A stretch of DNA of 64,000 bases, taken from Methanobacteriota archaeon. Lineage in GTDB: Bacteria; Myxococcota; UBA727; JABDBI01. Position numbers and translations under genes: made by a program. Each line of letters starts with the position of its first letter. The stretch's first letter is position 1. Shown here one piece after another: positions 1-64,000 of the stretch. The DNA is taken from positions 9,078 through 73,077 of the forward strand of contig JABDBI010000006.1 in NCBI GenBank assembly GCA_013288705.1. Direction: 5' to 3'. Below the pieces are notes generated by a model. The model saw only the letters and a program-made list of their open reading frames with translations. It was not told the origin of the DNA and searched no databases.

Positions 1-2
1 AC

Positions 3-1526
3 ATCAAATTCGTTGATGGGAACTGCTACGGAATCATTGGCGCAAATGGGGCTGGAAAGTCGACATTTTTGCGAATTCTCTCGGGTGAGCAAGAGCCTTC
101 TTCGGGCGAAGTGCATATTTCCCCCGGCGAAACGCTTTCTGTCTTGAAGCAGGACCAGTTTCGCTACCAGGAAGAAACCGTGCTGCAGACGGTCTTGCTG
201 GGCAATGAAAAGCTTGATGCTGTTGCCAAAGAAAAAGACGCTATTTATGCAAAACCCGACTTTTCTGAGGCCGATGGCAACAGGGCTGCGGAGCTGGAAG
301 CTGAATTCGCTACTCTCGGTGGTTGGGAAGCAGAAACCGATGCGGCAACTTTACTGAACGGGCTTGGAATTGGTGAGGCGCTTTTACAAAAGCAGCTGAA
401 AGAGCTGAAAGATTCGGAAAAAGTCAAAGTACTGCTCGCGCAGGCGCTCTTTGGTAAGCCCAATAATTTGTTGCTGGATGAGCCAACCAATCACTTGGAC
501 GACAAGTCGATTCGTTGGTTGGAAGATTATTTGCTCAACTTCCAAAATACCGTGATTGTTATTTCTCACGATCGTCACTTCTTAAACAAAATTTGCACGC
601 ACATGGTCGATATCGACTATGGCAAGGCCAAGCTTTATGTCGGTAACTACGACTTTTGGCAGCAGTCGAGCCAGTTAGCGCTCGAGTTGCGCAGCAATGA
701 AAACAAGAAAAAAGAAGAGAAAGCCAAGGACCTCGAATCTTTCATTCAACGCTTCAGTGCCAATGCATCCAAGTCGAGCCAAGCGACTTCGCGAAAGAAA
801 CAACTCGAAAAGTTGACGCTGGAAGAATTGCCTATCTCTACCCGTAAGCGTCCCAATATTCTTTTTCAGCAGAAGAGAGATGCGGGCGATATTTTGCTTG
901 AAGTGCAGGGGATTTCTAAATCTATCAACGGCCAGAGAATTCTCAATGACATTTCGTTTTCCGTCAAAAGAGGGAACAAGGCAATTTTCGTTGGGCAAGA
1001 TGAGATTGCCAAAACTACTCTCTTTCAAATCCTCATGGGAGAAATCGAGGCAGACGAGGGCAATTTCCGATGGGGAGTGACGACGAATCAAGCTTATCTT
1101 CCAAAAGATCATAACGCTTATTTTGATGGTAAAGAGCACAACCTCATCGATTGGCTGCGCGAATTTTCGGAGGATAAATCGGAGAATTTTATTCGCAGCT
1201 TCCTCGGGCGCATGCTTTTTTCCGGCGAAGAAACACTGAAGGGCGTCAACGTACTTTCGGGTGGCGAAAGAGTACGTTGCATGTTGGCGAGGATGATGCT
1301 TTTGGGGCCCAATGTGTTGGTGCTCGATGGCCCTACCAATCACTTGGATCTTGAGGCGATTACGGCGTTGAATAATGCTGTGGTGGCTTTTCCGGGGACT
1401 GTGCTGTTGGCAACGCATGATCAGTATTTTGCGCAGACGGTGAGCAATCGCGTCTTTGAATTCAAAGACGCGCAAATGATTGATCACCAAGTTGGCTATG
1501 CAGAATATTTCAAAGAAGACGCTTAG
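3..1526 (+). CDS. ABC-F family ATPase (two nucleotide-binding domains, no membrane domain); 5' end cut by window edge
   Basis: Frame is open from nt 3 (IKFVDGNCYGIIGANGAGKSTFLRIL = Walker A upstream of the listed Met); LLLDEPTNHLD and VLVLDGPTNHLD Walker B motifs, LSGGE signature, charged inter-domain linker (NKKKEEKAKD). Confidence 0.9.
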   Translation: MKFVDGNCYGIIGANGAGKSTFLRILSGEQEPSSGEVHISPGETLSVLKQDQFRYQEETVLQTVLLGNEKLDAVAKEKDAIYAKPDFSEADGNRAAELEAEFATLGGWEAETDAATLLNGLGIGEALLQKQLKELKDSEKVKVLLAQALFGKPNNLLLDEPTNHLDDKSIRWLEDYLLNFQNTVIVISHDRHFLNKICTHMVDIDYGKAKLYVGNYDFWQQSSQLALELRSNENKKKEEKAKDLESFIQRFSANASKSSQATSRKKQLEKLTLEELPISTRKRPNILFQQKRDAGDILLEVQGISKSINGQRILNDISFSVKRGNKAIFVGQDEIAKTTLFQILMGEIEADEGNFRWGVTTNQAYLPKDHNAYFDGKEHNLIDWLREFSEDKSENFIRSFLGRMLFSGEETLKGVNVLSGGERVRCMLARMMLLGPNVLVLDGPTNHLDLEAITALNNAVVAFPGTVLLATHDQYFAQTVSNRVFEFKDAQMIDHQVGYAEYFKEDA

Positions 1527-1551
1527 CGCTGCTTCCCACCCTCACCCTTGG

Positions 1552-1577
1552 TCCCTCTCCCGCGAGCGGGAGAGGGA
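1552..1577. terminator. GC-rich hairpin between convergent genes (possible bidirectional terminator)
   Basis: tccctctcccg / cgag / cgggagaggga: perfect 11-bp stem with 4-nt loop, located between stop 1526(+) and stop 1582(-). Confidence 0.55.
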
Positions 1578-1581
1578 AATC

Positions 1582-3090
1582 TTAGTTCTGCACGGTGATG
1601 GAAGCCGCGTTGGAGTCGACGGTGTAGACTTTGCCCTTATAAGTTGTCTCGCCGTGAAAGAGAATCTGGTACTGCCCGTCTGCAACAGTCATCGTTCGCC
1701 ATCCCATTGTCATCTCGTTTAACACATCGTCATTGGTTTTGACGGATACGATTTTTCCATTCGCATCAATCACTCGAAGTTCAAGATGCTGAATCGGTAC
1801 CGGTGAGAATTGCGCGTGTACTAAGAATTCCGGCCTATCGTTTTGCGGCTGCGTTAGATCTGTCCCGTCAGCAGGATCAAACGAAAGACCCATGACAGGC
1901 ACACTGTTAATGACATAAAACTCTCTGACCTGGGATTTCACACCGTTTGTCTGAGCAAAAATTTCATAGCGCCCCTCAGCTATCTTGGTCGTGTCAAACG
2001 GGGCCATGCAGCCCTGCTCAGTTGAAGTCACGCACGCTGGTGCAAGAACTTCTTGTTGGTTGTTGTCGATGACGTGGAATTGTACCGCCGCAACGTCGCT
2101 TGCGGAGAGCCCTTTGGCAGAGGCTTCCAAGCTTGTATTGCCCGAAACATACTGCTTGTCGGAAGGCGTTGCAACGGACAGATTCGCCGATGCCGGTTGA
2201 ATGTCATACGCCCAAGTTTCGGAGCCCACGCCAGAATCATCCTGATAGCTTACCCAGGCAAAACCCTTTTCGCCCCACTCCTGGCCCCAGCTATTGCGGA
2301 TAAGCCAAGCTTGCTTGACGTCATCGTAGCCTACGATACTCACGGCATGTCCACCTAATGCGTCGCCACTCCCGTGCTTGTAAACGCCGCTGCTATAGGT
2401 AACGAAATCGGCATAAACTGTCAGTGTTGTCTCGAGTGGGCCATTCTTCAACGCCATCTTGACAGCATCGGCACTTCCACCACCGCTGGAAGGCATGGTG
2501 TAGCCGGCGATTTTTACGCTTCTCGCACTCGCGTCGCTGCATTGCGTGCTGCATACCCCGTCTACGCCGGTGGAGCCGGAGGTGTAAGGAGCGCAAGCCT
2601 CATCTGGTATCCCCGTATTTTGCAGATAATCTGCGGCTTGATCGGCCATCCAACCTGCATCGCAGCCTCCACCACCACATGCGAACAGTGATTGGGGAGA
2701 GAAGGTGGGATGCAGCCACGGGAGCCCTGCGGCGATCGCATACCGGGCCTCGAGCGTTGCCACCGCTGAAAACGCGACACAACTTCCGCAATTTCCTTGA
2801 TTCATAACAGGGCCTAACCAGTTGACACCGTTATTGTTGCGCCAATCTAAGGCGCTTGGAATTTCCACAGATTCAGGCCCGATAGGTTCAAAATTCAAGG
2901 TTCCAGTCGGTGGCTTTTGTTGACCGAGCAATCTTCGAAAATCTCTCTTGGATAGTCGCGTTAGCCATGACTCTTTGGCTCGCCAACCGAGATTCGCTTT
3001 TTTTATCGATTGTTGAACGGTGTCGGCCAAAGCCACGTTTGAAAGAAAAACAACCAACAGACACAAGTTTATGCGGGTGTATTTTTTCAT
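1582..3090 (-). CDS. Secreted papain-family (C1) cysteine protease with C-terminal beta-sandwich/Ig-like extension
   Basis: QGNCGSCVAFS (catalytic Cys), GGHAVSIVGYD (His), IRNSWGQEWGEKG (Asn/Trp); signal peptide MKKYTRINLCLLVVFLSNVALA if started at ATG 3090 (track start 3138 is a TTG). Confidence 0.85.
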   Translation of the reverse strand: MKKYTRINLCLLVVFLSNVALADTVQQSIKKANLGWRAKESWLTRLSKRDFRRLLGQQKPPTGTLNFEPIGPESVEIPSALDWRNNNGVNWLGPVMNQGNCGSCVAFSAVATLEARYAIAAGLPWLHPTFSPQSLFACGGGGCDAGWMADQAADYLQNTGIPDEACAPYTSGSTGVDGVCSTQCSDASARSVKIAGYTMPSSGGGSADAVKMALKNGPLETTLTVYADFVTYSSGVYKHGSGDALGGHAVSIVGYDDVKQAWLIRNSWGQEWGEKGFAWVSYQDDSGVGSETWAYDIQPASANLSVATPSDKQYVSGNTSLEASAKGLSASDVAAVQFHVIDNNQQEVLAPACVTSTEQGCMAPFDTTKIAEGRYEIFAQTNGVKSQVREFYVINSVPVMGLSFDPADGTDLTQPQNDRPEFLVHAQFSPVPIQHLELRVIDANGKIVSVKTNDDVLNEMTMGWRTMTVADGQYQILFHGETTYKGKVYTVDSNAASITVQN

Positions 3091-3137
3091 GTAGGCCAGA
3101 ATACCAGAGGTAAAATTAATATGGTACAAGCAGGCCA

Positions 3138-4088
3138 ATGAAAATTACTGCCACCGAGCAAATGCCGATTCTTGCCCTCCTCCTCAAGTCGCTTCGTTTA
3201 TCATCAACAACAAAAGCGCGTAAACTCCTCAAACACGGTTTTGTTCAAATCGATGGCCAGATGGTTGTGCGTGCAGATGAGATGATCGAAGCTGGTCAAG
3301 TAGTTGAAATAATAAAGAAGAATACACATCCGCGCACAAAACCCCCATTTGAGATCCTGTATGATGACCAATACGTATTGATTGCAGTGAAGCCTGCAGG
3401 AATTCTCTCGGTTAATCGGGAAAATGAAAATTCTAAAACGTTTCACAAGCTCGTCAATGCTTATGTCCGGGAGATTTCGGAAGGTCGAGAGCGTGCATTT
3501 TTGGTGCATCGTCTCGATCGCGAGGTTTCAGGAGTTATGATCTTCGCCAAATCGCTCGATATACAAAAACGACTCGAAGACGACTGGCGTAATAACGACA
3601 AACTTTACTACGCGCTAGTCGAAGGTACACCCAAGCAAAAGGAAGGCAAGATTGAGAGCTGGTTGGCAGAAAATAGCGCGCTAAAAGTATATTCGACGAC
3701 CGAGGGGCCAAACACCAAACATGCGATTTCGCATTATCGCGTGCTGTCGCAAATGCCGGGGTTTAGCCTGGTTGAGGTGCGACTCGAGACAGGCCGAAAA
3801 AACCAGATTCGCGTGCATCTGTCGGATCTCGGGTGCCCGATTGTTGGCGATGTCAAATATGGTGCTAAGAGCGACCCCATTGGCCGCATCGCGTTACACG
3901 CATTTCGTTTTGCCTTCAATCACCCAGTTTCCGGAGAAAGGGTGACTGTTGAAGCGCCGTGGCCAAAGGAACTCGAAGGATTGATTAAGAGACCGCGCAC
4001 AGGGTCTGCACCAGCTGTAGAAGTCGGCGGGCGGCATCTCCCTGGCGCCGGTCGAGGCTACCAGCGTTATGGAGCAAAACGACGCTAG
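3138..4088 (+). CDS. RluA-family pseudouridine synthase with N-terminal S4-like domain
   Basis: HRLDREVSGVMIFAK catalytic Asp motif, KNQIRVHL, S4-like N-terminus; basic C-terminal tail may be run-on to the first stop. Confidence 0.85.
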   Translation: MKITATEQMPILALLLKSLRLSSTTKARKLLKHGFVQIDGQMVVRADEMIEAGQVVEIIKKNTHPRTKPPFEILYDDQYVLIAVKPAGILSVNRENENSKTFHKLVNAYVREISEGRERAFLVHRLDREVSGVMIFAKSLDIQKRLEDDWRNNDKLYYALVEGTPKQKEGKIESWLAENSALKVYSTTEGPNTKHAISHYRVLSQMPGFSLVEVRLETGRKNQIRVHLSDLGCPIVGDVKYGAKSDPIGRIALHAFRFAFNHPVSGERVTVEAPWPKELEGLIKRPRTGSAPAVEVGGRHLPGAGRGYQRYGAKRR

Positions 4089-4307
4089 GCGAAGAAGAAC
4101 TACCAGCTTCCACGCTCACATTTGGCACGTGTTCTGTGAAATAGATCCGGCCCGAGGAGGAGATTGGACACGCTGCGTCACCTTGCCGGGCAGCACACAG
4201 ATAAGCTACTTCGTTGATGGCCACACGATGTGGGAACTATTGTCCGGCGCGGTGGCAAAAACAGACAGTGAAAGCATGCTGATCGAAAGCGCCAAGAAGA
4301 GTCTCAT
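3985..4307 (-). pseudogene. Possible small secreted-protein gene interrupted by a frameshift (33-aa signal-peptide ORF 4206-4307 plus 79-aa ORF 3985-4224)
   Basis: ATG at 4307 preceded by aaaaggaaaaaatatc; MRLFLALSISMLSLSVFATAP.. signal-like, stops at 4206; overlapping ORF in another frame continues to 3985. Confidence 0.2.
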
Positions 4308-4387
4308 GATATTTTTTCCTTTTATAGCTAGGTCTTACTGATATGATGAAAGAGCAAAACTTGGCTTGATTTTAGGAGGATGCGATT

Positions 4388-4909
4388 ATGGTAACTCTCA
4401 AAGAAGACTTTACGGCTCTCGACGCTGCACAAAAAAATCTGGAAACGTCCCGCTCGGCTGTCGAAAACGCCAGAGAGCAACTGCGATCACTAAAGCTCCA
4501 GCAAGAAGAAATTCCTGCCAAGATCGTTGCGCAAGAATCCAATCTCAAAAAGCTGGAAGACACATTTCAAAAACAAACCGCTGAAGTTGCCATGCTAAAA
4601 GAGCGTCGGGCGAACGTGCTGGCGAATGCATCCGAAGGAGCGCCGGCTGTAAAGCCCGCGGATGTCACCGAAGAATCGCTGCGATCATGGAGCGATGCTG
4701 AAATCATGGATCGGCTGGAAGATACGCTGAAAAAGCATGTCAACGATCCACAAGCAGTCGGCAGCACAACTCGGCTTATTTGGCAAAGCGTGACCAACGC
4801 ACTGGTGAACGCCATGGCCGAGCGAGAGCAAAAGAAACCAGGCACTCTTACGGAGGCACAGAAAAAAACGATAGATGCGCTGCGCAAAATTATTAGCAAT
4901 CCCAAATAA
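4388..4909 (+). CDS. Hypothetical coiled-coil protein
   Basis: ATG preceded by aggagga; heptad-like charged sequence (LEDTFQKQTAEVAMLKERRANV); no recognisable family. Confidence 0.55.
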   Translation: MVTLKEDFTALDAAQKNLETSRSAVENAREQLRSLKLQQEEIPAKIVAQESNLKKLEDTFQKQTAEVAMLKERRANVLANASEGAPAVKPADVTEESLRSWSDAEIMDRLEDTLKKHVNDPQAVGSTTRLIWQSVTNALVNAMAEREQKKPGTLTEAQKKTIDALRKIISNPK

Positions 4910-4922
4910 AAGGACGCATTCG

Positions 4923-5537
4923 TTATTGTTTTTTATGCGCCTTTTCTTTCTTTTCATCTTCCGGAAATTTCTTGGTAGCGGGCCATAACAGCCGCCATGG
5001 TTCACGTTTAATCACATCGGTGAACTCGCGCGCATTTTTGAGTGTAGCAGCTAGATCTGAGCCAGGACCAGCAAGTTGCTTTAAGCCATCTGTCACAGAT
5101 TCTCCTACATCCGGTATGCGCTCACCAACAAACTCGGTGTGATTAGGTGCCAAACCGCTTTTTTCGTCTCCCTTAAAAAAATCAATGACTCTGACACCCA
5201 TGAGCGTTTGCTGCTTCAGGTGCACCGTCACGTCATTGTAAACGCGTGCGGTGTGATCGACTTTGACGTCGATGGCGGCCTCATAATTCCCATGACCCTT
5301 AGGGCGTTTTTCTACAGGAACTGGCGTATACACGGCGCTTACCTTGCCAATCTCGTTGCCTGCCAAGAGCACCGGCGCTCCTGGGCGTATGCCAGAAGCA
5401 TTGTCGAAATAGATCCGATAGGTGTTCACCTTGGAAATGACGCCCGGTATTCCAATGGCCAGCAAGATGGCGATGACGATCCCGAGGGTGACCAGGGTCA
5501 AGATGCCAGTTGTGACTTCGTTTTTATGAATTTGCAT
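4923..5537 (-). CDS. mlaD: MlaD-like MCE-domain protein (phospholipid ABC transport, periplasmic substrate-binding component)
   Basis: Single N-terminal TM (GILTLVTLGIVIAILLAIG) followed by MCE domain (YRIYFDNASGIRPGAPVLLAGNEIGKV); last gene of mlaE-F-D order; start taken at ATG 5537. Confidence 0.8.
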   Translation of the reverse strand: MQIHKNEVTTGILTLVTLGIVIAILLAIGIPGVISKVNTYRIYFDNASGIRPGAPVLLAGNEIGKVSAVYTPVPVEKRPKGHGNYEAAIDVKVDHTARVYNDVTVHLKQQTLMGVRVIDFFKGDEKSGLAPNHTEFVGERIPDVGESVTDGLKQLAGPGSDLAATLKNAREFTDVIKREPWRLLWPATKKFPEDEKKEKAHKKQ

Positions 5538-6309
5538 GTTTGGGTTCCTTGGCGTGACCATGCGTCAAATACGCAGAAAGAAATTCGTGGACGAATCTAT
5601 TCTTTGACTGACGAAAGTCAGCTGGAGATCCCTCCTCAACGATCTTCCCATCGTGTAACATGGCCATGGATGTAGCAATGCGAAATGCGCTAGGCATCGT
5701 ATGGGTGACGACAATCGATGCCACTTTGTGTTCTTCCCGCAACGCGACGATGAGATCATCGATAAGCACGCTGTTAATGGGATCTAGGCCAGAGGATGGT
5801 TCATCGAAGAGAATAAGAGTAGGCTCCAAAGCCATGGCGCGCGCGAGACCGACACGTTTTTTCATTCCGCCGCTAAGCTCGGAGGGCAGTTGTTCTTTGA
5901 TGTCTTTGAGGCCAACCAATTCGAGCTTGGCATCGACGATTTTATCGATTTCTTTGGCCGTTTTTTTTGACAACTCCCGCAAGGGAAGAGCAATGTTGTC
6001 GTGCACGTTCATGGAGCTCATCAGTGCTGAATATTGATACACCATGCCAATACTCGAACGCATTTCGTTTAATTCATGGCGGTTGAGTTTGGTGATGTCC
6101 TTTCCTTTAAATCGGATTGATCCGTGATCGACTTTCAAAATACCCAGCAAGAGACGCAGAAGTGTGCTTTTACCGCCGCCACTTGGGCCCATGACGACCA
6201 GTGTTTCTTGTGATTTGAGTGAGAGATTCAGGCCATTCATTACGACGTGATCCGCGTAGCGAAATTTCACGTTGTGCATTTCCAGCAAGGTTTCTTGTTG
6301 CGTGATCAT
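5524..6309 (-). CDS. mlaF: MlaF-like ABC transporter ATP-binding protein
   Basis: GPSGGGKST Walker A, LSGGMKKRVGLARA signature, ILFDEPSSGLDP Walker B; ATG 6309 overlaps mlaE stop (ATGA). Confidence 0.85.
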   Translation of the reverse strand: MITQQETLLEMHNVKFRYADHVVMNGLNLSLKSQETLVVMGPSGGGKSTLLRLLLGILKVDHGSIRFKGKDITKLNRHELNEMRSSIGMVYQYSALMSSMNVHDNIALPLRELSKKTAKEIDKIVDAKLELVGLKDIKEQLPSELSGGMKKRVGLARAMALEPTLILFDEPSSGLDPINSVLIDDLIVALREEHKVASIVVTHTMPSAFRIATSMAMLHDGKIVEEGSPADFRQSKNRFVHEFLSAYLTHGHAKEPKHANS

Positions 6310-7097
6310 TTGAATACCGAGACCATGAAAATGTTGCAGAGCGTGTCGCAACCGATCACTGTTGTCACAGCAGTCACGACGCTGGAGGTTGTTGCAGTAC
6401 CTACCCCCGCTGCTCCTCCGCGCACTGCCAGGCCTTTGAAACAGGCGATCCAGCCGATGATTCCCCCAAAGAGAAAACTCTTGATCATGCCTGAGATGAC
6501 ATCCTTGACCAAAAGACTGTCCATGGTCTGGTCGTAAAAGTAGGAGAAATTGAGATCCAACGAGAGATTTGAAATGAACGCTGCACCTACAATGCCTGAG
6601 ACAATTGCCACTACGGAAAGGCAGGGCGTCATAAAAAAAATGGCGAGGAAACGTGGTGTGACGAGATAGCGCAATGGGCCGATTCCCATTCCCTCTATCG
6701 CTTCCACTTCTTCGGAGGCGGTCATTGTTCCTAATTCCGCCGTGTACGATGCCCCAACGCGTGCGGCAAGGACGATGCCTGTCAGCAGTGGCCCCATCTC
6801 ACGGGTGAAAGAGATGACCACCGTGATAGGCACGAGCATCACCATGCCAAAACGTTCAAGTTGGTAGCCGGTCAGAAGGGCCAAGGTCAGGCCGACAAAG
6901 ATCGAAACGAGCGAGACCAAGAAAACAGAGCCCATTCCGACGCGGTCTGTTTGAACGAAAAAATCCGTCAATCGAAACGGGGATTTCTTGGTCGAGATGC
7001 GTTCATAGACCTCTGCAACAGTCTCACGTGCCATCCATACGAGGCTCGAGAGTTCCTGGAGAAAGGCTGTTGTTATGGCTCCCAATTTAGCAATCAC
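6306..7097 (-). CDS. mlaE: MlaE-like ABC transporter permease
   Basis: Polytopic membrane protein, typical MlaE length and position upstream of mlaF/mlaD. Confidence 0.8.
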   Translation of the reverse strand: MIAKLGAITTAFLQELSSLVWMARETVAEVYERISTKKSPFRLTDFFVQTDRVGMGSVFLVSLVSIFVGLTLALLTGYQLERFGMVMLVPITVVISFTREMGPLLTGIVLAARVGASYTAELGTMTASEEVEAIEGMGIGPLRYLVTPRFLAIFFMTPCLSVVAIVSGIVGAAFISNLSLDLNFSYFYDQTMDSLLVKDVISGMIKSFLFGGIIGWIACFKGLAVRGGAAGVGTATTSSVVTAVTTVIGCDTLCNIFMVSVFK

Positions 7098-7168
7098 GAA
7101 ACCACCGATGGTAAACTGTTGGTCCAGGATATCTCGTGAGCGTAATTTTATGCAAGCTCAGTGAGAAA

Positions 7169-8011
7169 TCAGAAAATCGCTTCTTTTATCGATTGGACAA
7201 TAACCTTGGATGCAGCCGTACGCTGGCTGTCGGCCCGGTAAATGAAACAGATTTTGTCGTTGAAAGAAGGGGCATTGGGTATGCAATGTCTCAGTATTGT
7301 TTTGTTGCGAGCCGCAATGCGAGTTGGGAGAATAGCGGTTCCCATGCCCGTACTCGCTAGGTCTGCGATAAGTTCGAGACTTGACGAGGTCACTATCCTT
7401 TTAAAGCGTATGTTATTAGCTTCCAGTTTCTGCAGAATAAATTGCGCTTGTAGAAGGTCAGGATCATAGATGAGCATGTTGCTGTATTGACCGGTGTTGT
7501 CCCATAGCGTGACTTTGTCTTCGCAGAGATGGTGAATAACTAAGTCTGGATGAAAAACAGGGTTCACGACGATGCCAAAATCTAAATGATGAGAAATGAC
7601 GCTTTCGGTAATTTTTCGAGATAAGTCATGCTTGAGTTGGATCTCGATTTGCGGATATTTGTCGAGCAACTTGGGGAGTATGGTCGGTAAAGAATAGCTG
7701 GCTACGGAAACGTGGCAGCCAATGCTAAAGCGTCCAGCAAGGTCATGAGCGTGTCCTAGAACGCTGGCTTTGAGGGACTCCCACTCACGAATTAAATTCG
7801 CAGCCTCTTGTGCAAAATGCCGCCCTGATTTTGTGAGCTCCACGCCAGATTTTTTACGGATGAGAACCTCTATTCCGAGCGCGTATTCCAGCCGTTTTAG
7901 TGCCATGCTGAGCGATGGTTGCGTGATACCGAGACGTTCTGCCGCGCGAGAAATATTCTGCGTGGTCGCGACCTCGAGAAAATACGAAATGTCTGAGTGA
8001 GAAGGAAGCAT
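7169..8011 (-). CDS. LysR-family transcriptional regulator
   Basis: N-terminal wHTH FLEVATTQNISRAAERLGITQPSLSMALKRLE plus ~200-aa effector domain. Confidence 0.9.
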   Translation of the reverse strand: MLPSHSDISYFLEVATTQNISRAAERLGITQPSLSMALKRLEYALGIEVLIRKKSGVELTKSGRHFAQEAANLIREWESLKASVLGHAHDLAGRFSIGCHVSVASYSLPTILPKLLDKYPQIEIQLKHDLSRKITESVISHHLDFGIVVNPVFHPDLVIHHLCEDKVTLWDNTGQYSNMLIYDPDLLQAQFILQKLEANNIRFKRIVTSSSLELIADLASTGMGTAILPTRIAARNKTILRHCIPNAPSFNDKICFIYRADSQRTAASKVIVQSIKEAIF

Positions 8012-8095
8012 AATTTTTGGCTATCACAAACATAGAGACTATCGATTTTACTCTTAGCGAGAGAACACCTAATTTGAGTGTCACAAGGAGAGCAA

Positions 8096-8596
8096 ATGAA
8101 AAAAATCATCATGTTGGCAATTTTGTCGGTTCATTTTCAGGTCTTGGCAGAGCCAGTGGAATCAACGCGTGTTTTAAAAGATAGCACGACGTGGGTGGCG
8201 CTTGAGCTCAATGATCAAACAGTGTTTTGCACGGCGAGAGGCTATGGCAGCATTGAGCTGAAAGTTTCTGTTCCCGATTTGGATTGGCTTGCGCATTTCG
8301 ATCACCGCGTTGTAGGCGAGGGACAGCCCTGCATTACTGGGGGCTCCTGCACTGATATCTTGAAGCCCGGGAACATCGTGAACTCTGGAGATCCAATTGT
8401 TGTTGCGCCAATGCGCGTTGCTCTTTCGGAAGTTACCCGACTAGATAGGCAAGCTAAGATCTGCGAGCGTCAATTGCAGGAGACGATTCAGAGCACGATT
8501 CGTGGCCACGAGTTCAACCACTATCGAGGTGATACTTGGAAACCTGCAAAATTTGAGATCTGCGAAAAGGAAGCCGAATTGCAAGGACGGAAATAG
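8096..8596 (+). CDS. Hypothetical secreted protein
   Basis: aaggag 6 nt before ATG 8096; signal peptide MKKIIMLAILSVHFQVLAEP; several Cys; no family recognised. Confidence 0.6.
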   Translation: MKKIIMLAILSVHFQVLAEPVESTRVLKDSTTWVALELNDQTVFCTARGYGSIELKVSVPDLDWLAHFDHRVVGEGQPCITGGSCTDILKPGNIVNSGDPIVVAPMRVALSEVTRLDRQAKICERQLQETIQSTIRGHEFNHYRGDTWKPAKFEICEKEAELQGRK

Positions 8597-8624
8597 TCGC
8601 AAGAGCCCAAACCCAGGCAGACCC

Positions 8625-8921
8625 GTGCGGCCGGACAAAGAGGAGTTTTCGCGTTTGGAATCTTATCTGCGAAGTGCGGGATTTGAGATTCAATTTTTAC
8701 CCGCCAAAGATCCCGATTTTCCTTTTGGTCGTTATAGAATTCGTATTTCCGATAAAAGCTGGGAGAGGGGTTACATCGATATTCCTGAATTGAATTTACT
8801 CGACATAAGTGATCAAGACACGCCGCTGAGGCTGGTATATATCAGCGAAAATGTGATACGCGTACCGCTACACATAACCGGTGCGCCTTCTCAATTTTCG
8901 CCACAGTCCATTGAGAATTGA
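8625..8921 (+). CDS. Hypothetical small protein (start uncertain; GTG 8625 chosen to avoid overlap)
   Basis: ORF 8502-8921 overlaps the preceding gene by 95 nt; in-frame GTG at 8625 lies after its stop; no family recognised. Confidence 0.3.
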   Translation: MRPDKEEFSRLESYLRSAGFEIQFLPAKDPDFPFGRYRIRISDKSWERGYIDIPELNLLDISDQDTPLRLVYISENVIRVPLHITGAPSQFSPQSIEN

Positions 8922-8957
8922 TTTCGCGCGCATTACGAGCTCCAGGCGAGGGCTCAT

Positions 8958-9899
8958 ATGCGACCTAAAGTTCATACTCTACTCAATTTAATTTTGTTCA
9001 CTCTCTTATTCTGTTCATCGCCACTCGCGATGAAAGTAAGTGATGGTGGTCTAAGCCATGTGCTGTTGAGGCCAGCTGCGCCCGCGCTTGTGCTTGCCGA
9101 TGAGGACCGAAGCGCGCAAGATGCGAGAGACGCCAGAGCGGCGCTTGATATCGCGATGGCTCCAAATCAAAGCACCGACTATAGCGTTGGTCGTGAGCGG
9201 ATGGCACGCCGCTTGCTGGGTTTGGCGAGAGCGGGTCGTGGTGGGCTTACCTTATTTGGAACGGAGTCTGAGTACGACAGCACGCAGGTGATAGAAGTCA
9301 CCTTAGGTGAGGCGCTGGATCTTGTGGATCTTGCTTGGATTTTAAGATACCCCATCCGAGAGGGAGGTGCGCTGCTCTTCTGGTGTAGGCGTGCAGAGCA
9401 ACTTGCCGTGACTGAACAGGACTGGGAAGTCATCGCCGACCGGTACTGGATGTTATATGGGCGCTCGCGCGGCCCCGAGGGTGCTTTACAGCATTTTTTA
9501 AGGGAGAGGATCGTTTTCGCGTACTCCCGTGCCGATAGAGACCACAGGGCGATAAGGTTTTTGCGAAACGAGCTGCGCTTTGAAGCAGAGCAGCAGGCTT
9601 ATAACAATCAGCGAATGCTGCATGGCGAAACTCTCACTCCTGAAGACTATTATTTGCTGACGCGCGCTTTTATGTATGGTTTTGGCGTCGAGCAGAACGA
9701 CGTTATCGCTGTTCGGATGGCCCTTCAAGCGCTCGGCGAAGCTGGAAACCCAATTTATCAGCACCCAACAATTTTGCAGCACATGGTTGAATTAATCCTC
9801 CAGCTCGCCGTACAGAACCGTGGTGGGTTACGTGCACGCATGCCGGATGGCAGCTTTAATCCGCAAATCATGGCGATTGCAGCTTTGCAGCGCCATTGA
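8958..9899 (+). CDS. Hypothetical secreted protein with Sel1-like (SLR) repeat features
   Basis: Signal peptide (LLNLILFTLLFCSSPLA); helical repeats such as YYLLTRAFMYGFGVEQNDVIAVRMALQALGEAGNP resembling Sel1-like repeats. Confidence 0.45.
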   Translation: MRPKVHTLLNLILFTLLFCSSPLAMKVSDGGLSHVLLRPAAPALVLADEDRSAQDARDARAALDIAMAPNQSTDYSVGRERMARRLLGLARAGRGGLTLFGTESEYDSTQVIEVTLGEALDLVDLAWILRYPIREGGALLFWCRRAEQLAVTEQDWEVIADRYWMLYGRSRGPEGALQHFLRERIVFAYSRADRDHRAIRFLRNELRFEAEQQAYNNQRMLHGETLTPEDYYLLTRAFMYGFGVEQNDVIAVRMALQALGEAGNPIYQHPTILQHMVELILQLAVQNRGGLRARMPDGSFNPQIMAIAALQRH

Positions 9900-9951
9900 C
9901 ACAGCATTTGGGTGGCACTAGCCTCGGTTCTTTTTATGAGTCGAGTAGTCA

Positions 9952-10968
9952 ATGATGCGCCACTATCTTTTATTTGGTACGGTTTTACTTCTGTCGCAGA
10001 TCTCTCAAGCAACACCGTTGCATGACGCCGTTCGGTTTGGCAACAGATGGGCTGCACAGGCGCTGCTAGCAGACGGCGGGGATTTGTATGCAATAGATGC
10101 ACAGCAAAGAACGCCTTTTGCAATTGCCCTTGCAGCAGGCAATCATCAAATGGTCACGCTTTTATTGGTTTGCGCTGTCATGCGCGCACAAAATCGTGGC
10201 CAAGACATTCGCGATGATGCGGCCGTTAGTAGAGTGTTGGCAGAACTTACTCCTCTACTTAACCAGAATCTAGCGGCAACTGTTACGCCGCCTGCCGAGG
10301 TGGAGCATAGCTTTGTGCGTGAGGAAGTCGCTCTCAATCTCGATCCACGCGTCTTTGCGAGTCTGCGTTTTGGTGCCCTTTCGCAGCAAAGCATTATTGA
10401 AGATTCTCTGCATCATGCATCTTTAACTGGTATGGCGTCGATTCTTCCTTTTGCGGTGGGACGTCTAACCCCACTTCGTCAAACAGCGCTCCATCTTTTT
10501 GCCATGCATACCGATCGCCCCTTAATGATCTTCTTGCTTGCAGGATTTGGAGGAAGTATGCACGCGTTGGATCACAATGGTAGAACTGCGTTTGCTGCAG
10601 CACGTGCAGCTGGGCGCGAACGCAATGCACTGGCGCTGCTTCTTTGTATGGTGCGGGAACTCCATGTTGGTCACACACGCATGAATGGAGTTCAGCGCGT
10701 GCGTGATGCATATGTGAATGCAGTTGACGGTGTGCGTAGAATACCCGCTGATCCCATCGATGAAGCAGCACTTTTCGGAATGGTTAATGGTATGATTGGG
10801 TTCTTGCAAACGGTTTTTCATGCTGTCAAAGAGCAAGAAGTAATAGCAATGCGCATGTTTCAAGCTTTATCCCTTCATTACGCTCAACAAAGAGGAGCAT
10901 TGACAATGGTTGGGAGGCCACTTGGTGTGTGGAGTAGCTGTGCTACTTCGGGGTCGGGAATTTGGTGA
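9952..10968 (+). CDS. Ankyrin-repeat protein with signal peptide
   Basis: TPLHDAVRFGNRWAAQALLADGGDLYAIDAQQRTPFAIALAAGNHQMVTLLL and RQTALHLFAMHTDRPLMIFLLAGFGGSMHALDHNGRTAFAAARAAG match the ANK consensus. Confidence 0.75.
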   Translation: MMRHYLLFGTVLLLSQISQATPLHDAVRFGNRWAAQALLADGGDLYAIDAQQRTPFAIALAAGNHQMVTLLLVCAVMRAQNRGQDIRDDAAVSRVLAELTPLLNQNLAATVTPPAEVEHSFVREEVALNLDPRVFASLRFGALSQQSIIEDSLHHASLTGMASILPFAVGRLTPLRQTALHLFAMHTDRPLMIFLLAGFGGSMHALDHNGRTAFAAARAAGRERNALALLLCMVRELHVGHTRMNGVQRVRDAYVNAVDGVRRIPADPIDEAALFGMVNGMIGFLQTVFHAVKEQEVIAMRMFQALSLHYAQQRGALTMVGRPLGVWSSCATSGSGIW

Positions 10969-11861
10969 CAGATCTGACTGTTTATATCGCACATCCAGAT
11001 TACCTTGGCGCGCTGTGCCAAGAGCTGGGCGATGTTTCATCTGTGGCCGGTAATCTGGTGTTTTCCACGCAGGAGAAGCGAGATATTTGTTTTGCTTCGG
11101 ATATTTGGTTTCGCGCGCAGATCGTCAAGTTTGAATCTATCTCCGAGGCAGTGCGTATTTTGCGTGCCGCAGGAAAGTACTGGTTTCTGAATCCCGTCGA
11201 GAGCATTCGTCGATCACACTTAATCGCGGAGCAATTGCGAAAGCTACCAAACCTCAAGCAGTCTTTTCCCATCAGCACACCACTGCCGCAGATTGGCTGC
11301 TTCAGCCTGCTAGACAAAAACACGCTGGTCTATGCGCAGGAGCGCTGGAAAGATCCGCCGCTCGGTGATTTTCAGTTTATTGAGGACAAGGAGAATCCGC
11401 CGAACCGTGCGTATTTGAAACTGTGGGAAGCGCTCGCTCTATATGGGTGCTATCCCGCACAGGGAGAGACGGCGATCGATCTTGGCGCATCGCCCGGGGG
11501 CTGGACGTATGTGATGCAATCGCTAGGCGTGAACGTGACAGCAGTGGACAAAGCGCCACTTGAGCCGCGTATTGCGCAGTTGCCTAACGTCACATTTCTC
11601 AAACAAAGTGCTTTTGCGCTAAACCCGGCGAACTTGAAAACAGCGGTGGATTGGTTGCTTTGCGACGTAGCTTGCTATCCTGAGCGTTCGTACCATCTCA
11701 TCATGGCTTGGCTCAATTCGGGAAAGGCCAAGCGGATGATTGTCACCATCAAATTGCAAGGCGCGACAAACCTGGAAGTTATCGGGCGATTCAAGGCTAT
11801 CCCGGGTGCGCGTGTGATTCACCTTCTTCAAAATAAACACGAAGTAACGCTTCTTTTGTAA
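10962..11861 (+). CDS. FtsJ/RlmM-like SAM-dependent rRNA 2'-O-ribose methyltransferase
   Basis: AIDLGASPGGWTYVM SAM-binding motif, LLCDVACYP, KLW/EA motif upstream; start (TTG 10962 / GTG 10965) uncertain. Confidence 0.6.
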   Translation: MVTDLTVYIAHPDYLGALCQELGDVSSVAGNLVFSTQEKRDICFASDIWFRAQIVKFESISEAVRILRAAGKYWFLNPVESIRRSHLIAEQLRKLPNLKQSFPISTPLPQIGCFSLLDKNTLVYAQERWKDPPLGDFQFIEDKENPPNRAYLKLWEALALYGCYPAQGETAIDLGASPGGWTYVMQSLGVNVTAVDKAPLEPRIAQLPNVTFLKQSAFALNPANLKTAVDWLLCDVACYPERSYHLIMAWLNSGKAKRMIVTIKLQGATNLEVIGRFKAIPGARVIHLLQNKHEVTLLL

Positions 11862-11923
11862 TGGCGCACATGTTGCAATAAAACTTGTTTTTGTTTTACA
11901 ATTGTGGACCACAGGAGGTAGTT

Positions 11924-12493
11924 ATGAAAACGATATCAAGTTTTGCTGTTTCATTGTTGTTGCTAGCAAGTACATCTTTGGTTGCATCTGATGCGATGAA
12001 AGAAAGAGTTGTATCGAAAGCTGATATGCACCATGCAGCGGAGGCAATTACAGCCATCCAGAAACAAGATCCTTCCATAAAGAAATTCTTCGATAAATCT
12101 TGCGCCTATGTGATCTATCCGTCGGTAGGTGAAGGTGCCCTAATTGTTGGAGGAGCCCATGGTAAGGGGCTGGTCTACGAAAAGGGTTCAGATGGCCAGT
12201 TTTCGTTAGTTGGTTATTCAGAGCTGACAAAAGTGAGCGCTGGCCTGCAAGCTGGTGGGCAAAGCTATAGGGAAATTGTGTTTTTTGAAAATAAGACTGC
12301 TTTTGCCGACTTAAAGAAGGGCAAGGCGCAGCTGAGTGCGCAAGCTTCCGGGGTTGCATTGAAGAGAGGTTCGGCGTCTGAAGCTGCTTACAAAGACGGA
12401 GTTGCTGTATTTTTGATGCCGAAAAAGGGCGTGATGGGCGAACTCTCCGTGGGTAGCCAGCAAATGAGTTATGAGCGAGCCAAAAGAAAGTAG
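11924..12493 (+). CDS. SYLF (DUF500, Ysc84-like) lipid-binding domain protein, secreted
   Basis: aggagg before ATG 11924; signal peptide; CAYVIYPSVGEGALIVGGAHGKGLVYE ... SAGLQAGGQSY ... typical SYLF pattern. Confidence 0.7.
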   Translation: MKTISSFAVSLLLLASTSLVASDAMKERVVSKADMHHAAEAITAIQKQDPSIKKFFDKSCAYVIYPSVGEGALIVGGAHGKGLVYEKGSDGQFSLVGYSELTKVSAGLQAGGQSYREIVFFENKTAFADLKKGKAQLSAQASGVALKRGSASEAAYKDGVAVFLMPKKGVMGELSVGSQQMSYERAKRK

Positions 12494-12494
12494 C

Positions 12495-12884
12495 TCACGA
12501 GGGCCCACCCTTTAGCACAGCGATGGTGGCCCCATCACCGCCTGATTTTAACGGCGCCTTGCTAAAATGAGATACGCCTGCATGCTCGCGCAGAACATGC
12601 AGGACTTCTTGCTTCACCTTCCCGCTTCCTTTGCCATGAATAATTAAAACGCAACGTTGTTTTTTTTGTCTAGCGACGCGTAGAAACGCCAGGAGTGAGT
12701 TTCGTGCACGTTCGGTGGTCATACCATGCAGGTCAATGGTTGCTTCAATGTCGGCGGGCTTGGGACGCGTTAAGCGGGATTTTGCGCGTTTCTTTGGAGC
12801 CGCTGCTTGGTCTTTATCTTTGATGAACTGCAAGAACGAAGCGTGGAATCCTTCACCTAAGGCTTTTAGAAACTCGTTCTCCAT
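12495..12884 (-). CDS. Smr domain protein
   Basis: IDLHGMTTERA ... CVLIIHGKGSGKV Smr/MutS2 C-terminal domain motifs. Confidence 0.8.
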   Translation of the reverse strand: MENEFLKALGEGFHASFLQFIKDKDQAAAPKKRAKSRLTRPKPADIEATIDLHGMTTERARNSLLAFLRVARQKKQRCVLIIHGKGSGKVKQEVLHVLREHAGVSHFSKAPLKSGGDGATIAVLKGGPS

Positions 12885-12958
12885 CTCTTGAGTCTAAACG
12901 AGTTTGCAATGGTGCGTCAAACACGATACGGCACTCTCCTCTTTAAAGGGAGCGATGT

Positions 12959-13288
12959 ATGGACGAGATTACTTTCACACGACGAGGACTTTTGAAGAGT
13001 GCGATGCTGGCTGGTGCGACAATTGTAGTTGGTGCGAGCTTGCTCAGCTGCAAGAAGAAGCCGCAGGAATTAAACTGCACCGATGTGAGTCTTTTGCCGC
13101 CCGCAGAGCGCACCGCGCGTGAAGCCTTGAAATATGTGGAGCATTCGCCCTACGCCGATAAGAAATGTCAAAACTGTCGTTTGTTTGTTGTACCGCCAAA
13201 GACTGGGAATTGCGGTGGTTGCCAGGTTGTGAAGGGGCCGATTAACCCCGATGGACACTGTATATCCTGGATTGCTAAGGCAGTGTGA
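12959..13288 (+). CDS. High-potential iron-sulfur protein (HiPIP) with Tat signal
   Basis: TRRGLLKSAMLAGA twin-arginine signal; four Cys in HiPIP spacing KCQNCRLF..GNCGGCQVV..PDGHCISW. Confidence 0.75.
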   Translation: MDEITFTRRGLLKSAMLAGATIVVGASLLSCKKKPQELNCTDVSLLPPAERTAREALKYVEHSPYADKKCQNCRLFVVPPKTGNCGGCQVVKGPINPDGHCISWIAKAV

Positions 13289-13733
13289 GGGGCCGCCTTT
13301 TTTTCCTGCGGACTTTTTTTCCAGGTTCTTCAACTTCTTCTTCTTTTTCTTCCTCCTTTTCTTCCTCCTTTTCCTCTTCTTCTTCGGAATGTGGCTCCTC
13401 GGGCTCATGCTTGCCCGGTTCGGGATCATCGCGTCTCGACGACAAAACGCGCGGTTCTTCCGGCGGATTTTCGATTTCAGAAAAATCTATCGCTGTGGCA
13501 AGCGAGTAGATTCGTAGCATTTGGCCTGCTGCAAAATGAATCGGTCCGCAATATGACGAAGATGTATTAAAGAGCGCTAATGTGAGCGCAACCACTCGAC
13601 TCGAAAGTACCATAAGGCACCTCGCTGTGAACTGTGAAAAACGATTTAGTCGAGAAGCTAACATAGTACATTTATCGACGTAGTCAATCGAAAAACGAAG
13701 ATGCAAAAAATGGCATGCGGATGCGGATTGCAA
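13275..13733 (-). CDS. Hypothetical protein with acidic E/K tract and basic C-terminus (start uncertain)
   Basis: ..EPEEPHSEEEEEKEEEKEEEKEEEVEEPGKKVRRKKRRPLTLP; encoded across a homopurine tract; internal ATGs at 13664 and 13613 are alternative starts. Confidence 0.35.
   Translation of the reverse strand: MQSASACHFLHLRFSIDYVDKCTMLASRLNRFSQFTARCLMVLSSRVVALTLALFNTSSSYCGPIHFAAGQMLRIYSLATAIDFSEIENPPEEPRVLSSRRDDPEPGKHEPEEPHSEEEEEKEEEKEEEKEEEVEEPGKKVRRKKRRPLTLP
13334..13385. repeat. 52-nt homopyrimidine (plus strand) / homopurine tract
   Basis: cttcttcttctttttcttcctccttttcttcctccttttcctcttcttcttc, only C/T on the plus strand. Confidence 0.9.
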
Positions 13734-13772
13734 AGGCGTGGTTTTGTTTTACGTTAGCGGCGGAGACTGTCC

Positions 13773-14878
13773 ATGAATAACGTATTATCGAGAATAATTT
13801 TTTGTTGTCTTTTATGTGGCGACGTCAAATCTCAATTGATTGAAGAAGGCGCGAAAAATGGAGAGAGAAAAACGGAGAGATCGGCGAAGAAATTTATCAT
13901 AGCTGCAGCGGTCGTGGGAACGGCAATATATGTGGTGGCAAGTAATTTACCGAGGCAAATTACTTTCAAACAAAATGATCATCTCATCCTTGGCGATGAC
14001 AATGGTTCGCCGTATCATCGCCCGTCAACGGAGCAGAAGTGCTTGCCGAGATGCCAAAAAGGATCGATCGGTGAGCGCACTAAAAGCCTGACTGCGACGG
14101 TTAAGCACACCATGCCGTTGCGCTACCCACATTTGAATAGACATTTGCAGGAGCTTCCTAGTCTCCCAACTTCTGGAACGCTGGTTAACCTCGGGGCTGG
14201 CCTTATCCCTAGCGGAACTGGATTAACGACGTCGACGTTTTCACCGTTCATGCATGAGCTTCTCCGCTTCTTTGCCGGCTATCGCTTTATAGTCGTGGAC
14301 GCGTCCGCAAGCGTTCTGAATGCTCTTCCGTCCAGCGTTTACGATTTTTCTCTGGCACAAAGTGTTGTCGATCGGGAAGGCAATTTTGGTTTTGATGAAG
14401 AAACATATAGAAGAATGCTGGAGACGTTTTTAAGGGGAGTTCCACCGAGAATCGCCCCCAGGGCTTTTGAGAGCATCCAAGCTGATTTTCGGTCCTTTGA
14501 AATCGACGAGAATTCGGTGGATTTTATGTTTGCGTTGCTTTCGCTCAGTCACGCCTTAGATTCTCTAAGCACATCAGGGGGAGGGTTGGCCTCATGCTGA
14601 AGTACTTGAAAGCGCTTAAAGTCGGTGGAAGACTTTATGTAGAAGACAACGTTATTTATGCTTTTTTGCAAGACCTTGGCTTCAGAATGCGTAATCCTGC
14701 GGAGCCATATGTGATCCCCATCGCTGGGAGCCGATTTGAAATGGTGCGCATTCTCTCTCCCGCGCCTGACAGTGGCCAGCGATTTGCAGGCAGAGTGTTA
14801 AAAGGGATTAGGTCAACCAATCCCAATGCTGATGCGCTGCTGTGCCCGGATTTATTTGTTGTGCGAAGGCTCGATTAG
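13773..14878 (+). pseudogene. Class I SAM-dependent methyltransferase-like gene split by a frameshift at a G5 run (ORFs 13773-14600 and 14594-14878)
   Basis: ORF1 has LVNLGAGL (motif I-like), FIVVDAS, SVDFMFALLSLSHAL; ORF2 frame, open from 14501, reads ..GRVGLMLKYLKALKVGGRLYVED (the LKPGG-type post-motif); junction at ggggg 14577-14581. Confidence 0.55.
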
Positions 14879-14930
14879 GCAATTGACCAAGGGCCCTTGC
14901 TCCGGCAATGACAGTGTAAAGGAGCCAGCG

Positions 14931-15740
14931 TTGATAAAACAAGTCATTTTCAGAAGTGTTTTTCTATTAAGCATTCAACTTTTTGCCTGGGCAAGCTTTG
15001 CGCAGATCTATGAAATCAAAAATATGCGCGACATTGTCGCTGAGGTGAAGCCTGGTACCTTGGTGATTTGGGACTTGGATAATACGCTGTATCGGCCGAC
15101 GGGATATTTGGGAAGCCATGAGCACTTTGACTTTTTGCTCCGGATCTATGAGCTCAATGGCCTCAATGCGACCGAGGCACTGAAAGAAGCAGACAGAGTT
15201 TGGAATCTATCGCAAAGCGAGATTCAGGTGCAACCCGTCGAAAAAGACACGCCTGCAATTGTCAAACAGCAACAAGCCAAAAAAATTCGAACGATGGCTC
15301 TTACTGCCCGCTCGACAGCGGTGATGCAAACAACTCAAAAGCAAATCAATTCGATTGGAGTTGATTTCTCAAATCATAGCGTGGCAAACGAAAAAGCAGT
15401 CCTATCGCGAGATACTTTTGGATTGCCAGAAGATGCCATCTTCGAGCGAGGGGTGCTATTTGTTGGTGATACGAACGACAAGGGAATTGTGCTTGAGAAA
15501 TTTCTGAAAGTAGTGGGATATACGCCTAAGAAAATTGTTTTTGTTGATGACCGTGAAAAAAATGTCAAAGACATGGATGCAGTTTTGAAGAGATTAAAAA
15601 TTCCCTACGCCTGCTTTAGATATGGTGCAGCCGATGAGAAAGTATCTTTCTTCAACAAGATCATTGCGGAGCTGAAGGACAAACAGACAGCTGATCTCTT
15701 CTTGTTGGGCAAGGCTCCGAAGGTCGCAGAGGCCAACTAG
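14931..15740 (+). CDS. Secreted HAD-superfamily-like hydrolase
   Basis: aaggag 6 nt before TTG 14931; signal peptide IFRSVFLLSIQLFAWASFA; VIWDLDNTLY (DxDxT motif I), LTARS (motif II), VFVDDREKNV (motif IV-like). Confidence 0.55.
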   Translation: MIKQVIFRSVFLLSIQLFAWASFAQIYEIKNMRDIVAEVKPGTLVIWDLDNTLYRPTGYLGSHEHFDFLLRIYELNGLNATEALKEADRVWNLSQSEIQVQPVEKDTPAIVKQQQAKKIRTMALTARSTAVMQTTQKQINSIGVDFSNHSVANEKAVLSRDTFGLPEDAIFERGVLFVGDTNDKGIVLEKFLKVVGYTPKKIVFVDDREKNVKDMDAVLKRLKIPYACFRYGAADEKVSFFNKIIAELKDKQTADLFLLGKAPKVAEAN

Positions 15741-16983
15741 AGGTGGCATATCGCACAACGTTACGGGTGTGAGATCCGATCGATTCACCCATGCTGTCCA
15801 GCTCTTGCATGAGCCTGTCTGCGTGCGCTGCGCGTGCATGGGACTCTTTTGCGACGACATCTCTCGGGTATGAATCGTCATAACGTGGATAGTGAAAATC
15901 ATGCCTGGCATTCATCAAAGCTTGCATCATCTTCGATGGCGCAGGGTTGGCAAAATCTGCTTGTAGCAGTCGAAAATAATAGTCTTCCAATGCTAAATGC
16001 TCCTGTGTCACTTTTTGCACCACCGCTTTCCGAGGCGACGTAATGCCAATGCTATTGAGAGCGTTTACAAAAATCAAATATGCGGTGTGTGTTCCAGGAG
16101 CGACCGTTGAGTGGTAAGGCTGCGTCAAGTCTTGGACATGATGAATGGCCCATCCGAGAAAGCGATAACCCCAATAGGGATGCCCCGAGCGAAATGCATA
16201 ACGAGAGAGTGCCAGGTAGGTGTGAATGCGATATTCCGGATAGCAGCGCTTTAAGAAACCTGCAAGCATGTAGAGCAACGACGATTCGTGAAAGAAGCCC
16301 ATGTGAAATGGCGCTTGGCTAGAGAAAAATATTGTCGGGTTACCAAAGGGCTGTTCGCCAAAGCCATAGATATCGCCATAGGGCGTGTGGTTATCTTGCC
16401 AAAGACCAATGTCGAGCCCGTAGTCGGGTTCATCGGCAGCTGTTGCAATCACCTCGAGCGCAGGCACTTTGTCTGATGGGTAAACAGCCTCGACGCGGCC
16501 CTTTGCAACGCGCCCCGAGAAGTCAGCGACGAGGGGGCCGAGCATGATGTTCCCGAGGGAGAGGGAATGTCGGATGCGGTGCGTTGAACCTGGTGGGTAC
16601 TGCAAAAACAATGCAAATGGCAAATCGGGTTTGACGCGAATGCTTTGCAAGAACGCGTTTTGCAATGTCGCTGTTGCCGGGTGCGCGCTGCTAAACGCAA
16701 GCTGCGCGGGTAAGTGCGGGTAAGTCGGCACATGCTTATTCGCCCAGGCTTCATTCTCTGCGAGCACTTTTGCCAAGCCTACTTTTTCTGCCGCAACAAA
16801 AGACGCCAGTGTCTCGACGTGGACATCCGGCGCAGCGGCAATCTCAGGCATGTTTTTCAACGCCGCAAACGTGAGCAGAAAATGGCTATCCCAAGCGCCA
16901 AGTGGCTGTGCGGAAAGCGTCCAAATTAACAACGACCAGCTAAGTGTTTTTTTCACACGGGTTATTGTTGGAACTTCCGACAT
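15661..16983 (-). CDS. Secreted zinc-dependent phospholipase C / P1-nuclease superfamily protein
   Basis: Signal peptide ending ..LSAQPLGA followed by WDSH (mature N-terminal Trp as in Zn-PLC/P1 nuclease); HHVQDLTQPYH matches H-x3-D-x3-P-x-H zinc site (alpha-toxin HYFGDIDTPYH). Confidence 0.6.
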   Translation of the reverse strand: MSEVPTITRVKKTLSWSLLIWTLSAQPLGAWDSHFLLTFAALKNMPEIAAAPDVHVETLASFVAAEKVGLAKVLAENEAWANKHVPTYPHLPAQLAFSSAHPATATLQNAFLQSIRVKPDLPFALFLQYPPGSTHRIRHSLSLGNIMLGPLVADFSGRVAKGRVEAVYPSDKVPALEVIATAADEPDYGLDIGLWQDNHTPYGDIYGFGEQPFGNPTIFFSSQAPFHMGFFHESSLLYMLAGFLKRCYPEYRIHTYLALSRYAFRSGHPYWGYRFLGWAIHHVQDLTQPYHSTVAPGTHTAYLIFVNALNSIGITSPRKAVVQKVTQEHLALEDYYFRLLQADFANPAPSKMMQALMNARHDFHYPRYDDSYPRDVVAKESHARAAHADRLMQELDSMGESIGSHTRNVVRYATSSWPLRPSEPCPTRRDQLSVCPSAPQ

Positions 16984-18394
16984 TTGGCTGCAGCGCTGCT
17001 TTGACTTTTTTGATGATGTAGCCTTCAGCCAGCGGCAAAATAGTGCGCAGACCTGGATCTTTATCTTCGTCCACCATTCTTCTCAAATTTTGTTTATCGT
17101 CATCGGTGAGCGTTGCATACTTTTGCAATTCTGGTCTCATGTTGTCGATATAGCCCTGAACAAATACTTCCATCACGAGTCGGAATTTGTCGTCGGGCTC
17201 AAAGCCATGGAAGTAAAATATGTCGAATCTTTTTCTCTGCGCTTCGTCGATTATATCGAAATTTCCCGTTGCAATGATGATCAAATTAGAAATATCGATC
17301 TGAGTATTGAAATAAGGATGGTCAAGCTCTTTGGTTTCTGGATCAGCCAATAAAAGCATATACGCCTTCAGCGGATTGTCTTTGTCATCACTATTCAGGA
17401 CACGATCCACATCATCCAGGATCAGTACCTTGTTCATGACCGATGGTTGATTTCCGCCTCTTCCCATAATGGCGTCAGCAATAAGGCCTGGATCACCATG
17501 TCCCCATCCTTCGCGGGTACCTGTCAATTTCTCGACGCCTCTTTGACCGCCGGTTGCTTCCGCAAGCGATATCAGCGTGTGGGGCAACTTCAAGCTTTTA
17601 GCAATCAATTTAGCAGCCTCGGATTTGCCCGTGCCTGGGGGGCCTTGAAAATAGGCAATCCGCTTTTTGCCGGGGTTTCTTGAAAATTCGCTAGGCTGGG
17701 AGATGTAGCGGTTTAAACAGTAATCTGTGAGCGCTTCGGTTATATTTTTTGGATAGTACCGAAGGTTATTTGCAATGAGCTGGGGATCGTAGTCAATAAC
17801 CTGATTGCGCGTTGGCAAAGAAAGAGCGGCCTTGATGAAGATCTCGCAAGTTGCCTTTGTGTAATCGTTGCGGCAGTCCGTCGTCAATTTGCGTTCAATA
17901 GTAGTTCTTAAGGAAGGATCTCGGATTGCGCGCTTCTTTTTGATATAGGCGATTTCAAGTTCTTCCAAAGGATCAGGTTTGCGATTTAGCTGAATCTCAT
18001 TGAAGCACTGCCAAGATTTTTCTAAGACATTCCCCAGCGATTCAAGCGCCTGCGTGGCAGCAGCAACAAGGGTCGCACCTGCGATCATTTGATTGTTGAT
18101 GTAGTGGCATCCTGCGTAGGCAGCTCCACCGCACATGAGGATTTTGGTGCCTGCAGTTCCCGCAGCATTGAGTAGTGCTTGTTGGCATCGCGTCCAAAGC
18201 AGCGACTTTTTTCTTGATAAAAACTCCGCAACCACAGCATCATCGGTGGGTTTCTCACCGAGAGAGGATTGGTCGTAGAGATAATTTGGGTCAAATGTTC
18301 TTTCAACACCGTCGAGAATATTGCTGTAATTAGCAAGTGCGAAATTGGATTGAAATGCAAACATTAAAAATATAATGATGAATCGAAATTTCAT
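16940..18394 (-). CDS. Lon-type AAA+ ATPase module with N-terminal signal peptide/anchor, no protease domain
   Basis: MKFRFIIIFLMFAFQSNFALA; GPPGTGKSEAAKLIAKSL Walker A, VLILDDVDRV Walker B, IIIATGN sensor-1; segment order mirrors the Lon AAA+ module; ATG 18394 overlaps hutG stop (ATGA). Confidence 0.65.
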   Translation of the reverse strand: MKFRFIIIFLMFAFQSNFALANYSNILDGVERTFDPNYLYDQSSLGEKPTDDAVVAEFLSRKKSLLWTRCQQALLNAAGTAGTKILMCGGAAYAGCHYINNQMIAGATLVAAATQALESLGNVLEKSWQCFNEIQLNRKPDPLEELEIAYIKKKRAIRDPSLRTTIERKLTTDCRNDYTKATCEIFIKAALSLPTRNQVIDYDPQLIANNLRYYPKNITEALTDYCLNRYISQPSEFSRNPGKKRIAYFQGPPGTGKSEAAKLIAKSLKLPHTLISLAEATGGQRGVEKLTGTREGWGHGDPGLIADAIMGRGGNQPSVMNKVLILDDVDRVLNSDDKDNPLKAYMLLLADPETKELDHPYFNTQIDISNLIIIATGNFDIIDEAQRKRFDIFYFHGFEPDDKFRLVMEVFVQGYIDNMRPELQKYATLTDDDKQNLRRMVDEDKDPGLRTILPLAEGYIIKKVKAALQPNVGSSNNNPCEKNT

Positions 18395-19347
18395 GAATAC
18401 GCCCATAAAAATGAAAATAACATTGCCGCAGCCAAGCGCGCTGTCATATCACCTTGATCATACTTTGGCGAGAGTTCAGCAATATCAAAACCAATCACTT
18501 TGCCTGATTGAGCAAGCTCTTTGATTAGTGGTGCAACATGCATTGGATAAAGCCCCAGCGGCTGTGGTGCGCTCACCCCAGGTGCGAAAGCGGCGGCAAA
18601 AACATCCATGCAAAGAGTGACGTACACAGCATCGTGATTTTTTAAGACGTTTTGAATGGCTTTATGACACGCTTTGCTTCCCTGTGCATGAATCGCGTCG
18701 GCCATGACATAGTTGACATCAAGCCGCTTGGCTTGTTCAAAAAGCGCTGTGGTATTGCTTCCTTCTTGAATGCCCAAGCAAGTATAGGAGAAGTCTTTTC
18801 CTACAGATTTGCAGTGCTCTGCAATTTGCAAAAAAGATGTTCCTGAAGAACCTTTTTGTTGCGGCAGAAGAGGTCTTAGATCGAAATGCGCATCGAAGTT
18901 CACAATTGCGCAAGAAAGATCGGGCCTGGCTTTCGCAATACCTTGGTAGTGACCAAAGGCAACTTCATGTCCACCACCAAAGACGATGGGAAGGACATTG
19001 CTTGCGTGCAAGTGGGCAATAACTTCGCCCAGTCGTGCTTGCGATCTTTCTAAATCTCCATCAATGCCGCGCACTGTGCCGACGTCATAGAATTCCATTT
19101 TGCGGTGCAAATGCAGCGGCATGTTGGCCGCAGCCCGGCGTATAGCATCTGGCCCTTCTGCTGCGCCTAAACGACCTTGGTTGCGCTTCACACCTTCATC
19201 ACAGGCAAAGCCAACGAAAGCGATTGCACGTGCTTCATGAGAACGCTTCAAGCGAGACAGCTCTGTACACTGCACCAGTTGATGTAATCGCGGCCCATCA
19301 TCTCGGCCTTGCCATAAGTCAGGAAGGGTTGGTGTTAAGTCAGTCAT
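18391..19347 (-). CDS. hutG: Formimidoylglutamase (arginase family)
   Basis: WQGRDD, FACDEGVKRNQGRLGAAEGP, GGGHEVAFG, NFDAHFDLR, SSGTSF, LCMDVF, FDIAELSP. Confidence 0.8.
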   Translation of the reverse strand: MTDLTPTLPDLWQGRDDGPRLHQLVQCTELSRLKRSHEARAIAFVGFACDEGVKRNQGRLGAAEGPDAIRRAAANMPLHLHRKMEFYDVGTVRGIDGDLERSQARLGEVIAHLHASNVLPIVFGGGHEVAFGHYQGIAKARPDLSCAIVNFDAHFDLRPLLPQQKGSSGTSFLQIAEHCKSVGKDFSYTCLGIQEGSNTTALFEQAKRLDVNYVMADAIHAQGSKACHKAIQNVLKNHDAVYVTLCMDVFAAAFAPGVSAPQPLGLYPMHVAPLIKELAQSGKVIGFDIAELSPKYDQGDMTARLAAAMLFSFLWAYS

Positions 19348-19531
19348 ATCCCATCATTGACAGGTCGTTTATAAATCGTCAAAGTGCGGGCATGAAAACG
19401 GCCTTCCTAAACCCACCCCCTCCACAGCCTCGCAAGCGGCAGGGACGCCTTTTCACTTAATTCAAAACTATTCGTTCCCTGTCGCGACAAATCCCCCAGA
19501 AGGAATTTTTTCGTGGTTGAAGGAGCGATAG

Positions 19532-20827
19532 ATGGTTTCCCAAGAGAACAATTTGAAGTCTGCCTCGGCTTACCTTGCTTGGTTTGCAGCGGCCCTGTTT
19601 TACTACTACCAATACATTTTGCGTGTGTCTCCGGGCGTCATGGTGACCGAGTTGCGCGCGGAATTTCACATGACCGCCGAGCAGTTTTCATCGCTTGGTG
19701 CATTGTATTTGTATGCCTACTCACTGTTGCAGATTCCTCTCGGTATTTTGATCGACCGCATCGGCGTGCGGCGCACGGTGCTAGGCTCTGTAGCGCTATG
19801 CACCTTGGGCACGCTGATGCTCGCGTGGTCCGAGAGCCTGCTGGGCGCGCAGCTGAGCCGCATATGTATTGGCGCAGGTTCAGCGGGCGCATTTATGTCG
19901 GCTCTTAAGATCGCAGCAGACTGGCTGCCCGAGGGTAAGCGCGGCCTGCTGATGGGCACTACCCTCACGCTTGGTACTATCGGTGCACTGACAGCAGGGA
20001 AACCACTTGTGTGGTTCATTGATTCTATTGGGTGGCGCAGCACTGTTGTAGGTACGGCAATGGTCGGTGTGTTGGTCTTAATATTGGTGCTGGTTCTTTT
20101 GCGTTTGCCAACGAAGCGTCAACGCGAGGCACCAAAAGTGAAATGGGCCGACATTGGGAAAAGCGTTTGGCAAATCGTGCGCAATCGACGCGTCATGATC
20201 TACGCCGTGTTAGCAATCGGAGTCTACACACCGCTATCGGTGCTGGCTGATTTATGGGGCACTGCTTTCTTAATGCAAAAGTTTCAACTGACGCGTGCTG
20301 ACGCTGCGCAAACATCCATGATGATGTATTTTGGGTTAGCCATTGGCAGTTTGCTGCTCCCCTGGCTGTGCGAGAAATGGAACATGCTCGACCAAGCGAT
20401 CAAGCTATGTGGCTTTGGCATCTTTATTGTGTTTGGATTCATATTATTTGGGCCAAATGTTGGCATCGGGGGGTTGACGGCACTTCTCATTCTGCTTGGC
20501 ATTTTTTGCGGGGCAGAGATGATGTGCTTTACAGGTGCTGTGCGCTACACGACGCCAGAAACCTCTGGGATGACGCTTGGCGTTGTAAACACGCTCAACA
20601 TGTTGGGCGGTGCAATACTGCAACAAGCCATCGGCTTTTTGCTCGATGTTCGGTGGAGTGGTCAGTCTGATGCAGCAGGCGTACGGATTTATCAGACTCA
20701 CGAGTTTGTTGTGGCGCTGTCACTCTTGCTTGTGGTGGTGGCGAGTTGCTGTCTGATTTCGCTCACGTCCCACTTTCAGCCACTAACGCCGGCAACGGAA
20801 GATGAGGCCAAGCACAAGGCCACTTAG
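19532..20827 (+). CDS. MFS transporter
   Basis: ~12 predicted TM segments; GILIDRIGVRRT loop 2-3 motif. Confidence 0.8.
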   Translation: MVSQENNLKSASAYLAWFAAALFYYYQYILRVSPGVMVTELRAEFHMTAEQFSSLGALYLYAYSLLQIPLGILIDRIGVRRTVLGSVALCTLGTLMLAWSESLLGAQLSRICIGAGSAGAFMSALKIAADWLPEGKRGLLMGTTLTLGTIGALTAGKPLVWFIDSIGWRSTVVGTAMVGVLVLILVLVLLRLPTKRQREAPKVKWADIGKSVWQIVRNRRVMIYAVLAIGVYTPLSVLADLWGTAFLMQKFQLTRADAAQTSMMMYFGLAIGSLLLPWLCEKWNMLDQAIKLCGFGIFIVFGFILFGPNVGIGGLTALLILLGIFCGAEMMCFTGAVRYTTPETSGMTLGVVNTLNMLGGAILQQAIGFLLDVRWSGQSDAAGVRIYQTHEFVVALSLLLVVVASCCLISLTSHFQPLTPATEDEAKHKAT

Positions 20828-20903
20828 CGCTACGCCGCCTGATTATATATATTTATTCTATTTAATGTAGATATTCTACAGCTGATTGTATTAAAATCTA
20901 AAG

Positions 20904-21491
20904 ATGGCAACTAAAAATGAACAAAAGAAAATGGAATTCAGTTCTGGTTCAATTTTTTTTGGTGCACTGATTGGTGTCGGTTTCTTGATTACGCTTAGTG
21001 TTTTCGGTGTTGCCGTTGGCATCAGCGCGTGGCCTGAAGGGAGTAAACTTCCGTCGGGCGATTTCCTTGCGTTTCTGGCTATTTTGTCGGTCATTGTTTT
21101 GACGTTGGCATTTTTTATCGCTGGATTCATTGCATCGAAAGTGTCCCACCAGCAACTCCGTTTTGATTCCGTGATTCACAGCTTGGGGACATGGGCGCTG
21201 ATGGCGTTCTTTCTGATGATATTGGTGTCACTGGGTGCAGTTGCAGAGGGCGTGCAACGCGGTTTTAGCGGCGTCAACCCACCTCGCATGATGACTGACG
21301 TGCACGTATCGAAAGCAACAGCAGTGACTACCATCAAAAGTGGGGGCGAAAAAAGTGCTCCAACGCCAAGCGATAAGCAAAAAGATAAGATCATTCTACT
21401 TGCATGGTGGGTCTATTTCGCATCTCTATTATGCGGCTCAGGCACGTCTGTGGCGGGTGGCTTGTTGGGAAGACAAAAATTTTCTCGCTGA
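20904..21491 (+). CDS. Hypothetical membrane protein
   Basis: Four or more hydrophobic segments; AT-rich promoter-like region upstream. Confidence 0.5.
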   Translation: MATKNEQKKMEFSSGSIFFGALIGVGFLITLSVFGVAVGISAWPEGSKLPSGDFLAFLAILSVIVLTLAFFIAGFIASKVSHQQLRFDSVIHSLGTWALMAFFLMILVSLGAVAEGVQRGFSGVNPPRMMTDVHVSKATAVTTIKSGGEKSAPTPSDKQKDKIILLAWWVYFASLLCGSGTSVAGGLLGRQKFSR

Positions 21492-21528
21492 GTGAGTTTG
21501 CTTCTCCTTTGCGTGGTATAGTTGGTAA

Positions 21529-22005
21529 ATGAAAAACTGGAAAGTAAACTTGGTTCGATATGTTTCATTGATGTTTGCAATCAGCGCGGTTCTTGTTGCT
21601 GTTAATTGCGCACAAGTTCAAAAAAAGAGCGCAGCGAAGACGTCTCATGCAGCATCCCATTCCGCGTCTCATGGCTGTAATGCAGCCGATGTGAAAGTGG
21701 CCATTCATAAGCACAACAGCAAGTTCAAAAACCAGATGGATGGCTGTGCGAGTGGCGCAATGGGCAATGTGGATAGCACTGCCGCGTGTCTCAAGAAGGT
21801 TTATCCAACTTTGAGCGAAGGGTGCGCGAATTGTTTTGGTGAGATGGCGGGATGCTCCGCAAGTAACTGCACTGGGAAATGCATATTTAACCATTTCAGT
21901 GAAGGTTGTGTCGCGTGCGTGAAAGATTCCTGCTGGCGCACGCAGCAGGGCGGTGGGTTTAGCTTGGTCGCATGCACTGGGCTTAGTCTTGACAAACTGC
22001 CATAG
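21529..22005 (+). CDS. Hypothetical Cys-rich secreted protein
   Basis: Signal/anchor VSLMFAISAVLVAVNCA; 12 Cys including CANCFGEMAGCSASNCTGKC. Confidence 0.5.
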   Translation: MKNWKVNLVRYVSLMFAISAVLVAVNCAQVQKKSAAKTSHAASHSASHGCNAADVKVAIHKHNSKFKNQMDGCASGAMGNVDSTAACLKKVYPTLSEGCANCFGEMAGCSASNCTGKCIFNHFSEGCVACVKDSCWRTQQGGGFSLVACTGLSLDKLP

Positions 22006-22014
22006 GGGGACGCT

Positions 22015-22173
22015 ATGTTAATGTGGGTTTTGATTTTTCTGGTCATTGCCCTTTTTGCAGGCGGACTGGGTTTTACAGGCATCGCTGGTGCGGCCACGGG
22101 AATTGCGAAGGTGATTTTTTTCATCTTCGTGGTGCTATTTATCGGTTCCTTGGTCATGCATTTTATTCGATGA
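22015..22173 (+). CDS. DUF1328 (UPF0391/YtjA-like) small membrane protein, 52 aa, below the ORF-track cutoff
   Basis: Translated by hand: [52 protein letters not shown], the typical [12 protein letters not shown] pattern. Confidence 0.75.
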
Positions 22174-22303
22174 CATTTTCGCACAAATAAAAATAATTTT
22201 GGCAAACATTTGCTTTGATGTCTAACCTTGCTCTAAGATTCATTGGAAGGGACAAATTATGGCAAAAAAGTTGCGTCCAGCGCGGAAAGAGAGGGGAAAC
22301 GGT

Positions 22304-24784
22304 ATGAGAATTTATAGCATGTTTTTTATGAGCCTATTTCTGGCTGTTTCTATAGCCGAATGCGGTAGTAGCTGCACAGGGGGGGCTGGTAGCAGCCTAG
22401 GAGGACTTTCTGGCACCACTGGCACCGCCCCAACCGTGACGTTGACAGTCCCCGCCCCTGGCGAAACACCGGTACCAATCAATAGGAAAATTGTTGCAAC
22501 CTTTAGTCAGGCGATGGACCCTACAACGATCAACGCAACGACCTTTACCTTAATGGCGGGGTCAACACCCGTGCAGGGCACTGTCACTGTTGTTGCCGGC
22601 GTAACGTCCCTGGGCAGTGTTGCGACCTTCACACCCACAAGCAATCTCGCAGTCAGCACCAAATATACCGTGACTATCACGACCGGAGCCAAAAACCTGG
22701 CAGGCAATGCATTGGCTGCTGATTTTGTGTGGAGCTTTACAACGGGTTCAACGACGGACACAACCGCTCCAACCGTGAGTTCTACATACCCTGGCATTGG
22801 TGTCACCGGTGCGTTCATCAACGGGAAGGTTATCGCAACTTTCAGCAAGGCGATGGACCCTGCAACGATCAACGCGACGACGTTTACCTTAATGCAGGGG
22901 TCAACACCCGTTGTGGGCACTGTGGCATGGGCGGGCCTCATTGCGACGTTTACACCAACAAGCAATCTCGCAGTCAGTAGCAAATATACTGCGACAATCA
23001 CAACCGGGGCCAAAGATCTCGCCGGCAATGCGTTGGCTGCCAATTTCGTATGGAGCTTCACAACTGCAGGCGCATCTGGCAGTGGTCCTGGGGGAGGGCC
23101 AACAGATACCACTGCTCCTACCGTGAGTTCGGCTGTCCCCGTCGTGGGTGCCACCAACGTGGCGACCAACTCGCACATCACTGCTGCTTTTAGTAAAGCG
23201 ATGGATCCGCTCACTATCAGCACCAGCACTTTTTTGGTAGCGTGCCCAACCGGAACACCCATTGCAGGCACTGTGAGCTATGCGGTGAGCGGCACTATTG
23301 CAACCTTTATCCCAACGAGTAATCTCCCCGCGACCACGGTCTGCACAGTGACGATTACGTCGGGGGTCAAAGACACTGCAGGCAACGCATTGGCCAGCCC
23401 CTTTAGCTGGACCTTCACGACCGCTGCGGGACCCGATATCACCCCCCCGACCGTGACTTTGACGGCTCCTGTAGCGGGAGCCACCGGTGTGGCGTTGAAC
23501 TCGCTTATCACCACCACGTTCAGTGAATCAATGGATCCTCTCACCATTACCACTGCCACTGTTTTGCTGGCGTGTCCCGCGGGAACAGCTGTTGCTGGCA
23601 CTGTGGGCTACGCGGTGAGCGGCAACAAAGCGACCTTTACACCGACGAGTTCTCTCCCCGCCAGCACGGTCTGCACGGGTACGATCACGACGGGCGTCAA
23701 GGACTTGGCGGGCAATGCATTGGCCAGTCCCTTTACCTGGACCTTTACGACGGGCACAGCTCCTGGCAGTTCGCATCCCACCGTGAGCTCCGTGGTTCCT
23801 CTTGCGGCTGCCATCAATGTGGCGCGGAACCCGCTTATCGCCGCCACGTTCAGCACGGCGATGGACCCGCTCACCATCACCACCGGCACCTACTCGCTGG
23901 CATGTCCTACCGGAACACCCGTTGCGGGCACCATAAGCTTCTCGGGAGCCGGCACCGTCGCGACCTTTACCCCGACGGCCACTCTTCCCGCCAGCACGGT
24001 CTGCACGGGTACGATCACGACAGGCGTCAAGGATACCTCCGGCAATGCCATGGTCAGTCCTTTTACTTGGAGCTTCACAACCGGCACAACTACGACGTCA
24101 TCTCGGGCGAAGGTAAACCTCCTTTCATCTGAGCCTTTTGCTATTCTAACAAAAACGGGAGTTACGGACGTTCCTGCATCTCCCATCACAGGATACGTTG
24201 GAGCTAGTCCAATCACGGGTGCTGCTATTCTTGTAACGTGCGCAGAAGTGAACGGAGGCGTAGTGCCAAACATATACGCCGTCGATGCGGCTGGTCCTGC
24301 TCCATGTAGTTTAGGCGGTGGCGCAAACAAAACATTGGTAGATAACGCTGTAGCTGACATGGTAACCGCGTATGGTGATGCTCAGGGACGGACATTACCT
24401 GATGCTACAGAACTGGGCGCTGGAGAGATTGGCGGGCTAACCATCGTCCCTGGCCTCTTCAAATGGAGCACCGATGTGAATATATCAACAAGTGTCACGT
24501 TATCAGGTAGCGCAACTGATGTCTGGATCTTCCAGATCTCGGGAGATCTTATCATGGCGCCCGGCGTGAGCGTGATCCTGGCAGGTGGTGCAAGCGCCAG
24601 CAATGTCTTCTGGCAGGTCGCTGGGCTTACTGGAGCGACCTTGAATACGACCGCGCACATGGAGGGAACGATACTGTCTGCTAAACAGGTCATTCTGCGT
24701 ACCGGCGCATCGGCGAACAGCAGATTGATGGCACAGACTCAGGTTGTTCTTGACCATAATACGGTTGTAAAACCTGCTCCCTAA
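22304..24784 (+). CDS. Large secreted protein: five tandem SbsA/Big_5-type Ig-like domains plus C-terminal DUF3494 (ice-binding-like) beta-helix
   Basis: Five ~95-110-aa repeats (APTVSS..ATFSKAMDP.TI...TF.L..G.PV.GTV....ATFTPTSNL...T.Y..TITTG.KDLAGNAL...F.WSFTT); C-terminus FAILTKTGVTDVPASPITGYVGASPITG ... NVFWQVAG..TLNTTAHMEGTILSAKQVILRTGA is DUF3494-like. Confidence 0.7.
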   Translation: MRIYSMFFMSLFLAVSIAECGSSCTGGAGSSLGGLSGTTGTAPTVTLTVPAPGETPVPINRKIVATFSQAMDPTTINATTFTLMAGSTPVQGTVTVVAGVTSLGSVATFTPTSNLAVSTKYTVTITTGAKNLAGNALAADFVWSFTTGSTTDTTAPTVSSTYPGIGVTGAFINGKVIATFSKAMDPATINATTFTLMQGSTPVVGTVAWAGLIATFTPTSNLAVSSKYTATITTGAKDLAGNALAANFVWSFTTAGASGSGPGGGPTDTTAPTVSSAVPVVGATNVATNSHITAAFSKAMDPLTISTSTFLVACPTGTPIAGTVSYAVSGTIATFIPTSNLPATTVCTVTITSGVKDTAGNALASPFSWTFTTAAGPDITPPTVTLTAPVAGATGVALNSLITTTFSESMDPLTITTATVLLACPAGTAVAGTVGYAVSGNKATFTPTSSLPASTVCTGTITTGVKDLAGNALASPFTWTFTTGTAPGSSHPTVSSVVPLAAAINVARNPLIAATFSTAMDPLTITTGTYSLACPTGTPVAGTISFSGAGTVATFTPTATLPASTVCTGTITTGVKDTSGNAMVSPFTWSFTTGTTTTSSRAKVNLLSSEPFAILTKTGVTDVPASPITGYVGASPITGAAILVTCAEVNGGVVPNIYAVDAAGPAPCSLGGGANKTLVDNAVADMVTAYGDAQGRTLPDATELGAGEIGGLTIVPGLFKWSTDVNISTSVTLSGSATDVWIFQISGDLIMAPGVSVILAGGASASNVFWQVAGLTGATLNTTAHMEGTILSAKQVILRTGASANSRLMAQTQVVLDHNTVVKPAP
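22427..24105 (+). repeat. Five divergent tandem coding repeats (~290-330 nt each) encoding the Ig-like domains
   Basis: Repeated protein blocks starting at APTVTLTV, APTVSSTY, APTVSSAV, PPTVTLTA, HPTVSSVV. Confidence 0.8.
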
Positions 24785-24792
24785 GGCATATG

Positions 24793-24811
24793 GATCCGCC
24801 TTAGGCGGATC
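24793..24811 (+). terminator. Short hairpin just after the stop of the Big_5/DUF3494 gene
   Basis: gatccgcc tta ggcggatc, 8-bp stem; no U-tract. Confidence 0.35.
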
Positions 24812-24833
24812 GATATGCTTAGGATAACAAACT

Positions 24834-24869
24834 GGACCTTCCCGTTTTTTGCAAAATACGGGGAGGTCC
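24834..24869 (+). terminator. Hairpin (11-bp stem incl. one G-U) in the intergenic region
   Basis: ggaccttcccg / ttttttgcaaaata / cggggaggtcc. Confidence 0.4.
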
Positions 24870-24962
24870 AATGCTATTAAGTACCCCCAAATTTTAAAAA
24901 TTTGACTTTCATATTCTTCCCGTGCTTAACATGGCGACGACAAAAACGGGAAATGTGAAGAA

Positions 24963-25502
24963 ATGTTGAACTTAAGTCAAACTCATCCAAATCGGATTAC
25001 CGTCGCTGCGATCTCTTTTTTTCTCTCATTTTGTTTGCAAGCACACGCTGCGCAGCCCGAAATGTGCCTAGAAAAACCGGAAGTTATCAGCGAGCGGCTC
25101 GCGCAAGCTGATGACGAATCGGGTGTCGGGCAAAACAACCAAAATGGCGGTAGCCAGGGCGGTGGCAATCAAGGTGGCAACGACCAAGGAGGAAACGGGT
25201 TCGGTGGTAGCGAATTTGGCGGTGGAGGGTTTGGTATCCAGAAGTATAACTCACAAAGCATCGATTTTTACGCTGGAAATGGAGGCAACTACGAATTTGG
25301 CAGCGGCCAAGGAGGATCTGATATCTCGCTGGGTGGTGGCGAAGAGGGGAGCAGCGGTGGTGGTAGCGCAGGCCAAGGCGGTGGCAACAACAACGGTAAC
25401 GGCGACCTATCCACAATGAGTTCATTAACCGCTGCAGGCGCGATAGACCTAGAAGATTTTAGCGGTCTCTCCGCTGGAGGTCTTGCTATTAGCCCGAGCT
25501 GA
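24963..25502 (+). CDS. Secreted Gly/Asn/Gln-rich low-complexity protein
   Basis: Signal peptide (VAAISFFLSFCLQAHA); QNNQNGGSQGGGNQGGNDQGGNGFGGSEFGGGGFG ... GGGNNNGNG. Confidence 0.5.
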   Translation: MLNLSQTHPNRITVAAISFFLSFCLQAHAAQPEMCLEKPEVISERLAQADDESGVGQNNQNGGSQGGGNQGGNDQGGNGFGGSEFGGGGFGIQKYNSQSIDFYAGNGGNYEFGSGQGGSDISLGGGEEGSSGGGSAGQGGGNNNGNGDLSTMSSLTAAGAIDLEDFSGLSAGGLAISPS

Positions 25503-26835
25503 TCCTTTTGAGCCATTTTTCCAAATGGGCAAACATCATTACCATTAGGCATAATCGTTGTAATTCAGGCGGAACACCGTCGCTCTTTTCCATGCATTGA
25601 ACAAGCGCTGGAATATCGATGTAATCCGCGAGCAATCCCTGATGGTTTGGCGTAATTCGCTCAAGAAAAAGTTGCGGCAGTTGTGTAAGAAATGCCGCCA
25701 TAGCAGCGGGAGCGGTGCTGCCCGATTTATTTTGCCTCCACACAATTTCTTTAGGCAGATATGGCTGCATGGCGAGGCGCATGAAATATCGCCCTGTCCC
25801 ATGTCGACGCTTGAAGGAACTCGGCAATGCATGGAAAAACCGCATGAGTGGTGGATGTGCCAATGGAAATTCGTTCCGAATTCCATAGTGCTGTGCAATG
25901 AGTTTCGAGGTCTCTATGCGCAGAGAAAAATGCCGCGATAATGCCCCTTCGACCAAAGCATGTTCAAATTCCCTCACAGTGGAAAAAAAAGGAATCTCGA
26001 TGGGCGGCACCGGAATCCGCAGCAAGGCTGCGTGCTCCTTAGAAATTATAAACGGCAGCGCTGGTTTGGGTTCAAATCGACGGGCTCGCAAACATTCATA
26101 AAAAAATCGCACCCACTTTCTTTTTGTTTTCAATTCGATCAAAAATTCTCTGGCGTGTTGGCTGACCATTTCATCGCCGCCAAATCCTGATAGCAATACG
26201 CTTATACCCATCTGCTGGGCAATTTCATAGGAACGATGGTTGAAAACAGGGAACATGACTTCACTAAATGTGCCGAGAATCTCTGTGTACTTCTCAATGA
26301 CCTCGTGAAATCGAAAACCATCTTCAATTACAACATGTTTTAAACCTAAGGTGTCTGCAACCTGCTGGCTTTGCGACGACTCATCATGCAAAAAGTACTG
26401 AAAAGACGGGTGGGCATATTTTGGAACACCATTGGTGAAAGCAACAATGTCTGCATTTGGGATAGCAGCTCGGGCGAGTGCGGATACCGAGGAGGAATCC
26501 AGGCCGCCACTTAGTTCCACGGCAACTCTTTTATCGCCACCGATGCAGGCTTGCACCGCCGATAGAAGTTCCTGGCGAAACTGTTGTAAGGCAGTGCGCT
26601 TATCGTCTGGGGGTTTAATGGAGGCAAGCGCTATAGAATGCTTGCTTTCAAAAGGAACTCGGTAAATGTCTTTGAAAATTGTTTCAGCGTCATTGGGTGC
26701 AAAAAAATATACCCCTCGCCATAGATAACGTTGAATATAGTCGTGGTTGAAAACGGGCTTTTTATGAAGCTGCCGAATAACCTCTGACAATGAACAGCCA
26801 GAGACCAGAGCCCCATTTTGTTGGGTATAATACAT
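25489..26835 (-). CDS. Asparagine-synthase-family adenylating enzyme lacking the glutaminase domain (lasso-cyclase-like)
   Basis: PP-loop VAVELSGGLDSSSVSALA, LLSGFGGDEMV; only ~110 residues precede the PP-loop and there is no N-terminal Cys nucleophile; ATG 26835 lies 2 nt after the upstream gene's TAA. Confidence 0.7.
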   Translation of the reverse strand: MYYTQQNGALVSGCSLSEVIRQLHKKPVFNHDYIQRYLWRGVYFFAPNDAETIFKDIYRVPFESKHSIALASIKPPDDKRTALQQFRQELLSAVQACIGGDKRVAVELSGGLDSSSVSALARAAIPNADIVAFTNGVPKYAHPSFQYFLHDESSQSQQVADTLGLKHVVIEDGFRFHEVIEKYTEILGTFSEVMFPVFNHRSYEIAQQMGISVLLSGFGGDEMVSQHAREFLIELKTKRKWVRFFYECLRARRFEPKPALPFIISKEHAALLRIPVPPIEIPFFSTVREFEHALVEGALSRHFSLRIETSKLIAQHYGIRNEFPLAHPPLMRFFHALPSSFKRRHGTGRYFMRLAMQPYLPKEIVWRQNKSGSTAPAAMAAFLTQLPQLFLERITPNHQGLLADYIDIPALVQCMEKSDGVPPELQRLCLMVMMFAHLEKWLKRISSG

Positions 26836-26837
26836 GT

Positions 26838-27986
26838 TTACGGAGAAGCGACGGTGCAAGAAGAGTTCAATGTAACCGCGGCACCAGCAATCGCTCTTCC
26901 CACCAGAGCTGCGCTGGTACCGATCGTGATAGAGCCTGCTGCAATCATGGTGCCCTTCATCGTCGAGCTACTTCCTAGAGTCACGCTTGACGCCGCTGTC
27001 CAATAGATGTTTTTAGCCTGCGCGCCATTGATTAAGACGACACTACTCGAGGTTGAGGTGATGATTGTGCTTGTACTCCTGATGAGGAAGACCGCGTTGG
27101 CGTCGTATTGTGCATCAAGAGTCAGGGTGCCACCCCCAGATATCACAATCGTGTTGGCTCCCGAATCATAGAGGCCTGGGGTCAGAGTCTGGCCAGCTAA
27201 ATCACCGGAATTTGAAATCGTAGTAGCAGATCCTTGACCAGTAATACTGGTCGACGCGGAATTGAAATCGCTTTGAGCAGTTGTGAGACGGGCCGAGGCG
27301 CTCACTGCACAGCTCGGGCCAGTCCCGTCTATAGTGTAAATCGTTCCTGTTACTTCACCGCATGTTATTCCAGTTATATTCGTTCCGGAAACCGAGCCCA
27401 ATCCGACATCGCCTGTAACCGAAGTTGGAGCGCCGCTGATCGAAGATTGAGCCAACACAACGAAATTGGAGGACGTCCCAAGAGTGATTGGCGTGCATGT
27501 GGTCCCACCATCTACCAATTGACCGAAAGCGTAAGAAGAGGGCGAGGAACAATTGTTGGCTAAACTTGCGCAATCAAGTGTCAATGCGCTGCTGGCATTG
27601 GAGTGAGAGTACCCATCTGTCCCTTTAATGCAGTTTGCTCCTGTCACGGTACTAAAGCCTGCAAAACTCTCTCCGGATAAGTTGGTGAGATACGTGTATA
27701 GGAGTGTTTGATCGATATAATAATTTTTCCCCGCATGCGAACTGTCGTTGCACCCGCGCGGCACTGCAACCACAGTCGAGGTTGAGCAGCTTCCGGGTTT
27801 TCCGTCGGTGATTTGGAAGGATAATTCCATGTAATTATTGGAGACAGTTGAGGGCGTGGAGAAGGTGAATATTTTGCTCCCCGAAAGTATATGTGGAGGC
27901 AAGCCTTCTTTGGCAATGGAGAAAATATCGACTGCGGCGCCATTCAGTGAAAACAGCGCCATGAGAAAAAAGCAGCCTACTCGCAT
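26838..27986 (-). CDS. Secreted DUF3494 (ice-binding-like) beta-helix protein with Cys-containing N-terminal domain
   Basis: Signal peptide MRVGCFFLMALFSLNGAAV from ATG 27986 (GGAGA 6 nt upstream); LGTSSNFVVLAQSSISGAPTSVTGDVGLGS ... NIYWTAASSVTLGSSSTMKGTMIAAGSITIGTSAALVGRAIA. Confidence 0.7.
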   Translation of the reverse strand: MRVGCFFLMALFSLNGAAVDIFSIAKEGLPPHILSGSKIFTFSTPSTVSNNYMELSFQITDGKPGSCSTSTVVAVPRGCNDSSHAGKNYYIDQTLLYTYLTNLSGESFAGFSTVTGANCIKGTDGYSHSNASSALTLDCASLANNCSSPSSYAFGQLVDGGTTCTPITLGTSSNFVVLAQSSISGAPTSVTGDVGLGSVSGTNITGITCGEVTGTIYTIDGTGPSCAVSASARLTTAQSDFNSASTSITGQGSATTISNSGDLAGQTLTPGLYDSGANTIVISGGGTLTLDAQYDANAVFLIRSTSTIITSTSSSVVLINGAQAKNIYWTAASSVTLGSSSTMKGTMIAAGSITIGTSAALVGRAIAGAAVTLNSSCTVASP

Positions 27987-27996
27987 TGTCCATCTC

Positions 27997-28173
27997 CTAG
28001 CTCTGGGTGGCAGCACCTGTCTGATCTTCGAATAAGTCAGTTCCGGCACCCTGTGTTCCCGTGCTAAAATCGAGTTCTAGAACCTCTGGGGTGCTCCATG
28101 CCTGTTTTTCATTCGGAGCAGAGGTTTCATCAGCGTTCTGCTCAGATGCTTGCGAGGGAGGATCATTTCTCAT
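27997..28173 (-). CDS. 58-aa acidic peptide with lasso-precursor-like features (candidate RiPP precursor)
   Basis: ATG 28173 with GGAGA 7 nt upstream; MRNDPPSQASEQNADETSAPNEKQAWSTPEVLELDFSTGTQGAGTDLFEDQTGAATQS; stop overlaps the SD of the next gene (an in-frame GTG at 28248 would give 83 aa). Confidence 0.45.
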   Translation of the reverse strand: MRNDPPSQASEQNADETSAPNEKQAWSTPEVLELDFSTGTQGAGTDLFEDQTGAATQS

Positions 28174-28387
28174 CAGCTCTTCTCCGCATTTTGGCGGCAC
28201 AGTACAAGCAAAGTCAATCGCAAGCAATCTGATTTTTTTCAGACGCACAGGCTAACAGCCCGTCAATCCTCAATTGTGCAGTAAAAATACCCCATATAGT
28301 TGGCTCGCCTAAATTTATGGTAAAATAATGATCCGTAGATCGCTCGGATTAACCGGGCTAAATTGCGGCAAAATAAAGGAGCAAACA

Positions 28388-28783
28388 ATGAGGTATTTAC
28401 ACATGGTCGCTATAGCAGGGTGCTTATCTGCTGTATCGGCAATCATCGGTTGCGCAACCGATGCGGAAGCCAAGCAGGGCCCCGCACCTACTTCACCATC
28501 GATCAATGCCGCCGAGGAAGCTGGCGCCACTAAAATTCCAAGCGCCTCATTCTATTTGGGGCTTGCCAAAGAAGAACTAACGGCTGCACAAAAGTTAGCT
28601 GCAGACGACGAGAAGGAAAAGGCGGTATCGTTGCTGCTTCGCGCCGACGCAGATGCTCAGCTTGCCGCTGCACTTGCGCATGAGGACGCAGAAAAGACTG
28701 ATGCTACCGAAACAATGGCTCGGGTCAAGCAGCTCAGACAGGATAACCAAATGCCAGTATCAGATGACAGGAGCAATCCATGA
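28388..28783 (+). CDS. DUF4398-like lipoprotein
   Basis: aaggag before ATG 28388; lipobox SAIIGC; helical AKEELTAAQKLAADDEKEKAVSLLLRADADAQLA typical of DUF4398 partners of OmpA-family proteins. Confidence 0.6.
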   Translation: MRYLHMVAIAGCLSAVSAIIGCATDAEAKQGPAPTSPSINAAEEAGATKIPSASFYLGLAKEELTAAQKLAADDEKEKAVSLLLRADADAQLAAALAHEDAEKTDATETMARVKQLRQDNQMPVSDDRSNP

Positions 28784-29574
28784 AAACAATCACATATTTA
28801 AGTTTCGCGTTATGCGCAGTTCTCGCAGTAGGCTGTGCGACAGTCCCAAAAGAACTTGTTGATGCCCGCCAAGCTTATGACCAAGCGAGTAGAGGGCCGG
28901 CAGCAAAATTGGCGCCAGAAGCGTTGAGCAGGGCGCAAGAAGCGCTCACGCAAGCGGAGGCATCTTATGCTGATCGCCCCACTTCATATCATACCAAGGA
29001 TCTCGCTTATTCAGCTCAACGCAAGGCCCAAATGGCTGAAGTGCAAGCAGGCATCGTCGCTGCACGCAAACAAGGCAAGCAAGCAAGCAAAGAGTTTCAG
29101 GCAGCTCAGGCGCAAATTATCAGCAAAACAAAGAGTGACCTCGACAAGAGTAGGGAAGAAAACAATCGCTTGTTGATGGCATTAGGCAAGTTTGGAACGG
29201 TGAGAGAGGAGAGCCGCGGTATTGTGATGACGTTATCCGGTAGTGTCCTCTTTGCTTTTAACCAGTCGACGCTTTTGCCATCTGCGCAAACGACGCTGAA
29301 GCAGGTTGCTGAAACGATTCTCGGGTCTGAGGGTCGTCGGTTGCTTGTCGAGGGCCATACAGACTCGATTGGTTCCGCTTCTTATAATTACCGTTTGTCC
29401 CAGCGTCGGGCAGATGCAGTGCGCTCGTTTCTTATTTCCAGCGGATATCCGTCGGAATTAATCGAAGCGCGTGGCATTGGCAAGGATCGCCCGGTTGCCA
29501 GCAACGCGAATGCTGAGGGACGCGCTAATAATCGACGTGTAGAGATTATTATCTTGCGAGAGCCAGGAAAATAA
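28780..29574 (+). CDS. OmpA-family peptidoglycan-associated lipoprotein
   Basis: Lipobox LAVGC; LFAFNQSTL ... VEGHTDSIGSASYNYRLSQRRADAV ... NRRVEIII; ATGA overlap with upstream gene. Confidence 0.85.
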   Translation: MKTITYLSFALCAVLAVGCATVPKELVDARQAYDQASRGPAAKLAPEALSRAQEALTQAEASYADRPTSYHTKDLAYSAQRKAQMAEVQAGIVAARKQGKQASKEFQAAQAQIISKTKSDLDKSREENNRLLMALGKFGTVREESRGIVMTLSGSVLFAFNQSTLLPSAQTTLKQVAETILGSEGRRLLVEGHTDSIGSASYNYRLSQRRADAVRSFLISSGYPSELIEARGIGKDRPVASNANAEGRANNRRVEIIILREPGK

Positions 29575-29600
29575 TCCTGGGGATAGAAGAAGAAATGAGG

Positions 29601-29628
29601 CACGGCGATGTATGAATGCATCGCCGTG
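29601..29628 (+). terminator. Hairpin terminator after the OmpA-family gene
   Basis: cacggcgatg / tatgaatg / catcgccgtg, perfect 10-bp stem, followed by tt. Confidence 0.55.
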
Positions 29629-29675
29629 TTGCATTTCAACCGGCATTTGCGGCAATATCAATATGAGGCCCGTAA

Positions 29676-30002
29676 ATGCTCTGGTTTCTTGCACGCACGT
29701 TCGCCATTTCCAGCATTGTTGTCGTCGTACCGCTTTTAGCACAACGGGCGCCTCGTCTTGGTGCGCTTTTCTTTAGCCTGCCGCTTGTGAGTGGACTGAC
29801 GTTTGCGATGACGTGGATGCAAACAAAGCAGGCTGGGGTGATTTCGCGGTTGGCCAAAGAGACCTTGTTTCTTATCCCGCTGACGCTGCTTTTTTTTGTT
29901 CCGCTCATCTTTTGCGATCGGCTTGGATTTTGGCTTGCGTTCTTCCTTGGTGTTAGCTCGACCTGTGCTGCGGTGGGGCTTTGGATGTTGTTTGCGTCAT
30001 AG
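29676..30002 (+). CDS. Small hydrophobic membrane protein
   Basis: Four hydrophobic segments in 108 aa. Confidence 0.5.
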   Translation: MLWFLARTFAISSIVVVVPLLAQRAPRLGALFFSLPLVSGLTFAMTWMQTKQAGVISRLAKETLFLIPLTLLFFVPLIFCDRLGFWLAFFLGVSSTCAAVGLWMLFAS

Positions 30003-30024
30003 TTTTTACCTGTGAGGTGTTAGA

Positions 30025-30453
30025 ATGTGGCAACGGAGTTATGAAGCAGAAGCGCACGGCGTATCAGCCGAGCAAATTTGGCAAGTATGGACAGATATCA
30101 ACAGGTGGAATGAGTGGGACGACATGATGGAATACGCGCGCACCAATGAGCCCTTCGGCAAAGGGTGCCACTTTGAGCTCAAACCCAAGGGTGGCTCGAA
30201 GCTTTCGCTCGAGATCGCGGAATGCGAGGAAGGCAAATATTTCGTCGATCAATGTCAGCTCTTTCTCGCGACAGTGAGAGGCCACCATGAAATCCAGCAA
30301 ACGAAGACCGGAGGATTGCGCATCAAGACAACAGTAACGCTCACGGGCCCATTGACGTTTCTTTGGCGCATGTTGCTAGTGCAAAAAATCGTAGATGGTT
30401 TGCCATCCGATATGGCAAATATTATTGCCGCCGCAAAAAAGAGAAATCCTTAG
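30025..30453 (+). CDS. SRPBCC (START/polyketide-cyclase-like) family protein
   Basis: Length and pattern (IWQVWTDINRWNEWD..) typical of SRPBCC proteins. Confidence 0.5.
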   Translation: MWQRSYEAEAHGVSAEQIWQVWTDINRWNEWDDMMEYARTNEPFGKGCHFELKPKGGSKLSLEIAECEEGKYFVDQCQLFLATVRGHHEIQQTKTGGLRIKTTVTLTGPLTFLWRMLLVQKIVDGLPSDMANIIAAAKKRNP

Positions 30454-31862
30454 TCCTTGTAGACGTAATACCAATCTGTTCCCTCGGGAGTATCTTTCAC
30501 TTGAATGCCTCGTGCAGCCAATTGCACGCGCATGGCGTCTGCCTCTTGCCAGTTTTTTGAATGTCGCGCTTGCTCACGCTGCTGCACCAATTCGTCGAGA
30601 TCCTGTGGAAGCTCCGGCCGTGCGAAGTGCTCGACGTCAAATCCAAGTATCTTGTCGAATACGCGAATCAGATGCCACTTATCTGCTGGATGCAGACTCG
30701 CATCTTTCGCCATCTCCCAAACAATCGATAACGCGATTGGCGTGTCCAAGTCATCGGCCATCGCTTGCCAAAAACGTTGTTCATATTGCGTGATCTTGTC
30801 CGATTGGCCGCCCTTGCCCGTAGCGAGCTTCCAGCTAATCGCCCGATTCTTCAACGCTTCAAATGCGTTTTTTGCACCCGTCAGTGCTTCAAAGCTGAAA
30901 AATAATTGCGAGCGATAATGCGCACCCAAGCAAAAATAACGATAGTGCAGCGGATCAAAACCTTGATCCGTGAGAGATTTCAACGTTAAAAAATTACCGG
31001 CAGATTTGGCCATCTTGCCCTTATCGATCACCAAAAACTCGCCATGCAGCCAATAGTTCACCCACTTATGGCCAAAGCATCCTTCAGACTGCGCGATTTC
31101 ATTCGAGTGATGCACCGAAATATGATCGATGCCTCCACAATGAATATCGATGTGTTCGCCCAAATATTTTGACGCCATCGCAGAGCATTCAATGTGCCAT
31201 CCGGGAAAGCCACGCCCCCATGGGGAATCCCATTGCATGACTTGATTGGGAAACTTGCTTTGCGAAAACCACAAAACAAAGTCTCGTGGATCTTCTTTGC
31301 GCGGATCTATTTCTACCCGAGACCCTTCGATGAGCTCATCGAGATTTCGCCTCGAGAGCTCGGTATAAGTCGGAAACTTGGAGATACGAAAATACACGTT
31401 ACCATCGACAGTGTAGGTATAACCGCGTTTCTCCAGCATCTGCACCATGCTCTGCATCTCGGGGATGTGCTCGGTTGCGCGGCACACACACGTGGGGGGC
31501 AAAATATGCAGTGCCTTGGTGTCCGCAAAAAATGCTTCCTCATAAAAGCGTGCGATTTCCCACGGTGATCGATGCTCACGCTTCGAGGCCAATGCCATCT
31601 TGTCTTCGCCATCATCAGCATCGGACTCGAGATGGCCTACATCCGTGATATTCATCACGTGATTCACCTGAAACCCGCAACCCTCAAGGGTGCGACGCAA
31701 AATATCTTCAAAAATATAAGTGCGCAGGTTGCCAATATGAGCAAAGTTATAAACGGTGGGACCGCAGGTATAAAGCCGCACCTTCCCTTGCTCGATAGGT
31801 TGAAAAGCTTCTTTACGCCTCACTAGGGTGTTAAAAAGGGAGAGATTCATACCTGGTGCCAT
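30450..31862 (-). CDS. cysS: Cysteine--tRNA ligase
   Basis: CGPTVYNFAHIGNLRT (HIGH-type), KMAKSAGN (KMSKS-type), overall class I CysRS pattern. Confidence 0.95.
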   Translation of the reverse strand: MAPGMNLSLFNTLVRRKEAFQPIEQGKVRLYTCGPTVYNFAHIGNLRTYIFEDILRRTLEGCGFQVNHVMNITDVGHLESDADDGEDKMALASKREHRSPWEIARFYEEAFFADTKALHILPPTCVCRATEHIPEMQSMVQMLEKRGYTYTVDGNVYFRISKFPTYTELSRRNLDELIEGSRVEIDPRKEDPRDFVLWFSQSKFPNQVMQWDSPWGRGFPGWHIECSAMASKYLGEHIDIHCGGIDHISVHHSNEIAQSEGCFGHKWVNYWLHGEFLVIDKGKMAKSAGNFLTLKSLTDQGFDPLHYRYFCLGAHYRSQLFFSFEALTGAKNAFEALKNRAISWKLATGKGGQSDKITQYEQRFWQAMADDLDTPIALSIVWEMAKDASLHPADKWHLIRVFDKILGFDVEHFARPELPQDLDELVQQREQARHSKNWQEADAMRVQLAARGIQVKDTPEGTDWYYVYKD

Positions 31863-31910
31863 AGCGCCCCAGAGCTAGAATTTCCATCGGCTTTATGTCA
31901 GGATAAAACG

Positions 31911-32564
31911 ATGAGCACTGCAACAGAACTATTAAGCCAGTTTGGCAAGGCCGTCGAAACGAAAAACACGGGCGAATTCGCTAGGATACGGGAGTCCATC
32001 TTGGCTCTTGAGCTTGACTCGCCTGAAAACGTGATGGCTCATTATCGGCTTGCGCTTTATGTGTTGCATCAGGAAAAGAATCTGAATGAGGTGATGTCGC
32101 TGCTGCAAAAAATATGTACGGCAAACATCCCTTGTGCAGAGACCACGCAGGCGCGTATCTCCTATGCCATCTGTCTGAGAGCCAAGGGCAAGCTACAGCA
32201 AGCCATCTTTGAGCTTAGAAAAGTGTTTAACGAAACGCAGAAAAATACACTTGTACAAACGATGGCGCTTGATTATTTGGCAACGTTCTCTCGGGAGGCA
32301 AATGCGCCGGCAGACACTGTTGCCAAGATCAACGATGAGCGCATCGCTCAGCTCACACATTTGGCCACCCACAGCACAAATAAAGATGACAAAGCACAGG
32401 CGACAATAAGACTCGCGGCCGCCCTTGAAGAACGCAACCAAAAAGGCGATACAGAGCGTGCCCGCACTCTATTTACGGACGTAGCGAAGCACTCTTCTGA
32501 CATTGAAAAACCCAGCCGAGCTGCTGCAAAAGACGCCGTGAAAAGGTATGCCCAAAAGCGTTGA
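31911..32564 (+). CDS. Hypothetical helical/TPR-like protein
   Basis: All-helical repeat-like sequence; no specific family recognised. Confidence 0.45.
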   Translation: MSTATELLSQFGKAVETKNTGEFARIRESILALELDSPENVMAHYRLALYVLHQEKNLNEVMSLLQKICTANIPCAETTQARISYAICLRAKGKLQQAIFELRKVFNETQKNTLVQTMALDYLATFSREANAPADTVAKINDERIAQLTHLATHSTNKDDKAQATIRLAAALEERNQKGDTERARTLFTDVAKHSSDIEKPSRAAAKDAVKRYAQKR

Positions 32565-33706
32565 GAATGAAATCTGTTTATGTGACCAAATTATTTGCCC
32601 ATGATTTTCGCAACCTCAAGCAACTTGAACTGACACCCCATCGCCAGCTCAATGTGTTTTATGGGCAAAATGGACAGGGCAAAACCAACCTTCTCGAGGC
32701 CATCGCGTTTGCAGTCAGCCTCAAGGGTATTCGCACCGTTAAGCACAGCGCCGATCTGATTGCTTTTGGCCAACCACAGGCGGCCATCCGCGCTGGTTTT
32801 GGTGATGCAGAACCATTTTCTGTGGAAATAGATATCGAAGGCAAGGGCAAGCGCGTACGCATGAATCAGAAGGCCATTCGCGATAGTTCGAGCTTGCATA
32901 GCCGTGCGGCGTTGGTCACTTTTGTGCCCGACGATTTGCTGATCGCTCTGGGATCTGCATCGCATCGACGTCGGGCATTGGATCAACTCACCTTTGGACT
33001 CTTTCCTGCGCATGCGAGCATCTATCGCCAGTATGAGAAAGCGCTAGTTGAACGTAATCAGATTCTCAGGTCTCCCATGTTTAACATGGATGTGTTGCAA
33101 TCGTTTACTCAGGTGCTGGTGGACATTGGTCTCGCCGTGGTGGAGCTTCGTGCGCGGGCAATGCAGATCTGGTTGCCGTTGTTTGCAAAAGTGCTTTCGC
33201 AGATTACCTGTGACACGATTGTATCGGAGATGTCCTACGCTTGCTCTGCAGCCACTAAGGATGCTTTTTTATCTCGACTCGAACAGCTCCGAGGGGAAGA
33301 GCGTGCACGCAAAACAACACTATGTGGGCCGCACCTCGACGACATCTATATTTCGCTGGGCGGACATCCTGCAAGAGCGATCGCCTCCCGCGGGCAGGCG
33401 CGGGCAATCGTGCTCGCACTGAAGCTGGCCCATCTACACGCCATTGCAAACGAGCGACAACTGTCACCCATCTTGCTCCTCGATGACGTTGCTGGCGAAC
33501 TCGATGAAAGCAACGCGAGACATTTGCTTTCAACGGTGAACCGTCTGCAGGCGCAAACCTTTGTGACGACGACACATTTGGAAGCCTTACCGTTTAGTCT
33601 ATCGGAGCATCAGTCGTTTCGCATGGAGAATGGGCAGCTGACAAAGGATGTGCCACGAAGGCAAATTCCGACACCGGCTTACCCGCTATCAGATGCTCTT
33701 GTATAA
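32561..33706 (+). CDS. recF: DNA replication and repair protein RecF
   Basis: [14 protein letters not shown]alker [17 protein letters not shown] signature region, [12 protein letters not shown]alker B. Confidence 0.9.
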
Positions 33707-33995
33707 TGCGCTCGAGCACTTCGGGCGTGCATGAGTGATACCAAATGCCCTCGGGATAAACCACTGCTATAGGCCCACCCACACAGACACGTAGGCAATT
33801 TGCTTTGGTGCGAAACACACCACCTTGCCTCGATAAGTTTAACTCCTCGAGGCGATGCTTCAGGTATTTCCATGCTTCAATGCCGACTTCCCGCTCGCAG
33901 CACTTAGGCTTAGCCTGATCACAACAAAGCAAAATATGGCGCTGGATTTGGTTGAGGCACAGCGCTTCAGCAGCTTGGGCAAGTTTTTTCTTCAT
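33594..33995 (-). CDS. Thioredoxin-fold (2Fe-2S) ferredoxin-like protein
   Basis: [14 protein letters not shown] ... [22 protein letters not shown] pattern; 3' end overlaps recF 3' end by 113 nt (convergent). Confidence 0.55.
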
Positions 33996-35125
33996 GGTAA
34001 AAACTTTCTCGGGTCTTTTAGCTTTTGTGGCAGATATTCTTCCATCACAAAATTAAGCCCGTGCAAACTGAGTGCTTGTTGCTCGGCGCGCACTTCCATT
34101 TTGAGAAGCTTTTGTAATGCATCTTGCCAAGGTTTGTGCGCTTGGAAAAATGGGTCGTTTTTTAGCGCATCGAGGGCACGCTTTCTGTCTTGCTCTCCGA
34201 GAGGATGCGTGGCTTTTTGCAAGCCATATTGATCGATGTCATAGGGTGTCAACCCAAGATAAACGGCCTGCGGAACACAGAAGAATTGATTGATGTGCGC
34301 GGCGTTTCCGGAGCCAACTTTGAGCGTCCGATAAATATTACCAATCCCATAAGGATCGCAATCGGTGAACGCATAGACGGGAATCTTCGCTGTCTCGGAG
34401 AGCCTGCGCACGAAGCGTCTGCAGGCGCGTGTGGGCACGCCACCCATGCTCACCAAAATACAGCTCGCTTTCTTCCAATAGTTGTGGCTCTGCAAGCGTT
34501 GAAACATACCTTGCGTCTCGATGCACAAAATAAACTTGGCTTTGGTTTTGAACTCGAGATGCTCTACCCAAGATGGTACGGCATAAGCTCCAGAGCCAAA
34601 GCGCGTGCAATCGATTTCAATGGCCTCCCCAGATTCTAGATCGTGATCCACCACGACGAGTTCGCCAGCCACAGCGCCACCATGCTGATCGGGGATAAAA
34701 CGCAGCTGTTCGCGCGTGACACCCTCAATCGCAAACATAGCCTCGATGTCATCCATGATGGCGTCGGATTCAGGCTGCTCCAAAAAGCGCGCATCTCCCC
34801 AATTTTTGGACTGATAGTAAGCGTCTCGCTTTGTGGCAAAATCATCATTTTTAACGAGCTCGGTACTCAGCGACATCATCTTTAGCGTTTGCGCAAACGC
34901 CTTCACCGTATTCACACTCAGCGTGCGCTTTTTGACATGCTTGCCGAGCTCAAAGAATCCCATCTTCTTGTCATATTTGACATTACTAAGACTTCTGAGC
35001 GGCATCTTAATATTGGGCGCTTTTTTCTTTTGAATGTCTTGATGAATTTGCAGCGCGCTGCGTGCAATTGCTTCGATGGTGGATTTATCCTTCGCCTCTG
35101 AACCTTTTTGCCTTTTGCCTGCCAT
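33992..35125 (-). CDS. top6A: DNA topoisomerase VI subunit A (Spo11-like)
   Basis: Toprim Glu block [14 protein letters not shown] and DxD block [15 protein letters not shown]; size 377 aa; ATGA-type overlap region with the ferredoxin-like gene downstream. Confidence 0.85.
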
Positions 35126-35128
35126 GGA

Positions 35129-44582: not shown

Positions 44583-45227
44583 ATGCCGGCCCGGATGACG
44601 TCTGCCATGGCCACTTTATTGTGCGTTGATCTCATGTTGATCTCGTTCAGTCGATTTCGCATACTGATCTATTTACTCACCGTTCAGGGAATCATGATTG
44701 GTGCGATGCCATTTCTATTGCGCGACGCCCCTCATTCTTTGTTCGGTTATGGGCTGATGGTGCTTAGCTTAGGTTTGCGCGGTGTGGTGTTTCCATGGCT
44801 TTTATTGGTAGCGTCACGGAAGATTAAGCTCTTGCAGCAGGGTGATTGTGTTCTGCCCCATGCGACGGCGATGGCGCTTGGCATGGGTCTGATCATGTAT
44901 TGTGTGTGGCTGGGTTCTCGTCTGAGCTTGCCCGTACCCCCGATGTCCTCGCTGATGCTTCCAGCTGCGCTTGCAACGATTTTGATGGGGCTCATGTTGA
45001 TTGTGACGAGACGCCATGCGTTATCGCAAGTGCTCGGTTACGTTGTGTTGGAAAACGGCATTTCGTTGCTCGGGATCAGTCTGCATGTGGAAGAAGAAGT
45101 GTTGGTGGAGCTTGGCACGCTCCTCGATGTTTTTGTCGGTGTTTTTGTGATGGGAGTGATGATTTACCACATTCGCCAAGAGTTTGATGCGCTCGACATG
45201 GATCAGCTCTCGGAGCTTCGGGAGTAG
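44583..45227 (+). CDS. HyfE-like membrane subunit
   Basis: 214 aa; SQVLGYVVLENGISLLG ... LVELGTLLDVF as in HyfE. Confidence 0.7.
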   Translation: MPARMTSAMATLLCVDLMLISFSRFRILIYLLTVQGIMIGAMPFLLRDAPHSLFGYGLMVLSLGLRGVVFPWLLLVASRKIKLLQQGDCVLPHATAMALGMGLIMYCVWLGSRLSLPVPPMSSLMLPAALATILMGLMLIVTRRHALSQVLGYVVLENGISLLGISLHVEEEVLVELGTLLDVFVGVFVMGVMIYHIRQEFDALDMDQLSELRE

Positions 45228-45230
45228 GCG

Positions 45231-46589
45231 ATGTTACTTGCATTGTGCTTGCTGCCCGCGGCGGCAGGTCTCGTTAGCTTTCTTCTGCGCTCAGCTCGAG
45301 CCTTGCGTTGGGCATTACTCTTCATCGCGACTGTTCACATTGCTTTGGTGGCATTGGTTTGGATGACGCCACCAGCTCCTGAGTGCGGTGGATGGTTGAT
45401 TCTCGATCATGCGGGTAAAACGATTCTAACAATTACCAGCATCATCTTTTTTGCCTGTTCGTTTTATTGCTTCGATTATCTTAGGCGGGAGAAAGCCCTG
45501 CATGAGGATGCGTCACAATCGCGCTTTGTTGGTTGCATATTGCTTTTCTTTGCTGCCATGAACTTGGTATGTTTGGTGCAAAATCTTGGGTTGCTATGGG
45601 TAGCTATCGAGGCTACCACGCTGGCAAGCGCGCCTCTTATCTATTTTCATCGCACCAGGCGTTCTCTCGAGGCCACATGGAAATATCTTATGATTTGCTC
45701 AGTGGGCATTGCGCTCGCGCTCATTGGCAATTTTGCTTTTATTCTGGCAAGTGCACACCAACTGCCCTTGGTTTGGCTTAAGGCGGGTTTTATTTTCTTG
45801 CTGGTTGGTTATGGCACCAAGATGGGTCTTGCGCCCATACACAGCTGGCTTCCCGATGCGCATAGCGAAGCGCCTTCTCCGATCTCGGCGCTGCTTTCAG
45901 GTGCGTTGCTCAACTGTGCGTTTTTGGGAATTTGGCGAGGGTATCAAGTTTTGCGCTTCGCTGGTTTGTCGGAGTTTGGTGGTGACTTGCTGATGGTCCT
46001 TGGATTTCTGTCGCTTGCGGTAGCAGCAGTATTTTTGCTTCGCTCTACAGATTTTAAGCGCATGCTCGCTTATTCGAGTGTGGAAAACATGGGGCTTTTG
46101 GCGATTGGCATTGGCGCAGGTGGCGCGGGCACGCAGGCCGCGTTTTTGCATGCAGCGAACCACTCATTGACCAAAAGCGCGCTGTTTCTTTTGGCGGGTA
46201 ATATTCTCTCGCGTTTTCATACAAAGTCGACCGAGAGTATCACAGGACTCTCGCAAGAGATGCCTCTCACCGGAGCGATGTGGTTCGCCGGCATTCTGGC
46301 CATTTTGGGTATGCCGCCTTTTGGTATTTTCGTGAGCAAGTTTGCCATTTTGAAATCGGCCTTTGATCGGGGGGGCGCGATATTTGGTTTGACCGTACTT
46401 GTGTTTCTCGCGATTGTTTTTATTGGCATGGTCACTGTGGCGATGCGCATGGTGCAGGGGCCAGCGTCGCTGCCGTCAAATCTGCGCAAGCCCGAGGCTG
46501 TTCTGAGTGTGGCGCCCGCTTTTCTACTGTTGGTCGGCACGCTGGTTTTATGCTTCTATGTGCCACCATTTTTGTTTGAGAACCCATGA
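45231..46589 (+). CDS. HyfF/NuoN/NuoM-like antiporter-type subunit
   Basis: 452 aa; GYGTKMGLAPIHSWLPDAHSEAP, AYSSVENMG. Confidence 0.8.
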   Translation: MLLALCLLPAAAGLVSFLLRSARALRWALLFIATVHIALVALVWMTPPAPECGGWLILDHAGKTILTITSIIFFACSFYCFDYLRREKALHEDASQSRFVGCILLFFAAMNLVCLVQNLGLLWVAIEATTLASAPLIYFHRTRRSLEATWKYLMICSVGIALALIGNFAFILASAHQLPLVWLKAGFIFLLVGYGTKMGLAPIHSWLPDAHSEAPSPISALLSGALLNCAFLGIWRGYQVLRFAGLSEFGGDLLMVLGFLSLAVAAVFLLRSTDFKRMLAYSSVENMGLLAIGIGAGGAGTQAAFLHAANHSLTKSALFLLAGNILSRFHTKSTESITGLSQEMPLTGAMWFAGILAILGMPPFGIFVSKFAILKSAFDRGGAIFGLTVLVFLAIVFIGMVTVAMRMVQGPASLPSNLRKPEAVLSVAPAFLLLVGTLVLCFYVPPFLFENP

Positions 46590-48043
46590 TGAATTTTGCG
46601 TCGACTCAAAATGGTGGCGTGTTAAAACAAGGGCAGATTCCCGAACTGCCATTTGCTTCGTTTCGCGCGCAAATCATCGATGCCGTGGCAGAGCAACATC
46701 GCGTTGTGGCGTTCTTTGCCAAGCCACACCAGGGTAGATTTAAGCTGTTTGCTATTCTTGCACCAATGTCGGGGAGGTCGCTACTGGTTTGCCAAAGCGA
46801 GGTGAGGGGAGACTTTGAAACGCTCACACTTGATTGCCCACAAATGCACATGTTCGAGCGCGAAATCTATGAGAACTGGCACGTCAAGCCAGTCGGACAT
46901 CCGTTTCTAAAACCGGTGAGACAGCAACTCTCCTACAACGATTTTTTCGCTGTCACCGGCACCGATATTCACGAGGTTGCGGTTGGTCCGGTGCATGCCG
47001 GCGTGATTGAGCCGGGGCACTTTCGTTTTCAGTGTCATGGCGAGAGTGTGTTGCATTTAGAAATCGCTTTGGGGTTTCAACATCGGGGCATTGAGCGAGC
47101 AATCCCGATGCTTCCAGCAAAGCGCATCATATTTGAGATGGAAACGATCGCTGGTGATACGTCGATCGGACATGCGATGGCTTATTGCAACAATGTTGAG
47201 TCCCTGTCTGGCAGTGCCGTTTCTCCTCGAGCAGAACTTCTTCGGGGTATCATGCTTGAGCTCGAGCGCCTGGCTAATCACACTGGTGATCTCGGGGCGC
47301 TTGCTGGCGACGTTGGGTTCTTGCCAACTGCTTCGTATTGCGGGCGTCTGCGCGGTGACTTCTTAAATGCCACCGCACGGATTTGTGGCAGTAGGCTGGG
47401 GCGAAATATGGTGCGCCCTGGCGGCGTTCGCTTTGATATCGATGATGCGCGTAGGGCCGAACTTCATGCAAACCTCGAGGCCGCCAAAAGAGATGTGATG
47501 AACGCTGTCGCGTTGCTTTGGAAAAGCCCATCTGCGATGGCGCGTTTTGAGGAGACGGGGCATTTATCGGAACACGATTGCTTGGCGCTGGGATTGGTGG
47601 GGATGGCCGCGCGCGCAAGCGGGGTAGGTCATGACGTGCGAACAGAGTTCCCCCGGGGCGCATATGCGCAGATTGCGGTGCCTATGATTGTGAAAAAATC
47701 TGGCGACGTCTATGCACGCGCGCGGATGCGTTGGCGAGAAATCAAGACTTCGTTAGATTTTATCGATGCAGCCTTGCAGCAGCTTGAAGCCGGAACGCTT
47801 AAGTCTTCGGTCGGAGCGATGGAGAAAGACGCATTGGTGATCAACTTAGTGGAAGGTTGGCGTGGAGAGATCTGTCACATTGGACTTACAAATACCGAGG
47901 GTCGCTTCGAACAATACAAGATTATTGATCCGTCGTTTCACAATTGGTTTGGTCTTGCGATGGCGTTGCGCAATCAGCAGATTTCTGATTTCCCGTTATG
48001 TAACAAGAGTTTTAACTTGTCTTACTGTGGTCACGATTTATGA
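46586..48043 (+). CDS. HyfG/HycE/NuoCD-like 'large subunit' lacking the Ni-Fe cysteine ligands
   Basis: GPVHAGVIEPGHFRF, GFQHRGIE; N-terminal ligand site reads ETIAGDTSIGH (expected R-x-C-G-x-C-x3-H); C-terminus reads SFNLSYCGHDL (expected D-P-C-x2-C-x2-R/H). Confidence 0.8.
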   Translation: MMNFASTQNGGVLKQGQIPELPFASFRAQIIDAVAEQHRVVAFFAKPHQGRFKLFAILAPMSGRSLLVCQSEVRGDFETLTLDCPQMHMFEREIYENWHVKPVGHPFLKPVRQQLSYNDFFAVTGTDIHEVAVGPVHAGVIEPGHFRFQCHGESVLHLEIALGFQHRGIERAIPMLPAKRIIFEMETIAGDTSIGHAMAYCNNVESLSGSAVSPRAELLRGIMLELERLANHTGDLGALAGDVGFLPTASYCGRLRGDFLNATARICGSRLGRNMVRPGGVRFDIDDARRAELHANLEAAKRDVMNAVALLWKSPSAMARFEETGHLSEHDCLALGLVGMAARASGVGHDVRTEFPRGAYAQIAVPMIVKKSGDVYARARMRWREIKTSLDFIDAALQQLEAGTLKSSVGAMEKDALVINLVEGWRGEICHIGLTNTEGRFEQYKIIDPSFHNWFGLAMALRNQQISDFPLCNKSFNLSYCGHDL

Positions 48044-48046
48044 GCG

Positions 48047-48805
48047 ATGGGGGCTTTGATGCTAAACATTATCGCTGCAAGGGTTAAACAAGGTTATCGC
48101 ACCAGCGCGTTTCCGAAAGTGGAACCGCAGCTTCCCGATCGCTTTCGCGGATTACCTAGCGTTGATTTGGCGAAATGTCCGTCCGGTTGTGCGGAGTGCG
48201 TCGAAGCTTGTCCGACGGATGCGATTCGTATCGGTGATGGCGTGCAAATTGATCTTGGCCGATGTTTGTTTTGCACTGCATGCATGGACGCGTGCCCTGA
48301 AGGAGCAATCCAGTTTAGCAACGATTATCGCCTCGCCACACGCACACGCTCCGCGCTTCATTTCGACGGAAAAGCACTTCAGCTCGCCACTGCGTTATCT
48401 GGCCGCATCCACGCGCTCTATGGGCGCTCGCTGCGCCTGCGCGAGGTAAGCGCAGGCGGGTGTAATGGCTGCGAGGCTGAAGTGAATGTGCTCTCTACTA
48501 TCGCTTTCGACTTGAGCCGTTTTGGCATTTCGATTGTTGCTTCGCCTCGTCACGCGGATGGTTTGATCATCACTGGGCCGGTGAGCAAGAACATGCAAGA
48601 AGCGTTGCGCATCACTTACGATGCGATTCCCTCACCCAAAATCGTCATCGCTGTGGGAGCATGCGCCATTTCAGGTGGCCCCTTTATGGATCACCAGGAG
48701 GTCTGCAATGGCGCAGAGAGCACGGTGCCGGTGGACCTCTATGTCCCCGGCTGTCCACCGCACCCTTTTACCATTTTGGATGGGATTTTGCGTATCTTAA
48801 AGTAG
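48047..48805 (+). CDS. Fusion of a 2x[4Fe-4S] ferredoxin (HyfH/HycF/NuoI-like) with a HycG/HyfI/NuoB-like small subunit
   Basis: [13 protein letters not shown] and [12 protein letters not shown], then [20 protein letters not shown]. Confidence 0.8.
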
Positions 48806-49957
48806 CTTCTCTTTCAGTTTCTCCGCCATATCCGTTTTCTCCCATGTAAACGACGGGTCATTGCGTCCAAAGTGCCCATATGCCGCTGTCTTCTCGTAAA
48901 TGGGCCGAAGCAACTGCAGATGCTCTACCAGTTGTGCCGGCCGCAGCGGAAACACCTCACGCACGACGCGCGAGATTTTCTGCTCATCTACTTTTGACGT
49001 ATCAAATGTTTCCACCATCACGCTGACTGGTTCTGCCACGCCGATGGCATAAGCCAGCTGAACTTCGCATCGTTCTGCAATCCCAGCAGCGACAATGTTC
49101 TTGGCAATATACCGCGCCATATATGCCGCTGAACGATCCACTTTTGACGGATCTTTTCCAGAAAACGCCCCACCACCATGGCGGCCCATGCCACCGTAAG
49201 TATCCACGATGATTTTGCGCCCGGTCACGCCGGTGTCGCCCATTGGCCCACCGATCACAAACTTGCCCGTGGGATTGATGTGAAAGCGCATATTAGGCAA
49301 CATGAGGTGTTTCGGAATGACGGGGTGAATGACTTCTTTCAAAATCGCCTCTCGCAGCGCTGAAGTCTCGATCTCGGGCGCATGTTGCGTTGAAATCACG
49401 ACGGTCTCAATGCCAACTGGCCGACCATTCTCATATGCCACCGTTACCTGGCTTTTGCCATCTGGCCGCACCCAGGGCAGAATATTCTCTTTACGCACAA
49501 TAGCGAGCCGTTTAGTCAAGCGATGCGCATATGCGATCGGCATGGGCATCAGCTCTTCCGTATCTTTACACGCATAGCCAAACATCATGCCCTGATCGCC
49601 GGCGCCTTGTTCTTTGGTGCTGGAAGAATCCACGCCTTGTGCAATATCGTTTGACTGCCCTTCGATAGCCACCAACACGCCGCAGGTAAGCCCATCGAAA
49701 CCTTGTTCTGACGAGGTGTAGCCGATATTCTGAATGGTCCTGCGCACAACCTGTGGGATATCCACCCATCCCTTGGTCCGCACTTCACCGGCTACGATGC
49801 ACACGCCCGTTTTGAAGAGCGTCTCCACGGCGCAGCGCGCGTTTGGATCGACGGTGAGCATGGCGTCCAAAATGGCATCTGAGACTTGATCGGCCATTTT
49901 ATCTGGATGGCCTTCCGTGACAGACTCGCTGGTGAACAAAAAATTACGGCTCTTCAT
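48797..49957 (-). CDS. metK: S-adenosylmethionine synthase
   Basis: [45 protein letters not shown]; start taken at ATG 49957 ([11 protein letters not shown]). Confidence 0.95.
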
Positions 49958-50080
49958 TGTGACCTGCCTTGATATGTGCGATGGGATGAGCGTAATTGCG
50001 TTTATACGGATTCGGGAAAAAGCGAAACAGCCCATTGACGGACTTTCGCGGTTTCTTCAATTTGCTAGGATCATTTTCAG

Positions 50081-50156
50081 GCCGACGTAGCTCAGATGGT
50101 AGAGCAGCTGATTCGTAATCAGCAGGTCAGCGGTTCGATTCCGCTCGTCGGCTCCA
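50081..50156 (+). tRNA. tRNA-Thr (anticodon CGU), CCA encoded
   Basis: Hand-folded cloverleaf: acceptor GCCGACG/CGTCGGC, D stem GCTC/GAGC, anticodon stem GCTGA/TCAGC with loop TTCGTAA, T arm AGCGG-TTCGATT-CCGCT, discriminator T, CCA. Confidence 0.95.
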
Positions 50157-50313
50157 ATGCTAATGGCGGCGCAGCAAATATTTCCCGACCAACTTCTTAA
50201 GAACGAGGCCTAATTGCCTTCACGGCGTGGTATGCGGAGGACGCTCCCTATTATGAACTGCCCACGCTGAGGTTGCTGACTGGAGGCAGCTTGCTCAAGA
50301 GGGGCAGATCAAG

Positions 50314-50571
50314 TTAGTCGGCTAGCTTTCCGATGTCGCGCTTTTCGTAGATGCAAATATCAGGAAAGTGGCGATTCCACTTTTTTTTACGCCTGCTGAG
50401 GTTGTAATGATCCCAGCCAGGGCCAGAAATCTCAATCTCTCCTGCTATTTCCATAAAGAAGGCACCGATCATTCTCAAATGTTTGGTTTTTTTGGTCATC
50501 ACAACCAATTCTCCAACCTCCATTGAGACGGCCTGGTCTTCTTCTCCCTTTTTTGCGACTAGAAATTTCAT
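50314..50571 (-). CDS. Small protein downstream of the Hint-domain gene (candidate immunity protein)
   Basis: ATG 50571 (MKFLVAKKGEEDQ..) 11 nt after the toxin-like gene's stop, preceded by aaaggg; 85 aa; no family recognised. Confidence 0.4.
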   Translation of the reverse strand: MKFLVAKKGEEDQAVSMEVGELVVMTKKTKHLRMIGAFFMEIAGEIEISGPGWDHYNLSRRKKKWNRHFPDICIYEKRDIGKLAD

Positions 50572-50582
50572 TTTTTTCCCTT

Positions 50583-51671
50583 TTATATGACGCCGGGCGG
50601 TAGTTTCCAGCCCATGCGCTTGAGCCATTCTTTAAGTCTTTGCGTCCACTTTGGGGGACCGTCTCCCGGGTGTCGAATTGATCCGCCCCTATTTAATGCA
50701 TAACCTGTGTCAAAATGGATGTGGTCTTCTTCATTTGGGGCGCCTGGTACATGTGGTGGGTGAGCCTGATCAACACATTTCGGAGCCCGGCCTCTTATGA
50801 TCTCTTGCACAACCTGGTTTATGCTTTTGCGTCTTGCCTCCACCTCATGTCTTTTTGCGACCGAAAGCGTTTTATACTCTATCGAATCAGGAGAAAGGTA
50901 GGTAAGCAATTCTCGCGCATAATTAACAATTTCCCACGTATCCTGGTCTGCGGCCTGTTGGGCAAGAGATCTCTCATATCCCGCCGCTAGTCGATCTTCG
51001 TCCCATTCTCTTTGCTGGGCTTTTTGCTCATAGTATTTATTCGCCTCTGCTTGGGTGGCAAAGGTACGACCACGATCTCTTTGTATTTGTGGGATTTCCA
51101 CGGTTGGGCCGATAACGAAAGGAATTACTCCCGCAGGAGCGGCACCTGCAAGAACGCGTGGCGCCCCTGTCTGAAATACCCATTTTAATCCTTGAGCAAT
51201 CGCCTGAGCGAAATTATGCACAAGGATGTCTTCGCGGGTCACATAAAAATTCTCATTATCCTCAACCGTGATTGCGTGAAGTGTGACTGGGGCATCATTC
51301 CAAATGTCAACGCTGCCAATGCTGGCTGGAAAAATTTTGGATGTTACCAGCAGATCGCCAGAAGCCAATTCTGATATTTTTACCCATTCTCTTTTTTGTG
51401 TATCAAGGACAAGCTGGTCTTTGTCGCAAGCAAAGCCATCCCCTCCGACTTGAACCACCACAAAATTTTGCGCTTTTATCAAATGTGTTGCAGTGACTTT
51501 TTTGGCAATACAATGCTCTTTGTAATCGCAGCTAAGCACCTCGTCACCCACCTTCAGGTCTTCTATTTTGGTATAGCCCTGGGGCGTTTTAACCAGCGTG
51601 TTTTCAACGAACCCCCCGGCGTTGGCGACGGAACATAAAAGAAAAATGAGAGAATAAATATACTTCTTCAC
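50583..51671 (-). CDS. Secreted Hint (Hedgehog/intein-like) domain protein with unknown C-terminal domain (polymorphic-toxin-like)
   Basis: Signal peptide MKKYIYSLIFLLCSVANA, then GFVENTLVKTPQGYTKIEDLKVGDEVLS ... FYVTREDILVHNF (Hint N- and C-terminal blocks), then ~210 aa ending ..EEDHIHFDTGYALNRGGSIRHPGDG.. Confidence 0.6.
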   Translation of the reverse strand: MKKYIYSLIFLLCSVANAGGFVENTLVKTPQGYTKIEDLKVGDEVLSCDYKEHCIAKKVTATHLIKAQNFVVVQVGGDGFACDKDQLVLDTQKREWVKISELASGDLLVTSKIFPASIGSVDIWNDAPVTLHAITVEDNENFYVTREDILVHNFAQAIAQGLKWVFQTGAPRVLAGAAPAGVIPFVIGPTVEIPQIQRDRGRTFATQAEANKYYEQKAQQREWDEDRLAAGYERSLAQQAADQDTWEIVNYARELLTYLSPDSIEYKTLSVAKRHEVEARRKSINQVVQEIIRGRAPKCVDQAHPPHVPGAPNEEDHIHFDTGYALNRGGSIRHPGDGPPKWTQRLKEWLKRMGWKLPPGVI

Positions 51672-51801
51672 ATTAGCCTCTTGATGATTAATAATGGAGG
51701 CATGGTCGCATGATATGTGCCAATGTCAAGAAAACTCAACATCTGCATGTTTATGTGCTAGTTAAATCATGGTTAACTGTGTGTAAATAAATAGATGTAG
51801 T

Positions 51802-51829
51802 AACGGTTCGATTCCGCGCGTCCGCACCA
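51802..51829 (+). other. tRNA 3'-end-like fragment (T-loop, acceptor 3' strand, CCA), 24/28 identical to the 3' end of tRNA-Thr at 50129-50156
   Basis: aacggttcgattccgcgcgtccgcacca versus agcggttcgattccgctcgtcggctcca; no matching 5' half upstream. Confidence 0.7.
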
Positions 51830-51840
51830 AATAGAATAGT

Positions 51841-53832
51841 CTAATTTTGCCCAACCCAAAGATTCCCACTCGCGTCGCGCTCAACAATTGCCGATGGTGT
51901 CGCTGCCCTCGAGATTGTAATATTGACATTACTTGCCGGTTTAGGATCGGGCAAACTAGAGCCAACTCCAGTCAACTGTGTCCATGTTGTCCCGTCGAAC
52001 GACCAGATATTAAAATTGGAATCCGCTATAACAATTGCGGTTGGCGTCGGAATGCCAGCAAAGAAACCAAAATTGCCATCCCCAGGGTTGGGGGAAAATG
52101 TGGAACCATTGCCTGAGAGCTGTGTCCAACTTGTGCCATTATAGATCCATACATTGTTATTAGCATCTGTAATGAGAATCGACGAGGGCGTTGGGTTACG
52201 CGCAATCAACCCTAGCGTTGCAGGTTGTCCGGCGCCGCCCGTCAGCTGCGTCCAACTTGTCCCGTTAAATGCCCACAACTGATTGGAGATAAGAACGATC
52301 GAAGACGCTGTTGGGTTGCCTAAAATAATTGATCCGGCGCTCACTGGCTGTGAAGCGCCACCAGTTTGCTGTGTCCAGCTTGCGCCATTATTGGTCGACG
52401 TCCAGACAACATCGGTTCTATCCTGGATCACAATTGAAGAAGGCGTCGAGGGACCAAAAATACCGCTTTGGGCGTTCGATGGTGTGCTAACACCATTGGT
52501 GAGTTGAGTCCAACCCGTTCCACCGCCTCCAGCATTGTATTCCCACAAATACCCATGGCTATCCGCAATCAGGATAAATGAAGCAGTTGCATTGTTGCTA
52601 ATACTCCACGTGGGAGCATCCGGTTGTGTCGGTGAGCCAGTGCCATTCGTGAGCTCTTTCCAAACCGTACCGTTATAAGCCCATAGGTTTAGAGGCGCAT
52701 CTTGCGCAACAACAGACGATGGTGTCGGATTGCCAACAATGCCGCCATCGATGTTGGCGGGCTCCGTAGGAGGGCCGATTCCGGTGGTGAACTGTTGCCA
52801 AGCTGCTCCATTATATATCCAAAGATTATTATGGACGCTGGCGTCCCATATCGCGATGGATGTGGGTGTTGGGTTCCCAAATATTTCAATCACGCCTGGT
52901 GGTACGGCCGCGTTTAATTGGGTCCAAGTGCCATTTGCAAAATCCCATATATTTGCGGGCTTGGAATTATCTGTCGCCAGCGTGAAAGTGGGTGTGGCAT
53001 TTAGGTTAACTTGGCTTCTCGTCGTTGTTGTAGGTTGACCGCCACCATTCGAAATTTGCGTCCAGAATTGAGAGACAGTTAAAGGCGCAATCACTGGTGT
53101 GCTTGGGCTCGCAAATGCTGAAATGTTTACCTCTCCGACGCTCAATGCGTTGACAGACACTGTACAAGTATTACCGATTGACGGTAGTATTGTGCAAGAA
53201 GGCGAAGCGACAGCGGCGATTGCAGGATTGCTCGAGGCAAAACTTACAACCACATTTGACAGATTATTGGAGCCAAATAGCGACACAGTAGCGGTTTTGC
53301 TAAATCCAACTGCAATCGTTGGGCTCATCGAGATGCTTAACCTGCCTAAAGAACTGCCGCCGCCAATGACGACATTTGGCGCCCCTGTCCCGGCTTGAAC
53401 GGTAGGCGAATGGGCTGTGGGGTATCCGTCGGCAGAAGCTGTTACAGAGATTAACGAAGTAGGCTGAAGACCAAGTATTTCAAATGTACACGAGTTGTTT
53501 TGGCTTGAAAGAACGCAACTACTCGGAGAGATGATCCCAAGTGGCGGGTTCTGAACCGGATTTAATGTCAGTGTCACGGTTAAGCTTGTCACGCCAGAAC
53601 TGCCATTGAGCGTTATAGTTCCAGCCAGGGTGTTCGTGTTGCCTGTGCTCAGGGAAAATTCATGAATGGCGGAGGTGCTTGCTTTGTTGATGATCACACT
53701 TAAGGTTCCCGCCTGATATTGTTGTGGGGGCATCGTCGTAAGCGCGGGAGCCGATGTCGATGCACCTTGGTTACTCGATGCTGAGCATCCAGCACAAATT
53801 ACAATAAGCACATAAGCATAAACTCTATTCAT
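51841..53832 (-). CDS. Lipoprotein with S/T-rich Ig-like N-terminal region and eight W-x-[YF]-[ND]-G-x-x-W-T-Q-L-T repeats (beta-propeller-like)
   Basis: ATG 53832: MNRVYAYVLIVICAGCS lipobox; repeats NIWDFANGTWTQLNAA, NLWIYNGAAWQQFTTG, NLWAYNGTVWKELTNG, GTGWTQLTNG, GASWTQQTGG, LWAFNGTSWTQLTGG, VWIYNGTSWTQLSGN, IWSFDGTTWTQLTGV. Confidence 0.6.
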   Translation of the reverse strand: MNRVYAYVLIVICAGCSASSNQGASTSAPALTTMPPQQYQAGTLSVIINKASTSAIHEFSLSTGNTNTLAGTITLNGSSGVTSLTVTLTLNPVQNPPLGIISPSSCVLSSQNNSCTFEILGLQPTSLISVTASADGYPTAHSPTVQAGTGAPNVVIGGGSSLGRLSISMSPTIAVGFSKTATVSLFGSNNLSNVVVSFASSNPAIAAVASPSCTILPSIGNTCTVSVNALSVGEVNISAFASPSTPVIAPLTVSQFWTQISNGGGQPTTTTRSQVNLNATPTFTLATDNSKPANIWDFANGTWTQLNAAVPPGVIEIFGNPTPTSIAIWDASVHNNLWIYNGAAWQQFTTGIGPPTEPANIDGGIVGNPTPSSVVAQDAPLNLWAYNGTVWKELTNGTGSPTQPDAPTWSISNNATASFILIADSHGYLWEYNAGGGGTGWTQLTNGVSTPSNAQSGIFGPSTPSSIVIQDRTDVVWTSTNNGASWTQQTGGASQPVSAGSIILGNPTASSIVLISNQLWAFNGTSWTQLTGGAGQPATLGLIARNPTPSSILITDANNNVWIYNGTSWTQLSGNGSTFSPNPGDGNFGFFAGIPTPTAIVIADSNFNIWSFDGTTWTQLTGVGSSLPDPKPASNVNITISRAATPSAIVERDASGNLWVGQN

Positions 53833-53961
53833 TATTGCCCCCAAAATTTCGGCAATACTGCCGCAGTATAAAAGTATACAATTGATAATTTTAAGAAAAC
53901 AATGATGATGGTTGATATTTGTCTGACTCCTGTGGAATAGAGCGCGGCAAAGGCATGTTTT

Positions 53962-54570
53962 ATGCACATGAAAGTACAGTTTTTCGTGGTGGCATTAGCC
54001 TTCATTCACGCTACCGATGTCTTCGCCGGCACTGGGCCACACGCACCGCATATAGCACCGCCCATTCTGCGCCCGCATCCTGTGCCACCTCATGTGGACT
54101 CTCCTTGCCCGGTGTCGTCCGAACACCACGAAACTTGCAGCCATGCGCTCGTCGGTTGGATTTTTTCTGCGGCACTTGGAGTTGATCAAGCTCTTCGGGA
54201 TCAGTTCGCCAATCAGATTGAGCAAATAGCTCGGGATCGCAAAAATAACGTCGCAATCAATATTCAATTTGAGAACGCGCTGCGTGATGATCATTACCTG
54301 TTCTTGGTGTCGGAAAATCTCAGCAAAGACTACGATAACGGAAAGGGTAGTCGATGCTCGCTGCATGGTGGCGACGTTTTACAAAGAAAGACCACGATGG
54401 GAGACAATGGCGCTGTTTCACTGGGAGTCAGAGCGAGCCAATCAGGAAGTTGTTCGATAGGATCGGATATCTTGATGCAGGCGAATGATCTTGCTAATAT
54501 TTATAGTTCGTTTCAGGTGCTGATGGATATTGGAGCGAAACAACTGGCTGACCATAATCAGCCAGGTTGA
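53962..54570 (+). CDS. Hypothetical secreted protein
   Basis: Signal peptide MKVQFFVVALAFIHATDVFA; His/Pro-rich segment then globular part; no family recognised. Confidence 0.5.
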   Translation: MHMKVQFFVVALAFIHATDVFAGTGPHAPHIAPPILRPHPVPPHVDSPCPVSSEHHETCSHALVGWIFSAALGVDQALRDQFANQIEQIARDRKNNVAINIQFENALRDDHYLFLVSENLSKDYDNGKGSRCSLHGGDVLQRKTTMGDNGAVSLGVRASQSGSCSIGSDILMQANDLANIYSSFQVLMDIGAKQLADHNQPG

Positions 54571-54588
54571 TATCGCAAAGACAAGGCT

Positions 54589-54936
54589 TTATCGGTGTCC
54601 GCCGTGGCCACCGTGGTCATCGCGACCGTGGTCATCATGGCCATGATCATCGCGACCATGATCCCCACGTCCATCGTGGCGATCGCCGTCATGGCCATGG
54701 TCCCAGCCGTCACGTCCATGGTCCCATCCGGGGCGGCCATGGTCCCACCCACCTTCTCGACAGACACCAGCACCAGCTGGAAAATAGGCTGGTACGCACT
54801 CAAAACCAGGGTAACAGGGTCGCACTGGCGAGCACCATTCTCCCAAACCAGCATAGGCGTTTGCGGACATCGCTGTGGAAATCGCCACTCCAAATGTCAT
54901 TGCTGCAAAAAGAACTTTCTTTGTACCTGTACGCAT
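54589..54936 (-). CDS. Small secreted protein: Cys-containing module plus His/Asp/Gly-rich repeat tail
   Basis: Signal peptide VLFAAMTFGVAISTAMSANA; CSPVRPCYPGFECVPAYFPAGAGVC; tail GWDHGRPGWDHGRDGWDHGHDGDRHDGRGDHGRDDHGHDDHGRDDHGGHGGHR. Confidence 0.5.
   Translation of the reverse strand: MRTGTKKVLFAAMTFGVAISTAMSANAYAGLGEWCSPVRPCYPGFECVPAYFPAGAGVCREGGWDHGRPGWDHGRDGWDHGHDGDRHDGRGDHGRDDHGHDDHGRDDHGGHGGHR
54592..54753 (-). repeat. Coding low-complexity repeat (DHG[RH]D units)
   Basis: Repetitive gaccatg/gtcatc DNA giving long ORFs in four frames. Confidence 0.8.
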
Positions 54937-54999
54937 GTTTACTCCTTGTGGACATGTGCACAGCCATATGGCATGAAGTAGCGATATGCGAATCAGTCA

Positions 55000-56592
55000 T
55001 CAAGACGATGGAAAACGCGCTAGCATATTCAATGCCACTACTTCACCAACTTTAAGACCATCTATTCCCGCGGATAGAATGCCACCAGCATAACCTGCGC
55101 CCTCGCCGGCAGGGTACAGCCCTTTTGTATTCAGACTCTCAAATCCGTTGCCACGTTTGATGCGAATGGGTGATGAAGTGCGGGTTTCAACCCCCGTCAA
55201 AATCGCGTCGTTCATCGCATAGCCCTTGAGCTGCTGCTCGAAAGCAGGCAGCGCTTCGCGAATGGCGGCAATGACATAGTCCGGCAGACAACTGCTCAAG
55301 TCGCAGAGCCGCACGCCAGGCTTGTACGAAGGCTGAACGGATCCAAATGTAGTAGAGGGTCGATTGGCCAGAAAATCTCCAACCAGTTGCCCCGGGGCGT
55401 TGTAATTTCGCCCACCCAATTCGAATGCAAGTTTTTCCCAGTGACGCTGAAATGCAATCCCAGCGAGAGGGCCGCCGGGATAGTCATCTGGTGTAATGCC
55501 TACCACAATCCCGCTGTTGGCATTGCGCTCAACACGTGAGTACTGGCTCATACCATTTGTGACAACGTGCCCGACTTCGGAAGTTGCCGCAACCACAGTG
55601 CCGCCTGGACACATACAAAAGCTATAGACGGAGCGGCCATTTTTGCAGTGGTGGACCAACTTATAATCGGCTGCTCCAAGGATCGGATTGCCCGCGTTAA
55701 CGCCGAAGCGACACTTGTCGATCATCGATTGGGGATGCTCTATGCGAAAGCCAATCGAAAATGGCTTCGCTTCGATATAAACACCGAGGTCATAGAGCAT
55801 CTGAAAAGTATCGCGAGCGCTGTGACCAACCGCCAGCACCACATCCCTACTAGCAATTTGCTCTCCGCTAGCAAGGGTGACACCGACCACTTGGTGCTGC
55901 TCTATATTGAGTTTATCCACCTTGCTCTCGAAGCGAATTTCCCCGCCGAGCGACTGAATGGTGGCGCGCATTTTTTCTACCATCGAGACAAGTCTCAACG
56001 TACCTATATGCGGCTTGCTGACAAAGAGAATTTCGGCGGGTGCGCCGGCTTTCACAAATTCAGTGAGTATCTTGCGCCCACGGTTTTCAGGATCGCTGAC
56101 CTGGCTGTGCAATTTACCGTCGGAGAATGTACCGGCACCGCCTTCGCCGAACTGGACATTTGATTCGGGATTTAGCTTGCTTTGGCGCCATAAACCGAAC
56201 GTGTCTTTGGTGCGCTCGCGGACTGCCTTGCCACGCTCTAGAATAATGGGCCGAAATCCCATTTCTGCCAAAACTAGTCCGGCAAATAAGCCGCAAGGCC
56301 CCATGCCAATGACAATGGGGCGCTCGGTGAGATTTTTGGGAGCTTCTGCAACCAGGTGATAAGTGGTGTCCGGAGCTGGCGTCGTGTTGGCGACGCTCCG
56401 AGTGGTCATGACATCGAGGGTATAGATTAGAAAGATGGCATTCGGCTTGCGCGCATCATAGCCACGTTTAAATACCGAGTAGCTGACCAACTCATTTGCT
56501 TTGATGCCAAGCTTTTCTAGAATTGCCTGCGAGACTGCATCGTCAGCATGATTGAGAGGAAGCCTGATTTGCGTAAGCCTATATTTTTCCAT
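55000..56592 (-). CDS. FAD-dependent oxidoreductase (uncharacterised FAD-dependent dehydrogenase family)
   Basis: IVIGMGPCGLFAGLVLAEMG dinucleotide fold, ~530 aa, GEGAGYAGGI near the C-terminus. Confidence 0.75.
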   Translation of the reverse strand: MEKYRLTQIRLPLNHADDAVSQAILEKLGIKANELVSYSVFKRGYDARKPNAIFLIYTLDVMTTRSVANTTPAPDTTYHLVAEAPKNLTERPIVIGMGPCGLFAGLVLAEMGFRPIILERGKAVRERTKDTFGLWRQSKLNPESNVQFGEGGAGTFSDGKLHSQVSDPENRGRKILTEFVKAGAPAEILFVSKPHIGTLRLVSMVEKMRATIQSLGGEIRFESKVDKLNIEQHQVVGVTLASGEQIASRDVVLAVGHSARDTFQMLYDLGVYIEAKPFSIGFRIEHPQSMIDKCRFGVNAGNPILGAADYKLVHHCKNGRSVYSFCMCPGGTVVAATSEVGHVVTNGMSQYSRVERNANSGIVVGITPDDYPGGPLAGIAFQRHWEKLAFELGGRNYNAPGQLVGDFLANRPSTTFGSVQPSYKPGVRLCDLSSCLPDYVIAAIREALPAFEQQLKGYAMNDAILTGVETRTSSPIRIKRGNGFESLNTKGLYPAGEGAGYAGGILSAGIDGLKVGEVVALNMLARFPSS

Positions 56593-56601
56593 GTCCCCAA
56601 A

Positions 56602-57108
56602 TTACTTTTGGTAAGGCAATTCCCCAAGATAATCTTTCTTCCCGATAGAAACGCCGTTATGGCGCAAAATCTCATAGGCCACTGTGAAATGAAAGTAAAA
56701 ATTGGGGAGCGCATGCTGGAGCAGAAACTCTTCGCCTGACATGTGTTTTCCTTCCCATCTGGGTCGAGCAATCCGTCGCTCCTGCGCATTTGCAAAATCT
56801 GCCGCTGAAAACGTGCTCAAATAGGAAAGCACGGTTTCAATACGCTGCTTGAGCTCGGGCAGGGTTTGTTCGGTGTCCGGGTGTGAGGGGATTTCTTTAT
56901 TAGCCAATGCAGCTGCGCAGACCTTGGCAGTGTCGCATAGGACTTGCACTTGGCGAATCAAATTAAACTGGTCGGGGGCGAGACGCGATTGCAGGAGCAC
57001 GCCCACGTCGAATTTTCTGTCTTCGGCAGATTTTGCGCCTTTGTCCAAAATCGCTAACAGGTTTTTGAGCATTTTTGAAAACTGAAGAATTGCTGTTTGG
57101 TAGATCAT
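56602..57108 (-). CDS. DUF1993 family protein
   Basis: From ATG 57108: MIYQTAILQFSKMLKNLLAILDKGA.. and ~168 aa length typical of DUF1993. Confidence 0.6.
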   Translation of the reverse strand: MIYQTAILQFSKMLKNLLAILDKGAKSAEDRKFDVGVLLQSRLAPDQFNLIRQVQVLCDTAKVCAAALANKEIPSHPDTEQTLPELKQRIETVLSYLSTFSAADFANAQERRIARPRWEGKHMSGEEFLLQHALPNFYFHFTVAYEILRHNGVSIGKKDYLGELPYQK

Positions 57109-57179
57109 GCTCGTGCTTGTATACCAACGCAGATGCAAAGACCAGACCTTAGGACGCCCTTTCTCCCCAATCGGATACT

Positions 57180-58184
57180 TTAAAGAACGTAGTTGAACGT
57201 GAGCAGCAAATTGCTTTGAATCTGAAAATCAGAAATGATTTCCGGAGTCCGAATCGCTTTAAAATCCCAAGTCAACGACATCCATTTGAACAGCTTGAAA
57301 GAAAGATTGGCAAACGCCTCAGTGTTTAAGTGGTCAACGAAACTGCTTGAGCTTGGGTATGGCGCAAATCTAAAAAGCACATACATCGTATCGATGCCGG
57401 CCTTATAGCTAACGCGCTTATCATAGATCTCGCCCGAGAGGACTGTGCCAACCATGGGTCCAATCTCTTCAAAATTGTAGAGAGTCTTGATGCTGACTAC
57501 GTTATTACTGTTTCCTGTGACAACTTTTTGCCCGTTGGCAAAAGTCTCACGAAATGACGCTGCGACGTAGAGTTCCCAGGTATATGCAGTTTCGCGAAAG
57601 GGTTTAAAAAAGACGCCCAGATTTTCCTGGAGGTAAAGGGGCATAAATGGCGTCGTCAGACCGAAACTTGATGCGGTCACGGGCGCCAGTGCAGCCCCGC
57701 TTGCATCGGAGACCTGATAGGTGACAGGTGCAGCTCTTTGATCACTGCTCGCAAAAATAGAGGTGTCCAATTTTAATTGGCCAAATAGCCCATACCAGTT
57801 GGCAAGATAATAGTAGTAATCGCTCTCAAAATTGAGTTGGTCGGCGGACTTTATAAGCGCATCAATTAGCGGTGTTTGACTAAAGGTTTCGAGTAGACCA
57901 AGCGTTGTGATCCACTCATGAGGACCAATCACATAACCTACAGTGCCGACAATTTTTCCTCCCAAAGACAAGTAATGTCCGTCTGTCACACCCACAAATT
58001 TTCTATCGACGGTCCAATTCCCGGTGGCACTAATGTCCACTCCGAAACGCCACTTCTCCGGGCGAGTCTTGTAGTCGTCCGGGCTTGACGCGTGTGCACT
58101 AACCTTGAGTTTCTCTATCTCTTCGGCCAAAGAAAGATTCTGAAAACACATGCTCAGTAAAAATGGCATAAGAAGTTTTTTCAC
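57180..58184 (-). CDS. Putative outer-membrane beta-barrel protein
   Basis: GTG 58184 (aaagga upstream) gives signal peptide VKKLLMPFLLSMCFQNLSLA; alternating hydrophobic beta-strand pattern to the C-terminus. Confidence 0.4.
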   Translation of the reverse strand: MKKLLMPFLLSMCFQNLSLAEEIEKLKVSAHASSPDDYKTRPEKWRFGVDISATGNWTVDRKFVGVTDGHYLSLGGKIVGTVGYVIGPHEWITTLGLLETFSQTPLIDALIKSADQLNFESDYYYYLANWYGLFGQLKLDTSIFASSDQRAAPVTYQVSDASGAALAPVTASSFGLTTPFMPLYLQENLGVFFKPFRETAYTWELYVAASFRETFANGQKVVTGNSNNVVSIKTLYNFEEIGPMVGTVLSGEIYDKRVSYKAGIDTMYVLFRFAPYPSSSSFVDHLNTEAFANLSFKLFKWMSLTWDFKAIRTPEIISDFQIQSNLLLTFNYVL

Positions 58185-58194
58185 AAAAAGTCCT

Positions 58195-59148
58195 TTATTG
58201 CTTGATGTGCAGTACTGCTTTTCCGGCAACGCCTCGCTCTTCCAGCGCTTGTAGCGCCTTGCCCATATTCTCCCAAGGCTCTTCGAGGGCAATGGACGAT
58301 TTTAATTTCCCTTCGGCCACGAGATGGGTGAGTGTTTGCAAATCGTTGGTGCAGCTCTGAGAACGTTCAAGCTCATGAAAAAGCTCGAACGCATACAGTG
58401 TTGCTCCAAAGGTGCGCCCATAAAAATCACTGACGTTGAATGTGGTTTCTTTTTGGGAGGAGTTGCCAAAAGTAACAATTTTGCCGTCGTTGCGTATGGA
58501 TTTCAAAGCAGACACAAGGGTGTCACCCCCAACGGAATCAAGCGCGATATTATACGCATCTTTGCTCTCAAACTGCCCCGGCATCAGCACTCGGTGAGCA
58601 CCAAGTTCAGCAAGATCGTCACAGGATCGTGTCCCGCCAACAAGCGCTGAGACATTTGCACCAGCAAGTCGAGCGAGCTGGATCGCGAATCTGCCGACGC
58701 CGCCAGACGCGCCGGTGATGAGCACATCTTTGCCGATCAATAGCCCCGCACAACGCAATGCACAAAGCGCGGTGAGCCCCGCGACGGGCAGCGTTGCTGC
58801 GACAGCAAAGCCGCAAGTATCTGGCAGGGTGCCCAGGGTTTTGGTCGGGATGGCGACATACTGTGCCCAACCCTTATCATTTACCAATCCTACGACGCGT
58901 GTACCTGCAGGTGGTCCACTCCCATCTCGAGCAGCTTGTTTGACAACGCCAGCGACATCCCAACCTGGCCGCCAGCCGGCAGGTTTGCTTTTGAGCCGCC
59001 TAAGCTCTCCGCGGTTGAGAGAGATTGCATGGACTGCAACTACGGCTTCGTGCGAGTCAGGGTTTGGAACATCAATTTGTTGTAATGCAACATGACCCTG
59101 GGGATGACCGGTTGATACGAGTGCCAGCATCTTCTCCTCCGCGAGCAA
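58195..59148 (-). CDS. Zinc-type alcohol dehydrogenase / quinone oxidoreductase family (MDR) protein
   Basis: VLITGASGGVGRFAIQLA Rossmann motif, MDR-length 317 aa. Confidence 0.8.
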   Translation of the reverse strand: MLAEEKMLALVSTGHPQGHVALQQIDVPNPDSHEAVVAVHAISLNRGELRRLKSKPAGWRPGWDVAGVVKQAARDGSGPPAGTRVVGLVNDKGWAQYVAIPTKTLGTLPDTCGFAVAATLPVAGLTALCALRCAGLLIGKDVLITGASGGVGRFAIQLARLAGANVSALVGGTRSCDDLAELGAHRVLMPGQFESKDAYNIALDSVGGDTLVSALKSIRNDGKIVTFGNSSQKETTFNVSDFYGRTFGATLYAFELFHELERSQSCTNDLQTLTHLVAEGKLKSSIALEEPWENMGKALQALEERGVAGKAVLHIKQ

Positions 59149-59183
59149 GAGCTAACGTCGTCAAAGGCATTATGCAATGACCT

Positions 59184-59855
59184 TTACAGATTGCTCCCAG
59201 TGAGTGTCTCAAGGTCCGTCACCGCGAGCTTAATGCCTAACACGACGAGTAGCGCGCCGCAGGTACGCTCGATCCAATGTTTGGCGCCCAAAAACTGGCC
59301 TTGTATTGTGCCGTGTGTCAGAAATGTCGCGACGAGAGAAAACCATGCGAGTGTGCTCACCTGGATGAAAGCGCCATAAACCAGCTGCACATAAAAGGGC
59401 GTGGTCGGACTCACCAGCACGGTGAAAAAACTCAGGGTGAAAAACGCGGCCTTGGCATTGAGTGCGTTGGTGAGAAATCCCTTCCCGAAAGCACCCCAAG
59501 CGGTTGGCTCTCCAACTAAGCTATGCTGATCGGCGTTATCGGCAATAATCTGTGCGGCTTCTTGCGGCTTAGCGCGTAGCGATTGAATACCAATGTAAAC
59601 AAGATATGCGCCGCCCAAATATTTGAGCAATGTGAACAGCCAGAGAGACTCTGCAACGACAAGACCAATACCTAGGAGCGAGTAAGTCACGTGAATGAGT
59701 TCACCACAGCTGATGCCGAGAGCAACAAAAAGCGCGGTTCGACGAGAATAGCGCAGGCTGCTTTGGACCACCATCAAAAAATCAGGCCCTGGGCTGATCA
59801 GGGAAAGAACGTGGGCAACGGCAAATACCATAAATTCGGGTAGATATTGGGACAT
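59184..59855 (-). CDS. LysE/RhtB-family amino-acid exporter
   Basis: From ATG 59855: MSQYLPEFMVFAVAHVLSLISPGPDF.., six TM, ~223 aa. Confidence 0.8.
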   Translation of the reverse strand: MSQYLPEFMVFAVAHVLSLISPGPDFLMVVQSSLRYSRRTALFVALGISCGELIHVTYSLLGIGLVVAESLWLFTLLKYLGGAYLVYIGIQSLRAKPQEAAQIIADNADQHSLVGEPTAWGAFGKGFLTNALNAKAAFFTLSFFTVLVSPTTPFYVQLVYGAFIQVSTLAWFSLVATFLTHGTIQGQFLGAKHWIERTCGALLVVLGIKLAVTDLETLTGSNL

Positions 59856-59967
59856 AAATGCGCTCCGAAGCCATATTTTAGCTCCTGCAACGCTTTTGAC
59901 AAGTGCAAAAGACCAAAGATCGCTCATCAGCGATATCAATCTAAACATAACCACAAGAGGTAAAAAC

Positions 59968-60228
59968 ATGTCAAGAAATCGAAAACTTGCAGGTGCTAGT
60001 ATTCTCCTAATCATGGCCGCTTCATACGCTGCGTTAGCCGGTTGGGGGGACAATTTTCCCAACTTAAAGCGCGGTTATGACAATACAAGTGTCGCTATCA
60101 CCAATCTCACAAACGCGACACGCGGGGGCGCACATAAGATGGCAGCGATAAGCTTGCTTCAGCAGGCGCAGGCGGAAATCGGACAGGCGATAGGGGCTGC
60201 AGAGAGCAACACGGATGGAAATTTCTAA
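59968..60228 (+). CDS. Small hypothetical secreted protein
   Basis: ATG 59968: MSRNRKLAGASILLIMAASYAALA signal peptide. Confidence 0.4.
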   Translation: MSRNRKLAGASILLIMAASYAALAGWGDNFPNLKRGYDNTSVAITNLTNATRGGAHKMAAISLLQQAQAEIGQAIGAAESNTDGNF

Positions 60229-60230
60229 CA

Positions 60231-61265
60231 CTAGCCAATGAGATGTCCGATCGTGTAAGTGGCCGTGGCCGCGCAGGCACCAATGAGCAGCATGCGCAGG
60301 CCACCTTTAAGAGCGCTCTTGCCAATAAAGAGGCTCAACGTTGCACCAACTAAAAACAGCGCGATGCCCGTGAGCGCCCCGGCACTGATAAGCGCTGGCC
60401 TCCCACTGCTAAATATAAATGGCAGCAACGGCACAAGCGCCCCGCTGGCAAATGAGACGAAAGAAAAGAAAGCTGCTTGCGTGGGAGACCCCAGCTCCGA
60501 GGGATTAAGCCCCAGCTCTTCACGCGCAAGAGTATCGAGTGCCCTCTCTGGATCAGCGATTAACTTTGTAGCGAGCATTTGAGCTTCTTTGATTTCCAGT
60601 CCGCGTGCATGGTAAATCAGAGCGAGCTCTGCTGCTTCTTCCTCCGGGTAGAGCCTGAGCTCTTCTTTCTCGAGGCCAATCTGATACTCGAACATTTCTC
60701 GCTGCGAACGCACAGAAACATATTCACCTGAAGCCATCGAAAAGGCACCAGCAAGAAGTCCCGCTGTACCGGCGAGAAGTACGATATGACTTTCGGATGC
60801 TCCAGCAGATACAGCGCCCGCCATGCCGAAAATCAGCGAAGCGTTGGAAACGAGCCCGTCGTTTGCTCCGAAGACCGCCGCTCGCAAATTATTTCCTTGT
60901 CCAGAGGTGGTGTGTCTCTGACCAACCTCATCGATAGAGGTGGGAAGGGAGTGATGTGGCAATGCCCGGATATAGATGGACAGGCCACGGATCTTCATGG
61001 CCGCAAGCACCGCCTTAATTTGCTTGGGCTTTAGCCATCGAATAAGCAAAGCAACCACGCGTGTACGCATGTCGAGCGGGAGTGTTTTGGGAACCGTTTT
61101 GCCTTGCGCCCGAACTTTCTCTTCCCAGATAATCGCTTGTTTTTCTGCTTCTTCCGCGAGCCGCCCAAATAGCTCTTTTTCCCTCGGCGCGGGTTCTTTC
61201 TGTGCCAATGCACGGTAGAGATAAGCAGATGTTTTTTCAGCAAGCCAGCTTTTGTATTCTGTCAT
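60231..61265 (-). CDS. VIT1/CCC1-family iron/manganese transporter with N-terminal ferritin-like domain
   Basis: FGANDGLVSNASLIFG, SMASGEYVS, C-terminal TM bundle; ATGA overlap with the upstream TPR gene. Confidence 0.75.
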   Translation of the reverse strand: MTEYKSWLAEKTSAYLYRALAQKEPAPREKELFGRLAEEAEKQAIIWEEKVRAQGKTVPKTLPLDMRTRVVALLIRWLKPKQIKAVLAAMKIRGLSIYIRALPHHSLPTSIDEVGQRHTTSGQGNNLRAAVFGANDGLVSNASLIFGMAGAVSAGASESHIVLLAGTAGLLAGAFSMASGEYVSVRSQREMFEYQIGLEKEELRLYPEEEAAELALIYHARGLEIKEAQMLATKLIADPERALDTLAREELGLNPSELGSPTQAAFFSFVSFASGALVPLLPFIFSSGRPALISAGALTGIALFLVGATLSLFIGKSALKGGLRMLLIGACAATATYTIGHLIG

Positions 61266-62440
61266 TTGACCTGAGCCAATATCATATCTGCCTTATCAAC
61301 ATAGTGCTTATTTCCCTGCGCCAGTTCTCGACCCCTAAGTGCCCAATCTCGGGCTTTTTGCGAGTCTTGCAGGCTTACATACATCACCGCCATGTTGATC
61401 GTAGGCTCGATAGCGCCTGGTTGTATGGCAAGGGAATGGTTTAAAAATTCGCCAGCTTCGAGAGCACGTCTTTTGTTGATGAGCAGCAGGCCAAGGCCAT
61501 TGTAAGGTCTATAGTCTTGATCCTTGACGCGCGTGATCGCTTCTCGATAGTATTTTTCAGCACCGTCGAGGTTGCCGTTCACGTGATACAGCTCACCAAG
61601 ATCGTAGTACGCATCCCAAGCATTGGGATCGAGGCGAATCGACTCGAGAAATGCTTCTTCAGAACGTTTGACGTCTTTGTTAAGCATGGCATACACGCCG
61701 ACACGCAATAGAATGGGATAGGTCTTGTGTATTTTGGCCGCGTGCTCCATGGACGCAAGCGCCCCCTTAAAATCTTGTTTTTGCTCATACAGAAGTGCCA
61801 ACTGACTGTGGAAAAACTCAAGCTCGGGAAAAGCTTGCAAGCCGAGCTGATAGACGCGAATGGCCTCATCGATTTGTTTCACAGCCACGAAAAATTGCGC
61901 AAGTGTCACATAGGCATTTAAAAAGAAAGGGTTCACAGCGATTGATTCTGAGACCTCTAGCATGGCATTGCCCAGCTCACCTTTCATTGTGAGCACTTTG
62001 CTCAACTCGAAGTGCGCGACGTCGGATTTCGGATTGAGCTCCACCGATTTTCTGGCCTCAATCTCCGCTTTGCCGACATCTCCCATTGCGCGATAAACAA
62101 TTGACAGGTTGCAGTGCACATCGCTGTCTTTTTCCAGCTTGGTAGCTGCCCATTCCAACGCTTGCTTGGCGTTCGCAAATTGTAGATTTTCTAGAAACCA
62201 CACACCTTGTAGGGCCACCAAGCGAGGATTGTCTGGATCGATTTTACGTGCCTCCATGATGTGACCATGGGCTCTATCCATATCTCTGTCGAGCAAAGCA
62301 ACGCGAATCAACTCAAGCCTTGTGTCGAAATTGGCAGGGTCTAACGCAAGTGCTTGTTCAAAGAGGCCCCTGCCTTCCGCGAGCTTGCCATAGCGAATAA
62401 TATCTTTGCCCTGTGCTAATAACTCTGCTGCGTTGGCCAT
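61262..62440 (-). CDS. TPR-repeat protein
   Basis: ~10 consecutive 34-aa TPR-like units (e.g. AYYDLGELYHVNGNLDGAEKYYREAI). Confidence 0.8.
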   Translation of the reverse strand: MANAAELLAQGKDIIRYGKLAEGRGLFEQALALDPANFDTRLELIRVALLDRDMDRAHGHIMEARKIDPDNPRLVALQGVWFLENLQFANAKQALEWAATKLEKDSDVHCNLSIVYRAMGDVGKAEIEARKSVELNPKSDVAHFELSKVLTMKGELGNAMLEVSESIAVNPFFLNAYVTLAQFFVAVKQIDEAIRVYQLGLQAFPELEFFHSQLALLYEQKQDFKGALASMEHAAKIHKTYPILLRVGVYAMLNKDVKRSEEAFLESIRLDPNAWDAYYDLGELYHVNGNLDGAEKYYREAITRVKDQDYRPYNGLGLLLINKRRALEAGEFLNHSLAIQPGAIEPTINMAVMYVSLQDSQKARDWALRGRELAQGNKHYVDKADMILAQVK

Positions 62441-62461
62441 ATTCCTGCCCCCAGAGTATCA

Positions 62462-63778
62462 TCATAACAAAACTTTACCTGAGGCGGCAAGCAGTTCTCT
62501 GAGCTTCTCATAGTGGTTGGGCAAGGGTCTGCCTTGGCAAGCCTTATTGAGCGCCTCCTGAAGCCTTGCAGGAATGGCGACCTTCTCGCCAAGCAGGGGC
62601 TCAACCGTGTCTCCAAACTTGGCTGGATGCGCAGTTTCTAGAAAAATGCCGGGCGCTTGCCTCACTTGCTTCTGGTATGCGATGAGACCGAGATAGGCGA
62701 CCGCTCCATGAGGATCCGCAATGTAATCGTATTTCTCATGAATTTCGCGGATGGCGCTTTTGGTTTGCGCATCTGTAAAGCTGATGCCAAATATGTCATC
62801 GCGGATGTGCGCGAGATCTGAGCCATACAGGTCGAGTATGCGCGCAAAGTTACTTGGGTTCCCCACGTCCATGGCGTTGGAAAGCGTTTGTTTGGACGGG
62901 TGTGGTTGAAAATTCCCAGTCCGAAGATATGTGGGCACGCTATCGTTGATGTTTGTTGCAGCCACAAATCGCTCAACGGGCAGCCCCATTTTCTTGGCTA
63001 AAAGCCCGGCTGTTAGGTTTCCGAAATTTCCAGACGGAACAGAAAATACCACGGGCTGGCCAGAGGCTTTGAGCTGCGCATATGCATAAAAATAGTAAAA
63101 CGATTGTGGAATGAGGCGAGCAATGTTGATGGAGTTGGCGGAGCTCAACTGTGTTTTCTTTCGCAGTTCTTTGTCGTTAAAAGCCTGTTTTACGAGCGAT
63201 TGGCAGTCATCAAATGTTCCCTCCACTGCCAGTGCGGTGACGTTGTGCCCCATCGTAGTAAGCTGTTTTTCTTGAACCAGACTCACCTGTCCCTTCGGGT
63301 ATAGGATCCATACTTTGATTTTAGGCACGTCGAGAAATCCATGTGCCACAGCACTGCCAGTATCACCGGAAGTCGCGACGAGAATGTTGAGGCTGGCTTG
63401 TTGTTCGCGAATCAGATAGGCAGTGAGGCGCGCCATGAAGCGTGCGCCGAAGTCCTTGAAGGAAAGTGTGGGGCCGTGAAACAATTCGAGAGCAGAAATT
63501 TGTTCGGATAGTCGCACGAGTGGCGCATCAAACGTGATTGACTTCTCGACGATGTCTTTTAAGTCGCTCTCGGGGATGGCATTTTGGAGTAGGTGCTTGG
63601 CAACTTCGAAAGAGATCTCTGGAAGTGTCAGTGTTTCCAGTCGATTAAAAAACGTGGCCTCCATTTTGCCGATCTGTTCTGGCATGAAAAGACCGCCATC
63701 CGGAGCAAGCCCATCGAGAACAGCATCTCTGAGTGAAGTCTTTGCGTTGTGCGCGTTGGTGGAAAAAAAACGCATCAT
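62462..63778 (-). CDS. thrC: Threonine synthase
   Basis: LFHGPTLSFKDFGARF (PLP Lys), SGDTGSA, PSGNFGN; ATGA overlap with thrB. Confidence 0.9.
   Translation of the reverse strand: MMRFFSTNAHNAKTSLRDAVLDGLAPDGGLFMPEQIGKMEATFFNRLETLTLPEISFEVAKHLLQNAIPESDLKDIVEKSITFDAPLVRLSEQISALELFHGPTLSFKDFGARFMARLTAYLIREQQASLNILVATSGDTGSAVAHGFLDVPKIKVWILYPKGQVSLVQEKQLTTMGHNVTALAVEGTFDDCQSLVKQAFNDKELRKKTQLSSANSINIARLIPQSFYYFYAYAQLKASGQPVVFSVPSGNFGNLTAGLLAKKMGLPVERFVAATNINDSVPTYLRTGNFQPHPSKQTLSNAMDVGNPSNFARILDLYGSDLAHIRDDIFGISFTDAQTKSAIREIHEKYDYIADPHGAVAYLGLIAYQKQVRQAPGIFLETAHPAKFGDTVEPLLGEKVAIPARLQEALNKACQGRPLPNHYEKLRELLAASGKVLL

Positions 63779-64000: not shown

Follow-up and report, generated by a model that had tools for sequence, protein, structure and literature searches.

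Three minus-strand open reading frames were found side by side in the window, the whole 64-kb stretch of DNA analysed here: the gene of a 58-aa peptide (A), the gene of a 382-aa secreted protein whose N-terminal domain is called X, and the gene of a 448-aa enzyme of the asparagine synthase family (C) (Table 1). Re-reading of the sequence gave exactly the three genes, starts, stops, Shine–Dalgarno (SD) sites and peptide translation that an earlier note on this DNA had described. The TAG of the peptide gene sits within TAGGAGA, and this stop overlaps the SD of the X gene, whose GGAG lies 7 nt from ATG 27986. The start at ATG 27986 was consistent with the N-termini of the X family. The TAA of the X gene and ATG 26835 of gene C are separated by a gap of 2 nt. 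The promoter-like site ahead of the peptide gene is a weak candidate for its promoter; such sites were no more numerous in the region than in shuffled sequence.

Table 1. Positions in the window of the three genes and of the features within and before them.
Feature	Position	Strand	Remarks
Promoter-like site, TTGACT-18 nt-CAAAAT	28188..28217	-	Just upstream of peptide gene; positional plausibility only
Precursor peptide gene A	27997..28173	-	58 aa + stop; GGAGA 7 nt before ATG 28173; TAG 27999-27997
Leader, residues 1-41	28051..28173	-	Acidic; K23, W26-x-x-P29-x-V31, Thr40 at -2
Predicted 17-aa core, GAGTDLFEDQTGAATQS	28000..28050	-	Gly1, Phe7-Glu8-Asp9, Gly12, C-terminal Ser17
Gene for 382-aa secreted protein (signal peptide, X domain, Ice_binding beta-helix)	26838..27986	-	ATG 27986; TAA 26840-26838
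X domain, about residues 19-170, secreted six-cysteine beta-sandwich	27477..27932	-	Conserved partner of peptide and enzyme
Ice_binding (DUF3494) beta-helix, residues 177-376	26859..27458	-	PF11999, E 1.7e-40, 139.4 bits vs cutoff 28.7
Gene C, 448-aa short lasso-cyclase-like AsnB-family enzyme without glutaminase half	25489..26835	-	ATG 26835
PP-loop SGGLDSS, residues 109-115, ATP pyrophosphatase motif	26491..26511	-	Invariant in 22 clade members

The 448-aa enzyme matched Asn_synthase (PF00733) as its sole Pfam family (E 4.5e-33), and the GFGGDE motif was present in addition to the PP-loop. Its N-terminus reads MYYTQQ. The alignment with TIGR01536 started at model position 148 (94.2 vs cutoff 267.1); the enzyme therefore has no glutaminase half and no Cys nucleophile, as the earlier note had stated. 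GATase Pfam domains were found in none of the members of the enzyme clade. Assignment as a glutamine-hydrolysing asparagine synthetase B was considered and rejected, because the N-terminal Ntn glutaminase domain and the Cys nucleophile were not found. The top NCBIfam match of the enzyme was the lasso cyclase model NF033535, with 105.9 bits against a curated cutoff of 525, a score only slightly above that for the AsnB model. All 22 clade members tested matched NF033535, and its E-value (3.9e-43) was better than that of any other family. This match, and the position of the nearest non-clade relatives beside PqqD and transglutaminase-type genes, agreed with the proposed lasso-cyclase-like character. 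The enzyme was not an EPS amidotransferase, an alternative that the earlier note had raised (TIGR03108, 47.9 bits vs cutoff 816.9). An AF2 model (pLDDT 88.6) had TsnB9, beta-lactam synthetase, CarA and AsnB as its nearest solved folds. In the PDB, the top matches by Foldseek and by sequence were AsnB, beta-lactam synthetase, carbapenam synthetase and TsnB9, which share the synthetase-domain fold and PP-loop with enzyme C. Unlike these enzymes, to which it is only 14–20% identical, enzyme C has no Ntn glutaminase or Cys nucleophile, and its context is a peptide precursor, not amino-acid or beta-lactam metabolism.

The 58-aa peptide had no match in Pfam and NCBIfam scans, and its homologues are annotated as hypothetical proteins by NCBI. 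The earlier note had cautioned that this ORF could be fortuitous. An HMM of eight homologous peptides from other loci, with the window peptide left out, was searched against 920 window ORFs; the 58-aa ORF was found at E 4e-10, compared with 0.64 for the runner-up. Homologues adjoin the enzyme gene in 9 of 12 clade loci. Judged by this conservation, the ORF is not fortuitous.

The leader motif of the window peptide reads W26-S-T-P29. Among nine clade peptides, the Pro is invariant and the Trp near-invariant (Tyr in L092); Thr is at −2 in seven peptides, and Val or Ile in the other two. The W-x-x-P spacing is 1–2 residues short of the canonical Y(−17)/P(−14). The clade core consensus in the peptide alignment was G1-x5-F7-E8-D9-x-x-G12-[IA]-[AS]-x0-2-S, with the core Glu, Gly and C-terminal Ser invariant. 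The window leader has the Y/W-x-x-P recognition motif and penultimate Thr of lasso precursors, and Gly1, Glu8 and Asp9 agree with the lasso pattern of Gly/Ala/Ser/Cys at position 1 and Asp/Glu at positions 7–9. A lasso peptide is defined by a 7–9-residue ring closed onto Asp/Glu, and the predicted ring size and first residue of the window peptide fit this definition (PMC8498205). The same HMM matched at least 20 precursor-like ORFs in the outgroup lasso clusters described below, which share K-W-x-x-P...T-x-G-G...[ED]...S. The W-x-x-P leader, Thr(−2), Gly1, Glu/Asp8–9 and C-terminal Ser are common to the window peptide and these precursors, and the hallmarks pointed out in the earlier note were thus found in genuine lasso precursors. 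By these shared residues, the window peptide is homologous to the precursors of canonical lasso clusters. The window tail, (D)QTGAATQS, has no bulky plug residue, and a threaded lasso is doubtful for this reason; other clade tails bear Ile, His, Phe, Met or Arg. Conservation of the core over the clade is strong, and in this the peptides are unlike typical lasso antibiotics.

The 382-aa protein begins with a signal-like segment, MRVGCFFLMALFSLNGAA. The earlier note had described it as a DUF3494 protein. The Ice_binding domain is real, but the conserved partner of peptide and enzyme is X. From the comparison of sequences, the conserved middle element is the N-terminal secreted six-Cys domain of about 150 aa, not the DUF3494 beta-helix. 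Fusion of the helix to X was found in the window alone; no other X-family member bears Ice_binding, and the remaining X proteins are stand-alone or have unrelated extensions. The DUF3494 helix is fused to the C-terminal end of X in a lineage-specific manner. Signal peptides and six conserved Cys were present in all X members; besides the disulfide cysteines, no conserved Cys/His/Asp triad was seen in the X alignment. The mature N-terminus of X, LW[DEQ][IYV]A.P, is vaguely leader-like. An X HMM built without L090 and L092 recovered their X genes at 2.8e-24 and 1.3e-22. The X profile matched 29 cluster representatives in 1.84 billion proteins, three of them spurious partial matches. No member of the X family matched Pfam, and the AF2 model of X (pLDDT 82) gave no match better than E 0.17 among PDB folds. 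X is a previously undescribed secreted protein domain.

The enzyme clade is sharply bounded and contains about 26 short AsnB-type proteins of 448–500 aa with PF00733 only, which are 36–49% identical. They come from Legionella-like gammaproteobacterial metagenome assemblies. In 8 of 12 clade loci, the genes of peptide, X and enzyme stood close together, arranged as A-X-C or as X-A-C; most gaps were between −20 and about 40 nt. X and enzyme overlap by 1 nt in L089 and are separated by 0 nt in L095 and 2 nt in the window; X is present even in L095, the most basal clade member. The trio moves as a unit, because the flanking genes are unrelated between loci. The enzyme occurs without X in L001, L087, L091 and L093; L087 has peptide and enzyme, L001 and L093 have the enzyme alone, and L094 has X alone on a 4.5-kb contig. 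Of the architecture that the earlier note proposed to look for at other loci, the association of short peptide, secreted protein and enzyme was recovered, but DUF3494 was not.

The outgroup consisted of 80 loci with the nearest non-clade enzyme relatives from a genome scan. Of these loci, 46 had PqqD (B1), 38 the B2 peptidase, 50 an HPr-kinase homologue and 42 a sulfotransferase; 47 had B1 or B2. X was absent from all 80. The PqqD/peptidase/HPr-kinase/sulfotransferase type of lasso cluster is already in the literature (PMC8498205, PMC4289311), where every lasso pathway characterised so far is described as needing both a leader peptidase and an RRE (PMC8498205).

In the window, PqqD (PF05402) and Transglut_core had no Pfam match in 67 non-overlapping ORFs of at least 70 aa. 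Iterated PqqD, B2, kinase and sulfotransferase profiles, which match 38–50 of the 80 outgroup loci, found nothing in the 64 kb; the kinase profile matched L005 and L091 as well as its 50 outgroup loci. No prolyl-oligopeptidase-like isopeptidase was seen in the window. The only ABC proteins there were ABC-F (69..1526) and MlaF/E/D (4923..7097), neither of which is a peptide exporter. Regarding kinase modification of the paeninodin type, the C-terminal Ser is present, but an HPr-kinase homologue was not found in the window. A leader peptidase or RRE was also not found within about 6 kb on either side of six other trio loci. The lack of these parts, to which the earlier note had drawn attention, therefore held for the window, but some clade loci do have B proteins. 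Of 12 clade loci, two had a linked PqqD and one a linked B2 peptidase: L091 has PqqD, B2 (Transglut_core3) and a kinase, and L005 has PqqD beside X, two kinases and a sulfotransferase. B2 and X never occurred together in the examined loci, and 12 loci are too few for this exclusivity to mean much. Since W/Y/LxxP is a known RRE recognition sequence (PMC12710340), the W-x-x-P leader motif makes B proteins encoded in trans a live possibility.

The results showed that the trio is a genuine operon, conserved between loci and homologous in its peptide and enzyme to parts of canonical lasso clusters, without the usual leader-cutting proteins nearby; its product would be a modified peptide of the lasso type. 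It is probably a lasso-peptide-type RiPP module of unusual make-up, A-X-C, and the observation of the earlier note was confirmed and its interpretation largely right. The function is most likely ATP-dependent formation of a Gly1–Glu8 macrolactam on a lasso-type precursor. Gene A would supply a precursor with an RRE-type W-x-x-P motif, Thr at −2 and a 17-aa core beginning with Gly1. Handling of the leader would most probably fall to an RRE and a peptidase whose genes lie elsewhere in the genome, or to some other protease. By homology, the shortened cyclase C would adenylate the Glu8 side chain (Asp9 less likely) and, after leader removal, close an eight-residue macrolactam onto the Gly1 alpha-amine. 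For the core GAGTDLFEDQTGAATQS cyclised in this way, a monoisotopic mass of 1649.717 and an [M+2H]2+ of 825.866 were calculated, with a loss of 18.01 Da from the free core. X is a Sec-exported disulfide-rich domain, here fused to the beta-helix, and appears to have been inherited together with A and C from the start of the clade. Outside the cytoplasm, it most likely serves the mature peptide as a dedicated partner with a binding, carrier or immunity-type role. Several findings count against the lasso reading: no leader peptidase or RRE is linked; the enzyme scores far below the lasso-cyclase cutoff; the core is conserved; and X and enzyme are not strictly inseparable. The operon also lacks an exporter, which makes it hard to see how a product made in the cytoplasm would come into contact with secreted X.

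A-X-C may also be a lasso-derived system that works on its own, having given up the PqqD/transglutaminase pair; the shortened cyclase would make a small, conserved acidic macrolactam, which would pair with X as ligand–receptor, carrier or prosthetic peptide. This possibility is rather doubtful. If it is true, the site of action of peptide and X in Legionella-like intracellular bacteria could be the surface of the cell or the host vacuole, and the two would form a physiological peptide–protein pair, not an antibiotic.

A related but unlikely explanation is that the module is independent of B proteins. The short cyclase, perhaps with X or a housekeeping protease, would mature the peptide, or would act differently on F-E-D or on the carboxylate of the C-terminal Ser, for example through amidation or coupling with another amine; the product would be a conserved ligand or cofactor for X, not a threaded lasso antibiotic of the classical kind. 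This is consistent with the compact A-X-C amid unrelated flanks in eight loci, basal L095 included, with the rarity of linked B1 and B2 relative to the outgroup, and with the separation of B2 from X, for which the sample is too small. The conserved core, as in cofactor-yielding peptides, the missing plug residues and the loss of the glutaminase-like N-terminal half of the enzyme also favour it. However, the leader retains W-x-x-P and Thr(−2), which argues that RRE and peptidase still act. PqqD lies beside X in L005, and the equally short cyclase of L091 sits with B1 and B2. The N-terminus is the only conserved core amine, and none is available for an alternative lactam; X has no conserved Cys/His/Asp triad and is exported away from ATP. 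It is quite improbable that X or a non-peptide molecule is the substrate and the peptide is regulatory or accessory. The adjacent, often overlapping X and enzyme genes and the leader-like N-terminus of mature X would suit this explanation, but the peptide, which keeps Gly1 and Glu8, has genuine lasso precursors as its homologues, and L087 has peptide and enzyme without X. The gene order alternates between A-X-C and X-A-C, so the peptide cannot act simply as an upstream ORF, and X is a Sec substrate, disulfide-folded outside the cytoplasm.

The trio could also be what remains of a canonical lasso cluster in decay, with the B, kinase and sulfotransferase genes gone and no product made any longer, given that its relatives are canonical clusters and that the enzyme stands alone in several clade loci (L001, L093). 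This is very improbable: the three ORFs are intact at 36–49% enzyme identity, catalytic motifs and peptide residues are invariant, translational coupling is kept up, and X was gained, which is not mere loss. A chance ORF beside a housekeeping or EPS amidotransferase would explain the peptide's lack of Pfam and NCBIfam matches and the hypothetical-protein annotations, but is hardly credible. It was effectively refuted by the leave-one-out peptide HMM, the recovery of X and peptide at further loci (the peptide in nine) and the outgroup precursors; the absent glutaminase domain and low EPS amidotransferase score point the same way.

The lasso-type module was compared with known systems. In class II HPr-kinase/sulfotransferase (paeninodin-like) clusters of Firmicutes, Proteobacteria and, here, many Bacteroidales MAGs, the precursor is homologous and the cyclase is the nearest relative. 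HPr-kinase homologues of these clusters phosphorylate the C-terminal Ser (PMC8498205). The window precursor shares their K-W-x-x-P leader and C-terminal Ser, and L005 and L091 still have PqqD and kinase, with sulfotransferase in L005 and B2 in L091. Unlike these clusters, the window and most clade loci have no linked B1, B2, kinase, sulfotransferase or exporter; the clade cyclase is shorter by about 150 N-terminal residues; the core is conserved, not hypervariable; and X is an obligate-looking neighbour in the clade but occurs in 0 of 80 outgroup loci. Microcin J25 and capistruin ABCD clusters likewise have a ribosomal precursor and an AsnB-like ATP-dependent cyclase, giving an N-terminus-to-Glu/Asp macrolactam of 8–9 residues, which in the window is predicted. 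The window differs in having no fused B protein or ABC exporter/immunity protein D, a tail without bulky plugs and an extra secreted partner. PQQ (PqqA) and mycofactocin (MftA) arise from a small precursor with a strongly conserved core and an RRE-type W/YxxP motif and, for PQQ, the product is used by an extracytoplasmic protein. The small precursor, conserved core and W/YxxP leader motif of A-X-C resemble these pathways by analogy only; the enzymes are not homologous, no radical SAM enzyme is present, and binding of the product by X would be an analogy. The C-terminal half of the window middle protein is a clear member of the DUF3494/ice-binding-like secreted beta-helix proteins, but conservation in the A-X-C system lies in X and not in the helix. 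The window DUF3494 domain was 29% identical to the DUF3494 domain of a neighbouring 841-aa protein.

The three genes on the minus strand of the window were re-read from the sequence and matched exactly the positions claimed for them (table below). They encode a 58-aa precursor peptide (A), a secreted protein with a six-cysteine domain (X), and a 448-aa AsnB-type enzyme (C). The TAG stop of the 58-aa ORF lies inside the Shine-Dalgarno sequence of the second gene. A 179-aa Gly-rich secreted ORF at 24963-25502 (+) is convergent with the enzyme gene, and the 3' ends of the two share 14 nt. The best-supported reading of the trio is a lasso-type RiPP module of new composition.

Layout of the A-X-C trio in the window
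Gene	Position	Strand	Remark
A, 58-aa ORF	ATG 28173 to TAG 27999-27997	-	GGAGA 7 nt before ATG
X, 382-aa protein	ATG 27986 to TAA 26840-26838	-	Shine-Dalgarno TAGGAGA
C, 448-aa protein	ATG 26835 to 25489	-	2 nt after TAA of the 382-aa gene

The sole Pfam match of the enzyme was Asn_synthase (E 4.5e-33), and it carried GFGGDE and, at residues 109-115, the PP-loop SGGLDSS. Against the AsnB model TIGR01536 it aligned only from model position 148 onwards; the enzyme therefore has neither the glutaminase half nor the Cys nucleophile, and the earlier description of a glutaminase-less enzyme with both motifs was borne out. The top NCBIfam model was lasso cyclase NF033535 (E 2e-30), but the score of 105.9 bits was far under the curated cutoff of 525. 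The lasso-cyclase-like reading gained from the top model and from relatives in canonical clusters; the cutoff and the missing N-terminal half spoke against it. The AlphaFold model was confident (pLDDT 88.6), and the closest solved structures were TsnB9, beta-lactam synthetase, carbapenam synthetase, and AsnB, with 14-20% sequence identity.

In a search of 5.8 billion proteins, about 26 proteins formed a sharp group with the window enzyme, here called the clade. Its members had 448-500 aa, PF00733 alone, and 36-49% identity to the window enzyme; below them the score dropped from 195 to 125 bits, and the next proteins were of 600-650 aa with GATase domains. NF033535 was matched by 22 of 22 aligned members, with the lowest E value of any family (3.9e-43) and TIGR01536 a close second. 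The named sources were a Legionella sp. MAG and Gammaproteobacteria MAGs, and the proteins are labelled hypothetical at NCBI. A metagenome scan with the family-specific block FSEV[LM]FP as query returned one locus only, L090. The top match among those listed in the genome scan, L007 (Coxiellaceae), was placed outside the system: it had a full-length 574-aa AsnB-like gene beside LolCD and no peptide, X or B genes (B1, PqqD-like RRE; B2, transglutaminase-type leader peptidase).

Twelve distinct clade loci were examined (the window, L001, L003, L005, L087-L093, and L095), and nine of them had a short ORF with homology to the peptide of the window. An HMM built without the window peptide recovered it at E 4e-10, with the runner-up among 920 window ORFs at 0.64; six-seed HMMs independently recovered the L090 and L092 peptides at 6e-13 and 9.7e-5. 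These results answered the caveat that the small ORF might be fortuitous; judged by its conservation in sequence, it is a real, conserved gene. No precursor was recognised when L091, L001, and L093 were searched for the peptide. In the alignment, W-x-x-P was near-invariant in W and P (L092 has Y for W), position -2 was usually Thr, and the predicted 17-aa core started at Gly1. The core contained F7-E8-D9 with invariant Glu, Gly12 followed by [IA]-[AS], and an invariant C-terminal Ser. W/Y/LxxP is an established RRE recognition sequence (PMC12710340), and the C-terminal Ser is the phosphorylation target of kinases in kinase-type lasso clusters (PMC8498205). A threaded topology for the window product is doubtful, since its predicted tail, QTGAATQS, has no plug residue.

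The middle gene had been described as a secreted DUF3494 protein. The signal peptide and the domain are present, and Ice_binding/DUF3494 covers residues 177-376 of the 382-aa protein (Pfam E 1.7e-40); the conserved part, however, is the X domain, and the window protein alone among X members is fused to Ice_binding. Two other members had unrelated extensions with no Pfam match. An 841-aa secreted protein at 22259-24784 (+) has five Big_5 domains and an Ice_binding domain of its own; recent duplication of this neighbouring domain was rejected, as the two Ice_binding domains share 29% identity only.

A gene for a protein of about 160 aa, which aligns to residues 1-170 of the window protein, stood beside the enzyme in eight of the 12 clade loci and in none of the 80 outgroup loci, which hold non-clade relatives of the enzyme. 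X members had a signal peptide, six conserved Cys, and the motifs FSFTTP and HAGKTYYIS..LY. L003 had two X paralogues in tandem ahead of the peptide gene (4487-5520), and the 196-aa protein of L095 was a divergent member (E 6.5e-4) in the equivalent operon position. A single-sequence search with the domain gave no matches, and a first profile search returned its own seeds only. Among 1.84 billion cluster representatives, the exhaustive profile search gave 29 matches in all, three of them judged spurious: P0127, P0144, and P0149 are cadherin-like repeat proteins of 1,100-1,700 aa matching profile positions 13-80 alone. Pfam gave no family for 23 members, even with E values up to 1 allowed. The AlphaFold model (pLDDT 82) combined a beta-sandwich with a single long helix, and comparison with the PDB gave no fold match better than E 0.17; the best matches, pilins and adhesins with a probability of at most 0.15, were rejected as meaningless. 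X is a new secreted domain family, without a Pfam model or a detectable structural relative in the PDB. A role as leader peptidase was rejected because X is exported, its invariant residues are cysteines only, and the HAG motif varies at its His. In most X proteins the mature chain begins with (S/N)-L-W-[DEQ]-[IYV]-A-x-P (D-I-F-S-I-A-K-E in the window, 27870-27932) and resembles the peptide leader W-x-x-P-x-[LVI]; this could be coincidence or leader mimicry. L094 (1-1033) carried a lone X on a 4.5-kb contig beside an IS607-type serine recombinase-like fragment, with no peptide or enzyme there.

Gene order was A-X-C in the window, L089, L092, and L095; X-A-C in L088 and L090; and X-X-A-C in L003. 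Most intergenic gaps fell between -20 and +40 nt. The flanking genes are unrelated between loci, so the trio behaves as a single unit. It is also carried by the MAG GCA_001801465.1 (contig MGXT01000019.1). In a neighbour-joining tree the trio was scattered through all parts of the clade, down to its most basal member (P0024, from L095); the A-X-C architecture is therefore ancestral to the clade. Whether a short ORF and a DUF3494 gene regularly stand beside homologues of the enzyme, as the earlier note had asked, was thus answered in part: the ORF and the X domain recur, but the DUF3494 fusion occurs in the window only. L005 (2600-9400) had a kinase, PqqD, X, C, a sulfotransferase, and a second kinase-like gene, and its 37-aa precursor lay on the other strand; in L091 (2900-6100), C was accompanied by PqqD, a kinase, and a Transglut_core3 B2 but not by X. 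Transporters near the enzyme were an MFS-like 535-aa protein upstream of X-A-C (L088, 3595-5202), an MFS transporter (L093, 4577-5764), and a MacAB-TolC-like set convergent with a lone enzyme (L001, 7451-13431). As they were not conserved across loci, no exporter could be assigned.

The 80 outgroup loci were those listed in a genome-contig profile scan with full enzyme alignment (generic patterns ELSGGLDSS and SGFGGDE). Their enzymes, the nearest non-clade relatives among the matches listed, had 21-31% identity and were mostly from Bacteroidales. Iterated profiles seeded with the accessory proteins of L005 and L091 detected PqqD in 46 of the 80 loci listed, B2 in 38, an HPr-kinase homologue in 50, and a sulfotransferase in 42. 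These loci represent the canonical lasso cluster with kinase and sulfotransferase (PMC8498205, PMC4289311). The clade peptide HMM matched at least 20 small ORFs of outgroup clusters at E ≤0.01 (16,427 ORFs searched), and these shared the pattern K-W-x-x-P-x-L...T-x-G-G...[ED]...S. Together with the cluster content, the matches showed that A and C of the window are homologous to genuine lasso precursor and cyclase genes. L008-L086 included dozens of Bacteroidales MAG loci with B2-PqqD-sulfotransferase-kinase-cyclase clusters, whose precursors had a K-W-x-x-P leader and C-terminal Ser. An IS-flanked lasso cluster is known from the Bacteroidota amoeba symbiont Amoebophilus asiaticus (PMC3423634), which hints at transfer of lasso clusters among amoeba-associated bacteria.

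Linked B1 or B2 genes were found in only two of the 12 clade loci (PqqD in L005 and L091, B2 in L091 alone), in contrast to 47 of the 80 outgroup loci listed. The window had no PqqD, Transglut_core, kinase, sulfotransferase, isopeptidase or peptide exporter, either by Pfam on 67 non-overlapping ORFs or by iterated profiles seeded from L005 and L091 on ORFs of at least 60 aa, and its ABC proteins were an ABC-F protein and MlaFED only. The claim that leader peptidase, RRE, isopeptidase, and exporter are absent from the 64 kb was upheld. The cysteine protease encoded at 1582-3138 (-), which belongs to the papain family (Peptidase_C1) and has a bacterial Ig domain, is not of the transglutaminase type and lies 22 kb from the operon.

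By homology, C would adenylate Glu8, possibly Asp9, and would close the macrolactam onto the Gly1 amine once the leader is off. The calculated mass of the predicted core is 1667.727 Da when free and 1649.717 Da when dehydrated ([M+2H]2+ 825.866). That W-x-x-P and Thr(-2) are conserved speaks for continued action of an RRE and a peptidase on the leader, and their genes presumably lie elsewhere in the genome. All lasso pathways characterised so far employ both an RRE and a B peptidase. Alternatively, the module may have dispensed with both, a reading favoured by the compactness and mobility of the trio, by the rarity of linked B genes, and by the acquisition of X. X can have no part in the ATP-dependent chemistry, because it is exported and disulfide-rich. 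The core is unusually conserved and X has been inherited together with A and C, which suggests that X may be the partner of the product outside the cytoplasm and may bind it, carry it or confer immunity.

A and C are components of known kind; the conserved association with X, the shortened cyclase, and the general lack of linked B1/B2 are new. No description of the A-X-C architecture was found in the searchable literature, including that on lasso peptides of Legionella, Legionellales, and Coxiellaceae and on B-less or orphan cyclases, in agreement with the earlier note. To our knowledge, mining tools such as RODEO and the antiSMASH lasso rule depend on co-occurring B and C genes, so a conserved precursor and cyclase clade without B genes would escape them. 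Should the trio prove self-sufficient, the minimal requirements now accepted for making a lasso peptide would have to be revised. The genomic association of X gives an immediately testable hypothesis, that X binds the peptide, and the three genes are small and directly suitable for heterologous expression.

The hosts appear to be Legionella-like bacteria, given the ankyrin, DUF2608, and papain-like proteins in the window and the nearest homologues from Legionella sp. and Gammaproteobacteria MAGs. In bacteria of this kind, a secreted pair of peptide and protein that is conserved could be relevant to interaction with the host. The ankyrin-repeat and DUF2608 proteins are encoded at 9952-10968 (+) and 14826-15740 (+). 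Adjacent topoisomerase VI A (TP6A_N, Toprim) and B (Topo-VIb transducer, HATPase) genes at 33992-36979 (-) are unusual for a gammaproteobacterial context. A seven-gene cluster at 41812-48805 (+) resembles an Mrp/Nuo or group-4 [NiFe]-hydrogenase membrane complex (Proton_antipo_M twice, NADHdh, Oxidored_q2, Complex1_49kDa, and Oxidored_q6 with Fer4), and its AT skew is strongly negative, to -0.33. A 325-aa ORF at 40817-41794 (+) has collagen-like repeats and a weakly T3SS-needle-like C-terminus, and a Pretoxin-HINT domain protein at 50583-51671 (-) lies downstream of a 708-aa ORF without a family match.
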